NCBI GenBank assembly: GCA_977030845.1
Contig: OZ365112.1
Coordinates: 16,182,001 to 16,246,000 of the forward strand
Length of the DNA stretch: 64,000 nt
Origin: Fimbriosthenelais zetlandica
Taxonomy: Eukaryota
Direction of reading: 5' to 3'
Shown: piece by piece, positions 1-64,000 of the stretch
Numbering within the stretch: position 1 is the stretch's first letter
Layout of the letters: each line of letters starts with the position of its first letter
Position numbers and translations under genes: made by a program
The notes under the pieces: model-generated
Databases searched by the model: none
Seen by the model: only the letters and a program-made list of their open reading frames with translations
What the model was told of the DNA's origin: nothing

Positions 1-241
1 TGCCCTGGAAGAAGTGTTAGGTCTTATCTAGCGAAAGAACATTACCATAAAGTCGGAGGGCACATTCGGTTCACAAGGTGCAGCCTACAAACAATCTTAC
101 CAGCTATATACACCCGGTCAGGGAAGGATGTAGGTCCGCAAATCAAATATATCATATAGCATTGATCGAGATAGTCCAGGAATAAGATATCAATCGAAAT
201 TAGGAAGGGTTGGACGCGCTCTCAGACATCAAACATTGTTG

Positions 242-362
242 ATTGGTGCATATAAAGAGCTGCTCATCAGTCCCCTGCTCTCAGCCTCACTTGCTTTCAG
301 TGTGAATGTTGCAGTGGAGAGTTACCTTAATGCCAAGGGAGTTTGATGGATTGTGAAGGAAG
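242..362 (+). promoter_or_regulatory. Candidate TATA promoter and short non-coding first exon upstream of PKA-RI alternative exon A
   Basis: ATTGG at 242-246, TATAAA at 251-256, Inr-like TCAG/TCACTT about 30 bp downstream (281-292), donor GAAG|GTACTG after 362, possible acceptor TATTAG at 901-902. Confidence 0.3.
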
Positions 363-911
363 GTACTGGCGGATGACTAACCATTTGTTGTAGTATTAAC
401 ACCTCACACTGTCCCTGTTAATGATATCATACATTTTCATGAGAACCTTGACCCTATAATCTCATCATTATTTCTCCCACTCTTGCCATCAATACATTAC
501 TCCTTCATTGCATAGGGATAAAAAATAGGAAGACTGAGGGATCGTTCCAGGAAATGTATCGGTTAGCCTTGTAGTCTGCTGGACATAGCTCATACTGTCC
601 AGCGCTGACCACCACTGGCCTTTCCACACAATCATATCAGTCTGACCCTAAAAAACCTCACCATTATCGATCTCAGGCCAGGCTTACTAGCGCTAGAGCA
701 CTGCTCTTTCTCATTGAGGTTTAATTATATCTGCCACCAGTTGGACCTACATCTGTGTCCCCGTGCTATATATTTATATTCAGCACAGTAATATTATCTC
801 ATATATTATATCACACATCGAGATAAAAAGCAATCATATCTGGAGATATACTAGTAATCTGTGTAATTTGCCTTTACATCTGAGTATTGGATTACCTATT
901 AGACGACCACC

Positions 912-1076
912 ATGGGAAATAAATTACCAAAGATAAGGAGGCCTGGTTCGGCTAAAGAGAATAGGGAAGAAGATAAAGAAAATAGAGAAGAGGATAAGGA
1001 TAAGGTTGAGTGTAAACCAGAGGAAGGTGGGGAGACAGAGGCTGCTGGAGGAACACCTTCTCCTGAGAAAAATGAG
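912..1076 (+). CDS. PRKAR1: Candidate alternative first coding exon A of PKA-RI (MGNKLPKIRR...EKNE, 55 aa)
   Basis: Kozak CCACCATGG and a phase-0 donor GAG|GTAGGT matching the phase-0 acceptor at 9611. An internal KENREED x2 duplication differs only at 3 synonymous third positions. Confidence 0.65.
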
Positions 1077-1274
1077 GTAGGTTTCTCTCAACAACTCGGG
1101 AGGCCCATTTCTCTCAATGTCAAACTGGTAATGGCAAGCTGCCTTCAGATGTCGACCGACTCTGAGGAGAAGTACTTTATTCCAAATCTCATACACAGGA
1201 AAATATATTGGATGTTTTCTTGTACAGATTCCCCGAATCAATACGTATAGTATATAGTATGGGTATCTATAGTC

Positions 1275-1306
1275 CATATTCCCACTTCAGCATATTCCCA
1301 CTTCAG
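1275..1306. repeat. 16-bp perfect tandem duplication
   Basis: CATATTCCCACTTCAG x2. Confidence 0.85.
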
Positions 1307-4052
1307 ATAGTTTGGTTATTTCCTCATATTCCTCTGGCTTGATTTATATATATTAAGTTTATTTATGGCTTCTGCATTGTCACGGCTCATTTGACATGCC
1401 TTGGTGGCACTCTGAATATGACCTTTTATATGTGTGCACTCTTCCCCATTATTGAGAATCAAAAGTTATTGTTATAGATTAATTCTTTAATTAACTTTTT
1501 GGAAAGTAGCCCACGCTGCTTAGCTTATAGGTTGTCCTCATTAAACTCAAACACTCTCTAATTGGTAATCAGTGGGATAACTACTTTGGGTCGATGGTGA
1601 GTAATTAGGTAGGTTTTATCAGTTTCAAATGCAACCGGTTTCAAATGCGGGTAGCTAAAGTTGGCACAAGGAAGTGCTGAAAATGAAGCATTTCTTTTAA
1701 GTTGCCTGGAGATTTTGTGGCTCGCCTCATAACAAGCCCACAGGGATAAGTTGGAGTGTGATTAGGTGCCTGGAAAAATTTCACCTGGAGTAAAGGAATA
1801 AAATCCCCGAAGGAGCACTTCCCTCCCATTTCGACTACAGCTGAGCTGCTCGCTGGCTTCTGTCAGTCACAAATTGAGTTTATGCAGCTTCTAACCTACA
1901 TTATCTAAAGTCTGAAAATTGACTTCATTTATAGCATTTGAATATAATAACCGTGGTTGGTCTTTTAGATTGAGAGGGGAAATATTTCTACATGATATCT
2001 CTATAATCACATAGTCCCTCTTTAGGTCGAGTACAAATTGCAGGGAATGAACTTCTAAAGTAAACTCCCATTTACTCTGAAGCCTCCACTCCAGTCAGTT
2101 TTGGGTCAGAACATAGCCATACGTAGATGGCTTACAATTGATCCATTCTTGAAGGACTGCACTTATCCTAGCCGCGGAAGATTGGCAGGTTGCATGCCAA
2201 GTCTGCCTGATTCTACATGGTCTTTCAAGATCACTTGAGCAGACAGCCCACGTATACGTGTAGCCAAGCCAGAAACAGAAGGGAGGAGGAAAGTAAACCG
2301 TCTAGAGGCAGATGGTGGGTGGATCTTAGTGAAAAAGACTGATTGCTTGAGAATAAGAGATGGGAATATAGAGAAGGGATATTGGTAGAGGTGGAAGAGG
2401 TCTGCAGATCAGATTAGACATCTAAGAGATCTTTATCCTTCATATATGTGAGAATCTTTGACAGGTTTTATTTAAAAATCGGTCTATATAAATTTACTTT
2501 TGATAATATGCAGCTACATAAAGCTGGTATAAATATGGGGTTAGTTGATAGGTTAAATAGGGGAAGTATATATAAACCCGAGCAACTCATCAATGTAACC
2601 CATCAGTTGGAAAAGAAGATCAATGGATGATCAAACAATCAATAGAACCAATCATTTCCATATACCGTAGATATTCAAAGCCCCCTGTGTCCTCTGCTTT
2701 TCTTCCTCCGGGGTATGGCCCTCTGAGGTATTGTTCAACCATTGTCTCTCTCCACTGGTCTAGAAGAGAGAACCCCGGGGCTCTTTCCACCGAGGAATAC
2801 TTGAATTATCGACAGACCATGGACGAAGGGATCGATAAAAATCCCGTCCCAGAATAATAACCCAGATTGGGAGATCGGCTCTAAGAGTAAGACTGGTTTC
2901 TTTTTGGACACATTGCCAAGTGTGTGCCCACTCAGCTCGTGAGTTAAGTAGAAAGTGAGGATTAGTGATGGTGGCTGAATTTTATGGTTTTAATCTGTTA
3001 ACTCTCAGGAGAAGTGTGGATAAATGCTGAGCTTTCAATTTGAGGTTTTAGGAAGGTGGCTTATGTAAATAGCCTGAAGCAGATATTCACCGTTGCTAGA
3101 GTGCTCTTAGTGTTATTTGTATTTGAATGAATCAGGACTTACATGGCAGAATTATATTCTGTCCTGTCAGATTTCAGTCTTGAATTTAAATCGATAACTA
3201 TTATTGATACACACTGAGGGGAATGTGGGTTTGATCTACTTATGAAAAAGGTCCCACCATCTCTTGTAGATATACTACCAGCATGGTATACTACTGTATT
3301 ATGTTCAGTGTATTATCAAGTTCCTTCATACCATATGATTGCAGTCCATTTCAGCTGCCAATATACCCCCTTTATAGCTAGCTATACATGTTAAATGGGA
3401 TCATAACAGAATTCTATTTGGTATACATATAAAAGTAGAGCATGGCTTAAAAAATACAAAGGCAAATGGTTTGGCAGAAGTATTTGATGGTTTCCACCAT
3501 AATACTATGGCAGCCATTTGTACTGTATACATATTTGAAGAGTCCTTCTCCATTACAGTCATGTGATCATTTCCTATTCGAAACCTGTTCTCAGCGACTC
3601 GGTCTCCAATAGAAATCAGTTATGATAAATTTCTCTATATTTAGCTGAAACTCATTTCCAAATTGTTCTGAATAACGGCTCTAGCTTATAAATGAGGAAA
3701 AGCCAGCGTTTGGTAGCGTTTACTTTCTCTTCAATTATTTACTAAAACCTTCCACCTGTACCTACGCTGCCATGACTGATGATAGAACAAGTGGTGTAAT
3801 GTCAGACCTCCATTCCCACTGAATAGCTGACTAAGTGATTGGTATCACGTATCATTCTATAACTATGGTAGCGAAACACATTAACTTCTTGGTTCCAATG
3901 TCAAGTACATATTTGCCAGTTATATCATACCCAAGGGCATTCCCTGTCGTTAAGGCGAAATGTAGCCTTTATATCCCTTTCCATTATTGCACAAATAAAT
4001 CACTATCCAGCATTAAGCCATGACATTTGATATATACTACATGTACCTTGTC

Positions 4053-4153
4053 CTAAATAACATTCATCAATGTTATTTAGCAATGTTATTTTGCTTAAAT
4101 AGCATTCATCAATGTTATTTAGCCTAAATAGCATTCATCAATATTATTTAGCC
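4053..4153. repeat. Three copies of a 29-bp palindromic (hairpin) unit
   Basis: TAAATA(A/G)CATTCATCAAT(G/A)TTATTTAGC at about 4054, 4096, 4125. The first copy is a perfect 12-bp stem with a CATC loop (4053-4080). Confidence 0.8.
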
Positions 4154-7100
4154 TTTGGCCTGAAATTGCTCAGTAATATTTAACCAGGATATAAGTAAAC
4201 TTATTACCGGAATGAGAGAAGGAATGGGTATTCTATTGATAGAATCGTCTAGACGTGTAAGCCATTGCAAATCTCTAATCTGTAAATCTCATAAATCCCT
4301 TAGAGCAAGTACGTATTTGTTGGTCAGATTTGTGAGGGGGGAGGGGAGGGAAGTGGAAGTGTTTAGGCTACTTGGGGGTGTCACAAATCAGAGATCAAAA
4401 CAGGCAGTGTTTGTCAGCGCTCTTCTGAGGATGCCAAAACTGATATTGTCAACAATACTTTTTCCTGACTCGCGTTGGTCGTAGCCTGCCTGTGCTAAGT
4501 ATTATTTTCTAGTGACTAAATGCTGGAGACTTTTTCTGTTGTTTCTAGATATTCTTTGAGTATAAGTTTGCTGAGATTATTGATTCACAATATACTTCTC
4601 AACATTCTTTGAAGGATTAGACATGTTTTTATAGGACGTTTTGACGTTGTGAGTGACGTTATGTAGGGATACAGTCGTTTTTCCTGGGTTTTCATTAAGG
4701 CAGATTAAATCAATCCACACTTGCCTCTGTGAGCAGGCGGGAATTAACACTTAAAGTGGGCATCTTTGAGCCAGTGTGTTCTGGGCTTTTCCTTATTATT
4801 GCTCTCACCTACACACAGCAGGGATCTGCAGCACTTAAGGTTTTGGCCATCAATCTTTGTTCTGAATCATTTGAACTCTTTCCTGAAGGAGAACACTTTA
4901 ACACATCGTCAATAATATCACTTGATACAAGGGTTGTCTCTGGCTCTTTTTTTTGCGAGAAGCGTGAGGGAGTATTTTCACTTGCAAAATAAGGTTGTTT
5001 TGTGTCAACTGTGTCAGTGGACCAGCTTCCATGTCATATCACGCTCTCTATGCTTTACTTTGGCATTGTCCTATATTCTATAGGCTTCTTACTTCATATC
5101 CACTGTCTATGGTACTGGCAGACTATGTGTATTTTGATCTGCGTTGTCGTAAATCATCCTGGAATTGTGGGCTTCAAAACGTCACGTCCCTATCTATGAA
5201 CATTTTATTGACATTCCCCCTGTCCCATACTGATATAAATTATATAGCCTCAATTATAAAAATACTGGCGTAAAACGCGCTGTGGATGCTTGTTACGCCT
5301 TTACCTTCCACATGATGCATATTTGGGCAGTGACGTGCGCAACTAATGCTCTGCTCCTGTATTAAAAAAGAAAATAATCACAGGTCTGGGGAGAGGAATG
5401 ATGGACTGAACACCAATCATGGGGAACAATAGAAAGGGCTGGTCGAACTAGGCTAGCACCAATTAGGCCCATAAATTGTCGGGGATACCCAGCAAGTATT
5501 GCCATGGTTAACTCTTAAAAACAGAATCAAGCAGAGTCTTCCATGTACTTTTATTATTGCCTTGAATATTCACAAGTTCTTATTTTCCTTAGGTCCTTAA
5601 AAATGGCTTCCATGGTTCCTTAAAAGGCCTTAAATTCAATGTCATTATGCCTGTATGAACTTTGATATACTAGAAGCTGGAGTACAGGAGAGCAATGTTC
5701 CAACCTCCTGCTCCACTCCTCTTGCAGCCACTAATAAGTCATACTTGACATTCACGTAAGCAGGTCACTATTAGCCCTAGGGTAGGCCTGCTAAAATCTG
5801 GGTGAGACTGATTCTATGATATTTTGAGATACACTGATATCATGACATTTACTAGGTAACAGAATGTTCAAGTCTCGGGTCAGGTTTTGCTGTACATGTG
5901 ACGATTCCTCAGAACAGGGCACCAAATATTAGTCATATTATGTTTCATTCATTTATCAGGTAGCTTATTTGCCTTATGCATTTCCTTTCCATCTGTGTTC
6001 TTCTATTTATCCCCCCTCTTTAAGCCTTATATACATCACTGAACCGATAGAGAGGAATTTCGCTAGAACCACTTTATTAAACTGACAGTTATCTGCCCAT
6101 GCGAACATGGAATATTGAATTTTCTTCACAATCTCATTACCGCCCTTCTCCACCTCAACAATGACAAAGTCTCCAACTGTATTGAGATGGACGCCTCTGT
6201 AGCTCCAGGTTCTTTGCTTCTCTGCATTGATGACCTGAGATCTATGATATTCAAAGAGGAGCTTCTCCACTCTGTTCTGCTTACTTTCCCTCTGCGAGAA
6301 CTATTTTCTTTTTTGTTGCCTTTCTATCTTCATTCCTTCTTGCGACAAGGGAGGGCACTTGGTAATCCAAGAATTCATTTGAATGAATTGTGATAGTCCA
6401 TTCAACGTTAATGGCCATTCACCTGGAATTTATATTACCCAGTTTGAACCCGGACAGGCTGGTAATCTTCAGCCGGTAAGATCTGTGTAATCAATAAAGT
6501 AATCAATAATCTAAGAAATTATATTGATTGACTAAACAGAAAAGGAATGAATCAATTCCAACCTGTATGAATATTACACAATTTTTATGGAAGCATTCCA
6601 GTTGTTATGTGTTGTGTACAGTATATAATACACTTGGTCAATAATATTTTGAACATACGTTTTATGATTAAATATGTTAAGTTAAAAAGGGAAATATCTG
6701 GTTCAGTACTCTGGCAATTAATTTGACCGAGCATAATTATAGACATTAAGTTATAGTGTTTTTCATAAGGCAGAGATCCTTTGTGCCCCTACTCTTTGAG
6801 TAAAATGGAATAACTAGCATTACATAAATGTGACATGGCACTTGAATTAGTCGAGTGTCACATTGGGGATTCCTCACCCTCCACTGTGCACCCAGTCCGT
6901 TGCCATCAATTAGATGCAGCAAGCCAGCGGAAGAGTATTATTGTCTTTTTATTCATTGGCATTCATTGTCACTCGTCGGGATTTCCTTCGTTTGCATTAC
7001 GCTTGACTACGATCTGGCCTTTTTTGGCTCAGCTAGCAAAGATTCTACTATATAGTAGCCCAGCTAGTTCCATATAATATTATTTCCTACCCGAACTCTA

Positions 7101-9014
7101 TATATATAGGATATTAATTAATCAAGTGAAAAGGAGATGTACCTTAGGTGTTTTACCTATATAGTAGAGCATAGGCATAGTGAGTCAGTATCTAGCAGCA
7201 TGCACTATACTGTATTTGGTGAATGAGAATAGTGCACATAAAAATGGGTTTGAGTGTACTAATTATTATTATGGGCGGTATGGGATGCTTTGTTGTTCTC
7301 TTGGATGCTTTGTCTCTGCCCATCTGAATCAAGGAGATGGACAGCTTGAAATGTCAGTCCTCTATACATGAGCTGCCACAGCCATTAATCCCATGTTGAG
7401 GTGCCCTCTCTATGACAGACTTACATGACTCTGTCATCCGCTCGACCCACCTCCCACCTCTAACCGACAGCTAGTGAACATGTCAACGTCATGCCCTGTA
7501 GAAGCCAGCCTTCTAAGGGTCCTGCCATAACATATACATCTAAGGTTAGTGATGGCATGATTAGCATCGTTTGGCCTTGATCCTTGTTTGAACTATGAAC
7601 CAGATATAGACGATGCTAAAAATAAAACCAAGGTTGATTATAATATAGGACTGAAATTGTTCTTTCTGTCTGTCGTGGATTCCACCTATTGCTTGCTGGA
7701 CATAAACTAGATGACTACAGGCTGTTGAGAAAATTTACTTTTCTAGAGGAAAAAGTAGACGTCATCATTCAATGAACGAGATCGAAGGGAAGTCCTTGGC
7801 TGTGCACTTTCTCATACATGTAAGCCGATTAACATACCTAGTGGTCCAATATTCTCCTCCCTGGATTGCTGTGAAATCCCTGCTTTAGATGTTTAATGGA
7901 CTTTCTCTCAGAACCCAGCAGTCTGTCCCCATGAATCTCTTTCACATGGTCTTTCCTGATGTTGGACCAGTGGTCGAGGATCCATAATTTCATCTTGAGC
8001 CATCTTTAGACTTCATGAGAGCTCTTACTGGCCTGTGACCAGTGCCAGCCTTAGGCCAATAATAGCAGGTAAACGCCCCTACCTCATATATAACGGCCAA
8101 GGGGGCTGGTGTGTAATTTTGGGGTGTGAAGTGGGGTAATGGATGCAAGACATTCAGCCAGCAAGACGTGATATTGATTAAGAGATTCCACGGCGACAGC
8201 CGGGAAGACCGGCCGTGAGCCATGACTGGTGTCTGTGTGAGATATCAGGCCGAGTGCCAGATATTGAAATGCTATTAGCATGATATAATCTTGTCATTGT
8301 TATCTTTGCATTTCATTTGTGTTCATTTATTTTGTCATCACCTACATAAAAAGCTCCTGTAGTTGATTGAAGGTAGTTTAAACAAATATTATATATGGCC
8401 TCTCTTCTAATTCTTCTGATGAAAACATATGTGATATTGATTGTTTATCAATATTGTTATAATGAAACACGTTGCTTTGATGAGGGTATAGGAGATATGT
8501 AGGGAGAACTGTGTGAAGTATAAAGAGGTCTTCAGAAAGGAGACCTACCAGTCTAGTCGAATTTAAAAGGACTTGAGAATGACTGAGAAACATGCAGATC
8601 TTTATTCCTCTTAGTACATTATACAACCCAAGCATTAATGCGTGTGTCTGGTAATGTGGTGGCCGTCAGCTTTATCAATGTTTACAAACGTCCTTGTCAA
8701 TCTCGGCACCATTAGGTATAATATATATGAATTACCCATGCGAAACCAAGCCCGTATATTGTGGTTGTTAACAGCAGTGAAATACACTGTATGAATACAG
8801 ATATATCGGGATTCTAATCACTTTGAGACATCGCAAATGTGTCGGATGTATTGATATGATTTGTATTTTCTCTAATATGGGAGACTGTTGCTTCGAATGT
8901 GTGGAAATATAGAAGAATGAACACTGTAGTTTCTAGAAGGAATCCACATAAAACTATAGAAACTGGTACTTGTACTCTATAGGCACGAGAGAGTAAAACT
9001 TTACAGATAGAATC

Positions 9015-9059
9015 ATGGGACATAGTTTCAGTAATTTGTGTTCACCTGCTTCGTTCAAG
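9015..9059 (+). CDS. PRKAR1: Candidate alternative first coding exon B of PKA-RI (MGHSFSNLCSPASFK, 15 aa)
   Basis: ATCATGG start, MGxxxS myristoylation consensus, and phase-0 donor AAG|GTAAAA 551 bp upstream of the phase-0 acceptor at 9611. Confidence 0.6.
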
Positions 9060-9610
9060 GTAAAAGTTTAACATTTTGATATTTTTAATATACTCATTGC
9101 TTTGAATATGCGTGTAAGTGTTTTTATTAAAATCTCCAGAAACACGAGAATACATAATATATATATCTGTTTCGTCTGCTTCTCATTCAGTGCGCCTCTA
9201 GTTCACTTTGTGCTTGAAATGTTTGTTTTAGACAAAAAATGTGTTCAACTGGGTTCAAGAGAAGTGCTCTCCTTTACCAAACGTTCGTACAACATTGGCA
9301 CACGGCTATAGGTTTAACGGTGGTAAAAGATCTGTAAATACAGGAGGATGAGTTCAAGTGCTTCAAGTCCAGTTCAGTTCACACGGGCCTGTCTATATAG
9401 TCTTATCACCCACACTGCTAAAATATTGTTTTTCCACGGATAGCTTTATAGATTCCCGAACTTTTATTGGTCAAATATACCCATGCAACTAACGACACTT
9501 GAAGGGATCCGCTTTAAACTCTATGCTTTATGATCTCTGCGATGCAGAAGTACGAGATATGCGTGTATAAATTGTTGAGATTAAATTTGTTTCCACTTTG
9601 AACATTTCAG

Positions 9611-9778
9611 GAAGAAGCTGCCAAAGAGAAGGCTAAATCTTCCACACCGCCCAGCGATGAGCGGGACGACGAGGTCTCTCCCATCCCTCCCCAGTCTGCA
9701 CCCAAGAAGCGCAACCGTCGAGGCGCTGTCAGTGCAGAGGTCTATACTGAGGAGGATGCTGCCTCCTACGTGAAAAAG
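9611..9778 (+). CDS. PRKAR1: PKA-RI exon: linker and inhibitory site
   Basis: TTTCAG|[56 protein letters not shown]|GTCAGT. Confidence 0.95.
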
Positions 9779-12700
9779 GTCAGTCCTAATAAATGTTTTA
9801 CACACTTTATTCTCAATATTATACCGTTTCGTTCCGCCTATATATTCAATATGAAATATAAACATGGTTTAAGCAAGCCCAGAAGTCGTGCACACATATT
9901 CACAGATCTATATTATAGCTGGAATGACTTCAGTTTTAACGTTTTAAAGATATCTATAATATGACGCATTATTGAGCATCTATCTTTCATATTATGATGG
10001 AAGGCCAGGCAATTACCGTGAAACAGTAATTATGGCAGTACATGGAGCAGCTCAGTTTAGCTCATCCTGTTTGCCTTTAATTGTGAGGCCTATATTACAG
10101 ACGCTCACACTCTGTCGTGCCATGCTGTGGCTTCATTCACTGAAGCTTGAGAGTGCAGGTTGAGTTACAATATTTACATGGCTTCAACGCCCACTCTCCT
10201 GCTACACGTATACTTACTGATCTTGTCAATATTTTTGACAAGTACAGTTTGTAACTTATGTTGTTACCCAGGAAAAACATTTTTTTCTACCTACGTGTTC
10301 GATGTATTGTGACATCGGTATTGGCATTGTGGTTTGACATTTTCAAATGGAGACATCTCAAGGGATACTCCTGCCAGCACGGAGAATATTGATCATTCCT
10401 GTTTGTTACTAGCAATATTCCCACTGGGAGACTTATTCCGCTACAGTAACTCGGTAACCTGGCTGTCTTATACTTCCAATGTGAAATGTCCAACTCCATT
10501 TGCCGGTCCCCTCCACCTAATCATTTGCCCCTGCGGTGCCTCAGTTAGGTAATTGCAGGCAGAAATTGATGCCTTGCAACCTCCATTGTTGACTGACTTA
10601 GTATTCGGGATAACGTGGGCGGATGAGGATTTAAGTCTTCAGAGCAATTTGAAAAGAAGAGGAAAATGCCATTGCCTCCAGTGATTTGGGACTTAATTGG
10701 AGTTGTAGTGTCATCTATAGCGGTTTTACCTCAGGTGTGCTTATCCCTGTTCTTTATGTATGGGCTTTTGTCATGCTTAGCATCATGAAAAGGTGTTGCT
10801 TTCTTCACACGAGCTTATATGTGTAGCCTTTTATATAATATAGCAATCCTGGTACATGTCAAATTAAATAGACTGTAGTACTCTTGTATTAGCCACACAC
10901 CTGTCATCGTCTTTTTCTCGTCTCTGGTTATCTCTGAACCTCAACGAAGCTTCCTTCCACAATAAAATTTCTAGTTAAGCCTATCATATCACCGAGAAAG
11001 GATGGGTTATTACAAGCTAATGTAACTCTCATATTTATAATGATCTTAAAGCATATAATTTGTCCTTTCTAGGTATATGCATTATGTTAAATGTTGGTTC
11101 GGCGTATCTTGCCCACATCTGGCCGTCTAAATTACCTCAGTATAATTTTCTGTGTCAGCATTCTTTCTCATCCTCATCCACCTTCAGACAGGTGGATAAT
11201 CTAAGAGGCCAGCATCATCCTCACTTCTCGGGGCTGTCAATTATTTGCCTGGAACACTCCCTTCACCTTGTCCCCTCCTCCTAATTCCTGCCATGCCTGG
11301 CCTGAGGAATGCTATGATCCTGGTCTTCTATATCATTAACTAGCCTCCCAGTCAATCAGTCATTAGTCTGTCGTCAGACTTAGTAGTATGCAGAGTAGGA
11401 TTAAGTGCAGGCATCAGTGTGGTTAGCTTTGTATGTTCACTGACTGCCTTGCTGCATGTTAGCCTGTGGTTGTATATAGGCAGAGAGCTGGAACTCACGA
11501 CATGTGATCAATACTCGGGTGATTGCCTGGCATCTGTTGCTCGCCTACTTGGACATCCACTGGCTTTATACCAGTAAGACCACGGCCAGTCCGGTAATTG
11601 ACCCTCTGGTGATATTATTTGGCACCTGGGTCTCGTAGTCATGCCCCAGTGATTGGCTACTATGACCTCTTTTTCCAGGGCCACCAGGCAGAAGATAGCC
11701 ACCGTCTCTTGGCAATCAACCAGCAGGCACCACCCACGCCTGGTAGATAGCATGCATGATTACCCTGCCATTAGCTCACTAATTTTCCATTATTCTGGCC
11801 TCATGTAAATTGCATCAGTCAGCCTCATATCGTGACCAAAAAAAGAAAGAAGATAAAAGAGGACAACTGGTGGTGAAGCGTCTAGACAGAGGTGTTTTTC
11901 ACTTTAAACTTGTATAGTAAAATGCCAGCTTAAAACTTGCAACGAGCAGTTAGTCACATTTTTCCCTTTCTGCCATTGCCTTTATATACTATACTGGCCC
12001 AGCAAAGTTCTAGCAGCTGTCACTTCTTGAACCTCACTTCTGCCCACATGCTGTTGCAGACAATGCTTGCCACCTTGGCGTTTGCCCATGGCTAAAATAG
12101 CTCTGGGAAGAGAGTTGTGTTGGCAGGAGATGACTATAATGACGCATGCAGGCATTAGTCCCCGTCTGTGAGGTAGAGGACAAGGACAGCCTTCTGATTT
12201 TGCCTTATAAGAGGCTCGTGTGTCGGACAGCTATAATTCTGGGTGTTAGCAGGAACATTGTTTTATCTGCCGGCAATTACATGTTATTCCCGACTGTTGT
12301 CATGGCAACGACCCCTTCTGTCATAATCCTGTGATACAACTGCCAATTACAGGCCTTCTTATCTCCCCAGGCAGTGTTAACGATGTAACCACCAACAAGT
12401 AGCAGGCAAGATAGAACGATGTTATTTCATTAAGTTCAGCAACAGTTTGGTCAGTAGAGTCCATTATTTAATCAGGGGAATAGAACGAAATATATTACTT
12501 AGTCGTGTTTCGTTCATCACACTGTATAATGCTGGAGTATGATGATAAGAAAATACATTCTCACAGCAGGACATGGAGTAAATGAAACTGTATGCATGCT
12601 TGCTGCCAATCAAATCATCACTGGTTGATTTTCACTGGAATATAGCATGCCATGACATGATAACCATTTACTATAAAACATGAAATACGTGGAAAATAGA

Positions 12701-15700
12701 CCGCTGGCATGTGGCAGTATATTTTAGGGGGAAATTAGAGTCGATGGATTATATTCGAAACACAGGGTTCTATTTTCCACGTGGAAATGTGGCCTCCACT
12801 GTCCTATGGTGTTAGTTCGAATTGAAATATGTCATGATGGGTTTTAGATTTGATGAGGTATGGAGGAATCACACGGATACACGGATATATTAATCGCCGG
12901 TATCATTCAGTTTCTCATAGATTCACGAAACATTATCTCTATATGATTTTCCAGTATCGAAATATTCGCAGTCAGATTTTAAGCCAAATGTACGGCACAT
13001 GCTGAATTTTCCCACTAACTAAAAGTCTTTAAATATATGTAATATACCTGTTGCAGTATAATGTTGCAGCGTACCTTGTACCTTCAAAAGCCTCATGAGC
13101 TCAAGAGGCTGGATAATTTCATTGGAATTCTTTTTACCAAGTTAATGAGTTGATTAAATCTGTATATCATTCCACTGATTAATTATGCCAGGTATTTACG
13201 GCATCCAATCTGATCATGTCCTGCCCTGTTGACATCTGCCATCACATCCTGCTGCCCCGTCTCCTCTTCTTCCTCGAGCCTGTAATAAATAATCAGAATA
13301 GAAATGTCAGTCCTCTGATCATTATGGTCATATAAAAAGCATGCATGTCTTTGGGTTTATTGCCACGCTACATTTAATTGATTTGGGCAGCGGTAAATAT
13401 GAATTAATCATGAGAACGTTCCCAAGATGTATTATGTGTCTGTATTTGGACATTGACAAGAAACAGATTAAACAAAAACACAGCCCCACATGTCATATCT
13501 GACTGGCGTTGGTCTAAGTCAAAAACACCCGTTCCGTTTGTTATGGAATGGTAGAAAGTTTACACCTCAATGTGAGAAAAATAAAAGGCACGTGACAGTA
13601 TGCTGTCAGATCTGCTGTACTAGGATGTCTGTTTTGTCTCAGAATCCTTCAGTTTTACTGTCAAAAAGATAACTTCCAATATTTCTTCTACACATTGTAG
13701 GATCTCCCGCCACTGACAGTTCTGTCATTTTTGCTCTTGATACAAACTAAAACCGTTGTATTCATATTTTTGTTTTTTTTACATATTCATCTATTTAAAG
13801 CATCCTCTCTTTAAGGAAATTCTCAGGAATTATAATGTTTCTGGAAAACAGGTCAGTCCAATATGTGGGCATCTTGGAGATATGTTGCCGTAAATCAGCT
13901 GCCTGTTTCAACAATCATACTCCTGGCTCAAAATATATATTCTTCACTCTACTACTAGCCACCAATAACCTTTGTCTGCATGGCAACTATGCTTTGCCGA
14001 TCTATGAAGGATTTTGAATCCATAAAAGCTCATGGAAAAAATCGGCCAATGCAAAGAGACAGGGGCTTGAATGTTCAACTCTAGACCATTCCTTTAACAG
14101 ATCATGCAGGGGAACGCCAGTATTAGAAGTAGCTAGCCTATCTACATTTCCTTTTGGAAAGCCCCAATAATAGAATATGGTATATATTCTTTATATCTGT
14201 GGAAATATGCTCGGCCAGCCCCTGGGGGACTGTGATGTATTCCCCCATGGTGGTGTAATAGAGTGAATATAGAGGCTTTCATAGTCCGCTCACTATCTAC
14301 AAGATGGATAAGGGAATCACCACGAAGAGAAATAAAGAAACCCTGCGGGAATTACTGCATATCCCTTATTGACCAATTTATTTGCCCTCTACCCTACCTT
14401 ATACAATACATTCTACAATAAATCCCCGAGAATTGAACCCCATTGCCAAACCTGGTCTCAGCCAGGTCTCTCATAGTGGAGGCAAAGGTCAGTCTTTTAT
14501 CCTTTAAGTACCATTATTTAAAGGATAAGGAACCTGAGACTCGACCTTCCCGTTCTGAAATGCTTCAAGAGGCTTTTGTTGAGCCATTGATATGTACTGA
14601 AATACATTATATACCTCCATTGTCCTGTATTATAGACTTTGTTGTATTGGATCTTTGACTATCTGAGAAGCAAGTATGCCCAGAGAAACGTCTATCACAA
14701 GTCTACTGAACCGCACTACTGTATCTCTACTGAGGTCTCAGATAAACCTGTTCAGTTTAAGATGATTACTAGATTTTCCAAGCTGCCTGAAGGTTGTATT
14801 ATACATTCTCACCTCAGCTGCAGGAGTTGGTAGAGAAAAAAGGAGCTCGGTCTTCCAGCGTGTTTAGAGCTGGGGTGGCGGGTTGATAATCCTTATCATC
14901 TAGCTGTGATCAGCTCTATGCTGCCACGAGGGGTCGCTTTGATGATGGAGGAGGTGGGAGAAAAAAGTCCATATTTCCGTCAGGGTGATGATGGATATCC
15001 CCACCTTGTCAATCCATATTAGATGGGTTCCGTGTGGACATCCTGTATATATACAAATTACATTGTACTTTTTATACTTCATTGGTATCAATTGCCAATC
15101 TATTTTATTAATTATATATCTCCACAATGCAAATGTATATTCAGCATTTTTCTATCCGAATTGCAAAGAATGTACACAATTTCGGCCTAAACTTCAAGCA
15201 ATTGTATAGAATGGTAGAAAATTAGTTATTTTGTGGAAATTCACCTTGGGGCCGGTTTCGTCCATTCAGTCTGTGTGTGCCAGGCGGCTAACCTCCCAGG
15301 AGGCCGATTATTGGGAGATTTACTCTAATCCGTCAGCTTATGCCTGGGGCTTTAAGAACCACCTTGAAATCACATACCCTAACCTTGTCAGCGCCTCCCA
15401 ATAATAAGCTGATTGAATCAGGATCAATGAAAAAATGTCTTCTTAAGATTACATCGTATATTGCCATTTACTGTTGGATTACCCACACTTTGTAAATCAC
15501 GTTATAATGTAAGATCAGCAGTAGATTTCACACCCGATGGCTTTACACTATGTTGGTTTTTGCTCATGGCTCTACTACATGCGGATTTTTGTATAACTTT
15601 GATTGGTACAGATCGTTTCCACTGGCCCAAGATTCCAAAAGTAGCCTCAACATTTTGTCCCTGCATCTCAGATTTGATGTCCTGTGAAACAATTGCGAGT

Positions 15701-18700
15701 GTTTCGCACGGCTGAGCCAATTGAGGATTCTTTCAGGAGGTAATGAAGAAAAGCCACCGTGAAGAGGCATGAATAATCTCCTCGTTTTGGGTTAATCATA
15801 TGAATTGCCGCCTTAATTCCCTGTAATTATGACAGTTGATGAGATCATTTCTTCCAGACCATGGCATTTTGTGAATCATCTCCTCATATATTTTTAATAT
15901 TTTCATTTCTATTTTAGTTCTCCCTTTTGGGAGTGTGTCTGCTGGGAGGGTGACACAACTGTCAGTAAATGTTGAACATTCAGGGTTGTCCTGTCCAGCT
16001 TCTGACTAGACAATTGACCACGCCTGAGCTACTACATTACATGATGCTAGATACTGGTGAATATTGCCATGGCTGTATACGCGTGCAACGCCCCTGGAAG
16101 CCCACGCTGTTAATTCCCTTGTGGACCCTTCTCATGTAATTACTCACAGGTCTGAAAGCCTTTCCTCCACCTGGCCTTTTTATGCCTACATGGAGCTGCT
16201 CTTGCTAAAAGCAGTAAAAATATTAAAAGCGAGACCCAGTGGTCGGAGCAGCTGGCTGCACAGCTGCATGGTCCGACTCCAACCGAGTAGTAAAAGAGTA
16301 GACCAGACGCAGCAGAAAACTTATTATTATGGTTGAATGTGACGTGCATTCACAGAAAAGTTTGCACAGTTCCAAGAGACTGTCTAGATATTGTATGTGT
16401 ATACTTTCTTTTCCGACCTCCCGACATGTGGTTCTCTTTAACTAAATGTGCACTAGACAGCCTTCTAGGATGGATTCTTCCGCTCCAGCATAATGATATA
16501 TAGACAGGATGATATACAGAGCTTGCCTCGCATTGAATGAATCTGGAGATTGCTATAGAAACCTCCGGCATATGGCATGCTTTACCTTTTCTCCCATCAC
16601 AATGCACGTGGCTTCAGCTCTTGGCATCCTTCATTGAAAAGGCAAACCAGACCTGCTGGCTCCTCTGAGCTCCAGTAACCTTATCACCCTGGTGGTGGAG
16701 AACATGACATCCACCATTCACTACCTTTACAAATACTCCAGGCTCTGAGCTGAATGTAATTCTCTTACATTTCCGCATTATTCATGTGCAGCACACATGT
16801 GTATAAAAGAGGAACAGAGTTAAAATCTTTGAAACCTTCTTTTACTTCTTCGTTTCAGGGTCTCGTGCCTATTCATAGAAAATGTCTTCAAGGAAATTTT
16901 CCCTGGATCTCTGTTTTGTAGGACTGAAGAAAGGTTATCTTGTGTTTTACTATCTGTGCCATATCAAATCCCGTGTTTGCATAAAGGCATTCAAATGGTT
17001 AAATTATTGCCATGTCAGGGATAAACTATGTCCTTAATGAGGCACTTTATATGCTTCCTGATTCCCAAATAACATTTTAACTTGCGGGCAAATGAATATC
17101 TGATTACCTTAGGTGAAATGGCCGTTTCAGAATTATTTATCATAATTTTTTTGTTGATTCATAAAATCCCGAGTGAAATGAATTGACAATTAACCTGTAG
17201 ATATTCGTCTCACCAGCTCTGTTCCCAGGATCTCCAAGAGGAATATTTTGTAGATATTCCCGGATTGTATGTGGTGCTTGCACTTTCTGGTTATTGATGT
17301 CCTGGCTGTCTTTGCGATGATATGAAAGACAAGCCTACTCAAAGCCACCCTACTTATTACCTGATTTCAATTGCATGTTACAAGTGAGCCATATATCATT
17401 GAGAAGCCCTTATTACGGGCACATCTGGCACGAACGTGAAGGAAATACTCTACATGTGTTCATGTCTCTTTCGTGACTTGCTATTGACAGGAGCCATCCA
17501 CTCCAGGCTGGCAATTGCCAAGTATGCCCTGCATGTAAAAACTACTATATCCTCTCCTAAATCATAGAAAAACTTGTAAAAATATACTGTCAGAATTGCT
17601 GAATGCACAAAATTATTCAGATATTGGTGCTGCAATATTTTGACTTCGCCTAAGACATGGCATTGATCTGAGAGAGCAGAGCCATGCCACTCACAATTAG
17701 AGGTGGTACGCCAGTATCTAATACCGTATATATTAGAATTAATAATGCCTAAGTTCAATCGTTTCATTGTTTAAATGTCTATTTTGTGTTAAACTTTCCA
17801 TAAATTAAGCTAGAGGAAAGAGTGTACAAAATATTCTACCATTGATATTTTTATCTTTTCAGGTTGTCCCCAAAGACTACAAAACCATGGCTGCTCTCTC
17901 CAAAGCTATATCAAGAAATGTTCTCTTCTCACATTTGGATGATAATGAACGAAGGTAAGTGCATGGACATGCTTTAGGTTTTCTTCTCGGGGAGTTCGGC
18001 CCTTGGGACTATATTAATTTCCTGAGGCATCACTTTTGATCATTTTCTCCCTCCATCTCACGGACCCCTTAGCAGGTCATAAAGACAACATTGTTGTTCC
18101 CCCTGAAACAAGTAACTGTCAGTAGATGTGCACTAATTGAACGTATAGAACATGACATTTGTGTATGTATGCGGTGCTTCGAAGTGTGCTGCTGTACCGG
18201 CAGCATGCACATTCACTGTACACCCCCACTGTGTCATTGGTGTCATACAAGTAGCTAATGCCATCCCCAAATCTAAGCACTTACAGCTATATTCTCCGCA
18301 AAGTGCCCCATGTGATATTTATAACTATATTACACCCACTAATGCATCCAGGAAACCATTTCTGGATCTCCAATAGGCACTTTAGTCAGTAAATTATTCA
18401 TTTAGAAGAGAAAAGAGTACACATGAAACCTGAGAGCAGTGCTCACGTGGGAGAAGACACTTTATGAGTGAAGAGCTCTTGATTAGAAGCATACTCAAAT
18501 ACTCTTGTGTTAAATTCGTGGGGTAGGGGGTATTGGGAATCTTCTCCTATGAATGAGTATTTTTAAAGGGCCTGAATCAATGGCAATCGTAGACCTGTGG
18601 AGAATAGGCTTATTATGCCCAATTGATCTTAGAAGGGGGGAAATGGCGCGTATAGTGGAGCAGATTGTTGGTATGATGGGTCTGTGAGGTAAAACGGGCT

Positions 18701-21700
18701 CTGGCCATAACCGATTTTACTGCCTTCCTTCCACAGGATTCGCCACTACATTTAACAAAAAGCCTTTATATGTTAGTCCACTTGGCAATGGCACTGAATA
18801 GAAATTGCCAGTTCTCCCAGCAAATGGTGCTTGAGCAGGGACATGCAGAGACCTTTTTATATATAGATAGCTGGCCTCCTATACCCTGCTGCATAAATAT
18901 GGAAGAGTCTCAGTGTCATATCTATTTCTCGGATTGGATATTTTCAGAAATAGTTTCATATATATATAATATAGTCGATGTCGTATGTTTATTCATTATG
19001 GTCTGCCAAATTGGAAACACGTTTGAGGTATTGTTCCACATTTCTATATGTACGCATTGTCTAGGCAATGTTGGTTTCTTGACAACAATGGGCCTCTATT
19101 TGCTTGTCAATTAAGCAAAGATACCAGAAGCTGATTGGCAATCAAGTCCATGGCTAATACAATACCACCTGCAAGTGTTAATACATTGCATCAGCTTTTT
19201 ATGAGCCATCGCTATTGATTTCAGCCTAGTCATTTTCTCAGCAGATAAGAAGGGACCATTTTCTACACCTGTGTTCCCAAGAACAGAATTAATGTTTCTG
19301 TTTGTCTGACACGTTTGTTCCCCACCCATGTTAATTAAACCTTGGGGAAATCTTCATGTCAAAATGAATAAATTTAGCATCGCTGTCTCATACCTCTAGC
19401 AGAATGCCCGGTAATAAAAGAAGTTTTGTCTGTATTCTCCACAAGCTGATTTTCTGGTCACATACAGGGAAGTCGTGCTTTGATGTGTGTAATCTGACTC
19501 ATCCCTTGAGGCCGATTAATGGAGCCTTTTTTGTAAGCAGATGATTGTACTAAATGACAGAAAAATGGGGAACAACCTTGGGCTGTACTCCCGTATAATC
19601 AAAGGCAAATGGTCATTTCTCCTGTTAGAAGCTTGTCATCAGATAAAGGCCCCTTCTTTTAGAAGTCAGTTATTTGTGTCATGAATGTCCAGGGAAAATG
19701 TGATTACCTTCTATATCTGAATGCCTTATTAACAGACATGAGTCCTGAAAGAGCTCTATCTCTTCCTAGTTCTCCTCAGATGTTTTAGTAACCAAAATTG
19801 TCTTTTACCGAGTATTTCTCTTGACAAAAAGGCTTGTGTCATATCATTCTAACGCGTCGTAATTGCAAATAACTTGGAAAGAAATAATCAGATCATTCGG
19901 ATAGAAATTGGCGGTGCTTCTTAGTACGATCATTGTGCTCAAAACCATGAGAGATCACGAAGATGCAGACACTACGTACCTGTAAATGGTTCAATTTAGG
20001 GGTAGGACCGGGCTAAGTCGTAGTTAGCCTCCCCACCACACACAGGTCTGGCTATATAGAGGTTTTGCCCTACATTCCCTTTATTGGTGAAGTGCATGCA
20101 GCAGTAAGCACTGGGAGCCACAATTAGGATAATTTTTTCATGACATGCATGACAAGCTTAGACCAACCCTTAAACAAACATCAGATATGAATGTATTGTG
20201 AAAAAACATTTAAATGTCGTAATCATAAAGGTATAATATGAAGCATTTCATATTTTCATTGATCGTCATGCACGGTTGCCATCACGGTTGTCATTAGGTG
20301 CTGAATGTTTTATATTAGAGCAGAGAGAATACACCTGGTCTCTGATTAGAGTGACTGGAACTTGTTGCAGTAAAGCTACTTAGCTTTGTTTGTGATACAT
20401 GGGTATGGCATGTACATGAAACAATCATTTACAGTATCGATTCTGCCCACAAAGAAGCCAGGCATGTACTGATAATCTCCAGATCCCCTCACAGCTCTCC
20501 GCATCAGGGAGGAGTATTGACATGTAAACAAAGAGCTGCTTCCTCCTACCGTTGGCTCTAAATATATTATAACCAGCGCTATACAACAAGTCCTTAAATG
20601 GCAGCTTATTAACTCTTATAATGCCTATTCATAGATCAGTGTTGGATCATATAGGTGGAGTTTGTGAAGTGGGTCTGCTGGCTATGGTAGGAATATTGCT
20701 CACGTAGTGTTTTTTTTTCTTTCTATGAGATCTCCATAAACCAAGAGAGCGATCCATTGTAAATGCAATAACGTGCCCTTCAATTTCATAAGCTGAAACA
20801 TTGATTCCTCTGAATGCAAATAAATAAGTTGCATTGATTTGATCCTGGTTTTCCCTCGTATATACAGAGAGATATTTTAGATACCATCCCGCATTTAGAT
20901 GAGCTCTGCTGCTCTCTGAAGGTTCCCATAACTGAAGTATTGATTTTCTTACCAGAATACATGCAAAGGCCATTTAAAAAACAGTTAGTATGGATACATG
21001 TACAGTAGAGATGCATGCTGATAAGCATGCTCAGTGATATTGGATGGGTTGAAGGTTTTTTATTTAGTATTTAACACTCAAGCTGTATCTTCATAGCTTC
21101 ATTGTATTCGTCACAGCCTGTAACATAGACTATATTATAGCTCCAGGGCTACCAGTGATGGGAATTAATCATCTGAAAATGTTATAGCTGACTCTGCATT
21201 ATTTCTTGGCTTGTAAGTTCAAAAGCCTTGTATAGTTGATGTCACATATTTCGGCTGTATAATGATTTCACCCTTTCTTGCCATCAACGAGTCATCCATT
21301 TAAGGTTGCTATACATTTCCCATTTGTACATAATTTCCTTCAAATACCATGCATAATCAGCTCATATTCGATATGTGGAACATGACCATTTGGGATGCTT
21401 GACCAGCAAAATTGTCCATGCCTTCCAACATTGAGCTCCGTATTCCAGAAATTAAGCTTGGACTGGGTCTAATGATACATCATAAGATTCCAACAGATTT
21501 TTTGCATCGCAATACATTTCAGAAAATGATTTGTCATAGAAAAAGCTGTGTACCAATTAGGGGTCTTCAGGGGAAGTGTTCTTAAGAGACTTGTAGGTAG
21601 TTCTAATAGCTCTACCATAGTGCTGGCCTGATTTATTGTGACTAGTAAAAAGCTTTATAGTCGAGTAATTCAGCTTGTCTACTTTCCTGCCATTTAAAAT

Positions 21701-24700
21701 GCTTCATGCCCACAAGACCTCAGCTGGAGGTATAGAAATACCCTTCCAATATGCACAGACCGATTCTAATGTGATTGCTTCCTGTTTTACTTGAGCTTCA
21801 TCGGGTCACCCCCTTATCCCATTACCATTGCCTTGGGCAGTGGTAACCTCAAACATACCCAGATCCTCTCCCACTCTTTCATCTAATACTGACATGGAGA
21901 CGGCCTTCCCCTGACAAAGTGGTCTGATACATGAAGGAGAAGACTGTCTGCTTCATCCTTGCCTGGTCAGTGATTGCTGTGCAGCCAGGGGTCATAAACT
22001 TCAGCTGGTCCTGCCTGCAAAGCCATTCTCCTTCCAGACGACCAGTGTGACCTGCAGACCAAAGGTTCTCCCTATTTATAGATGCTTTCTAAACACTTTA
22101 CACCGACATTGTGTTTCTTTTTACAATGTCAACCTCGGAAGATCAGTTCAAAAACTGGTATGATTTCAAACTAGGCCTACGAATTGTAAACTGAGTATGA
22201 CTTTTTGTCCTGAATATTTGGAGGTTCACTATACATGTACCAAAACTCTGGCAGTCAGCAACGTTTTGCTCTTTAAGAGTCAAAATCTATCCTTCTGAAA
22301 GACATTTTTCCCTGCATTAAATGCTGTATAAATGAAGAGATCGTATGGCAATAGTCTGAACGAGAAGAAAGGTACTTCTGCGTTCGTGGATGGAAAATAC
22401 CTGATGCTAAAAGAGAAAGATTCCGTGATGAATGACGTAGACGTATTGAATTCCGAAAGTCTATGTCTGTGACCTGTAAACGGTTTCTTTGCCCTCGATT
22501 GTTCTCAGTAAAGACGAAGACCGTCTCGTCTGTCTTCATCTGCCGTAGACCAGTTTCCTTTCAGAAAGCTTTTCAAACTCCCAACATCAGATTCAGGGAA
22601 CTACAGTTGCCACCTAAATTGGCTCATCATCACATTCAGGGGAAAGAGCCTCAGTAGAAAGCCTACTGGTTAAATCGCGAATCTGTATCCTTTTCCGGAT
22701 ATTACAGGTTTTTATTGCAACATGTTTGGCAACATGTTTGGCAACATAAGAGACAAGGTCAAATCTAGCAGCATACTGTCTGGCCCAAACTCTCTTATCA
22801 ATTTTAATCGTCCTCTGCATGCAGTTCGCTGTACATTTCAAATTCACTATTGGAGACTAAGGTCATTGTAGGTATAGCTGCATCAATAGTCACTACAGCA
22901 CTTCAGTATAGGCCAGTCACAGGCCCTCCAGTCAGCCTTGTCATTTATTTGAAGATGTAAATGGGACTGTGTTGACTTGGTGTGCTTCTCTGACAAGGCA
23001 AACAGCTAGGTCGTGACGGCTGGCAAATGCTTGACAGTCTGAGATACATGACAAAGCTGTGCTCCCCCTGCCAAACCCTCCAACCTCCCACAACCTGGCT
23101 ACAGTCATCCACTCCCCACTCCCCACTCTCCACTCTCCTCTCATCCAGGAAACGTGCCTCCTAAACCGGCGGTGAAATACCGATGTTCCTAGAGAAGAAA
23201 GGGATAAGTGGAATTCCCTATGAACTAATCTTAGAACAGTGACGAATCCTGTATGAAAAATCTGCCTTCAAACAGAAAAGGCAGCTAAAGCAGAGATTGT
23301 TCCTTGATAAGCCCCAGTCACACTGTCACGAATTTTACCACGAATCATCACGGATCAGCCTTCCTTGGCCATCCCTGATTAAACGTGGTCAACCGTAGGT
23401 GACATCCCTCATCATCCCTGGTCATCCCTGGTCATCCCTAGTCATCCCTGGTGGTTCGCCAAAGTCTACGATCTTCTACGAAAGTTTTGAAATGTTCAAA
23501 ACTTCCGTAGCCACTCCACGATTCATTGACGGATGAATCAAACCTTAGTGGAAACTTAGCTCTTCCCTTCTAAACCCTAGACCCTCCCTGCTAAACCGTG
23601 AAACATTCGTGGTTATCCCTGGCCTTCCCTGAAGGTACCTACGGCCTGGTTGGACCGTCAGAGTTCGTGAGAGTGCCGTGAGAAGTCTTAGGGCTACCGT
23701 GATGATACTTGGTTATAACCACGGACAACCGTATACATATCGTACATGATCCCTCATTTTCCCTGACAATTCCTTCATGAAAACGTACTAAAACGCTGCA
23801 GAACTTGATGAAAACGTAGCAGATTAACCAAGCCCTCCTTGATTGATCCGTATTACAATTCGTGAGTGTGTGACTAGGGAGCCAATATACCACGGTTCAT
23901 CCGTGGTTCATCCTTGGATTATAAACCGTGGCAATCCGTAGCTTCATTCGGGACAGTGTGACTGGGGCTATAAGCTTTTTCTGGTATGGAAGGTTGGGTT
24001 TTTCATATGTTCCAATATGAAAGGCACAGTTCATAAATACTAAAACTATTGTAGAGGAAGAGCCATGTGGACCTGTATGACAGTGCCTCGGGGCATCCCA
24101 TTTGTATTTACCCAGGCCAAAGCAGGAGGAGTTCTGCTGTCGTTGACTGAACCGAGGCAGAGTCAGACATAAGCCTCGCCTGATGCTTCTAAAGCCTCCA
24201 TATTTGTGTTTGACCATTAGATCCATATCAATCATCCTGCCTTTGCTTGACTTGTGTTTCCGCCTCCGCCCATCTGCCAGCTCTTTTCTTGATTCATCTT
24301 GTTTGGTGTCGAGTATAAATCTCACTAGTCAAATATTTATAACCTTTGTATATTGGGGCATGATGACGTGATATGGAAAATAGCATTTGGCGTCAGGATT
24401 CTAATTTGTATTCATATTAGAGACATTTCCATCACACGTTGGTCATTTTATGAGAGAGTTTTGAGAGGGCAGGAATTGATATCGGAATATTCTGTCATGT
24501 TACAGAAAATGTGACCTTGTTGTATGGCCACTTACTATTCCCCTGATTAAAATGACTTAAATAACATGTTTTAATTGTCTGATTGTTCTCTTCTTACAGT
24601 GACATCTTTGACGCCATGTTCCCTGTCCATCGACATGGTGGTGAAACAATTATCCAACAAGGTAAGAGATCTAACCTAATTACCGCGTATTACCTATCAC

Positions 24701-27700
24701 TGGTCACCTCCACACTATTAAACACTAACTTAGCATATATTGGCCTAACCAACCCTTTTAGCTTCTCATTAATTTTTAACCAAGTTCTTTCAATTCTACC
24801 ACTTTAACTCATGGCCTATTCTGTAGAGACCTGTCAAAACAGTTTCGCTAATTGGAGCCTGTCTGCTGTTATCATTATCGGAAATCTTGTGATCTTCACA
24901 AAATCTCGTTTGCACGAAAGAGTGGGTAGCAGCCGGATGCGGTAGGCAGCTTGCCGTGATGGGAGACGGTCAGCTGCCTGGCGGGCCCGGATGTCGCAGG
25001 CATAAAGGTCCACGACACATATAGCATCATCTCATTACATTCAGTCTTCACCAACATTTTCACGTTTTCCCGAGCAGTCTGATGCCCTTTAATTCCAGTT
25101 TTTTCCATAAAGTTACTATAAAGTTAGAAAATGCCATTTGGCACCGTTTCATTTATGGCCAGGAAATAGTATAGATGTTTTATCTGACATCTGAAAGCCT
25201 TCATGCTGGTGGTCTGTTTTTTTATCTTCTGACATACGCCCATGTCCATCGTGTAGGCAAATAATTAATTTCCGATGATGGGTGGCTTCAGGTTTCCTTC
25301 AAGGTACTGCTGGCCAAATCAGCTCCATCCAAACAGTTTGCACAATGTGCAACAGTTGCTTGGTAGGAAGACCCTCTGCTATGCTTCAAGCCCAGGGCTC
25401 TGATACCACCATAATCCATAAGGCTGCCTCACTCTAACCACCCGCCCCATGTCAAGGCTGCCTTACTCTAACCACCCGCCCCATGTCAAGGCTGCCTTAC
25501 TCTAACCACCCGCCCCATGCCAAGGCTGCCTTACTCTAACCACCCGCCCCATGTCAAGGCTGCCTCACTCTAACCACCCGCCCCATGTCAAGGCTGCCTC
25601 ACTCTAACCACCCGCCCCATGTCAAGGCTGCCTCACTCTAACCACCCCGCCCCATGTCAAGGCTGCCTCACTCTAACCACCCGCCCCATGTCAAGGCTGC
25701 CTCACTCTTACCACCCGCCCCATGTCAAGGCTGCCTCCCCCTATCTGGGATCTCTGATAGTTCAGGTCATGGCCCTTTCTCCTCAACAAACCCCTTTATG
25801 TAACACTGACTCAATTTAGATACAAGGCTGATGGATGATCCCTCATTAATCCCTCTTTTGTTGTCATGTACGATGGAAAGATACTCCATCATACATGGCG
25901 CTCTTTATTCACTTCATTTCACACCGTCAACAGCTTTGTTGGTCTACCCCTTTCATCTTCATATTAAACCCTGGTATGATCCTATACCCTGCCATTATAA
26001 ACACGCATGTTTGCAGTGTCTCAAAAATAGTCCATACTACTTTTAGTCCCTTGAGCTTTCCAGATGAATAAATTTCAGAAAAGACTATGTCCATGTCAGA
26101 TTTCATTTTGTGGTGAATATATCATTTTGTAACACACAGTTCAAATATATTTTTTATGTTTCAGGTGACGAGGGAGACAATTTCTATGTAATCGACCAAG
26201 GAGATGTTGATGTAAGTATGAATAACCTTCTGGGTTCCTATCCAGTCGATGCGCCATAACAGACCCACAGGGGATGGAGTGTCATGCCTTTCAACCTTCC
26301 TTTGTCAAAAGAATATTTTGCCTTCGGCTTCCCCTACCAGTTTTCCAGCCTCCTGCTTCTATCTTCTCTCCCCTCAGTCTGAGGTGTATGTAGCATCCTG
26401 CACACAGCTGCTGGTAATATTGAGAAGGAATATTTGTGCCAAATTTTGCCTTAGAATAGCACGATCGCATGGACTGGCCAATGGTATGAGAACAGATTTG
26501 GTTTTAATGAACTTCAGTGTAGCAAGGGCTGAGGTCTGAAAGCATAGCACCAGGGTCAGTGAGTGAATGTGGGGAGCAATTCTGGGACTGACTCATTATT
26601 CAGGTCACACTCTGCTCCCTACCTGATAAATCTCTATTTGCGTGATTATTGGAGGTGCCAGGTGCCACTATGCTCCACCAATCCATCCATAGTGTACACC
26701 GTACGTGTTGTGGACAAGTGGTCACTTGGGGGAGACCCATTACTAGGTGCATCTAAATATCCCCTGAAAATTATTTGCTCATTTCGTGGATCCATATTGC
26801 CTTGCATCGACGGTAAAAAACAAACTTAAGAAAGTCTATACTGGTGTGAGTCAGAATGCTGGGTGATATAATGTAGCTCTGCTCTGCCTTGACTGGGCTG
26901 GCTCTGTTGGTGGTTTTGATATTCAGTAGAGGCTTTATTGTCTGACCTTCCAAATCAAATGGCACCAACCCTTTAATAACCAGCCTGCTTTTTAAGAGTC
27001 TGAATATCAAAATATTTTTGTCGTAATAGCAAGTTGGCTTTGTATGTCATTGATTGGGTACTTTAACTGTGAGCTGCTCTATGCGACATGGAGCAGCTCC
27101 TTTCTACTTACCCTGATTGGAGGCAGTCAATATGGGAAGTAGTTATGGCCTGGCTTCCGTCACTGATTGCCTCTGATGGTGGCCTAGATTGCTCTATTCC
27201 TAGAGATATCGACCCCTTCTAAACCATGCTGCCTTCATTCAGGTGATAGGCCTACCATGCACAATGAAAATTCTCCTCTTCTACCTCACCCAATCCAAAC
27301 TTCACAAATGGAAAATGACCTAATTTATTATTTTAGGAGACGGAGACGTACCTCTTTGAATATAACTAATATGATTGTCGTCAGTATTCACATGGAAGTA
27401 GATATATATTCTTGCAGAATTGTTTTTCTAAATTATTTTGTTTTTCTTTCAGGTCTATGTTAACAATGAATTGGTCGTTGTCATCGGAGATGGCGGTAGT
27501 TTTGGAGAGCTAGCTCTTATCTATGGAACACCTCGAGCTGCCACAGTGAAGGTAGGTTTACCATTAGAACCAAATCATTTTATTTTTCGGTTCATTATGA
27601 CATTATGATTCCTTTGTATAAATCAAAAACCCGATGGGAAAGGTGGTTAATTTTTCTTACATCCTATTTCATGTGTCATCAACTGGAAATAATACTTTTG

Positions 27701-30700
27701 AAGGACAGTCTAAGAAAATTCCATCAGGCTCTAAATACTGATTCCAAAGAAATGAAGCCAGCTGTGCCAGCATGGATGAAAATGAAAACTTTGATTAAAA
27801 GATTGAAAAGATTGATTATTAGCTGCCGGCGAGTGGGAATGGAGAGGGGAGGATAAAAGGGAGAGAATAATGACAGGCTGTGGTTTGATTCTACCATTAG
27901 ATTGTGTTATCAGCTGCAGCATTTCCTCTTCAAATATTGTCCCCTGAAATCAGTCAGTCACATGATTAATCTATAGTCCCAAATTCCTTCCATCCGATTC
28001 CAGAAACACGATTGAAACAATTTCACGATCTTTGAACAACAATTGCTGTTGTGTTGAACACAATTTTCCTATTTCATCTATACATGTACTAGAATTAAGG
28101 TCCCCCTTAAATTCAAAGGTGTTTTTGCAATGTTAGTTGTCTACTTTAAAGGTATTGACTTTCTTTCTTCACCTCATAAGATGTGTTTTATATGACAATA
28201 TCCATGGCGGGGTATCTTGTGTGATTCTCCAAGCCCACCTGTTATAAACGATCACCTTTCTTCACCGTCCATGTCTGTCACTAATGTTCATGGACTTGAA
28301 GTAGTCTCTGGTAGGAATTTTTTGTTATCGATGTATTTGAACTCATACAGAGCAGGGCCGGAGCACTTTTTTGGAAGATGAGTGAAGAGTTAAGGGTGGC
28401 CATTAGGAGGGAGACTTCTCACAGGTCGTGGGTATAAATAAACATGAGATGGCTTCATCTCCAGCCTCATTAATTCTGCCTGGTCTCCGGACCAGGTTAC
28501 TGTGAAGAAGACCTCAAAGTTTAGCGCTTGTCAAGATGTACATGTGACTTACAGCCCGGCTCTTTTTACCGGCTTTGATTAGAGGCTACCAGACAGCTTC
28601 CGTTCACCTGCCACTTTTACCTATTGACATTTTCGATGGTCCGGTGGATGACCGCAGGCTGACACTGAGGCAGGAGGAGGTGGAAAGTAATAGTTTGTCC
28701 TTGGAGACATCTATGGCTGCTTCAAGCATCATCATCAAGGTTTTGAGGATGATGGATGATCCAAAGACAGACATGATCAGCAGTTTTATTGAAAAATCCC
28801 TATTGTGCATGATCCAATATCCTGGTGAAAACACTGAGCAGAAAAATACAAGCATGTATTGTTATTCTGGTCAGCAGTCTTGTCTACAAGGACCCGTACT
28901 GATAGAGGATGATAGAGCATGCCAGTCATACTAATAACATGGTATCAGAGATACACATGTCCTGATAGATATTAATGTACATCCGCAGTAATCATGGTTC
29001 ACATGGATTGAGCACCATCTTGATTCACTGATACTAGATGTCACAGGCTCATATGATACCTGCTCATGAGAAACCTTTTATAAATTCGCTGTCTTGTTCA
29101 ATATTTTCCTTTCTACCGAATTAATAATTCATCAATGAAATTCTGATCCCTGATCAGCTCGCCCTCCTTTATCAGTTGCCGGAGATTGATTGCCATGGCT
29201 GCCTGGATGAGGCATGATCGATTGAGAATTAGTGAACGGGAAAGCTCTTTAATTAGTTCAAAATGTTTCGATTTTCCCCAGAGATGCAAAGAAGAGTACA
29301 AAATCTAAAATTAAAGATAATTGTGGGAGCTTTATATGTGGAAAGATTGTGTAATGTATCTTAAGCGATCCTTGTGTCTTTCGCAATCAGATCTCTCGAA
29401 TGACTTTGTAAATTTATGTCATTTCTTTTTATAGTAAAATTTGAAATGTTTCTCTTGTCATATATAAAATATCGTTTCTGCACATGTGAACAATGGCATC
29501 TGCCGGTTGAAAGAAGATAGCATATTTCGATAAAATATCTATATAGACGCATATATCATTTTATCTTTTGTTGTCAGACATTTGCCCCCATGCCTATATA
29601 AACTTGCGTGAACCAGACCGCCTCTATATATGGCTTCCAGCTTCAATCCACGCAATCACAAAACTTTCGGTCCGTGTTTGCTTAGTTCCCCCATGGCTCT
29701 GGATAGAAATATGACACCCCAAGTACTAGGGGGTTAAAGCAAAAATTTCTCAGAGGCCGCAAAATAGAGGGTTAAAACGCCACCATATCTCTGTCAATGC
29801 AAGCTTCTCGCTTCAAAAGTTATAAACCAAATTACACGTATACGTACATATTGAGCATGCTTTTTCCTCCTAGCTCTGTCAATATATTTTCGAATGAAGA
29901 TATCTGAGAGAAGGAAGAATTCAGATGAAGATTATTCCGGTTTCAGTAATATTGTAATGTACTCAGCTGTGTTACTGAAGTAAATGGATATTAGTGAGTT
30001 CGTGTTGAATATTGTCATCGTTTGCATCGAATGCCTGTTGGCTCACGGTTATTGTAGATCATCCAATGACAAAAGAATAAATTAGGTTGCCTCTCTGCAT
30101 TAACTCATCAACTTCCACGAGTCCCCTTACTCCGTCCAAGTCATCCTTCACGCACTCCCCTTTCTGCTAACACTTATTGATAATTCCTCTCTCATATATT
30201 CCTCTCATAACCAGCGCGCTACTGTTAATGGGAGTCTATGATGATGGCTTGATCCCGTGTCACATGCCTGAAGTAGCCATCACTGCTCATGTTTTAGGTC
30301 GTCATGAATACACTATGATGCCTACATATACAGGAATGAAGAACCATGACCAGTAGATATAGGCTTTGACAGATTCCTGAATATAAGCGAATTTTATTAT
30401 GACAGGCATTTCATGCGTGTCAGACAATTCAACCCCCCTAGACATATAATATACATAGACCAAAAATATTCATTAAACTTCCAGTTACATTATTAAGAAA
30501 TACGAGGATGGGACAGGGTTGAAAGGTGAATCTCTTTCTGCAGTGTAGTTGCCCGCCAACTTGCTGTAGTCTTGAAGCACTTCCTCAGGGCTAGCCCTGG
30601 ATGGTTTTGTCTGCTATATTATGACTGCTCCTGGGAAATCTACAATTATTGTAGCCTGGACAGGAGATGGGTACTGGAATCACTGGAGAGACTGTAATGA

Positions 30701-33700
30701 ATGGACCCAATATTGAATTATTGCATTGCTTTCATATTTTCTCAGGCAGATGTTCTCATATTCCTTCTCCCCAGTGTGCACTATCCACTGCCTTATTAGT
30801 TATTTATGTAAGCCACTACTCGGATATGAGATATCCATAAGGAATTACACCATTTTATACAGCAATTTCCAGTGTTGATTAGTAGGGAATGATTTAATGA
30901 ATTTTCCCCTTATTAGTATGTAATGAAACGCTGGTGGTCTCTTTATTCCAATCAACCACCTCCATTATTTGATTTACATGTCGATAGTTCATTCATTTCA
31001 TGAATTACTTTTTTCTTTCAGGCAAAAACAGATGTCAAACTCTGGGGAATCGACCGAGACAGCTACAGACGTATCCTGATGGTAAGCCTCATTAGCCCTT
31101 TACCTTAATTCAATCCTTCAGCATGGCAGCCATGGTCATTGCATTTGGAAACAATAATCGGGCGGAAAATCTATTTTCAGAGCAGCTAAGCTTCTGTTAA
31201 TTCGGAAAGCAGGGGAATAAGAGCAGAATTACGAATCCGAACCAGTTTTCAACACCGTAGAATAAATGATGTCATTGGGTGTAACGTGATCATTGATATA
31301 ATATTTTTCTAGCCGACCTCCCATTCGGTTGGAATTTGAGTAGGAACTATGTGAAAGTACATGCATAACCTGAATATTATGGCCTTAAATAAGTGCGTGA
31401 AAAGCAATACAGGAAATCTGCCGGAAACAGGTGATTTTGCCGTGAAATGGCATCATGATTAGGGTGGACGGGAAATTATCTGTCAGGCTCCCACATTCAT
31501 GTGACAGCTCGGATATGGAAATGAAATTTTACTTCCGGAAATGGCACACAACACCCGGCTGCCTGTAAAGAACCTTGAGCAAATGAAAATGCAATGGAAC
31601 TGATATTAATATAATTCCACTCTTGTTACACACATTCTCATTCTGGGAGGAGGTATGATCTTGAGTATGAATTGTCATCGAGCTCTGTGATAGAAGAGGT
31701 GGAGATCTACCATGGTTAGCTGCATATTAGCTCATACATGATGTTCTAAATTACCCCCGGAGTAACAAATAAAGAATTGGTATGGAAGTGATCAGATTCT
31801 CACCTGTTTCTGACAGGCTGATTATGCCAGGACTTTGCGCAATATTAAGGCAGAAACCAGCTCTAGGCTATGTCACTTCCGTTTGCAGCCTACTCTCTCA
31901 GACTGGGCCTGGCTAATTGAATTAGCCTGGTGAGGACGACTAACATGCCCTCTTGGTTGCCATGGGGACCCTGCCCGTCAAGGTGTTGTGTATGTGATGT
32001 GGGGACTGGAGGGTAGAGGTACCATATAGATTACCGGTAGAGTGTAATGTATTTACCTATATTTTTGCTGCCCTTATTTTTAATCAGTCATCTGGTATTC
32101 CATCTATACATCACTGATACATAATTACCATACCAAAAAAATGTGTTAACCGTACCTTCTTTTTCCTACTTAATGTGTATTTTGTTTCTATTAGCATAAA
32201 TAAACTCTTACACTTCAGTAACGTCATTTTAAAATAGATGTCGCAGGAATCATCCAGACTTGTTTTAAATAACCAACCTCTATAAACAAGCTCTTCAACT
32301 CACATTTGATCACAGCGGCTTTCCTTAATTAGCCCAACTCCACCTTCAGTTATTAGCCACCAATTACTTTGGAAATTAGTCAAATTCCACTGAGACTGTG
32401 GATGAGCAGCATCCAGATGCCCTCGTACTTCATATTGCCAGGAGATGCCACTCTGAATATAGCCCCTAATGTTACGGCTGCATCTTATGAATATTTCATT
32501 GTCTTCTTATGTTAAATTAGGCTTATTGTCAAACCTTGTGAGGTACTGCCCCCGAAGTCAGTGCGATGTGGTAGGAACTATATATGTATAAATAGATTTA
32601 TTTATGTCATGAAATATTTTCTACCTACTTCCTTTTCCGCTGTCTTAGGTTTCCCATATAAAGTATATGTATCTGGATATCACTTGTTGAGATTCTGTAA
32701 CATATGAAGTTTATTTTGCTGTCTTCGCACCAGCTCGTCTTTTAAATTTTATTTATGCTGATTTTCTATGGTTTTCCATATTTTTCCAGGGAAGTACGAT
32801 ACGTAAGAGGAAAATGTATGAAGAGTTCCTTTCCAAGGTTTCCATATTAGGTGAGTGTTCAGTGTTCAGTCTTGTATGTACAGGCTGTATTTTTCTGTCA
32901 TTAATTCGTAGAAACTATGGAGATGCGATTTCGTCTTAAGGTTTCGATGGTAGGCAGCTTTCTAAAGTTAAGAAGGTTGGTGTTTGAAGATCAGGCAGCC
33001 CAAAGCTTTTTGATGAATAATAGATTTGAGAACAGGACACAGAGGACTGCGTGGCAGCTTAGCGTGGTACTCAGGCTTGATCTACTCTTAATATTTCAAC
33101 AAAATGTCAACACAGAAGCCTCAATTGTTGACTAAGATAGTATAAGCTTTACACAGAAATGACTGGGGACGCATAATGCATGGAACCTTATAAAATGCAA
33201 TTTCCCTATTTCATTGCCTGTAGTTTATAAATAATGTTTTATCATAAGGGAAGGACATTGAAGCTACTTTTGATTGTGCCATGGATGCAAGCCATTATCT
33301 GATAGGCTCGTTCAGGTCACATGGTTGATTGAGGTCAGCGCTCGCATCTGATAGGTCAGGAGCGATCACGTGATTAGTTTGAGAGAATGGGATCTAAACT
33401 AACTCTGTACCGACATTTTTCGAGCCAAATTTGACTTTATAACGTCACAAAAAATGCATGAACATTATTTAGCAGCAATACGGTATTTGATCAGATCAAG
33501 GTCATATATATAAATTAGTTAGCGTTGCTGATGTCTGAACCATATCTCATTCGATGGTTCCTTAAGCCTGAAGACAGATTAGACCTAAGACAGACATACC
33601 CATTGAGATAAAGCAGGGATGAGAGGGGGAGCTCAGGGCCTGTCTGTGAGGGGAGTAGCTCAGTGCCTGCCTGAGTATAGGCTATTTTGAGACCAAAGCT

Positions 33701-35056
33701 TTTTGCATCAAACCAGCTGTGAATAATTCATGTCGACAAGAGATAAGAGTTCCAACACAGCTCTGACCTAAATCGATTCCAATAACGTTAATTGTTAGTA
33801 TTACCTATTTCGGTTCCTTGTTTTCCCTGTTGCATGTAGAGCCCTCATAGATGTTATCGAAATCTTAGAGTATATATTTGGTATTTGTTATTATCTATGA
33901 GACTTCTAACTTTAAATATTGATGTATATTTTCTTCTATATTACAGAAAGCTTAGAAAAGTGGGAAAGACTGACAATATCAGACTCGCTAGAGCCAGTAC
34001 AGTTCGAAGACGGACAAGAAATAGTCCGACAGGGAGAACATGGCGAGGACTTCTTCATCATTGCGGAGGTGTGTCTCAGTGTTGTGTGTATTCATATATT
34101 TTTATAACATAAGTTTCAGTTGCGTTTATGCAGAAGAGACAAGATGTAGAGAGGTGCCTTGTGTCCTCTTTAAGTACCCCATCTTCTGCGTGCCCTTTAG
34201 TGGAGGTCATTGAAAGTACAGGAACTTTTTTGACCCAGCCTGACTGCATACACTGTTAGTCAGGATTAGTCTGACTTGTGACCTCTACAAAGATGGATGC
34301 ATGTCTTTTGACCTGAGAACATCTAGTCTCCAAAATCTTTCAAAATCCTTTCATGACCCTGCACCTTCTTGTCAAATACAAGAAACAGTCATGACCTACC
34401 AAGATATTGACCCCCAAGATACCTTCAGAAGTGAAGTTGAAAGGATCTTGGAAGTCGTCTGAACAGACAATGAATATTGGGAATGTTTCTGTATGTTTTC
34501 TTTATATATATTTGTTGCTGCTTTCGTAACTTATAAGGGAATAGTTTATGAAAGGATTTTCATCAAAGTGCTGAATCCCTAATGTCACAGTTCTTGTAGA
34601 TGAAACCATGATTGATTGCACTTGATTTTTTTCATCCAGGGAACTGCCAGCGTCCTCCAGCGGCGATCAGAAAATGAGGAACCAGTAGAAGTGGGCAAGC
34701 TGGGATCTTCCGATTACTTTGGTGAGCTCTTATTGAGATAGAATCGTCTTATCTTTATTCTGTGAATAGTAGACTTGCTATGGCCTTTTAGTATTAAGTT
34801 GCATAGTATACTTAACACAACTGTACTGGAGGTGGTTTTATATAGACTGTCAATGATTGTCATTGGTGTGTACTATTTTACAGGTGAGATTGCCCTGCTG
34901 CTCGACCGGCCCAGAGCGGCTACGGTTGTTGCCCGCGGCCCATTAAAATGTGTGAAGTTGGACAGAGGAAGGTTTGAGAGGCTGCTAGGACCATGTAGTG
35001 AAATACTAAAACGAAACATCGCACAATACAACAGCTTCGTCTCTTTATCTGTCTAA
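9611..35056 (+). CDS. PRKAR1: cAMP-dependent protein kinase type I regulatory subunit, core coding exons (spliced; N-terminal exon alternative or outside window)
   Basis: Exons 9611-9778, 17863-17954, 24600-24661, 26165-26211, 27453-27551, 31022-31081, 32790-32850, 33947-34068, 34640-34721, 34884-35056 join in frame (966 nt incl. stop) with GT-AG introns. They encode the type I pseudosubstrate [41 protein letters not shown] and C-terminus YNSFVSLSV. Confidence 0.96.
12687..12782. mobile_element. Short inverted-repeat remnant (possible mini-MITE)
   Basis: ACGTGGAAAATAGACC ... GGTTCTATTTTCCACGT (one indel), about 63-bp spacer. Confidence 0.35.
17863..17954 (+). CDS. PRKAR1: PKA-RI exon
   Basis: [38 protein letters not shown] boundaries, 92 nt. 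Confidence 0.95.
23109..23140. repeat. Degenerate (CCCCACT)n simple repeat
   Basis: ccactccccactccccactctccactctcctc. Confidence 0.5.
23310..23969. mobile_element. Non-autonomous DNA transposon (MITE), PIF/Harbinger-like, 660 bp
   Basis: 24-bp TIRs with 1 mismatch (AGCCCCAGTCACACTGTCACGAAT / ATTCGGGACAGTGTGACTGGGGCT), 3-bp flanking duplication ATA (23307-23309, 23970-23972), internal TCATCCCTGG repeats and GTTTTGAAATGTTCAAAAC palindrome, CpG-rich relative to the host intron. Superfamily is inferred from TIR style and 3-bp TSD. Confidence 0.85.
24600..24661 (+). CDS. PRKAR1: PKA-RI exon (CNB-A)
   Basis: (S)[20 protein letters not shown](G), 62 nt. Confidence 0.95.
25420..25737. repeat. 34-bp minisatellite, about 9.3 copies
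   Basis: Unit CAAGGCTGCC(T/C-variant TCAC/TTAC)TCTAACCACCCGCCCCATGT repeated head-to-tail at 34-bp period with few variants. Confidence 0.95.
26165..26211 (+). CDS. PRKAR1: PKA-RI exon (CNB-A)
   Basis: (G)[15 protein letters not shown], 47 nt. Confidence 0.95.
27453..27551 (+). CDS. PRKAR1: PKA-RI exon (PBC-A)
   Basis: [33 protein letters not shown], 99 nt. Confidence 0.95.
31022..31081 (+). CDS. PRKAR1: PKA-RI exon
   Basis: [20 protein letters not shown], 60 nt. Confidence 0.95.
32790..32850 (+). CDS. PRKAR1: PKA-RI exon
   Basis: [20 protein letters not shown](E), 61 nt. Confidence 0.95.
33947..34068 (+). CDS. PRKAR1: PKA-RI exon (CNB-B)
   Basis: (E)[40 protein letters not shown], 122 nt. 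Confidence 0.95.
34640..34721 (+). CDS. PRKAR1: PKA-RI exon (CNB-B)
   Basis: [27 protein letters not shown](G), 82 nt. Confidence 0.95.
34884..35056 (+). CDS. PRKAR1: PKA-RI last coding exon (PBC-B)
   Basis: (G)[56 protein letters not shown]. Confidence 0.96.
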
Positions 35057-37149
35057 GTACTCTCACCAAGGTCACAACTGAATGCCCGAGAAAAACAACA
35101 AATTAATTAACTGTTGTCAATTTTAAGGGTGTCCAGCGAAAGAAAGGATAAATGTTATTAAAAAGAGGTGCTCTGAGGGGATTGTAACCGACAGCCAAGA
35201 TTTCCTCTGTATTTCTTTATCGGGTTCTTTTTCTTTACCTTTCATGATACAGGTCAGGAGTTCAGGGACCTCAGACGAAAGAATATTAGATGGTGTGTAC
35301 AAGCCAATATATTAACTAGAAAGTAGAGTGGTTATATATGCGTGTGAAACAGGTTTGTATAGACTGGATTAGGTGAAGATCAGGTGGATTCGTATAACAT
35401 AAATTAAGTAAAAAATGTCATACACTTTATGTGTGCCTTGTCATCTCAAATATAAGAGAAAGAGAAGACTGGAGTATTAAGACTGCCAAGTACCTGACCT
35501 GATGTGACAGCATTGGATTCTGTGTAGGATGGGGCCTAGGTTATAAGGCGTTAAAGGAAACCAAGAGAAACCTCTGCTGCCATCTAGCTATAATATTAAC
35601 ACAGAACTATAACCAACACCGACAGAAGTCCTCCCAATTTATTTTAAAAAGAGAACAACATCGAGGTGCTCTCATGTTGTTGTTTCGTTCTCGACTTTCT
35701 TTTAAGTTAACTAAGGTTAACATACTATTGGAAACTGCCGTGTTGTTATGAGTAGGATTTTCTTTGACTAGTTTACTAATGAGAAATAACAGTTTCCCTT
35801 TAAAGAAGGATGGTATTTAAGAGACCTCGGTCAGAGTGAATGAGGGATCATATGCCTGATATAATAATGTTGTTAATGATAATAACTATATAAAATGTAT
35901 TTTCATATCATTATGGAAACAGTTGTGACTGTATGTATCAGAGAGTATTAGCTGTGTACAGTTTTTGTTCACGCGCAGCTAAATGTGGACATGGACCCTT
36001 AAAATCAAGCTCAGTTATGATGCACCATCCCAGTTACATAAGAGTATTCTGTCTAATCTCCCATAATGTTGTCTACAGAACAAGATACTGATGTGTATAA
36101 CTTACTGGAAGATTTATATCCAGACGTCCATTTCCATTTTCTCAATTTTTACGCATGTATACCCACCTCGGACGATTGACTTGATTTTAAGGGTGCTTGT
36201 AGAGATTTGTTCATCCCGACTCCAGATTGTGTGTAAACCTATTTTTACGTATAGAATACTGAGAGAAAAATGTTGATTTTATCATTTTTCATAATTAGCT
36301 GTTACTGTGTGCTTGAGGCTAAACTAAAATATGAGTTGCCCAATGTATGATAAGCGCCAAGTCTCATGAAAGTATGGATTGCTAGTGTCCAAGCTAATTT
36401 TCTACCATTTAGACTAATAGAGACATTGTACAGAAATTCTTTCATCACACCTCCCACTCCGTTAAGATTTGCATTTACCCAGCAGTTATCTGAACAAAAT
36501 AATGTGTACGACACCAATATAGTTCTTCAGAAATTGTATCTACTCCAGATCCCAAGGATTTCGACTATCCAAATTTCTTTTCTGTATAAAGCTTCGTTTC
36601 CGGGTCTAACATAATCTGGTGTATGTCTATAGCAATGAAACATGCTTACAACAGGGACATTAAAATCATCCTAAATGTAACATTTGTCTCATTATATTTT
36701 CATCTAAATCAAAATTCTCTCGTGCCAGATAAAACAAAATATCGATATATAGTTACAAGCTAGAACCGGACTTATTATAGCACCTAGTTTTGTAAAAACA
36801 AATATTTTTCCTATTAAGTGGTAACAGAGAAAGATGAGATTGGAATATAAAGACAGTCCTTATTAATTTAAAAATATGGTTTAAAATGGTTAATAGGCTA
36901 AAGAATAGGCCCCGACTTAGGCAAGCTTTCGGGCCTCCGACAAGCTAGACCCATCACTCAGCTAAAGCCCCCATTATCGCTCAAAACAAAACGCTCTCGC
37001 CGTTTACAAGCTTACAGAGAGCGTAGCTCTGTTGCTTTGGATGTGATCAATTACCCATGTAAATCTACCCACTATTTTCTATTTTGGCCCACTTAGGATC
37101 TTTCTTATATCTACAAACACCGTTTGAAAATTCCTAGCGACACCCCATT

Positions 37150-37544
37150 GATTTAGCATTGAGCGTTAGTTCCTGCTTTTGCCGGGGGTGGAGTAGTAGC
37201 ATGGGGCAGAAATAGCGCCCAGGCCGGTACCTTCCCAATATGTAAACAAGCCCGCTTTCATAGGGATTTACTCTAGTAATCCTCATGACATTGATATTAC
37301 AGTTATAGGAGCTGAAAGCCCAGGAATTTTACTTTCCAATGCACTTTGTGTCATATTTATGGCGCCGGGGGAAATTATGAGAATACTAAATTTAAATTGA
37401 TGCGTTAAGCGTGCAGCCGGCCATCCCATCGGCTCAAGCAAGGCGCAATGGGGCTCGAGCCACTTGAAATTTTCAGAAGGCGTTTGTAGCACTATAAAAG
37501 AACGAAAATGACTCAAATTTAAAACTAACGCTCAATGCTAAATC
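37150..37544. mobile_element. MITE-like element with perfect 22-bp terminal inverted repeats, between the convergent 3' ends
   Basis: GATTTAGCATTGAGCGTTAGTT (37150-37171) and its exact reverse complement AACTAACGCTCAATGCTAAATC (37523-37544). No TSD resolved. Confidence 0.7.
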
Positions 37545-38512
37545 TACTTTCAGTTAGAATGAACCAAGTTTTATTACAATAATTATAGGTCCCTACAGGG
37601 CGGCGCACGGCGGCCATCTTGAAAATCTTTAGTTCCCGAATCTTCCGTCGATGAACAAGGCTTAAGTGGGAGAGGGCGCTACAGGCATCGATCTCAACTG
37701 GAGATAGGGTTAGTTTTTCCTCTTTATCTCGTGAAAAACCATATCATCTTGTTTCAAAACGATATGACAGTAGCATTACAAAGACAGGAGTGAGCTAGGA
37801 GTGGAATCAGCTTCATGTATTGTTAATTTTTTTCTTAGGAGGCCTTCAAGTGGATGGGAATGAAGCGATTTAAAGTATTATTATTATATATGACTTTTGT
37901 TTTATTCAATAATACACTGTACAATTATTAGGAACGTTCCATGCATTTCTCACATTCAAAAGAGGGGGCATGAGATAGTGCCTCCCTGGAACAAAACTGT
38001 CACTGGATGACATTAATAAACCAACAAAAATATTACTTCGCTTCACATACTGCCCATCACTGAATACATATGGAAAAGTAGATCTGTACAAATATTCCAA
38101 TAAATTTCAACTCTACTAAACAAAAGATGGATAGATAGTTGCCAAAAATATGAAAGAATTATGCATTAGAATGCTCTGTTTGGTCTACGACTACTGTGCT
38201 GGAATTTGCTCAGAATAATTTATATGCCTGTGAATGAATTTATTCGTCAGATTACATGATTATATCTTCAAAGTATAATGATCTATCTTAGCGCATCTCT
38301 AGAAATAGAAAATAAATTCTATTCTTCTAATTTCCAGAATTCAAGATTCATATGCAGGCGATATCAAACTAACAATATCTATGGAATTGAATATTTTAAA
38401 GAAAAGTATCAGTCACGCATCCACTTCCACTCTACATATCGATCAAAGTCTATAGATTAGTATTGCGAGAATGAACATCCCAGAAAAACAGCACAGAGTC
38501 GTATAGAGCTAG

Positions 38513-41500
38513 TCATTTCACACCATTCATTTTAAGGAACGCTTCCTGGGAGGGGTCCCGGCCTCGGAAGAGGCGGAACACTTGGTTGGCAGAGAGACCA
38601 CCACCTTCCTCCAAAAATGTCTCTCTGAATCTGAAAACAGCGGACATGTCATTAGATACATGAATATGACGATACAGATATAGTAAAAAGAATGTTGAAT
38701 GATTTGATTTACCTCTGTCCTATTACTGATACGGCCTGTGTGTCCTCCAGGCCAGCTTCTTCAAAGGCCCTGTACACATCGGATGCGATCATCTGAAAAA
38801 AATATAGTTCATGATTACTCCGATCCGTTGCACCCCTAACAGCCTTAAAGATAAGAATCTCTAGGAAACCCAATGACTATCTGGCAATACACCAGGGGTA
38901 GGTAAAGGAATTGAAGCACACATACTGACCTCTGCCCATTTAAATGAGTAGTAAGCTGCTGGGTACTGATCAGAGAATATGGCTGTGAGGGAGCAGGGGT
39001 GGTTGTCACTCTCTGGCTGACTGATGGGCATGAACTGATCCCACACACGAGTCATTATACGATGCCAATGGTCATCACTGAAATAATTAGTCATAGGTCA
39101 GGCATATATAACTCCAGAAATTCACAAAAATCAAAAGATGTCGGAGTTATTCCATACCTTATGTACATCTCCATGTCCAGAGCAGCATAATACAACTGCC
39201 TCATTGTATCATAACCATTCATGTATCTATGTGCTGGAAAATTTAAATTATTAAATTATCATGAACACAACTGAATTATTACAATATTCATGTGGGTGTC
39301 GGATACCTATAAAAAGTACCTTTAAGAATCTCATTTATGAGGCTTTCTTCGATTTTTTCTCCGGTTTGCCAGTGACCACTCAGCCTTCGTAGTGTGGTGG
39401 GGTTGTAGAGAAGCATAGTCATCACATTGGCGCTAATCTACAAGTCAAGAAATTACAGTTTTACATTAAGATGAAGCCAGAGCTAATAGCAAAATAGAGG
39501 GTATAAAGAGCTGGTCACATACCTGTAGGGCATCCCATTCTATGTTCCTCTGTCCACCTATCTCACTGTAAGGTACCTTCGTCAAAATCTGCTGGAGGCC
39601 ATGTCCGAACTAGGGAGAGGAAAGGGGAAAATGATGAACAGAGGGCAGAATTGATTGGTCTGAATCATGAAATAACTTGTATAAAATGAGAGTGGAGATG
39701 TGTGAATTTTATACCTCATAGAAAAGAGTTGCTAAAGCCTCGACAGAGAGAAGGCCAGGCTGGTCTGAGCTCAGAGGTCGAGGTAGGTTAAAGATGAGAT
39801 AGGACAGCGGGGTGGTACCTAAAATATCACTCCTGTCTGAAATATGATGGAAACGATTAAGACAGAAATTAGAAGTGATGTAATGAGAGGATCTAATAAT
39901 CAAATATCTCAAAATATGGTGTGTACCTCTTCCAGGTTCCATCCAAGCACCAGCTAGTTTCTCTGGTCGTGCATAGGGATCCAAAAAGAAGGCTCCAATA
40001 TATTTTCCATCTGTTACAAAAGAATATTAGTAAGATTATCTTTAACCAAAAAGCAATACACATGCAAGAGTTATATCACCAGAAGGAGTTATAGAAAGGC
40101 AGAAGCAAGAATCCTCAGTCAGGTTATAGCGCACCTTCTTTGTTGAAAACTTTCATAAATTTCACATGTGGATCCCAAGTGCTGACCTCCCCTGTACAAT
40201 CCTGAAATAATTCATATATCATATAAATGAAGGGAATAGAATGATTACATTGGTAGACAGCAACAATCGTAATGGGAATACATATTTTAAACTCAGTACT
40301 TAAGGTATTTTTGTTGAAAGTGAACAATTATTTATATTACCTTGATTTGAATACCGAAGAGTTCATCACATATTTCGAATAGACCAGTGAGTACATGTTC
40401 AAGAGGATAATATTCAGAGACTTCACCAGGATCTATGCTGCAGAAAAGAGTAAGAAATATCTATCTAAACCCCAGATATGTTTTAGAAATTCCCTGGACC
40501 TACTTACAATTTAAAAGATAGGATTTAAAAGATATCTCTTTTGTAACAAATGTAAAATACTTACTTGAACAGGTGTTGTCTGTGCCTACGTCTCCAGTAT
40601 GCCAAATCCCAAGCTTGAACAGTACCATTAAATCCTTCTGATGTGGCAAATTGTTGCACTTGTGCTACTTCTTCCCCTGCTATAGGCAGGAATTTTGATT
40701 TAAAACTGAAAATATAAATATAGAGAAAATCACCCATTGAAATTTGTTTTGTTAGTGGACAAAAATTAATCATATAGAACTCGATTTAAGGAAAATCTTT
40801 AAAAGTAAAACATATGCTTACTTTTCTATCATACTCATTACATTCTCGACGCTCCCGGCCATTTTGGTTTCTAGGGACATTTCTGCATAGTTTTCATACC
40901 CTAATAAATTAGCAAGATCCTTCCTAAAAGAAAAAATAGAAGAGTTACATGTATAGAGATGGAATGCCTAAACTACATAATATGCAATGTCATCTGTAAA
41001 AACCAGTAAAAGTTATCTTACCTATACAATCGAATGTCCTTAATGACATTGTGGTTTGACAAATTTTGAGAATCTTGTTGGATTGAGGCTCTATTATTGA
41101 AGGCCTGCCAGATGTTCCATCGCATTGTGCTGTCTGAACAATACTCGAGGAAGGGCGAGTAGATGCTCTGATTTAGTGTGACCTTCCACGGCCCTCGACT
41201 GGGATTGGTCCTATAAATCATTCAGATGCAAATTAAAAATCAAATATATTTAAGCTATAAGTTTGTCTGAGAAATTCTCTGAACAATATTAGATCACACT
41301 ACCACATTTATTTCCCAGTATATACTCAAATGATGAAATTGGAACATACTTATCAGCAGCCATTTGCCTCAGAATAGATCTGGGCATCTCTTCTATTTTT
41401 CCGAGGTCATCAATGGAGTGTGAGAACATGTTATGTGATAGCATAACCCTATTTCTAGAAACAAAAAATAAAAGCAGGTGAGGGTTTATTTAAAATATCG

Positions 41501-43072
41501 AGACAATGATAATAAATTAACTCATGTGTAGCCCATTTCCTTTTGAAAAACCTAGCAGATAAGGATCTCTTCCAATACCTCAGCTTATTCTCTAATATCA
41601 AAGGCTATTTACCTGAATGACTTTTTGGAATTCACAAGATTTGCGAGGATGTCCATGAATTTCTTCTTGTCTGGCCCCTCGAAATCTATACCATTGTATT
41701 TTGCCTCATTCAGATACATTTTGACCAATCGCTGCTGGTGGGCTGTAAGATTGTCAGATCCTGCTCCAACCTCCTGGAATCCAGAGAAAACTCTCAACCT
41801 CCTCACAAAACCGGTAAATGACATGCTCTTTTAAATATTTTAAATTGTAATTTCACAAATTGCACTCACCTTTACAGCTCTGTAGAGTTCTGGACTCAAC
41901 CATTTCTCATTCTTTGCTCGTTCTACTTGGGGATGGACCTAAAATATTTTTGATTTGTCAATAAAAGCAATTTTTAAATATCCACAAGGCAGTTTTATTT
42001 ACCTGAATACACAGTGGATTGACAAGCAAATAGACCTATTTTTCTTGTTTATAATGGAGGAAATAATCACCCGGCTGAAGGCAGTTCTGTAATCATCATC
42101 AGATGACACATAGTTGAGAATCTTTGCAGTCCGCCATCCGAAATTCATAGGGACACTTAGACGTTCGATGGGATCGAACACTGAGCTGAATGTTTTCTTC
42201 ATATTTGGATCTGGCAAAATATGATAAGGTTTTATAATTGTAAATGATTTCATGGAGCAATAATAGGGTAGGCCTCAATATTATTTAACAAGAAAACAAA
42301 GCTGTAAATAATAGTTACTTCTGCAGGTAGATTTTCAGTTACATAGCACTAATATAGGGTGTTGACTTTTATTAATCTTTTTATTAAACAATCCCATACC
42401 TCTGAGATTGTCAACGTGCTTGCCAAATGAAACATCATACTCAAGGGCAAGTTTGGCACATCCTGTGATGGTCTTGTCAGGGTTGATGGAGCTAAAGTCA
42501 GGATAATCATTCACCCTCATGATGGAGTTCGTTTCTGGTGTATCTGGCGGAATTTCTGGTAACCTTTTTTCAATAGAAATGACTTTTTTAATACCGGTAT
42601 TATACCAATAACATTTTTCAATGATTTTCCCCATTATTAAATTAATATTATTTAATATATTTTAATTAACAATATTATCAATAACATCCTACACAAGTCA
42701 TGGCATTGAACACAAGAAAGAGGCAGCCCCCCAGTTTCAACGACTGTCAAATCTCAATATGAGGACGTCAATACACATGATCATGGAGAACGTGATCATG
42801 ATCAAATCGCACCCGTCTGCCCCGATGCAGCAGTCGGACGTCAGGCTGACAGTGACGGACAGACAGGTGCCCGAAGCGGGACCAGGAAGGTCATAGGGAA
42901 AAACTAGAAGTTCATTGATGCACTGAACATAAATCTGGTTGACACAAATGTAACATATGATTTCGCATACTTACAGAACATAATATGACGAAGACGCATG
43001 TCTGGCAGCATTATATAAGGGTTTAAACCTAAAACCCTTGGTAGGGCGGCATCGGATCATGGAGGCCGCCAT
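38513..43072 (-). CDS. Oligopeptidase A-like (peptidase family M3A) protein, 721 aa, 19 coding exons, degenerate active site, probable mitochondrial presequence
   Basis: Exons (minus strand, in gene order) 42975-43072, 42400-42563, 42071-42210, 41870-41938, 41613-41773, 41350-41454, 41022-41210, 40822-40923, 40565-40705, 40341-40437, 40135-40201, 39927-40010, 39715-39836, 39523-39609, 39320-39437, 39158-39233, 38930-39077, 38713-38792, 38513-38630 join in frame (2166 nt, all GT-AG). OpdA/OOP-type motifs: GPWKVTL, LLGYENYAEMSLETKMAGSVENV, AWDLAYW, FFLDPYARPEK, LIFNLPRP, YPAAYYSFKWAE, FRLFRGRDPS. Confidence 0.93.
39523..39836 (-). CDS. M3A-like exons 13-14 carrying the degenerate zinc motif (TLFYE|FGHGLQQ...IEWDALQ)
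   Basis: Exon 39715-39836 ends ...ALATLFYE|GTATAA. Exon 39523-39609 reads FGHGLQQILTKVPYSEIGGQRNIEWDALQ|GTATGT. Confidence 0.92.
42975..43072 (-). CDS. M3A-like exon 1 (mitochondrial-presequence-like)
   Basis: CAAGATGGCG start; MAASMIRCRPTKGFRFKPLYNAARHASSSYYV is Arg/Lys/Ser/Ala-rich with no acidic residues; phase-2 GTAAGT donor compatible with exon 2. Confidence 0.85.
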
Positions 43073-43319
43073 CTTGGAAATACTGAGGAATGCTGGGAAC
43101 ATAAACAAATCCCAAAAACACAAAAGTTCAAAATACACATTTTCTTTTATTATGGACAGTATTCTTGATTTGGAATTTATTAAAACATGTTAATATTTTT
43201 TGGGATATGGAATAGGTGTATTTTGTTTATATCCGTGATGATTAATCGGGGGAATACCGGAAGCTTTTTGATGACGTAGGTGGTAGGGTAAGCCTCAGCA
43301 CAGAAGTGAAAATGGCGGC
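43065..43319. promoter_or_regulatory. Bidirectional promoter between the M3A-like gene and G-alpha12/13
   Basis: Divergent ATGs 239 bp apart. YY1-type AAGATGGCGGC (43065-43075, minus) and AAAATGGCGGC (43309-43319, plus) overlap the start codons. ETS-like ACCGGAAG at 43256-43263 and CRE-like TGACGT at 43272-43277. Confidence 0.7.
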
Positions 43320-43779
43320 CTTGGACTGGCTGGCACATTGTTGTGCGTCAGAAGAATTGAAAAGATCTAGGATGAGAAGTCGAGAGATCGATAAACAACT
43401 AGCGAAGGAGAAAATACAATACCAAAGGACTCAAAAAATCCTACTCTTAGGATCTGGAGAAAGTGGGAAGAGCACATTTCTGAAACAAATGCGGATAATA
43501 CATGGGCAAAAATTCCAGGAAGAGGAGTTACAGGGATACAAGTCTGTGATTTACGCCAATATTGTGAAGGGAATGAAAGTTCTTGTTGATGCCAGAGACA
43601 AACTCAGCATTCCCTGGGGAAACGAACAAAATGCTCACCATGCCCAAAATGTATTTAGTTATGACAATAACATAAAGTTAGATGACAAAGTATTTCACGA
43701 ATTCGTCAATTCACTCAAGTGTTTGTGGAACGATAAAGGAATAAGAACTGCTTTTGATCGGAGACGTGAATTCCAACTG
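43312..43779 (+). CDS. GNA12: G-alpha12/13 exon 1
   Basis: [19 protein letters not shown]...FDRRREFQL|GTAAGT. Confidence 0.94.
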
Positions 43780-46700
43780 GTAAGTTGAAGAGAAAATATC
43801 GTCAATTTTACTTTATTTGTCTTTACTTTGCATAGTTTATAAAGTAGAAGAATTAGTCAATACACTAATAATTAGCGTTAAGAGGTGGGGAGCTGCTATT
43901 CCAGTCTAAAGCCTAAGTCCAGCATATCGGATCAGTGTCAACATTAGTGCAGGGGTTTTTAGGTCAGTCATGGTTTATGCCACCCTCGTTCAAAACTAGG
44001 CCCATAAGGCCAAATAGCACCACTGCCAACACTAGTTTCACTAATGCTTGTACCATTGGTACTCTCTACAACAGTTAACTTCAGATCCTAGACCAGGATC
44101 TATGACTGAACTGATGCAGGGGGGCGTGGTCAACCCAGTCCCAGGTTTTGTTTTCTAAATATAAGCCTTGGTCCAAGCCAGGTTTGGTTAGGAGAAACAA
44201 GAGAGGTAAACCTGGAGGATGCTAAAAGAATACCCTTCGGTTAAACTCTCTTCATGTTGCAAACTTTTTTTTAGTTTTTATTTTATCCATTTATGTCTGT
44301 CTTGTGTTTTCTTAAGCTGAGTGTCTGCCCATTACTAGTATTGATAGTTAGTGAAGTCACATTCCATGCTATTGGATCATTATGGTCCTAATAAACACAA
44401 GGTACCTTATTTATACCTTAGTGATTTTGTTTGATAACACCCTACATGCAATGGTGACATACCATCCTATGCTAATTTCTGTTCGAGCAATGTTTCATCT
44501 GTCAAATAATATGCTGCCTTAATTTGAAGCCTCAGCCCCTAACAAGATGTCCATGTGTTGTGTAATGTGTACTATTTATATTACTAAATATAAATGACAT
44601 TTTATCATCTCTGTCATGCAGAATATTTGGGGTACCGGGTACATATTCCAATTCTATAATTTCATTTGAAAGTGACTGTAATGCCATGCATTATTCCTGT
44701 CATAAAACAGTATATAGATTTATTTCATGTCATTGTGTATTGCGAAAAAGCGCTGTCTGTTATCAGATGTAGTGATTTTGTGTTCTAATTGTACATTTAC
44801 ATGGGTGCAGGAGTGTTTGTTTAGACGTGAGAGTACACAATTGTATCCTATAATTAACCAGGCAGAAGATAAAGGACCATCCGGATCTGAATGATAACTG
44901 AGTTTAAATCTACATTTAAGCTTTATTTCCATATCTACCCTTCGGTAGAATCAACCCATTGGTAGATTGCACCTAGTCTAGGAGTTCAGCATTACTCATA
45001 TTCAGTTCTGGCACCAGTGTAAAAAATGTATTTTCTAAATGCGGTGGTGTCATTCTTGGAAACCATACACCTTATGAGGATTCATTAGGTATCTTATGGA
45101 GATATACAGAATGATGTCGCATTCACTTGAGACTCCAGGATTTGACCTGAAAAAGTCCTCGATCTGCCATGGCTATATTGAATTTCTTCCAAGTGATTCA
45201 CGTCAGTTAAATATCACGTTACATTTGTTATGATGTTATTCATATACATCAATAAATATACATATCCAGGCTGGGTCGGGCAGATAAAACGTGTGAGATA
45301 CTTAAATTAGTTTCACAGTTCTTTTCTGAGAAGTAAAATAAATAATTAATAGGGACCTGGGTGTAACTGTAAGGGATGATTCATCATTTCTTTCTTAATC
45401 TGGTATTAAATTGAACTCATTATTAAAGCCTTGGAGACTGCACTCGGCCAGTGTATCATAGTTTTGGCTTTATTGCCCTACTTGACTTTCTGAGAACCAC
45501 CAGCTGATATGTAGCTTATTTTAGCTTAATCCCTTGTATCCATAACGGCCTGGATTATTTCTAAAGTTAGGCTCTGGCTTCATCATAGATATCATATTGT
45601 TATACTGATAATTTGTGATAGTAGGGTATTTTCTTTTGCACAGAAGACATCATTCTTGTACTGTATAGTCTGCAGACAAGAATAGGAGTGTTTTATAGAG
45701 ATGTAGCAATTAAAACTAGGTTGTTTGAAAGCTTGGCCTGGGTAGGACCAATAGTTTATCCTTTGGGGTCTCACCACGCCCTTCTCATCGCTTAGATGTG
45801 CTAGTGTTATGTGTGATGAGGCCACACTAAACTTAGAAGATGTTACAAATATGAGAGGAAAAAATAGCGAGTTGAGAATAAATGTCTATACAGCTGAGAG
45901 GAAAAATAAATTTAGTGAGACATAAATAGCATGTGGGTGTAAGATGTGTTTGCATGAACTGTGAAATTTCAGTTTTCCGTCAGTTGCCTGTTCATTATCA
46001 GGGGCCAAATATAAAATGTTCACTCAGAAAGACGTTTGTATGAATTGCTACTTTGAGGTTAGCATTTTGAGGGTAGTCCAGATCTACTTATCGGTGAGCT
46101 AGACGAAAAGAATCCAGATCAAAACGAAATGAATCCAAATCAAAACAGCAGGAAACCCACCGCACACAGGTCATTATGCCATGGTGGTAACCAACCCAGA
46201 CTTGTCAGGCAGTGCTATAGAAGAGGGTGTTGAGTGTGTGAGGGGTGGGTGTGGAGGGGTGTGGGCATTGGAGTTTGAGCCCAGTAACTCACAGAACTAT
46301 ATGGCATGAGAGCTGTTGGAGAGGTACCCCAATGAGCTCTATACACAAACACATGGATCCAAGACACGGGGTCAGTGAGCGCGTTGCCATGGTTAATTCA
46401 CGCTATACTGGACCTTAAGCTGGTGTAGAGGAGGAGGGTGCACAGTGAGCTGCTCTTCACAGTGGTGGTCTGTTAGGGAGGCAGGTCATCTATCATTCAC
46501 ACATCTCCAAACCTTCCTATTACCCTGTCAACACTCCAGCCTTAATCAATGTCCCCTGTATCTCACTCACAGGAGGTGGTGGTAAATTAGAACCATTCAC
46601 AGATAAACCATTACTACTAGACTGTGACACAGCCAACATGTCACCTTCTAGGTATTTGTATGTCCGGTGACCTATGGTATAATTAATATGTGTGGCTCTT

Positions 46701-49700
46701 TTTACGGGTTGAAAAACAAATAGAAATACATAGCCGGTCCATCATGTATTTGAACAGGTCCATATTTGATTATTAAACCATCGTGGATTCATGTACTCTA
46801 TACTGCTTTCACCGACGAGTTGCTATCACTGAGAAAATATCTATCTATTTAAATACACCGCCCCTGGCCCTTTCTGCTCTGTTTTTCCTGTACTTGTGTA
46901 ACACGAAATTCAAATGACATCGCCTGAAACTGAGAAAGCAGCCAATCATATAACAGGTAGAAGGGGGCTTTTTCTGAAGTAAGCAGTGTCATTATTCAAA
47001 TCATGATCTCAATAGAAGTGACGTAATATATTGATAAGAAATGAGAATGACAGTGTGCAGCTAGAAAAATGCTAAAGCAGATACAAAACGTCCATGTATG
47101 GGGAGTAAAGCAGGCTATATAATGATGCCATGATATAGTACTTGATTCTAGATGTACCCCGGTATCAGTCAGTAGCAGGTTTTATAGAGGGGGCAGGGTG
47201 TAAGGAGCTGCGTAACGATGGTGACAGTGTCAGGGGAATCCCCAGCCACCTGACCCCAGTCTTCATGTACCATAGAGCACGGTGGACTAGTGTGTCGTGA
47301 GGGTGGAGAGAGGAAGAGCACTCTCTCCCTGCCCCCAACTCATTCAACTGTATGTTACTGTAGGAGACAGAAAGATGGGGAAATGGGCCAGAATCTTAAC
47401 CCTTTAGATATACATGTATTTGCAGTCTGTGAAGCAAAATCCTATTTATTTCTTATATATTGATTGTTGCTTAATGTAATTTCTGAAGAATTTCAAATTA
47501 ATATGGAGAAAATTGTCTCTGAAGAGGAAACATTTTGTGGGGTATCATATGTGCTTAGTTGGTTAGAGTCTGAATAGAAATTGTGTCACACAGAATGACA
47601 TTGTATTGTGAAGTGTGGCTTCCCTATCCATACACTACCCCAACATGAGAAATTTATAAGTAGAGAAAGTCTTACGTGATCTCTCCCCACCTGCATTGTC
47701 CCCATCAAATATTCAGATGTTCTATTGTGATTTTCCTGGCTATAGTGTCTAACACTCCAGGGAGAAAGCTCCCTCCACCACCAGCTGCCCCCGCGGTGTG
47801 TATTAGGAATATAAGCTATAACCCGTACATGTGTAATCAATCCTCATGTTTATTGTCATGCTTTCATAATGCTTTGCCCACATTAATACCACCCATATAG
47901 AGGTACTCTTTAGGTGTCATATCTAGCCGTACATATCCGCCATATTGCAATACTCTCTTCCTCAAACTATCTGACTTTCCTAGAAAACATATATATTGTA
48001 TACATTCAAGGTGTGTTTTAAAATATCATAGTAGTTAACAGGTTCAAATGACAATGTTGGGCTTTATAAATATTAAAATTTCATTTGTCTTCTAATTTAT
48101 GTCTGTTTCACCACCTGCCGTATAGAGCTCTGTGATTTCATGTGAACTAAGTTTCTGCTAATTTGTTCGTCACGATTTAAGGTCACATTTCCAACCACTG
48201 GAAAAGTCTCACAGTGACTTAATATAATTGGTTGAAAGTGTTATAACATGCGTACATCTGGTGATTTTCCTTTCACAATTAATGTTTCTTGTGTCTGTAC
48301 CTTTTATACATATATTCCTCTCACATGTTGTACTAGGTTGCAAGCGGCAACATGGTGAGTATATAGTCATTCTTGGCCTATAGAAGTTGCGTCTGCCAGA
48401 AAGATTAAATGGCAAACCAAGGTTCTTTACCAACCCTAACCTGCTTCTAGCTGCCAATGGCTCTACTCTACTGACCACAATTCTTTCACCTGAGGATTAT
48501 TAACAAAAATACTTTGAAGTTAAACCCACCAAGGAATAAAACCGCTGTGGTGGAACCCCAAAGTGCCTTACCACAGATGGTCTTATTGTTAAGAATTTAG
48601 GTTTAAAACCAAGCAGTTTATCCCATTACAACAGGTTCACAATTGAACTAAAACCAGTATGGTTAAGTCTAGAATTTAGGGATTTAGGAATACACCTGTA
48701 AGGTGTAAGTCATGTTAAACATCTTAACGTTATACAAGTTTTAAATGATGGAGTTTGTACTAAAAAATTACTAAATTTATTGGTAGCCCACCCACCATTA
48801 TAGTTAATTTTGCTGGCACATGGAAGTCTCATGGAGCAAAACATGCGACCAGCATGCGTCTGTTTTTTGAAATATATAACTTGCACATCTAGTAATACAT
48901 AGCCAAGGGATTCTATAGTCTAGAGTAAAGTCATAAATTGTTCTTAGACAGTTTATTCTTCAGTTCAGACAAGATTTATTTTTATTTGTAATCTGGTAGT
49001 GGTATATTCTATTTGTAAAGATGTAACATTGGGCATTTTATTTATGTTAGAAACTTAAGTAAGATACTAAAGTAGTTAAAAACTGCATCGCTTCAAGTAT
49101 TAGGCCTCGATGCTAAAGGTTGTCATTGCCATGGTTCAGCATGTTGTGACAATCTTGTTTGGCTTCATTAGATTCATGACATGGCTTTGATTTGGTGACC
49201 TTATTTCCACTTCCACTCTAGATCTGATTTCCTTCCTGTTGACCCGAAAGGTTCATAGAAGTTAAAGTAACAACCTAACAAGTAACAAGTTTCTGTCAAA
49301 AAACTTCGCAAAATTGTGATTTTCACAATTTGGGTCAAGGATTTGCACGTGTTGTTCAAATGATGCACTGTCTGTTTTAATGGTTTGGGGCATGTCTGCT
49401 TTGGTTCAGGAGGATTGAAGCAGGATTCTGTTCTGGTTTGACACCCTGAGTGTGAAGGACATAATGTATTGCTTATGCTATCATCCCAGTTGACAACCCA
49501 TTACAAATAGCAATGACTTATGGCAAAAAGTGCTCCAACCAATTGTCCTTCTGTCGCTCTACCTCCTATGTATTTAGCCAGTAGATTAACTACCTTACCT
49601 CATTGTCACCAGCACAGGGGGCAGCATTTACCATAAGTGTTATAACTAACATTGACACAGGACACATTAAGTACATATAATTATACAAATGTTGCTTGTC

Positions 49701-52700
49701 GAAAATTGTTATTTTAGTATTGCATGTATTTGTGAGACTATTAATGGTATTATATAATATTTTTCTTAACATAAATTGCTGCCTATTCCATGAGTAGGCG
49801 GTACTGTCCTTTGAGACATCAATTATTTCTGATTTTAAAAAGGTGGCTTTGGAAATCTTTGGAAGTTTTATGGCTTGAGTTGCACTCACTTCCTCTCCAG
49901 AAAAAAAAAGTTGCATGGAAGAAAGCACCACGCACGACGGTCAATTCATCCTCATACAAAGTGATGCTAAATTATACACCCAGAGGAAATACATTTATCC
50001 TCCTGTCTATGGCCCCAGGTGTTTTTTCATCACACTAAATTTGGCGCATACCAAATTTGGGCAAGAGTGAGTGGAAGGATATTTTTTAACCTTGAACTTT
50101 CTCCATATTTGGTGCAGGCTCTGAGCAGAATAAGAAACCTTGTTTACAAGATATCCCTCACGGTTCCCACATTTACTGTATTTTACATACTACAACATTA
50201 GTTCTACAGACAGATATATAGACTTATAGTAGGCCTAAATATATTTTGTTGTGCTTGATAGACCTCAAATTCTGTACAATTTCTTTCTGTATACTTTGTT
50301 CCAACAACACATTTTAGTATGTTTGAAATGGAACCGGAAGGTGGAGTATGTTGACGAGTTTGCTTCATACCTCCTTTATTCAGTCAGGTTATATGTGTAC
50401 CATTTAAAATATATCTCTTTTACTTCATAACTAATCGCCCGTGGAACGAACCTATTCCTCAGTCCATCATAAATTTCTATTTGGCTTCCAAGAAACAAAA
50501 AGCATTCCCCTGAGCTCAAATTAAAATTTATTTTCGTCTTACATCCTGTACTTTTGTTTCCCTTTGCCCTAAATGTAAAACCTAAATATACACTCTCGGT
50601 TTGGAGTCAGATCAGCTGTTAAAAATCGGAATAAAAGGAAACTAAACAAGTCTCGCTTTAGATATCTGTGAAAAAGGAAAAAATGTCTGTCAACGACTTG
50701 TAATCCTGTGACAATCTAAATGATTCACTGTTTTTTGGAGCTTCATCTCTCTGTCCCTGTGTGTTGATCCTGGAGATCAAAATTTCCCTTTTATTTACTG
50801 GGAAACTAGCTAAACTTATTTAATATAAACTATGAACTCGGTGGGACGCGTTAGAGTCACTTTCATTGAGAAGGCATCATAAGTTGACTGCATTTACATG
50901 CCTACCATACATGACCGAGGCGCCAGTACATTCCTCCCGAAATACCCAACGGTATTCATTCCCCCACCCTCCAGGGACATGGTCTATAGGGAAATTTCCG
51001 GCATATTATATAATTTAATAAAATGTTGTATGAAAAATACCTAACTCATAAATGCAAATATCATCATTAGATGAAAGATCTCATGTAAATTATCAAATAT
51101 AAATGCTAAATATATTTGATAAATAGTAGGAGAATGTGGAGAGTTCTGATGGCATTGTTTGTCATGTTGATATTTATCATTAAAGAAAGGAGCGTTGTAT
51201 ACTTTAGGATGAAGGAGACATGTTAGGTTATGGATGGATGCTTGCCGATGTAGGGCGTTTCTCAGTCAAATACCGAGTCAGAAATAGCCTGTCCTGTGGT
51301 TTTTAGACCTCACTTACATATATTAAAATATCTCTATAAAGCCCACATTCTTAGATTCTCTCTTCCACTATCTAACATTGCCATCTAATCTCATATCACC
51401 TGATTACGTGTTATCGGTTCTGCAGTGTTCTGCCAGCTTGAATGTGGTGATTGTAGAGATATATTTGTAAGACGGATCTCATATTCATGTGTAGGCAGAG
51501 AATGGAATGGGAATATTGCCTGTATGAACTCGTGGCTTAACTGTGTCACCATCTAAGTGTCATATTCACAGATGGTCATTAATAAAAGCTACCCCTTGAT
51601 GGAGCTGTATTCCCACTTCAAACTTAATGTCTTATCAGTAAATATTTGATTATAATGTTTTGATAACTTGGACTGAAGCCATTATTAAGACAATATTTGA
51701 TGAAAGAGTTTTGATTATTAAATAAGACTTTTCCATTTGATAAATATACAATGAAGATAAGATACAAAATTCATGTTTCAAGTTCTTGTATGTTTGAGGT
51801 GAGTTTCAGGGTGTCTGAACATTAGGAAAGTTTGCTTCCTTTGGAGTAAAAAACGTCCAATGTGATCTGGTGGATTCATCCATCACCATTAGCACGCACA
51901 CATGGCCGTGCAGCATGTTGTGTGTTATAAATCATTAAAACTCCCCCCTGCCCTATCTACTGATGTGAACCTTCATTTTATGTGATTGAGTTTTCCTTGG
52001 ACCAACCGTTACCGTTTTTCTTGAGGTGGGGGACGAAACTATAGAATGAAAGATACTGAGTTTCTTGGACTGCCGAGTGAGTTCCATGGATCTTTTAGGT
52101 TCCTATTCAGCTTGTCTTGAATTAGGACCCGTTATATCCCCTTTGGGTCCTTTCCCATATCTTCTCTACCTCAATACATGTTAATACACATTCTGTATTA
52201 CATAAACCTTTCCCACCTTAAGTGTATGAGTTCATTAAATGTGCAAGTTATTATATTATCATAAAATCTAATTTCTATCAGCCATCATATGAAGTGGGTT
52301 ATCATGTAATCACATGTAACATAGAGGTCTGAAATATCACACTAACATTATAGTAGGCACGGACACGGAACAGATCACATTGTCCTTTACATATCATCAC
52401 CACCATGTAGGTTATTGGGGCAGTCATTGATGAGCACCACCAACGCACAGACAGTTCAACAGAGACAATACTCTCACTAGTCCTCTCACTATAGTCTAGC
52501 TGCCTCATGACAATATCTCCCTATCAAATTACATGTGTCCTTTATATATTGTATTTTGACACGATTTTAATATACATGTTTATAGTCTTGATGTTTCAGT
52601 TTTTCCTTATAAAAGAGTATTTTCCATGGCTATATTTTAGAGTTGATGCGTCTAAAGCTGGGAATATATGTCTTAATCATCCCGTCCTATCATGAGTGTG

Positions 52701-55700
52701 TGGGATACAAGTCTTGTTTAGTATACCCAATGATGGAAGGCTAAACAGGTCAAAGGAAAGGTTACTTGTTGCTGTTTTATAAATAGAAGGCTGGGAGGTA
52801 ACACTAGAAAATTGTACTACAAAAATCTTACTTCTCCCTTCGTTGCATTTGCCTATATATGTAGGACTCCTTGTAATTTTCTTGGAAGACGGTCAACCAC
52901 AAGTTTCATAAATAGATTTTTGTGTCTATTCCCAGACTGAGTAAGGATGTGTTCATTATGATATTAATTTCTCACCAGTGTATTGATAAAGCATAAGATG
53001 TTTTGAGTATGACCCCTATGTCAGGTTAAAATTATAATGAAAATTAAATGGGAATTATTATTTATCCTATACCGAGGATTTTCCTCATGCATTATGTAGT
53101 TGACAAAAGATGATGGATTATCCTGTCAGGTAGAGGACAGAAAGTAGAGACTCTCTCTATATATAGGATTTGAATCATTGAAAAAAGCAGAATAATCTTG
53201 TTAATGGACTCAGCAACTGTTTCCTCTTTACACAGGCAATACTGAAGTACACATATGGTTGTTGAGAAAGGCATCGAATGTTTAGTTTCCTCAGCAGGTC
53301 TTCTTCAGTTTACTTACGACCACCCTTAAATACATTCTGAGCACATGTTCTACAGTTAACACAAAAAGAAGCTGCCTATAATAGCCTCATTGCAGGTCTA
53401 TGCCATGTGATGATAGACCTTGATATTCCTCACAAATCCTTTTCGAGGATTTTGCATTCTACAGGCCTGTTTGACTGCCTTCATGTATGCAAGGACCATC
53501 ATCCTACCAGTGCCCTAAACTACCAGGCGTTCCCCCCACATAAAACATCTAATAGTATGCCAGTTTTCCCCAAGTTAATAGTTTCGGTGGATTATTAGAG
53601 CATAGAATTTACTTCATGCTATGTTCACTGCTGTGCTTTAATGTAAGAGCTGGAAAAACATGCCCTTTGTACAAGAAATACTGATATAATCTATGACTGG
53701 AAGTTGAATGATGTATATTTTCACACATTTTGTGTTATATGCACCTTATAAGACAATTTGTTGATGGGTGAAGTAAGGGTCAGACGGTCAGTTGAAGCTT
53801 GGTCTTGGTTTATCATTTTCTATCAGATATATTATTCCTAGATCTCTTCTCCTGGATAATAGTAGCCATGCTTTGTTAGTTTGCCTCTTTGTTATTTTAT
53901 GTTCGTATTAACATTTAGATAACAGTATTAATTTTGGATTAAAAATAATTTATGGATCAGGGACTTCCTGGTGATTTAATGGCAATGCAGTGAATTCTAC
54001 TGATCCCTCCTGTTTCTTTAGTTTCTTCTTTTAGAGTTTTGTTTGCATTCTTTCATGGAGCATATAATTTGCATGTGTCGGAATGGAATGGACTCTCTTC
54101 TCAGTGTGCTTTAAATATGGTGACGTAACTTTTGAAAAAGAAACATGGGGCTCACACCCATCTAAGATTATCAGCCACTTTGAGGTTAGGTCTAATGGCT
54201 ACCGGACTATATTGGAATTGTTTTCTATATTGGTATCATTACTGAACAACGGGCTGATAATTCATTGTTAAGATGATTAATTAACTGGAATAACAAAACT
54301 CAAGAGCCAGTAATGTTAATCAGCTTGTTTTCTCTCATTCTACAGGGAGACAGTGTTCGGTACTTCCTTGATCATCTGGATCGGATTGGGAGTGAGGTAA
54401 GTCCATGCTTGATGATTTTACTTTAACTTACTATTAAGTCTTAATATTTTATTAATTTATTGTTAAGAACATGTAGGTTTATATGGGTATGGTAGCCTAG
54501 ATCCTGGTTTTTTTCTCTCCTAATGTCAGATATAATCATTTTATCACGAAAACCATTGGTGTGGAATAGGGAAGTACACATAGTACACAGTCATTACTCA
54601 ATCTCTACGTCACACTGCGTCCTACTGGCTTTACACCAGTCACATGAATGATATGACTCAGGCCTACCTACTCCACTATAGGCTATATGTACATGTAATT
54701 ATCTATATCTTGATGACCAGTTATCATTTACATACAATCATTTCTTAAACTACAGATTCTTAAACTAAAATTCCCATGCAATTATACATGTACAGTATAT
54801 TGCATACGCATTGACAGATTGGTGAAAATTATGCGTTTTGTATAAAGGTCTTGGTCAATTCAGTGCATTAGTCAATCAGGGGAGGGTAAGAGATAATACG
54901 GTTGTGTGAGGGAATGAAGCAGCTTGTACTTAGTCGCCCTCAGGTGCTGGAACATTGTCTCTTGTGTGTCGTGTAAAGTGAAACATGAAACCTCAGCACT
55001 CCACTCAACTCCTCCTGTCTCATTACCTTCCTAAACAAGATGAAAGGACAGGCAATGTAGGAAGGCAGTAAATGGAACCAACGGATGAAACATACTATAT
55101 TGCCTTGATTCCTGTAGGCAATAAAAAGTCCCTCCATAAAGCTGTATACATACATCATCGTTTTCACTTACTATGAAAGAGTGGCTTCTTTGAGGGACCT
55201 TCAAATTGCCCCAGTGTTTGATGTTTATACATGTATACATTCTAGTGTTAAGGTGGATATTAGTCAGTATAGATTTAAGCAGTGAGGACAAGTTTCGCAT
55301 GTCCTTTTATTAACACCTGATTTCATGCATCAGCCCACCTACTTTGGCCTCAGAGGTCATGAAAATCTAACAGTCTCACATGTAATCGTGACATCTCTTC
55401 ATCTATATTTAACATCAAAGTCAGGTGAGTCTTGAACTTTGGTGCCCAGAACACTTTTTGGTTAAAGAAGAATGTTGGTTATCGGCCTATAGTCTTGAAA
55501 ATCTTTCTGTACAAAATTGGCCTGAAAATATCCACTATACAGGATTAAAAGAAGGTAATTTGATGAGGACATATTGCAATATGCTTCCCACCACGAAAGT
55601 GTAGAGAGCCTATAGCTCAATATTCCCACATAATGTAATATAGACCTTAATCTCCTCTTGTATTATAAGTCACCTTTGTTTAGGTTAAAGCTTAACCTCG

Positions 55701-57580
55701 AAAATTGTACAATTAACATTGCATTGGAGTAGGACAGGTCTTGTCCAGACAATATTGATAGTGTTATTAGTAATAAGTGAACCACATGGTTTTACCCCGT
55801 TATGTAATATGTCTACTTGCTCTTTGTCCATTATTTCCACGTTCAGTAATATTGCCACATTTGTGAGAAAACGATCTTAGTTGTGTTCCATGAACTGATC
55901 TTTAATAGTGATTTAAACAGGCTTTGCTGACTCAGCAAGATCCTCTTGAAATATTATAAATGAGCTTATAGTCCTCTGCCTCCTACTTGCCTCTTTCCGG
56001 AATAAATTTCATCAGTTCAAAAAAGGGCTTTCCTAGGCACACTGCCTCCAGTAGTCTTTAATCCATTTAGGTGTAGGAAGAGTGGGGCAGACTTGCCTCA
56101 ATCAAGCATCTGCATTAAGTTAGTGAATGCTGGAGGCAATGTGGGTCTTCATGCTTTAAATGACAGAGAAGATAAACTAACGTCACTGATATGTATTTCA
56201 TGAATTCATATAGGTCTTCATTTACGCATATTATCATGGTGTAATTCTGTAGTTAATTCCCCCGAAGTAGCAGTTAATCTGAATATTGTTGATTATGAAA
56301 AAGTTGATGAAGTGATTAATACCACTATTAGTAATATAGTTAGAAATACAGAGGTTGTCTCCCGAGTATAAATAACCTCAGAAAATACATAAAATTTGGT
56401 AAAGGTCATGAAGTTGCTCCACATGAACATACAGTGTGTCAGTAGGTCGGATTATAAGCAAATAAAGGCAGTTTTATCATTAGGGTGAAAGCTGCCCCCA
56501 CATGCCTTCCAACTATCAGCTGGCCGGGACATGGGAGAGACATTGTTCTCGATTCTAGAATAGTCTATCTGTACTTTTTCTAGTCTATTCGTTCTGCACG
56601 TTTCTGGAATATTTAGTCTTTATATTTCACTTTTTCTAGAATAGTCTCTACGTGACATATTCGTGTATCGTCTGCTATTTGTACTTCACTTTTACTAGAA
56701 TAATCTATTTATACTCCGCTTTTGCTTTTTCGCGTGAAAGTTTATCTAGAATTATATAATGATCCATAACAACGCCATTGCCATTGCTAACAAAAAGAAT
56801 GAATCAAAACATTTTTAGACAAGTTTATAAAGGCATTAATACATTTTTTTAAACCCAATATTGTAACACGCACCCGACCTTTCATGACACTCACATTGTA
56901 GCAAATCATTTCTCTATAGATTGTTTAATTCTCCATTTAATGTTATTAAAGTAATATATATGTGTGTGTTCCACATTCTGAAATATTTGCTGATTTTGTT
57001 TCTCACTCAGGGTTACACCCCTATTACAAAAGACATCCTTCATGCCCGAAAAGCTACCAAAGGCATCTGGGAGTGCGAGTTTGTAATCAAAGCGGTCCCT
57101 TTTCGGTTTGTTGATGTTGGTGGCCAGCGGTCGCAGCGACAGAAGTGGTATCAATGTTTCGACAGCGTCACCTCCATCCTTTTCCTGGTGAGCAGCTCCG
57201 AGTTTGACCAGGTGCTCATGGAGGATCGCAAGACTAACCGCCTCATGGAGTCAGTCTCTATTTTCGAGACCATCGTCAACAACAAAGCTTTCTCTAACGT
57301 CTCTATTATCCTCTTCCTCAACAAAACGGATCTACTGGAGGATAAAATAAAAGAAGTTTCCATCAATGACTATTTCCCCGAGTTTGAGGGTAACCCACGT
57401 AGCCTCGATGATGTGCAAAAGTTTGAGCTGGACTTGTTAGATTCACGGCGTCGTGAGCGGAGCAAGCCACTCTTCCATCACTTCACTACAGCAGTGGACA
57501 CAGAGAATATCAAGTTTGTTTTCCAAGCGGTGAAAGATACTATCTTACAACATAACCTTGTGTCTATCATGCTACAATAA
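43312..57580 (+). CDS. GNA12: Heterotrimeric G protein alpha subunit, G12/13 class (concertina-like), 362 aa, 3 coding exons
   Basis: Exons 43312-43779, 54346-54396, 57011-57580 join in phase 0. Motifs: [62 protein letters not shown]-terminal IMLQ typical of G12/13. GNA12 versus GNA13 orthology cannot be resolved for an invertebrate single-copy gene. Confidence 0.93.
54346..54396 (+). CDS. GNA12: G-alpha12/13 exon 2
   Basis: TACAG|[17 protein letters not shown]|GTAAGT, 51 nt. Confidence 0.93.
57011..57580 (+). CDS. GNA12: G-alpha12/13 exon 3
   Basis: CTCAG|[18 protein letters not shown]...HNLVSIMLQ*. Confidence 0.95.
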
Positions 57581-60500
57581 TGAGAATCTGGTAGGCTGTG
57601 CAAAAAAAAAAAGATAGAAAGCTTTGGGCAAGTATGTTGCTTCAAAGTCCCATGTTACAGATTGTTCCTGTTGATTCTTTACACCATTGAAGCTGTGTTG
57701 TAAAGGAAGGAAGGTTTTAGCAATTGTAATTTTTGATGCTTGAAAAATTGTTGGAAAATGTGCTAAATATCATTTGAAAAAATGCCTTCAGCCTCTAGTC
57801 CAAGGGCACAGAGTTTCAAATTGTCAAGAAAGTTTGCCTTTTTCAGAATACTTTTTGGGTGTGTTCAACTGAATACAGTCTTACATGAAATTGTTCATGC
57901 TGGCATTAACTTCCTTTCTGATTGTATGGGTCAAAATCTTCTTCACATTTCTTATACATCAATCTTATACACCAACTTTTGTATTCTATGTATAGAATGA
58001 CTCAAATCCTTCAGTGCCTCAAAAACTATCGTCCCTAAAATGCCATCCATACAAACACTGGGAAGTCTTTGTTATTATCATTGTAATAATAAGTATCAAT
58101 TATTTTCATTCCTCCTAACTAAAACCACTCTTCACATAAACTCGCAGTCATATGCTGGGGATAGAAACCTGAAGTGACTTCTGTTAGAATCCCCAGTTAC
58201 ACTAGTTATATCAGCCTACCAATGTAAGAATCCACTTATTATGTAAATATTAAAGAAGATATACATGATATACTCGTATACATATGTAGCCACCGTTGTG
58301 AACCGGTATTGCATTACCAGCCAATATGGTACCGATGTATTTTTGCAAGAATATCTTCCTTTTTATAAAGAAATCAATGCCAAGAGAGGATGGATAATAG
58401 TAAGTTTGGTATATATGTGAGTACTATGATGGTCTTTAATCATATAAAGTCCAGATATCTTTGGAATCGATTAGATGGCTATTATTGTGTAAATGAAAAA
58501 GTCGTTTTCTATAGTCTTTTTTGGGGACAGATAACCATGTCAATATGTATATAGTTCTATAATATCTAAATTGGTTTAGCGGTTTGGGTCGGAGACGTGG
58601 TAAGTTTACTTACATCACTCGACCATGATGGTGGACCGAAATCAATCAGAAATGATCTTTCTCTTGTTATTAAATATTATACAGAAGCCCTCGTTTTTAT
58701 CGCCTCTGCCACTTGCCAAATGACAGGATACAGGAAATAAATCTTAGTGCAGATAAAAAAAATACCTGGTTTAGGAGATGAGAAGATGGGATGAGAGCTG
58801 TGTTAAATATTGGGGATAGTAAAATGCTCTGCTGTAACGGCCTAGAGTCCCATCTGCTTATACTGTATAAATGAATCAATATCGAGGAGCTATGGTTTTG
58901 TAAAAGCTGGTTTTAGATTTTTTAATCCATTTATTACACTGTCTGAGAATGTGTAATTAGCTAGCTAGGGTATAGCTGTTATTGACAGGAGTGTGAATTG
59001 GAAGTACAGTGCTTGTTTCTTTAATTGTTTAAATGGAAATGTTCAATATTCCAAGTCTTGTACAAGGAATTAAGCTCAAATTTTTATTAAATCTGTATCG
59101 TTCTGTCAACAAATATTTTTCATTTTTCTCGCCCAAAAACTTTTGACTGAATTGATTGCACTCTCAATTCCTAACCATAAAACTTATCCGTCCCTCTTGA
59201 TCAAGAATGTATCTTAATTTTAGCATGATTGTATTTCTATATGTCTGCTGATCTAGCAGTGCTCTCCATCCAGATAAATGACCCACATCATTTCATGTAA
59301 TATACCTGTTTCCCGATATCTAATTGGTAAAGGTTTCCCTGCTTCTTCCCAAGTAGAACTGTTGGACTTACTTCCCAGAAGTTCTCTTTGCCAGCAGATC
59401 AAATTTTGGTGCTTGACACATCAGGGACAGTCCGAAGCAAGGGGTCCTGGAAATATTTTGCAATAATTTACACAATTCCACTTTTAATGAACAGACTTGA
59501 TTTGTAATATTTCTCAGAATATCTGTCCGAAACACTTACATAAACTTGAGCTCGTGCATAGATAATCAAATGATGACTTGATAATATGTTATTTTATTTT
59601 TGAAGAAGAACATTGTTAAAGTTTTGATCTTGTTTGTGATCGAAACATGAGATTTGTTTTAAATGCGTTCTTGAAAATAATTTCAAACTTGAATTTTTAT
59701 GAAATGTTCAACAATTTGACTTGTATGACAAAATGCTTTTTAATCAAATATTATATGGAAAATGATTGAAATTTCTATTTTAAAATTTTAGGCTTTAGTT
59801 TTCTCCCTATCCGGAAGTTGGCTTTTCTTGTCACGTTTGGTTTTGTTTAGGATTTCTCACTCCTATCCTGAAAAGTAAACAGTATAATCAGCAATATATA
59901 AGTAAATTACAATTCATTTTTTACCATGATCAAATCACCACAGCTACGATGATTTCCGTGTATAAATAAGAAGTCGTTCAACTGTACCTAACTCCATTGA
60001 TGTAGCGTCGTGCAATGTAACATTGATCAGTCAGCTAGATTTTTAACTTCATCCCACCGAATTTAACTGACTACATAAGTACGGTATTGGTACTACTTGG
60101 TGCAGTGACCATCATTCATTTGTGATCATTGTTGTTGTCAAACAGGCATTTGATTGTTATAATTGATAAAGTAATGAGCATTGACCAGACTGTTATGTTG
60201 AGTTTTCTTTTCTCTGTACTAAGTACAGTCATGGAAGTTTAAACTCCAATAATAGATTGTTTTGAATATATTTTCCTTTAGAGTATTTTTGTACGCTTTT
60301 TATGTGTGTGAGCTTCAGCATTTCCAAGAAAGGTTAAATATTATATTTGCTTCTAAAACCAGGGCCTACATGATGAAGAATGTATAGGTAATCTTCTCTT
60401 ATTCTGCTCATGTTGATCAGTGGCTATTACCTATCTGTGTATTCTGTTAGATGGCCATCAATGTTAATGTATTGTCTCCTCTGCGCCTCGTCTGTGTCTG

Positions 60501-62171
60501 ACAAGGGATTATTATTGAGGCGCTATATTATAGCCTCCTAGTGGACGACATTCACTAGGCATTTCAACTAGTCACTTAACCTTATCATTCATGATGTACA
60601 TGCATCTGTCTGTCGGCATTAGATTATTTTGTTAGTGGAAATTCTTGACCTTTAAATAGGGTTAAACCTCGGTGCAAGTTGTTCATATTTTCTAGTAGTA
60701 CACATGATCATCATCTTAACCACTAACCTTACTAATATTCATGTCATTTGTTCATTGAACTATTCTCAGAGGGGATCATAGTGGGAGATGTTGGGTTTCA
60801 GTTCAGAAACAATAGAAATCTCCTCACTATTTATTAGGAAGGTGATAGATTAACAGAGTAACATACATATATAAAGAGTTTATTTCTACTCTGTTACTAA
60901 TTCAAATACTAATAGCTAAACAATAAAATATTAAACTCATAAAACAAAGATATATGATAGGGGAGTATTGTCTATAGTCCCACATATCGAGTAGTTTTAG
61001 ATATGGCAATGTTTGTAGGTGTTGCATCCATATCAGTATGTGGGCTTTGTGCAAGATCAGCACCTTATAGGTTTACAGACTTATTCTCTATCAATAGCAA
61101 GAGTAATATATCTCCTCAATAGACTGCAATGTCAACTTGCTGCAAGCTGCTCCATGCCAGTAGTGACGTCTTATAAACACCATGTCAAATAACTTTAACG
61201 TAATCGAGGCCAAATATGTATATGAAAATTATATGAGTATGATAAATAACCTATTTAATTGGTACTCAATTTTATGAGAGCAAAGACGATAATGTATTAA
61301 TTTTCTCTAGGCTGAGCAAAATCTGTTTCTAAAATGACAATGCATACCTTAATATGTAATATGTATGCTTTCACTTCATAGTACATTTTGTCATTTTCTG
61401 TAACTTTTCATAATACGGAATATTTATGATTTTAATTTTGATAGGTTTATGTCTTAATGGAGGCCTCCTACACAGTTGCCCTATCTTCACATTAACGTAT
61501 ATGTCTTAGATCAGGCTTTATAAGTACTTACGTACAGTGGACTTTTATTACTTCTTTAAAGAAAACTAATATCAGGGAACCATTGGGATAGCCCTTGGTT
61601 GATAGGCCGCCTACCTTTGCTCAAAACTCTATAACTTTTGATATGGCAAATTATAACACAATCACTCTTCTGTGATTCTTTTATATGTAAAACGTTCATC
61701 GATGTAAATCCAATGATAAGTGAAATGTACAGATCTGTATGCTATATAAGTATATTAGACTGGTTCTGTACTTCGTTTTGTGCTTTGCATTAATGCATTA
61801 TGTGGTATAATATATCAGAAAAAGAATTGTTTAACAGTTAAAAATCATTTCTGGTGTAGCTTTGATGCTAGTTACGTGATCATCATGTCATGGTTGCGTT
61901 AAATATATGTGGGGATTTAGATGACTAATATCTTATGGCGACTTTGTAATAGCTATATTTTCTCTTGTCCATCATTGCAGTCCTTTATCTTCTATTCCTC
62001 TCACCATCACCCCGGACTTTCAATAACATTAACATTTTCTACCTTTGTCTTGTTTGACATATGCTCTTGTGTATAAGATTTTATATTGGATTCCTGTCAT
62101 TTCTTTTGAGAAATGTTTGAGAACAGGCAATTATGTGGCAATCTGTGCTTCAAATGGTACAGTTCCTTGTG

Positions 62172-62177
62172 AATAAA
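62172..62177 (+). terminator. Possible polyadenylation signal of a long G-alpha12/13 3' UTR
   Basis: AATAAA about 4.6 kb after the stop, in U-rich UTR-like sequence. Motif only, no transcript evidence. Confidence 0.25.
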
Positions 62178-64000
62178 ATGTACTAGATTTTTGTAAAGAA
62201 AAAGTAAGTTTGTTCTTATTCCCCAGATCCCTGACATAGAGAATTCCTTCAAAGAATCAAAGCTGCTATTGTTAAAGTGAATAAGATTGCCTTATATTCA
62301 ACCTCTTGAGTGCTGTCACTTTGTCCAAGCTGTGTATGTGTAAGTCGAACTGTTAACTTACTGAATTTGTGAAGTTGAGTCAATAATGCTTTAACATTTA
62401 TAGTCTTTCTTTTGGGGGAGTTTAATTCGGTTTTAATTCCCTTCTAAAGGTGGCAATGTTTTAAGTTATTTACTGTATCTATTTCGGTTCGGCAAATATA
62501 TTTCACCCCTGTTGATTGAGTTCCATGCATACATGACATTGTTCCCTGTAGCTGGGTCTGTTATTGAACCCCGTTTTCCCTGCTGGGAGCCAGACTCACA
62601 ACAATGGGTCCTAAAGTACTTAAGGATGGAGGTCATTTCGCCTTATTTCCCAAACTGGAGTATCCAACAGTTACTATAGTAGTAGATAAGTGTATATATG
62701 GTGATGGAAGCCTTGGTGATGGAAGAAATGTAGATTCATCAACATAATTTGAATATTGAAATCTTTTTGTGTTTCTAAATATCATTTATCAAATGGTCCT
62801 GTGATATTTTAAAAAGTAAAATTTCTGGTAAATTCTATACACCTTGTGGACCTATTCTGAACTAGTAGTCTGGTACAGTATCGCCCCCTGTGAGTGTGGA
62901 CACAAATCTGTAATGTTTATTCAGAATTTGCCATAGCCTGTATGACAAGCCTCGTCCTCCCAGCCTCACCGGGACAGATACTCCGTCTACATTTGCCACT
63001 GAACAGGCCAGTTGATTTGAGGTGAATGAACATCTTGTACTCCTTTCTTTGGGGATATGCTCATGTGTTATTATATGAATGCTCTTCTGTTATTTTTGAG
63101 ATATTTTCGATGATATTTGTAGAGGAAACTCCATGGGGTCCACATAAATAGACTATTTAGCTTTTCTACCTCCAGGTGGCAGCCGTTGTGTCTCTGTCTT
63201 TGAGGTATATGTGGTTAAGCACAACACACTCACTCAGTTGAAGTTGCTATAATTGTTAATATATATATAACTCAGTAATGACTGTTAGTACTCCTTTATT
63301 ATCCTGTATTGTTTTAATTAACATTAGATATTGTGGCATGAATTACAATATAGATGTACACGTTTCTTGCTTCCCATACATTCCTCAAGGCCACATATTA
63401 GCCATAAATACTGTGTATTTTGTTACACCAGAGGGAGGCTTCAAATCAGGACTCTCCTGTTCAGTGCTTTATCTTGGTGGCTGGGCACCTCACATAGTAA
63501 ATATATATAAACCTTCTGCCATCACAGAAAGACTTTATTTCACATAAAGATTTTGAAACTACGTACATATAGATAAAGCCACTGGTCTAGTCATTTATTG
63601 CACGCTCTACACCGCAAAAAATACATAATATACATAAGTTTTATATTAAATAGTAACAGTTTACCATTCATTATTGAAACATTGATTGGCACTTTTACAT
63701 TTCAATATCCTCTGATAAGAAATATATTTGAAATAATTACAAACTAGCCACTTTATCCCATTTCAGCAGTTAGCAATGGTCCATGCAGTTAGGAGTTATC
63801 TACTTTTAGCTTAGTCTGTTTTCCTCTTGTGAATAATAATGGGAAAACTATATGGACTAGATTGGCAAGAGAGTCTTGTTGAACATGCGATCTTTGTTTG
63901 CCATCTATGGGTCCATAGGTTTAGCTGGAAAGACATTTTCTATCATAAAATTGCACCTTATATTAATAAATAGGGGATTACAAAATATCAGAGGAATACC

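Follow-up and report, generated by a model that had tools for sequence, protein, structure and literature searches.

In the 64,000-nucleotide stretch of DNA analysed here (the window), a micro-exon of 15 codons at positions 9015-9059 on the forward strand is, to judge from the recurrence of its motif in relatives, probably a genuine alternative first exon of a type-I PKA regulatory subunit (PKA-RI) gene. We also lean towards the whole reading that goes with it, i.e. a genuine alternative first coding exon with its own promoter that swaps the D/D domain for a predicted lipid anchor. The ORF, its phase, the splice signals, the recurrence of the motif and the swapping of first exons at the same boundary in relatives can be read directly in the sequences. 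According to the proposed mechanism, a single PKA-RI-type gene of a spiralian would drive the micro-exon from a separate promoter situated some 0.6 kb 5' of the common exon 2. Splicing to exon 2 would skip the upstream D/D exon, and the product would keep the inhibitor site and both cAMP domains and would neither dimerise nor dock to AKAPs via the D/D domain.

The PKA-RI gene and its candidate micro-exon

The rebuilt PKA-RI gene shows AG/GT borders on all exons. Its common exon 2 (9611..9778, forward strand) begins behind the acceptor tttcag|GAAGAAGCT at 9611, encodes the linker and the inhibitor site and matches residues about 70-116 of RI-alpha and RI-beta in the PDB. Nine further coding exons with the two cAMP-binding domains span 17863..35056 on the same strand, with the stop codon at 35054-35056; in the gene model they lie at 17863-17954, 24600-24661, 26165-26211, 27453-27551, 31022-31081, 32790-32850, 33947-34068, 34640-34721 and 34884-35056. 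Joined to exon 2 and these nine exons, 9015-9059 gives an open frame of 336 aa, which corresponds to a type-I PKA regulatory subunit lacking the D/D domain. The pseudosubstrate inhibitor site (RRxA/G) is present as RRGAV in exon 2, and two tandem cyclic-nucleotide-binding domains follow; over 322 aa, the core shares 86% identity with the RefSeq PKA-R of the nemerteans Tubulanus and Lineus. The spliced model thus agrees exactly with the preliminary description as regards the retention of RRGAV and of both cyclic-nucleotide domains. Single window exons match PF00027 with scores below the gathering score, as they are fragments of the domain; the relative L010 reaches 130 bits. The gene itself is a member of the PKA-RI family, and the micro-exon isoform lacks the D/D (RIIa) domain by construction. 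No D/D-domain exon was found within positions 1-9000 of the window, so that this exon must sit upstream of the window, as it does in Lineus and Tubulanus. Proteins returned by RI-directed protein database searches include none of this species; in the RI tree the window gene falls among nemerteans, the annelid Owenia and a chiton, with branching that lacks resolution. Among the PDB matches are solved structures of D/D-deleted RI-alpha constructs beginning inside the equivalent of exon 2, several of which we take to be 1:1 complexes with the C subunit.

Re-reading the sequence confirmed the start exon as it had been described, with 15 codons (MGHSFSNLCSPASFK) and a phase-0 donor (AAG|GTAAAA) that fits exon 2 at 9611. 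The start codon (9015-9017) stands in a good context, with A at -3 and G at +4. The splice donor GTAAAA (9060..9065, forward strand) is the weakest of the gene, scoring 2.06 bits on a generic metazoan matrix compared with 3.5-8.0 bits for the nine downstream donors. It is also the sole usable one, since the ORF from the ATG at 9015, if left unspliced, meets a stop 3 codons past the donor. Directly before the start codon, 98 nt (8917..9014, forward strand) are free of ATG and may represent a short 5'UTR or promoter-proximal region, though the length of this stretch is non-significant when taken alone.

Two other origins of the element were ruled out. The region around 9015 is unique within the window, which excludes a repeat or transposon origin. 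As an internal cassette exon, the element would have to use the sole upstream AG (9005-9006), which has no pyrimidine tract and would create a frame-breaking exon of 53 nt.

Recurrence of the motif in relatives and chance expectation

The DNA of relatives was reached through exon 2, since its read-through translation as a genomic ORF is represented in the protein collections of numerous invertebrate genomes. Among relatives with accessible DNA, the closest is represented by three Logan runs (ERR14368245, ERR14368248 and ERR14368249; L006, L007 and L008), in which exon 2 is 98% identical to that of the window in protein and 80% identical in DNA; the second-closest relative (P0001, a contig of ENA ERZ26052378) stands at 88%. 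The introns of the window and of L006 show no general alignment, and neutral sequence is therefore saturated between the two. The sole intronic stretches that can be aligned with L006 lie in intron 2 of the window, at 10528-10708 and 11601-11661 (70% over 185 nt and 77% over 61 nt, respectively), and these may be conserved intronic elements.

On the same strand of L006, 1.29 kb upstream of exon 2, we found a micro-ORF of 14 codons starting from ATG GGA CAG (MGQCNSCRGLKCTQ), with a phase-0 donor CAG|gtaaat of 4.36 bits. It is the best of only four candidates in 4.35 kb (at least 8 codons and a donor of at least 0 bits). A second clade is represented by the loci L009 and L045, obtained from the ENA assemblies ERZ25070786 and ERZ21788760, and their exon 2 is 81-85% identical to that of the window. 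Both carry MGTSASCI(E/Q) at a distance of 1.0-1.2 kb 5' of exon 2. Codon 9 is followed by a phase-0 donor (3.4 and 4.4 bits), and the frame also runs on across a 15-nt in-frame indel to a common donor AAA|gtaggt after codon 51 or 56. Comparing the two, dN/dS amounts to 0.19/0.63 = 0.30 and falls to 0.16 over the first 32 codons, indicating purifying selection, and five ENA-derived sequences form a cluster that has this ORF as its product. Given the low dN/dS, the kept frame and this five-member cluster, the exon of L009/L045 is coding.

For the window, the preliminary description had looked to related species for the peptide and for the pattern MGxxxS...|GT, and only the second of these expectations was borne out. 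Searching the relatives' loci with the 15-aa peptide (tblastn) and with the surrounding region (blastn) gave no alignable homologue. The pattern, by comparison, is kept in both related clades with enough upstream DNA (L006 and L009/L045), where motif, strand, phase and position recur although the sequence itself is unalignable. All that the peptides of the window, L006 and L009 share is the Met-Gly start, Ser6, a Cys nearby, their small size and the phase-0 end; the shared residues are exactly the determinants of a putative acylation signal. Orthology consequently rests on pattern and position, as the peptide is unalignable beyond the motif and the distance to exon 2 differs (0.55 kb in the window and 1.0-1.3 kb in the relatives). 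The micro-exon would thus belong to a lineage-restricted set defined by the Met-Gly start, Ser6, a nearby Cys and a phase-0 donor, with the other residues varying between window, L006 and L009. Since the relatives share the Gly2-Ser6-Cys motif at the same place, the window exon is probably real. A weakly alignable block upstream of it (8792..8914, forward strand; 100-220 bp 5' of the ATG) has a counterpart at the same offset from the L006 micro-exon (gapped local alignment, Smith-Waterman z = 4.2; 2 of 300 shuffles were equally good), but as blastn fails to recover it we count it as tentative.

How often such an element would arise by chance bears on a rival explanation that we consider unlikely, namely that 9015-9059 is a chance ORF in a large first intron which is never spliced, the ORFs of the relatives being either unrelated or real there and lost here. 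In the 9.6 kb upstream of exon 2 we counted six ATG-to-phase-0-donor ORFs at the threshold of the 9059 donor, about five being expected, and 25% of trials with simulated 9.6-kb sequences of the same composition contain such an ORF starting with MG. The weak donor, the missing DNA-level alignment with the relatives and the fact that the candidate was chosen post hoc from 64 kb also fit a chance origin. The stricter motif argues against it: in simulated 9.6-kb sequence, MGxxx[ST] with an in-frame donor at least as strong as that of the window has P = 0.044, and requiring in addition a Cys within residues 3-10 gives P = 0.012. Taken alone, the window ORF is only marginally beyond chance. In what follows, the window supplies the hypothesis, and the L006 and L009 clades serve as its tests. 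The corresponding simulated values are 0.015 for L006 (0.0033 with Cys) and 0.024 for L009 (0.0067 with Cys), so that the joint chance over these two independent relatives is about 4e-4 to 2e-5. The empirical background of the motif points in the same direction. With a cut-off of at least 1.5 bits for the in-frame donor, 724 kb of sequence contain, on both strands, just five distinct MGxxx[ST]+Cys micro-ORFs (about 0.003-0.007 per kb), three of which are those of the window, L006 and L009. The remaining loci, which are for the most part more distant and include Lineus and Tubulanus, contribute 149 kb of sequence 5' of exon 2, in which no such micro-ORF occurs except the L045 copy of the L009 exon. 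One of the only two control matches in the 724 kb lies in the window itself, on the reverse strand at 62172 (MGGKCSFGDFIPLLQ, with an in-frame GT).

Predicted acylation and known modes of PKA anchoring

The proposed lipid anchor depends on the first residues of the peptide. Gly follows Met at position 2 (ATG GGA), and a small uncharged residue at Gly+4 is combined with the absence of Pro at Gly+5 (Ser6 and Asn7); Ser6 is also found in L006 and in L009/L045. To this extent the assignment of Gly2 and Ser6 to the NMT consensus in the preliminary description holds, as both residues fit and recur in the relatives. It is less satisfactory at residue 3, which is His in the window, Gln in L006 and Thr in L009, as His is disfavoured by the classic pattern: the PROSITE NMT pattern (PS00008-type) counts H among the residues excluded after Gly. 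The NMT rule bars charged residues, Pro and large hydrophobic residues right after Gly (PMC2829124), and both Gln and Thr pass it. A similar picture emerges for Cys9, which had been taken as a nearby palmitoylation site. It is present and is the only Cys of the window peptide, but it lies farther from Gly2 than Cys4 and Cys7 of the relatives (L006 has Cys4, Cys7 and Cys12, L009/L045 have Cys7) and also farther than is typical of dual-acylation motifs. A distal Cys is palmitoylated in some myristoylated proteins, e.g. Cys15 and Cys26 of eNOS. Owing to His3, and to Gln or Thr and the closer Cys in the relatives, the lipid step is less certain in the window species than in its relatives. On this basis we infer that Met1 would be removed, Gly2 myristoylated and Cys9 palmitoylated, and that a monomeric 1:1 R:C holoenzyme would be tethered directly to membranes and release C on cAMP.

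The same differences could be explained if an acylated exon of the ancestor were in decay in the window, with the ORF still open and transcription or splicing no longer efficient here. Indeed, the window combines a weaker donor with a single distal Cys and His3, as against 4.36 bits, Cys4/Cys7/Cys12 and Gln3 in L006. With introns saturated, however, a neutral relic would hardly retain ATG, Gly2 and Ser6 together with both the open frame and a GT in frame, and we regard this explanation as very improbable.

Compartmentation of PKA in animals is explained almost entirely by AKAPs that bind the D/D domain of dimeric R. By the same lipid chemistry as that considered here, smAKAP and AKAP18-alpha place PKA at membranes. 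These two act in trans via the D/D domain, and in myristoylated C-alpha1 it is the catalytic subunit that is modified, whereas the micro-exon isoform is predicted to carry its anchor on R itself, in place of the D/D domain. Such an arrangement is found in Toxoplasma gondii, whose PKAr1 has no docking domain, carries G2, C5 and C7 and targets GFP to the periphery with its first 15 residues, the targeting being abolished by G2A or Cys-to-Ala mutation (PMC6152992); the apicomplexan precedent invoked earlier for acylation of PKA-R is thus correct for this protein. Like the micro-exon isoform, Toxoplasma PKAr1 (and Plasmodium PKAr) has Gly2, and as proposed for that isoform it is R, not an AKAP, that acts as the anchor, which would make PKAr1 the closest functional analogue. 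The two differ in that the anchor of Toxoplasma PKAr1 is a constitutive protist N-terminus, whereas the one predicted here would belong to an animal RI gene in which promoter use selects among several N-termini, the canonical one with the D/D domain included. R isoforms devoid of the D/D domain are already known, as is, in Apicomplexa, an acylated PKA-R. In a full-text literature search covering part of the journals, no account of an acylated R isoform from an animal turned up. If the predicted anchor is real, it would constitute a second genetically encoded way to put PKA at membranes, as a monomeric R:C pair chosen by promoter use, and would parallel the apicomplexan solution.

Alternative first exons of the gene in invertebrates

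With the metatranscriptome cDNA of a relative (L010) as full-length query, cluster listings provided many RefSeq isoforms of the gene. The models of Lineus longissimus (locus L043) comprise six first exons with one exon-2 boundary: X1 with the D/D domain (5001-5165), X3 with MGNVQHRK... (12775), X2 with MGNKLRK... (14863), X6 with MEPEKNVSK (18048), X4 with MPRFCSC... (19797) and X5 with 16 codons, MLKFFNRLRGRNFIEE (MLKFFNRLRGR...; 36959-37006, donor 1.6 bits). The X5 exon lies 368 bp upstream of exon 2 (37374) and is a positional analogue of the window micro-exon; Tubulanus has five isoforms, one of them with a 15-codon exon (MLNRLKKRFLGLGVK). For this gene, a micro first exon in promoter-proximal position is therefore nothing unusual, and what is special about the window micro-exon is the encoded peptide, not its existence. 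The boundary at which the Lineus and Tubulanus isoforms swap their first exons reads ...LEK|(D/E)EAA and is also where exon 2 of the window starts. From this shared boundary it follows that the D/D domain would be bypassed, as had been proposed. Donors of the annotated Lineus alternative first exons range from -0.5 to 8.0 bits, so the weak donor of the window is no argument against its use. Lineus and Tubulanus have no annotated isoform of the Gly2/Ser6/Cys micro-exon type, and neither the window nor L006 contains an ML...-type micro-exon like those of Lineus X5 and Tubulanus X4.

In Caenorhabditis elegans, kin-2 likewise gives rise to D/D-less R isoforms through alternative first exons (PMC9692727). 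There, as in RefSeq models of Lineus, Tubulanus, Pecten, Mya, Liolophura, Ptychodera and Amphiura, an alternative first exon joins the shared linker exon, so that the D/D domain is lost and the inhibitor site and cAMP domains are retained. The exon geometry given in the preliminary description is right, but that description missed that first-exon D/D-less R isoforms as such are already known or annotated in many invertebrates. Unlike the micro-exon, the known D/D-less N-termini (MLKFFNRL..., MLNRLKKRF... and MEPEKNVSK) carry no Gly2/Cys acylation motif. This raises the possibility, in our view a rather improbable one, that 9015-9059 is a real first exon without a lipid anchor, yielding a soluble monomeric D/D-less RI that serves, like other isoforms with a short N-terminus, as a local cAMP buffer or C-subunit sink and in which MGxxxS is tolerated, not used. 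Such a product would be in line with the annotated short isoforms that have no acylation motif (Lineus X5 and X6, Tubulanus X4, Pecten X3 and Mya X4), with the kin-2 isoforms, which were described without lipid anchors (PMC9692727), and with His3, which is disfavoured by the classic NMT pattern (PMC2829124). Against it stands that Gly2, Ser6 and Cys, exactly the determinants of acylation, are the sole features which the peptide of the window has in common with those of L006 and L009/L045.

The earlier reading of the gene overlooked a much more widely conserved Gly2 exon at 912..1076 (forward strand). This second alternative first exon, MGNKLPK..., has 55 codons, a strong Kozak context (CCACCATGG) and a phase-0 donor (GAG|GTAGGT). 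Homologous N-termini, with MGNKL[RQ]K, are those of Lineus X2, Tubulanus X1, Littorina X1, Liolophura X1, Mizuhopecten X1/X2 and Lingula X1-4. The homology confirms 912-1076 as a predicted member of a conserved, RefSeq-annotated type of alternative first exon that extends from nemerteans to a gastropod, a chiton, a scallop and a brachiopod. Like the micro-exon, the MGNKL[RQP]K isoform starts with Gly2 in a first exon of the same gene and replaces the D/D domain. Unlike the micro-exon, it is long (50-190 aa), basic and then acidic, and has neither a Cys near the start nor a small residue 6; position 6 is P, R or Q and thus off the classic NMT pattern. Moreover, the MGNKL isoform has an ancient origin and has been annotated widely; the MGxxxS-Cys micro-exon, by comparison, is unannotated and seen only in near relatives of the window. 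Automatic pipelines have already annotated the MGNKL isoform in several spiralian phyla, yet it is uncharacterised, and our full-text literature search, which covered part of the journals, found no description of this N-terminus.

Combining both Gly2 exons leads to a broader reading that we put forward only tentatively and hold to be somewhat doubtful: lipid self-anchoring of PKA-R might be an overlooked animal mode and no peculiarity of Apicomplexa, in which promoter choice selects between D/D, MGNKL and Gly2/Ser6/Cys isoforms, convergent with Toxoplasma PKAr1. The MGNKL exon would then be the ancient form, and the micro-exon a fast-evolving one giving a monomeric, dually acylated, AKAP-independent membrane holoenzyme.

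Several further observations concern the first exons of this gene. Lineus X5, Tubulanus X4 (MLNRLKKRFLG..., L044 46581-46625) and Ptychodera X3 (MNFLRSLFRRRK..., P0318) have a basic-hydrophobic character in common, and their N-termini might form an amphipathic targeting peptide. The first intron of the Tubulanus PKA-R gene contains, at 19113-38190 on the reverse strand of L044, transposon-type genes (GTF2I/Chromo; CxC1, CxC2 and KDZ domains). In Lineus, 3.1 kb upstream of exon 2, there is an unannotated micro-ORF, MGRPTCLRCM (L043 34266-34295), with a phase-0 donor of 3.44 bits, which may either correspond to the Gly2/Cys micro-exon or be due to chance. Finally, an 18-codon ORF in the window (7491-7544, forward strand; MPCRSQPSKGPAITYTSK) has a phase-0 donor of 3.86 bits, starts like Lineus X4 (MPRFCSC...) and could represent either a further alternative first exon or a chance ORF.

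Follow-up and report, generated by a model that had tools for sequence, protein, structure and literature searches.

A candidate pseudopeptidase of subfamily M3A with a predicted mitochondrial presequence in an annelid, and its degenerate protostome orthologues

Does an annelid gene that reads as an oligopeptidase A, and has lost two of its three zinc ligands, still encode a protein under selection, and what might such a protein do? The question is raised by a locus in a 64,000-nucleotide window (the whole stretch of DNA analyzed here), for which a preliminary description had proposed an intact 19-exon reading frame with a dead active site. Rebuilding the gene model from the raw sequence bore out the frame: on the minus strand, 19 exons separated by introns that are all GT-AG yield a coding sequence of 2166 nt with zero internal stops, running from the ATG at 43072-43070 to the TGA at 38515-38513 (Table 1). 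A tblastn search with the model found no second locus within the 64-kb window, and no alternative HExxH exon was found inside the introns of the gene. Intron positions match those of the orthologous gene of Ridgeia. The exact window protein was absent from the searched protein collections. Next to the gene, a G-protein alpha ORF begins on the plus strand at about 43306 and is divergent from the M3A gene; the stretch that separates them is a probable bidirectional promoter of both genes.

Table 1. Coordinates of the M3A gene, its diagnostic segments and the adjoining intergenic stretch (window positions)
Feature	Coordinates	Strand	Basis
Putative M3A (OpdA/OOP-type) pseudopeptidase gene, whole coding region, 19 exons, 721 aa	38513..43072	-	Exon model
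Exon 1, start codon and presequence-like N terminus MAASMIRCRPTKGFRFKPLYNAARHASSS..	42975..43072	-	Shared basic N-terminal pattern
Codons of protostome-specific motif YYVLLPEIPPDTPE, residues 30-43	42533..42985	-	Conservation in protostomes
Exon 13, ends ..TLFYE, Tyr512 and Glu513	39715..39836	-	Gene model, OpdA alignment
Exon 14, FGHGLQQ...EWDALQ, His516 and Gln542	39523..39609	-	HMMER to OOP/CyOP, OpdA alignment
Exon 15, starts ISANVMTML, replacing L-PSQFMENW	39320..39437	-	OpdA alignment
Exon 17, former catalytic loop LTAIFSDQYPAAYYSF at 38989-38942	38930..39077	-	HMMER to 4KA7/4PUT, Pfam
Short intergenic stretch before divergent G-protein alpha gene	43073..43305	.	G-alpha ORF start

Family membership was assessed exon by exon and by structure. 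Seven of nine tested exons matched the Pfam family Peptidase_M3 (PF01432) in colinear order, although only the exon-17 piece, which matches profile positions 350-396, passed the curated cut-off singly. One exon gave a weak match to PF19310; nearly all listed orthologues carry PF19310 with PF01432, or PF01432 alone. The model of the Ridgeia orthologue shows a complete M3A clam-shell (pLDDT 93.2, pTM 0.90) and superimposes on the oligopeptidase OOP (4KA7) with TM-scores of 0.81/0.84 and on 4PUT with 0.86/0.90 (normalized to query/target length); a model of this protein in the ESM Atlas agrees. Sequence and models together place the window gene in peptidase subfamily M3A, OpdA/OOP type, with a predicted full two-domain fold in which a TOP_N-type N-terminal helical domain precedes the Peptidase_M3 catalytic domain.

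Within that fold, several of the residues that would make the protein an enzyme are replaced. Tyr512 (TAT, 39720-39718) stands in place of the first zinc-binding His, so that the motif reads YEFGH, and an intron directly after Glu513 divides it between exons 13 and 14 (..TLFYE/FGHGL..). The third zinc ligand, a Glu, is replaced by Gln542 (CAG, 39525-39523, the final codon of exon 14), which aligns to E499 of Escherichia coli OpdA about 25 residues past HEXXH; ISANVMTML follows at 39437-39411. In the former catalytic loop, His has become Ala639 (38983-38981), Gly-Gly has become Asp-Gln, and the last Tyr, which we take to be the equivalent of Tyr612 of thimet oligopeptidase, is Phe652 (38944-38942). 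Glu513, at the position of the catalytic Glu, and His516, the second zinc ligand, are retained. HMMER searches against the PDB aligned CSLTAIFSDQYPAAYYSFKWAE gap-free with Arabidopsis OOP and CyOP (4KA7/4PUT) and FGHGLQQILTK..RNIEWDAL with FGHALQHMLTK..RNIEWDAV of the same two proteins. When MAFFT aligned the full-length protein with E. coli OpdA (28% identity, 668 columns), the changes were H469 to Y, E499 to Q, H601 to A, G605/G606 to D/Q and Y614 to F, with L-PSQFMENW becoming I-SANVMTML (numbers 469 to 614 are those of MG1655 PrlC as translated in this analysis). Each replacement named in the preliminary description was thus located at its codons and in gapless alignments.

Zinc is coordinated in M3 peptidases by the two His of HEXXH plus one Glu, while the Glu of HEXXH activates water (PMC7565970), and His600 strongly affects the activity of thimet oligopeptidase (PMC9266445). 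With two of three zinc ligands and the His and Tyr of the loop gone, the window protein is predicted to be unable to work as a zinc peptidase. The four zinc and catalytic positions are invariant across all 77 bacterial homologues and E. coli OpdA, and OpdA and 75 of the 77 show HEHE/HGGYYYY across the 11 positions examined; the window protein differs at 6 of these 11. It keeps 102 of 163 positions that are near-invariant in bacteria, and its retention at the 11 catalytic-loop positions (5/11) is not significantly below that elsewhere (Fisher p = 0.33). The site had been called "systematically dismantled"; it is lost, yet it lies inside a generally diverged protein whose catalytic positions were not hit significantly harder than other conserved ones, which qualifies the adverb.

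The nearest relatives share the dead site. The Ridgeia orthologue (P0101, from a genome) and the orthologues P0103, on a 2645-nt Logan contig, and P0104, represented by two JGI contigs, all have YEFGH, DALQ and Ala for His, as expected if the states were inherited rather than erroneous. Because the same Y/Q/A states recur in all three, an assembly artefact is not the explanation. A further sequence, P0209, which was left out of the gene tree, has the Y and A states but Pro at the third-ligand position. In the gene tree, the window protein groups with P0101, P0103, P0104, Paralvinella and Helobdella in an annelid clade with 100% support, whose members carry Y, C or F at position 469. Full-length identity of the window protein to the Ridgeia protein and P0103 is 59-60%. 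Against P0103, synonymous differences are saturated (pS 0.82) at a pN of 0.27 (wider pS range, 0.82-0.84 against pN 0.27), and differences by codon position are 0.33/0.22/0.60; the two P0104 contigs differ only synonymously. Both P0103 and P0104 have open ORFs on intronless, transcript-length, cDNA-type contigs. With an apparently dead site held in an intact frame under purifying selection, the gene qualifies on its sequence as a putative pseudopeptidase gene, and the proposal of a maintained noncatalytic protein gains support from both the selection and the shared dead site.

The gene appears to be the single OpdA/OOP-type orthologue of protostomes; it is retained across many protostome phyla, and the gene tree agrees with the species tree. 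A comparison with a catalytically intact paralog had been proposed, but no intact OpdA-type copy of a spiralian or arthropod was present among the database-search matches, and degenerate sites were seen in each of the 55 spiralian and panarthropod sequences sampled. Spiralians keep E499 in 0/26 and E470 in 18/26 sequences, whereas panarthropods keep E470 in 0/29 (K or R in 26/29) and E499 in 16/29. A complete HExxH beside Gln499 occurs in Owenia, Lineus, Littorina, Batillaria, Babylonia, Lymnaea, Physella and Bulinus, and some beetles have HKxxH with Glu. HEHE is intact in two echinoderms, in Priapulus and in all 77 bacterial relatives. Since spiralians and panarthropods lose different residues while Priapulus and the echinoderms keep HEHE, catalysis has apparently been lost at least twice, with different first hits (Glu499 to Gln in spiralians, Glu470 to Lys or Arg in panarthropods). 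The loss is apparently old and stepwise, E499Q being common to many spiralians and H469Y and H601A having arisen later, within annelids. Conservation among 56 protostome sequences reaches at least 85% at 123 positions. The motif-flanking F, G, L, T, G and EWD are almost invariant, and the loop residues Y611, Y612, W616 and others stay conserved. In comparison, protostome-wide entropy is about 3 bits at positions 469, 499 and 601, and the least retained and most variable positions include 500-507 (among them 500, 503, 506 and 507), 601, 605/606, 614, 72, 78, 171, 172 and 418.

The N terminus tells of a gain. The first 30 residues of the window protein hold six Arg/Lys and no Asp/Glu (the first acidic residue is at position 36), with a maximum helical moment of 0.66, and residues 1-37 are disordered in the Ridgeia model. 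Nearly all animal members, but not the bacterial ones, carry an extension some 30 aa long that is basic and has no acidic residues, a pattern that suggests a mitochondrial location, in keeping with the presequence-like appearance noted before; the window protein is accordingly predicted, on this pattern, to be mitochondrial. The protostome stem branch also saw the appearance of the motif Y[YI]VLLPEIPPDTPE, N-terminal and invariant; in the window gene, YYVLLPEIPPDTPE is interrupted by intron 1 (42985-42975 in exon 1, 42563-42533 in exon 2). Among the 56 protostome sequences, Y30, V32, L33, P35, E36 and D40 are each at least 86% conserved, and the motif is missing from echinoderm and bacterial homologues. 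A conserved Arg 5-8 residues upstream of the YY motif is consistent with cleavage by the mitochondrial processing peptidase (MPP). The motif has a pLDDT of about 50 in the model, which fits a linear motif and proves nothing. Given the great length of the protostome stem branch (0.58), and given that Priapulus already has the motif together with HEHE, the change of role probably preceded the loss of the site.

Because the metal-binding center was lost while selection kept the gene intact, the protein presumably has a job other than cutting, and we consider it likely that the gene encodes a selected, noncleaving M3A orthologue, for which we propose a binding-type mitochondrial role. The precursor would be imported into the matrix by means of a cleavable basic presequence, and the mature protein would start with the new invariant, probably flexible tail. 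A binding role may have been acquired on the protostome stem, the enzyme perhaps serving another matrix factor as its noncatalytic partner or adaptor and combining the rigid M3A body with the new N-terminal linear motif; hydrolysis would then have become dispensable and decayed independently by lineage. The broader reading, that of a protostome-wide M3 pseudopeptidase family not described before, which gained the tail on the stem, took up a new nonhydrolytic mitochondrial role and then lost catalysis at least twice, with Priapulus as an intermediate, seems to us about evenly poised between right and wrong.

Other readings of the same data fare less well. The protein might have kept the ancestral channel and serve as a noncleaving trap or chaperone for short matrix peptides, such as presequence fragments. 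This reading corresponds to the peptide-binding scaffold among the roles suggested in the preliminary description (scaffold, chaperone or structural subunit). The complete modelled clam-shell and the conserved Y611, Y612, W616 and other loop residues would suit such a function, as would the activity of the ancestor-type plant OOP, which within organelles degrades targeting peptides 8-23 residues long (cited in PMC9291397). Since formerly invariant residues around the site are now among the most variable, unlike those of a conserved ligand groove, the ancestral groove is probably not the conserved feature; the most striking new constraint, the N-terminal tail, lies outside the fold, and we regard this reading as unlikely.

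We think it quite unlikely that the protein is still a hydrolase, with a different metal or with a remodelled site in which Tyr512, His516 and Gln542 bind the metal and Glu513 is the general base. In favor of this reading, Glu513 and His516 remain, and Tyr and Gln are in principle able to bind a metal; the near-invariant flanks of the motif also favor it, and HExxH beside Gln499 in separate spiralian lineages hints at continued constraint after the first loss. Such an alternative ligand set is not conserved, however, given the entropy at 469, 499 and 601 and the Y, C or F at 469 within the annelid clade itself, and the window protein is without the His600/Tyr612 equivalents and the Gly-Gly of the loop. 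In leukotriene A4 hydrolase, changing zinc ligands from His to Tyr or from Glu to Gln is reported to abolish zinc binding, which also counts against a remodelled site. Finally, a decaying gene copy of no function, or an artefact of assembly or annotation, which the absence of the exact protein from the searched collections might suggest, is scarcely credible beside 18 canonical introns in an open frame with conserved positions, saturated synonymous sites against a low pN, relatives of 59-60% identity with the same Y/Q/A states, and retention in many protostome phyla.

If a selected, noncleaving orthologue is the correct reading, it bears on annotation. NCBI and UniRef label the orthologues "oligopeptidase A" or "probable cytosolic oligopeptidase A," as the preliminary description had anticipated, and the latter name (EC 3.4.24.70) is used in many invertebrate genomes. 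For spiralians and arthropods it is probably wrong in both parts, the protein likely being neither cytosolic nor a peptidase, and such misnaming would affect metabolic and degradome annotation. MPP-alpha and the bc1 core proteins are examples of mitochondrial pseudoenzymes that have proved essential in the import and respiratory machinery. Found in molluscs, annelids, nemerteans, arthropods and tardigrades, the conserved putative matrix protein of about 700 aa may represent a lineage-specific mitochondrial component that has so far been missed. The family spans intact forms (echinoderms, Priapulus), one-hit forms with HExxH and Gln or with HKxxH and Glu, and fully degraded forms, a series that permits direct tests of the change from enzyme to nonenzyme, and manipulable organisms with orthologues include Tribolium and Daphnia, among others.

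Among known systems, Arabidopsis OOP (4KA7/4KA8) and CyOP/TOP2 (4PUT) are the best matches in sequence and structure (for the Ridgeia model, TM 0.81-0.90 at 34% identity) and share the M3A fold and the length of the window protein, which also resembles OOP in its organelle-type N-terminal extension. The HExxH motif, downstream Glu and His/Gly-Gly/Tyr loop of OOP and OpdA are represented in the window protein by Y-E-x-x-H, Gln, Ala, Asp-Gln and Phe; the tail YYVLLPEIPPDTPE is found in the window protein and other protostomes and not in OOP or OpdA. Closer in descent are the proteins of Patiria (P0242), Diadema (P0245) and Priapulus (P0117), which belong to the same orthologue group (animal monophyly with 99% support) and have a presequence-like N terminus. 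Unlike the window protein, all three keep HEHE, and the echinoderms also retain His601 and all Tyr; identity to a cyanobacterial OpdA is 53-55% for the echinoderms and 34% for the window protein.

The mitochondrial intermediate peptidase, a catalytically intact animal M3A enzyme, was absent from the structure-search matches. In vertebrates, the role of a mitochondrial oligopeptidase is filled by neurolysin. Thimet oligopeptidase and neurolysin have the same fold as the Ridgeia model (TM 0.76-0.92 under either normalization, 20-22% identity) and are distant, catalytically intact paralogues with the zinc-binding logic given above (PMC7565970). Family M3 goes unmentioned in a 2024 review of metallo-pseudopeptidases, and our literature search turned up no account of a pseudopeptidase from M3. 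Like the window protein, MPP-alpha and the bc1 core proteins (M16), FtsHi (M41), Ebp1 (M24), Goe (M13) and ACE3 (M2) combine a peptidase fold and selection with the loss of catalytic residues, each in a family other than M3. ACE3 is a gluzincin in which the Glu of HEXXH is replaced by Gln (PMC1925091), and several of the proteins just named act in complexes for protein import or processing in organelles (PMC11266112).

Two of the three zinc ligands, together with two residues of the catalytic loop, are absent from the predicted product of the M3 gene. In M3 peptidases, zinc is bound by both His residues of the HEXXH motif and a separate Glu, and the water molecule for attack is positioned by the HEXXH Glu (PMC7565970); in thimet oligopeptidase, activity depends strongly on His600 (PMC9266445). 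Aligned to Escherichia coli oligopeptidase A (OpdA, prlC; 28% identity over 668 columns), the window protein reads TLFYEFGHGL versus TLFHEFGHGL at the zinc motif and WDALQISANVMTML versus WDAVELPSQFMENW in the third-ligand region, and its catalytic loop is LTAIFSDQYPAAYYSF. The substitutions proposed in the preliminary description were all borne out by this alignment, which is gapless across the loop: Tyr512 (TAT, 39720-39718) replaces the first zinc His, Gln542 (CAG, 39525-39523) takes the place of the third zinc-ligand Glu, and in the loop Ala639 stands for His, Asp-Gln for Gly-Gly, and Phe652 for the final Tyr. Still in place are the catalytic Glu (E513) and the second His (H516). Seven of nine separately tested exons matched Pfam Peptidase_M3 in colinear order (profile positions 1-38, 44-74, 215-247, 248-274, 278-313, 350-396, and 421-455), with only the exon 17 piece passing the curated cut-off alone. 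In HMMER comparisons with PDB sequences, exon 17 CSLTAIFSDQYPAAYYSFKWAE aligned gaplessly to the Arabidopsis organellar (OOP; 4KA7/4KA8) and cytosolic (CyOP; 4PUT) oligopeptidases, and exon 14 read FGHGLQQILTK...RNIEWDAL versus FGHALQHMLTK...RNIEWDAV; exon 13, too short a query, had no PDB match.

The gene is real, intact, and under selection. A model built from open frames on the minus strand of 38300-43300 comprises 19 exons, with every intron GT...AG, and its 2166-nt CDS encodes 721 aa with a single stop at the end; the frame is thus uninterrupted, as previously described. The MAAS... start is common to orthologues. A second in-frame ATG, 10 codons upstream in a weaker context, would, if used, extend the presequence by MFPAFLSISK. 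Searching the whole window with the product by tblastn returned only its own locus, indicating no tandem paralogue there, and a six-frame motif scan found no spare HExxH-type exon within the M3 introns. The head-to-head neighbor of the M3 gene encodes a G-protein alpha subunit and lies ~230 bp from the M3 start codon, a spacing that suggests a shared bidirectional promoter; two large open reading frames (ORFs) in this neighbor match positions 3-137 and 153-333 of the Pfam G-alpha profile. Elsewhere in the window, the interval 22000-26000 has a G+C content of 0.45, compared with about 0.39, and its GC skew is strongly negative (-0.19); a 142-aa ORF within it had no Pfam match.

Coordinates of the M3 gene model and of other features in the window
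Feature	Position	Strand
M3 exon 1 (MAAS... start at 43072)	43072-42975	-
M3 exon 2	42563-42400	-
M3 exon 3	42210-42071	-
M3 exon 4	41938-41870	-
M3 exon 5	41773-41613	-
M3 exon 6	41454-41350	-
M3 exon 7	41210-41022	-
M3 exon 8	40923-40822	-
M3 exon 9	40705-40565	-
M3 exon 10	40437-40341	-
M3 exon 11	40201-40135	-
M3 exon 12	40010-39927	-
M3 exon 13	39836-39715	-
M3 exon 14	39609-39523	-
M3 exon 15	39437-39320	-
M3 exon 16	39233-39158	-
M3 exon 17	39077-38930	-
M3 exon 18	38792-38713	-
M3 exon 19	38630-38513	-
Upstream in-frame ATG	43100-43102	-
G-alpha ORF	43306-43788	+
G-alpha ORF	56921-57580	+
142-aa ORF	23897-24325	-

Relatives were collected by searching a representative library of 1.84 billion proteins, first with only exon 7 and then with full-length matches as queries, the best 120 hits being listed for each family search. 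The exact window protein was not found in the searched protein collections; the closest of the matches listed were P0103, a Logan contig from an annelid-clade relative (60% identical), and P0101, the orthologue of the tubeworm Ridgeia piscesae (59%). Animal members among the matches listed came from molluscs, annelids, a nemertean, Priapulus, chelicerates, crustaceans, insects, a springtail, tardigrades, and two echinoderms, and more distant matches were bacterial M3 peptidases, foremost from cyanobacteria and planctomycetes. No cnidarian, chordate, Drosophila, or nematode member appeared among the best 120 hits per search, an absence that is provisional. The distinct, catalytically intact paralogue envisaged in the preliminary description did not appear for spiralians or arthropods among the best 120 hits of each of three family searches. 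Its expectation of misleading automatic names held, since the labels given to most named members are “probable cytosolic oligopeptidase A” and “oligopeptidase A.”

Eleven positions, numbered as in E. coli, were scored: H469, E470, H473, and E499 (the HEHE core) plus H601, G605, G606, Y607, Y611, Y612, and Y614. The core was invariant in 77 bacterial homologues, 75 of which had HEHE/HGGYYYY, the other two deviating at one loop position. Echinoderms have HEHE with the loop His and every Tyr retained, and Priapulus has HEHE with H601 replaced by Gln. In all remaining protostome sequences, one or more of the four core residues is missing. H-E-H plus Gln is the state of many spiralians (Owenia, Lineus, Littorina, Batillaria, Babylonia, Lymnaea, Physella, and Bulinus). 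The dead site of the window protein, Y-E-H-Q with Ala at 601 (Y/Q/A), is common to Ridgeia, P0103, and a further annelid-clade relative, P0104; P0209 has the Tyr and Ala but Pro as its third-ligand residue. The state of most arthropods is x-K/R-H-E, with H-K-H-E in some beetles. These beetle orthologues (P0159, P0193, P0195, P0223, and P0227) keep all three zinc ligands with Lys for the catalytic Glu and may be zinc-binding, non-hydrolytic intermediates.

A maximum-likelihood tree (66 rows; quick IQ-TREE search, LG+C20, bacterial root) recovered animals as monophyletic (support, 99), with short echinoderm branches and a long stem (0.58) leading to protostomes; Priapulus then diverged ahead of Spiralia (100) and a panarthropod group. 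A 100%-support clade joined the window protein to Ridgeia, Paralvinella, Helobdella, P0103, and P0104, identifying its source as an annelid-type worm. Nearly all intron positions are common to the Ridgeia and window genes, including the one separating (Y)E from FGH; the intron after Gln542 is the only window-gene intron absent from the Ridgeia gene. The Ridgeia orthologue (JAODUO010000847.1, 501-15274) spans 14.8 kb, compared with 4.6 kb in the window. The animal OpdA-type clade adjoins cyanobacterial and planctomycete sequences, and ancient retention and transfer are both possible origins.

The protostome orthologue group is degenerate by at least two routes. In the tree set, spiralians kept E499 in 0/26 sequences and E470 in 18/26, and panarthropods kept E470 in 0/29 (K or R in 26) and E499 in 16/29. 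Since each group retains a residue lost by the other, the first inactivating changes were independent wherever Priapulus is placed; its position outside other ecdysozoans (SH-aLRT, 91%) may be a long-branch effect. Identity to cyanobacterial-type OpdA (P0255/P0256) was 53-55% for the echinoderms Patiria and Diadema (P0242/P0245), 41% for Priapulus, and 34% for the window protein, indicating that the protostome proteins evolved much faster.

That the gene is maintained by selection, as had been proposed, was upheld by codon comparisons with P0103 and P0104. The non-synonymous proportion was 0.27, with differences of 0.33/0.22/0.60 by codon position, against a saturated synonymous proportion (0.82-0.84), which indicates purifying selection since the dead-site lineages split. 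Nei-Gojobori dS is undefined at such values (pS > 0.75), and best matches only 60% and 59% identical provide no close pair for a quantitative dN/dS. Two JGI contigs of P0104 differed only synonymously. Intronless contigs of 2.4-2.8 kb carry the whole ORF of both P0103 and P0104, which points to transcripts. Among 56 protostome sequences, 123 positions were at least 85% conserved; residues that flank the former site (F, G, L, T, G, and E-W-D) were nearly invariant, and the chemical residues had ~3 bits of entropy. The window protein retains 102 of 163 bacterially near-invariant positions. The site had been called systematically dismantled: dismantled it is, but targeted loss was not supported, as the 11 catalytic-loop positions were not lost significantly more than others (p = 0.33).

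The M3A fold appears complete in predicted structures of Ridgeia P0101, which shares the Y/Q/A site and served as a stand-in for the window protein. AlphaFold2, run with P0101 as the first row of a 71-sequence alignment, gave a mean pLDDT of 93.2 and a pTM of 0.90, with only residues 1-37 below 50, and the ESM Atlas model agreed. Foldseek against the PDB ranked OOP (TM 0.81 by query and 0.84 by target length) and CyOP (0.86/0.90) first, with thimet oligopeptidase, neurolysin, and Dcp as the next matches.

The window protein is predicted to reside in the mitochondrial matrix. Its first 30 residues include six Arg/Lys and no acidic residue (the first is at position 36), and it extends ~42 residues past the bacterial start. 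A basic, acid-free N-terminus recurs in nearly all animal members, including the intact echinoderm proteins, and is absent from bacterial ones, consistent with the presequence noted earlier. A conserved Arg lies 5-8 residues upstream of Tyr-Tyr, and R24-H-A-S of the window protein presumably matches an MPP cleavage site of the R-2 type. Adjoining the presequence is Y[YI]VLLPE[IV]PPDTPE, whose positions are 86-96% conserved in protostomes. Priapulus has this motif, echinoderms and bacteria do not, and it is modeled with low confidence in Ridgeia, as a flexible tail would be. This new motif and the accelerated evolution are older than the catalytic losses.

Judging by its active-site residues, the window protein probably lacks peptidase activity and would act through binding. 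We prefer a mechanism in which a rigid M3A body with a new N-terminal tail would partner another matrix factor or serve it as an adaptor, given the analogy with other organellar pseudopeptidases (PMC11266112) and the location of constraint. Around the site, residues that were once invariant now vary greatly, which weakens the idea that the ancestral peptide-binding site was kept as a peptide trap. Residual catalysis is unlikely in the Y/Q/A protein, the spiralian HExxH-plus-Gln forms being likelier candidates. A nucleic-acid-binding or mitoribosome role is unsupported, the mature-region pI of 5.75 (family median, 6.1-6.4) showing no basic shift.

In full-text literature searches, we found no description of an M3 pseudopeptidase, of the animal OpdA/OOP-type family, or of its inactivity, and inactive OOPs go unmentioned in a 2022 survey of OOP evolution. 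The sequences are already public and automatically annotated, and MEROPS may list them as non-peptidase homologues. A 2024 review of metallo-pseudopeptidases includes members of M1, M12, M13, M14, M15, M16, M24, and M41 and none of M3. ACE3, from the structurally related family M2, is an earlier case of a gluzincin whose HEXXH motif is dead.
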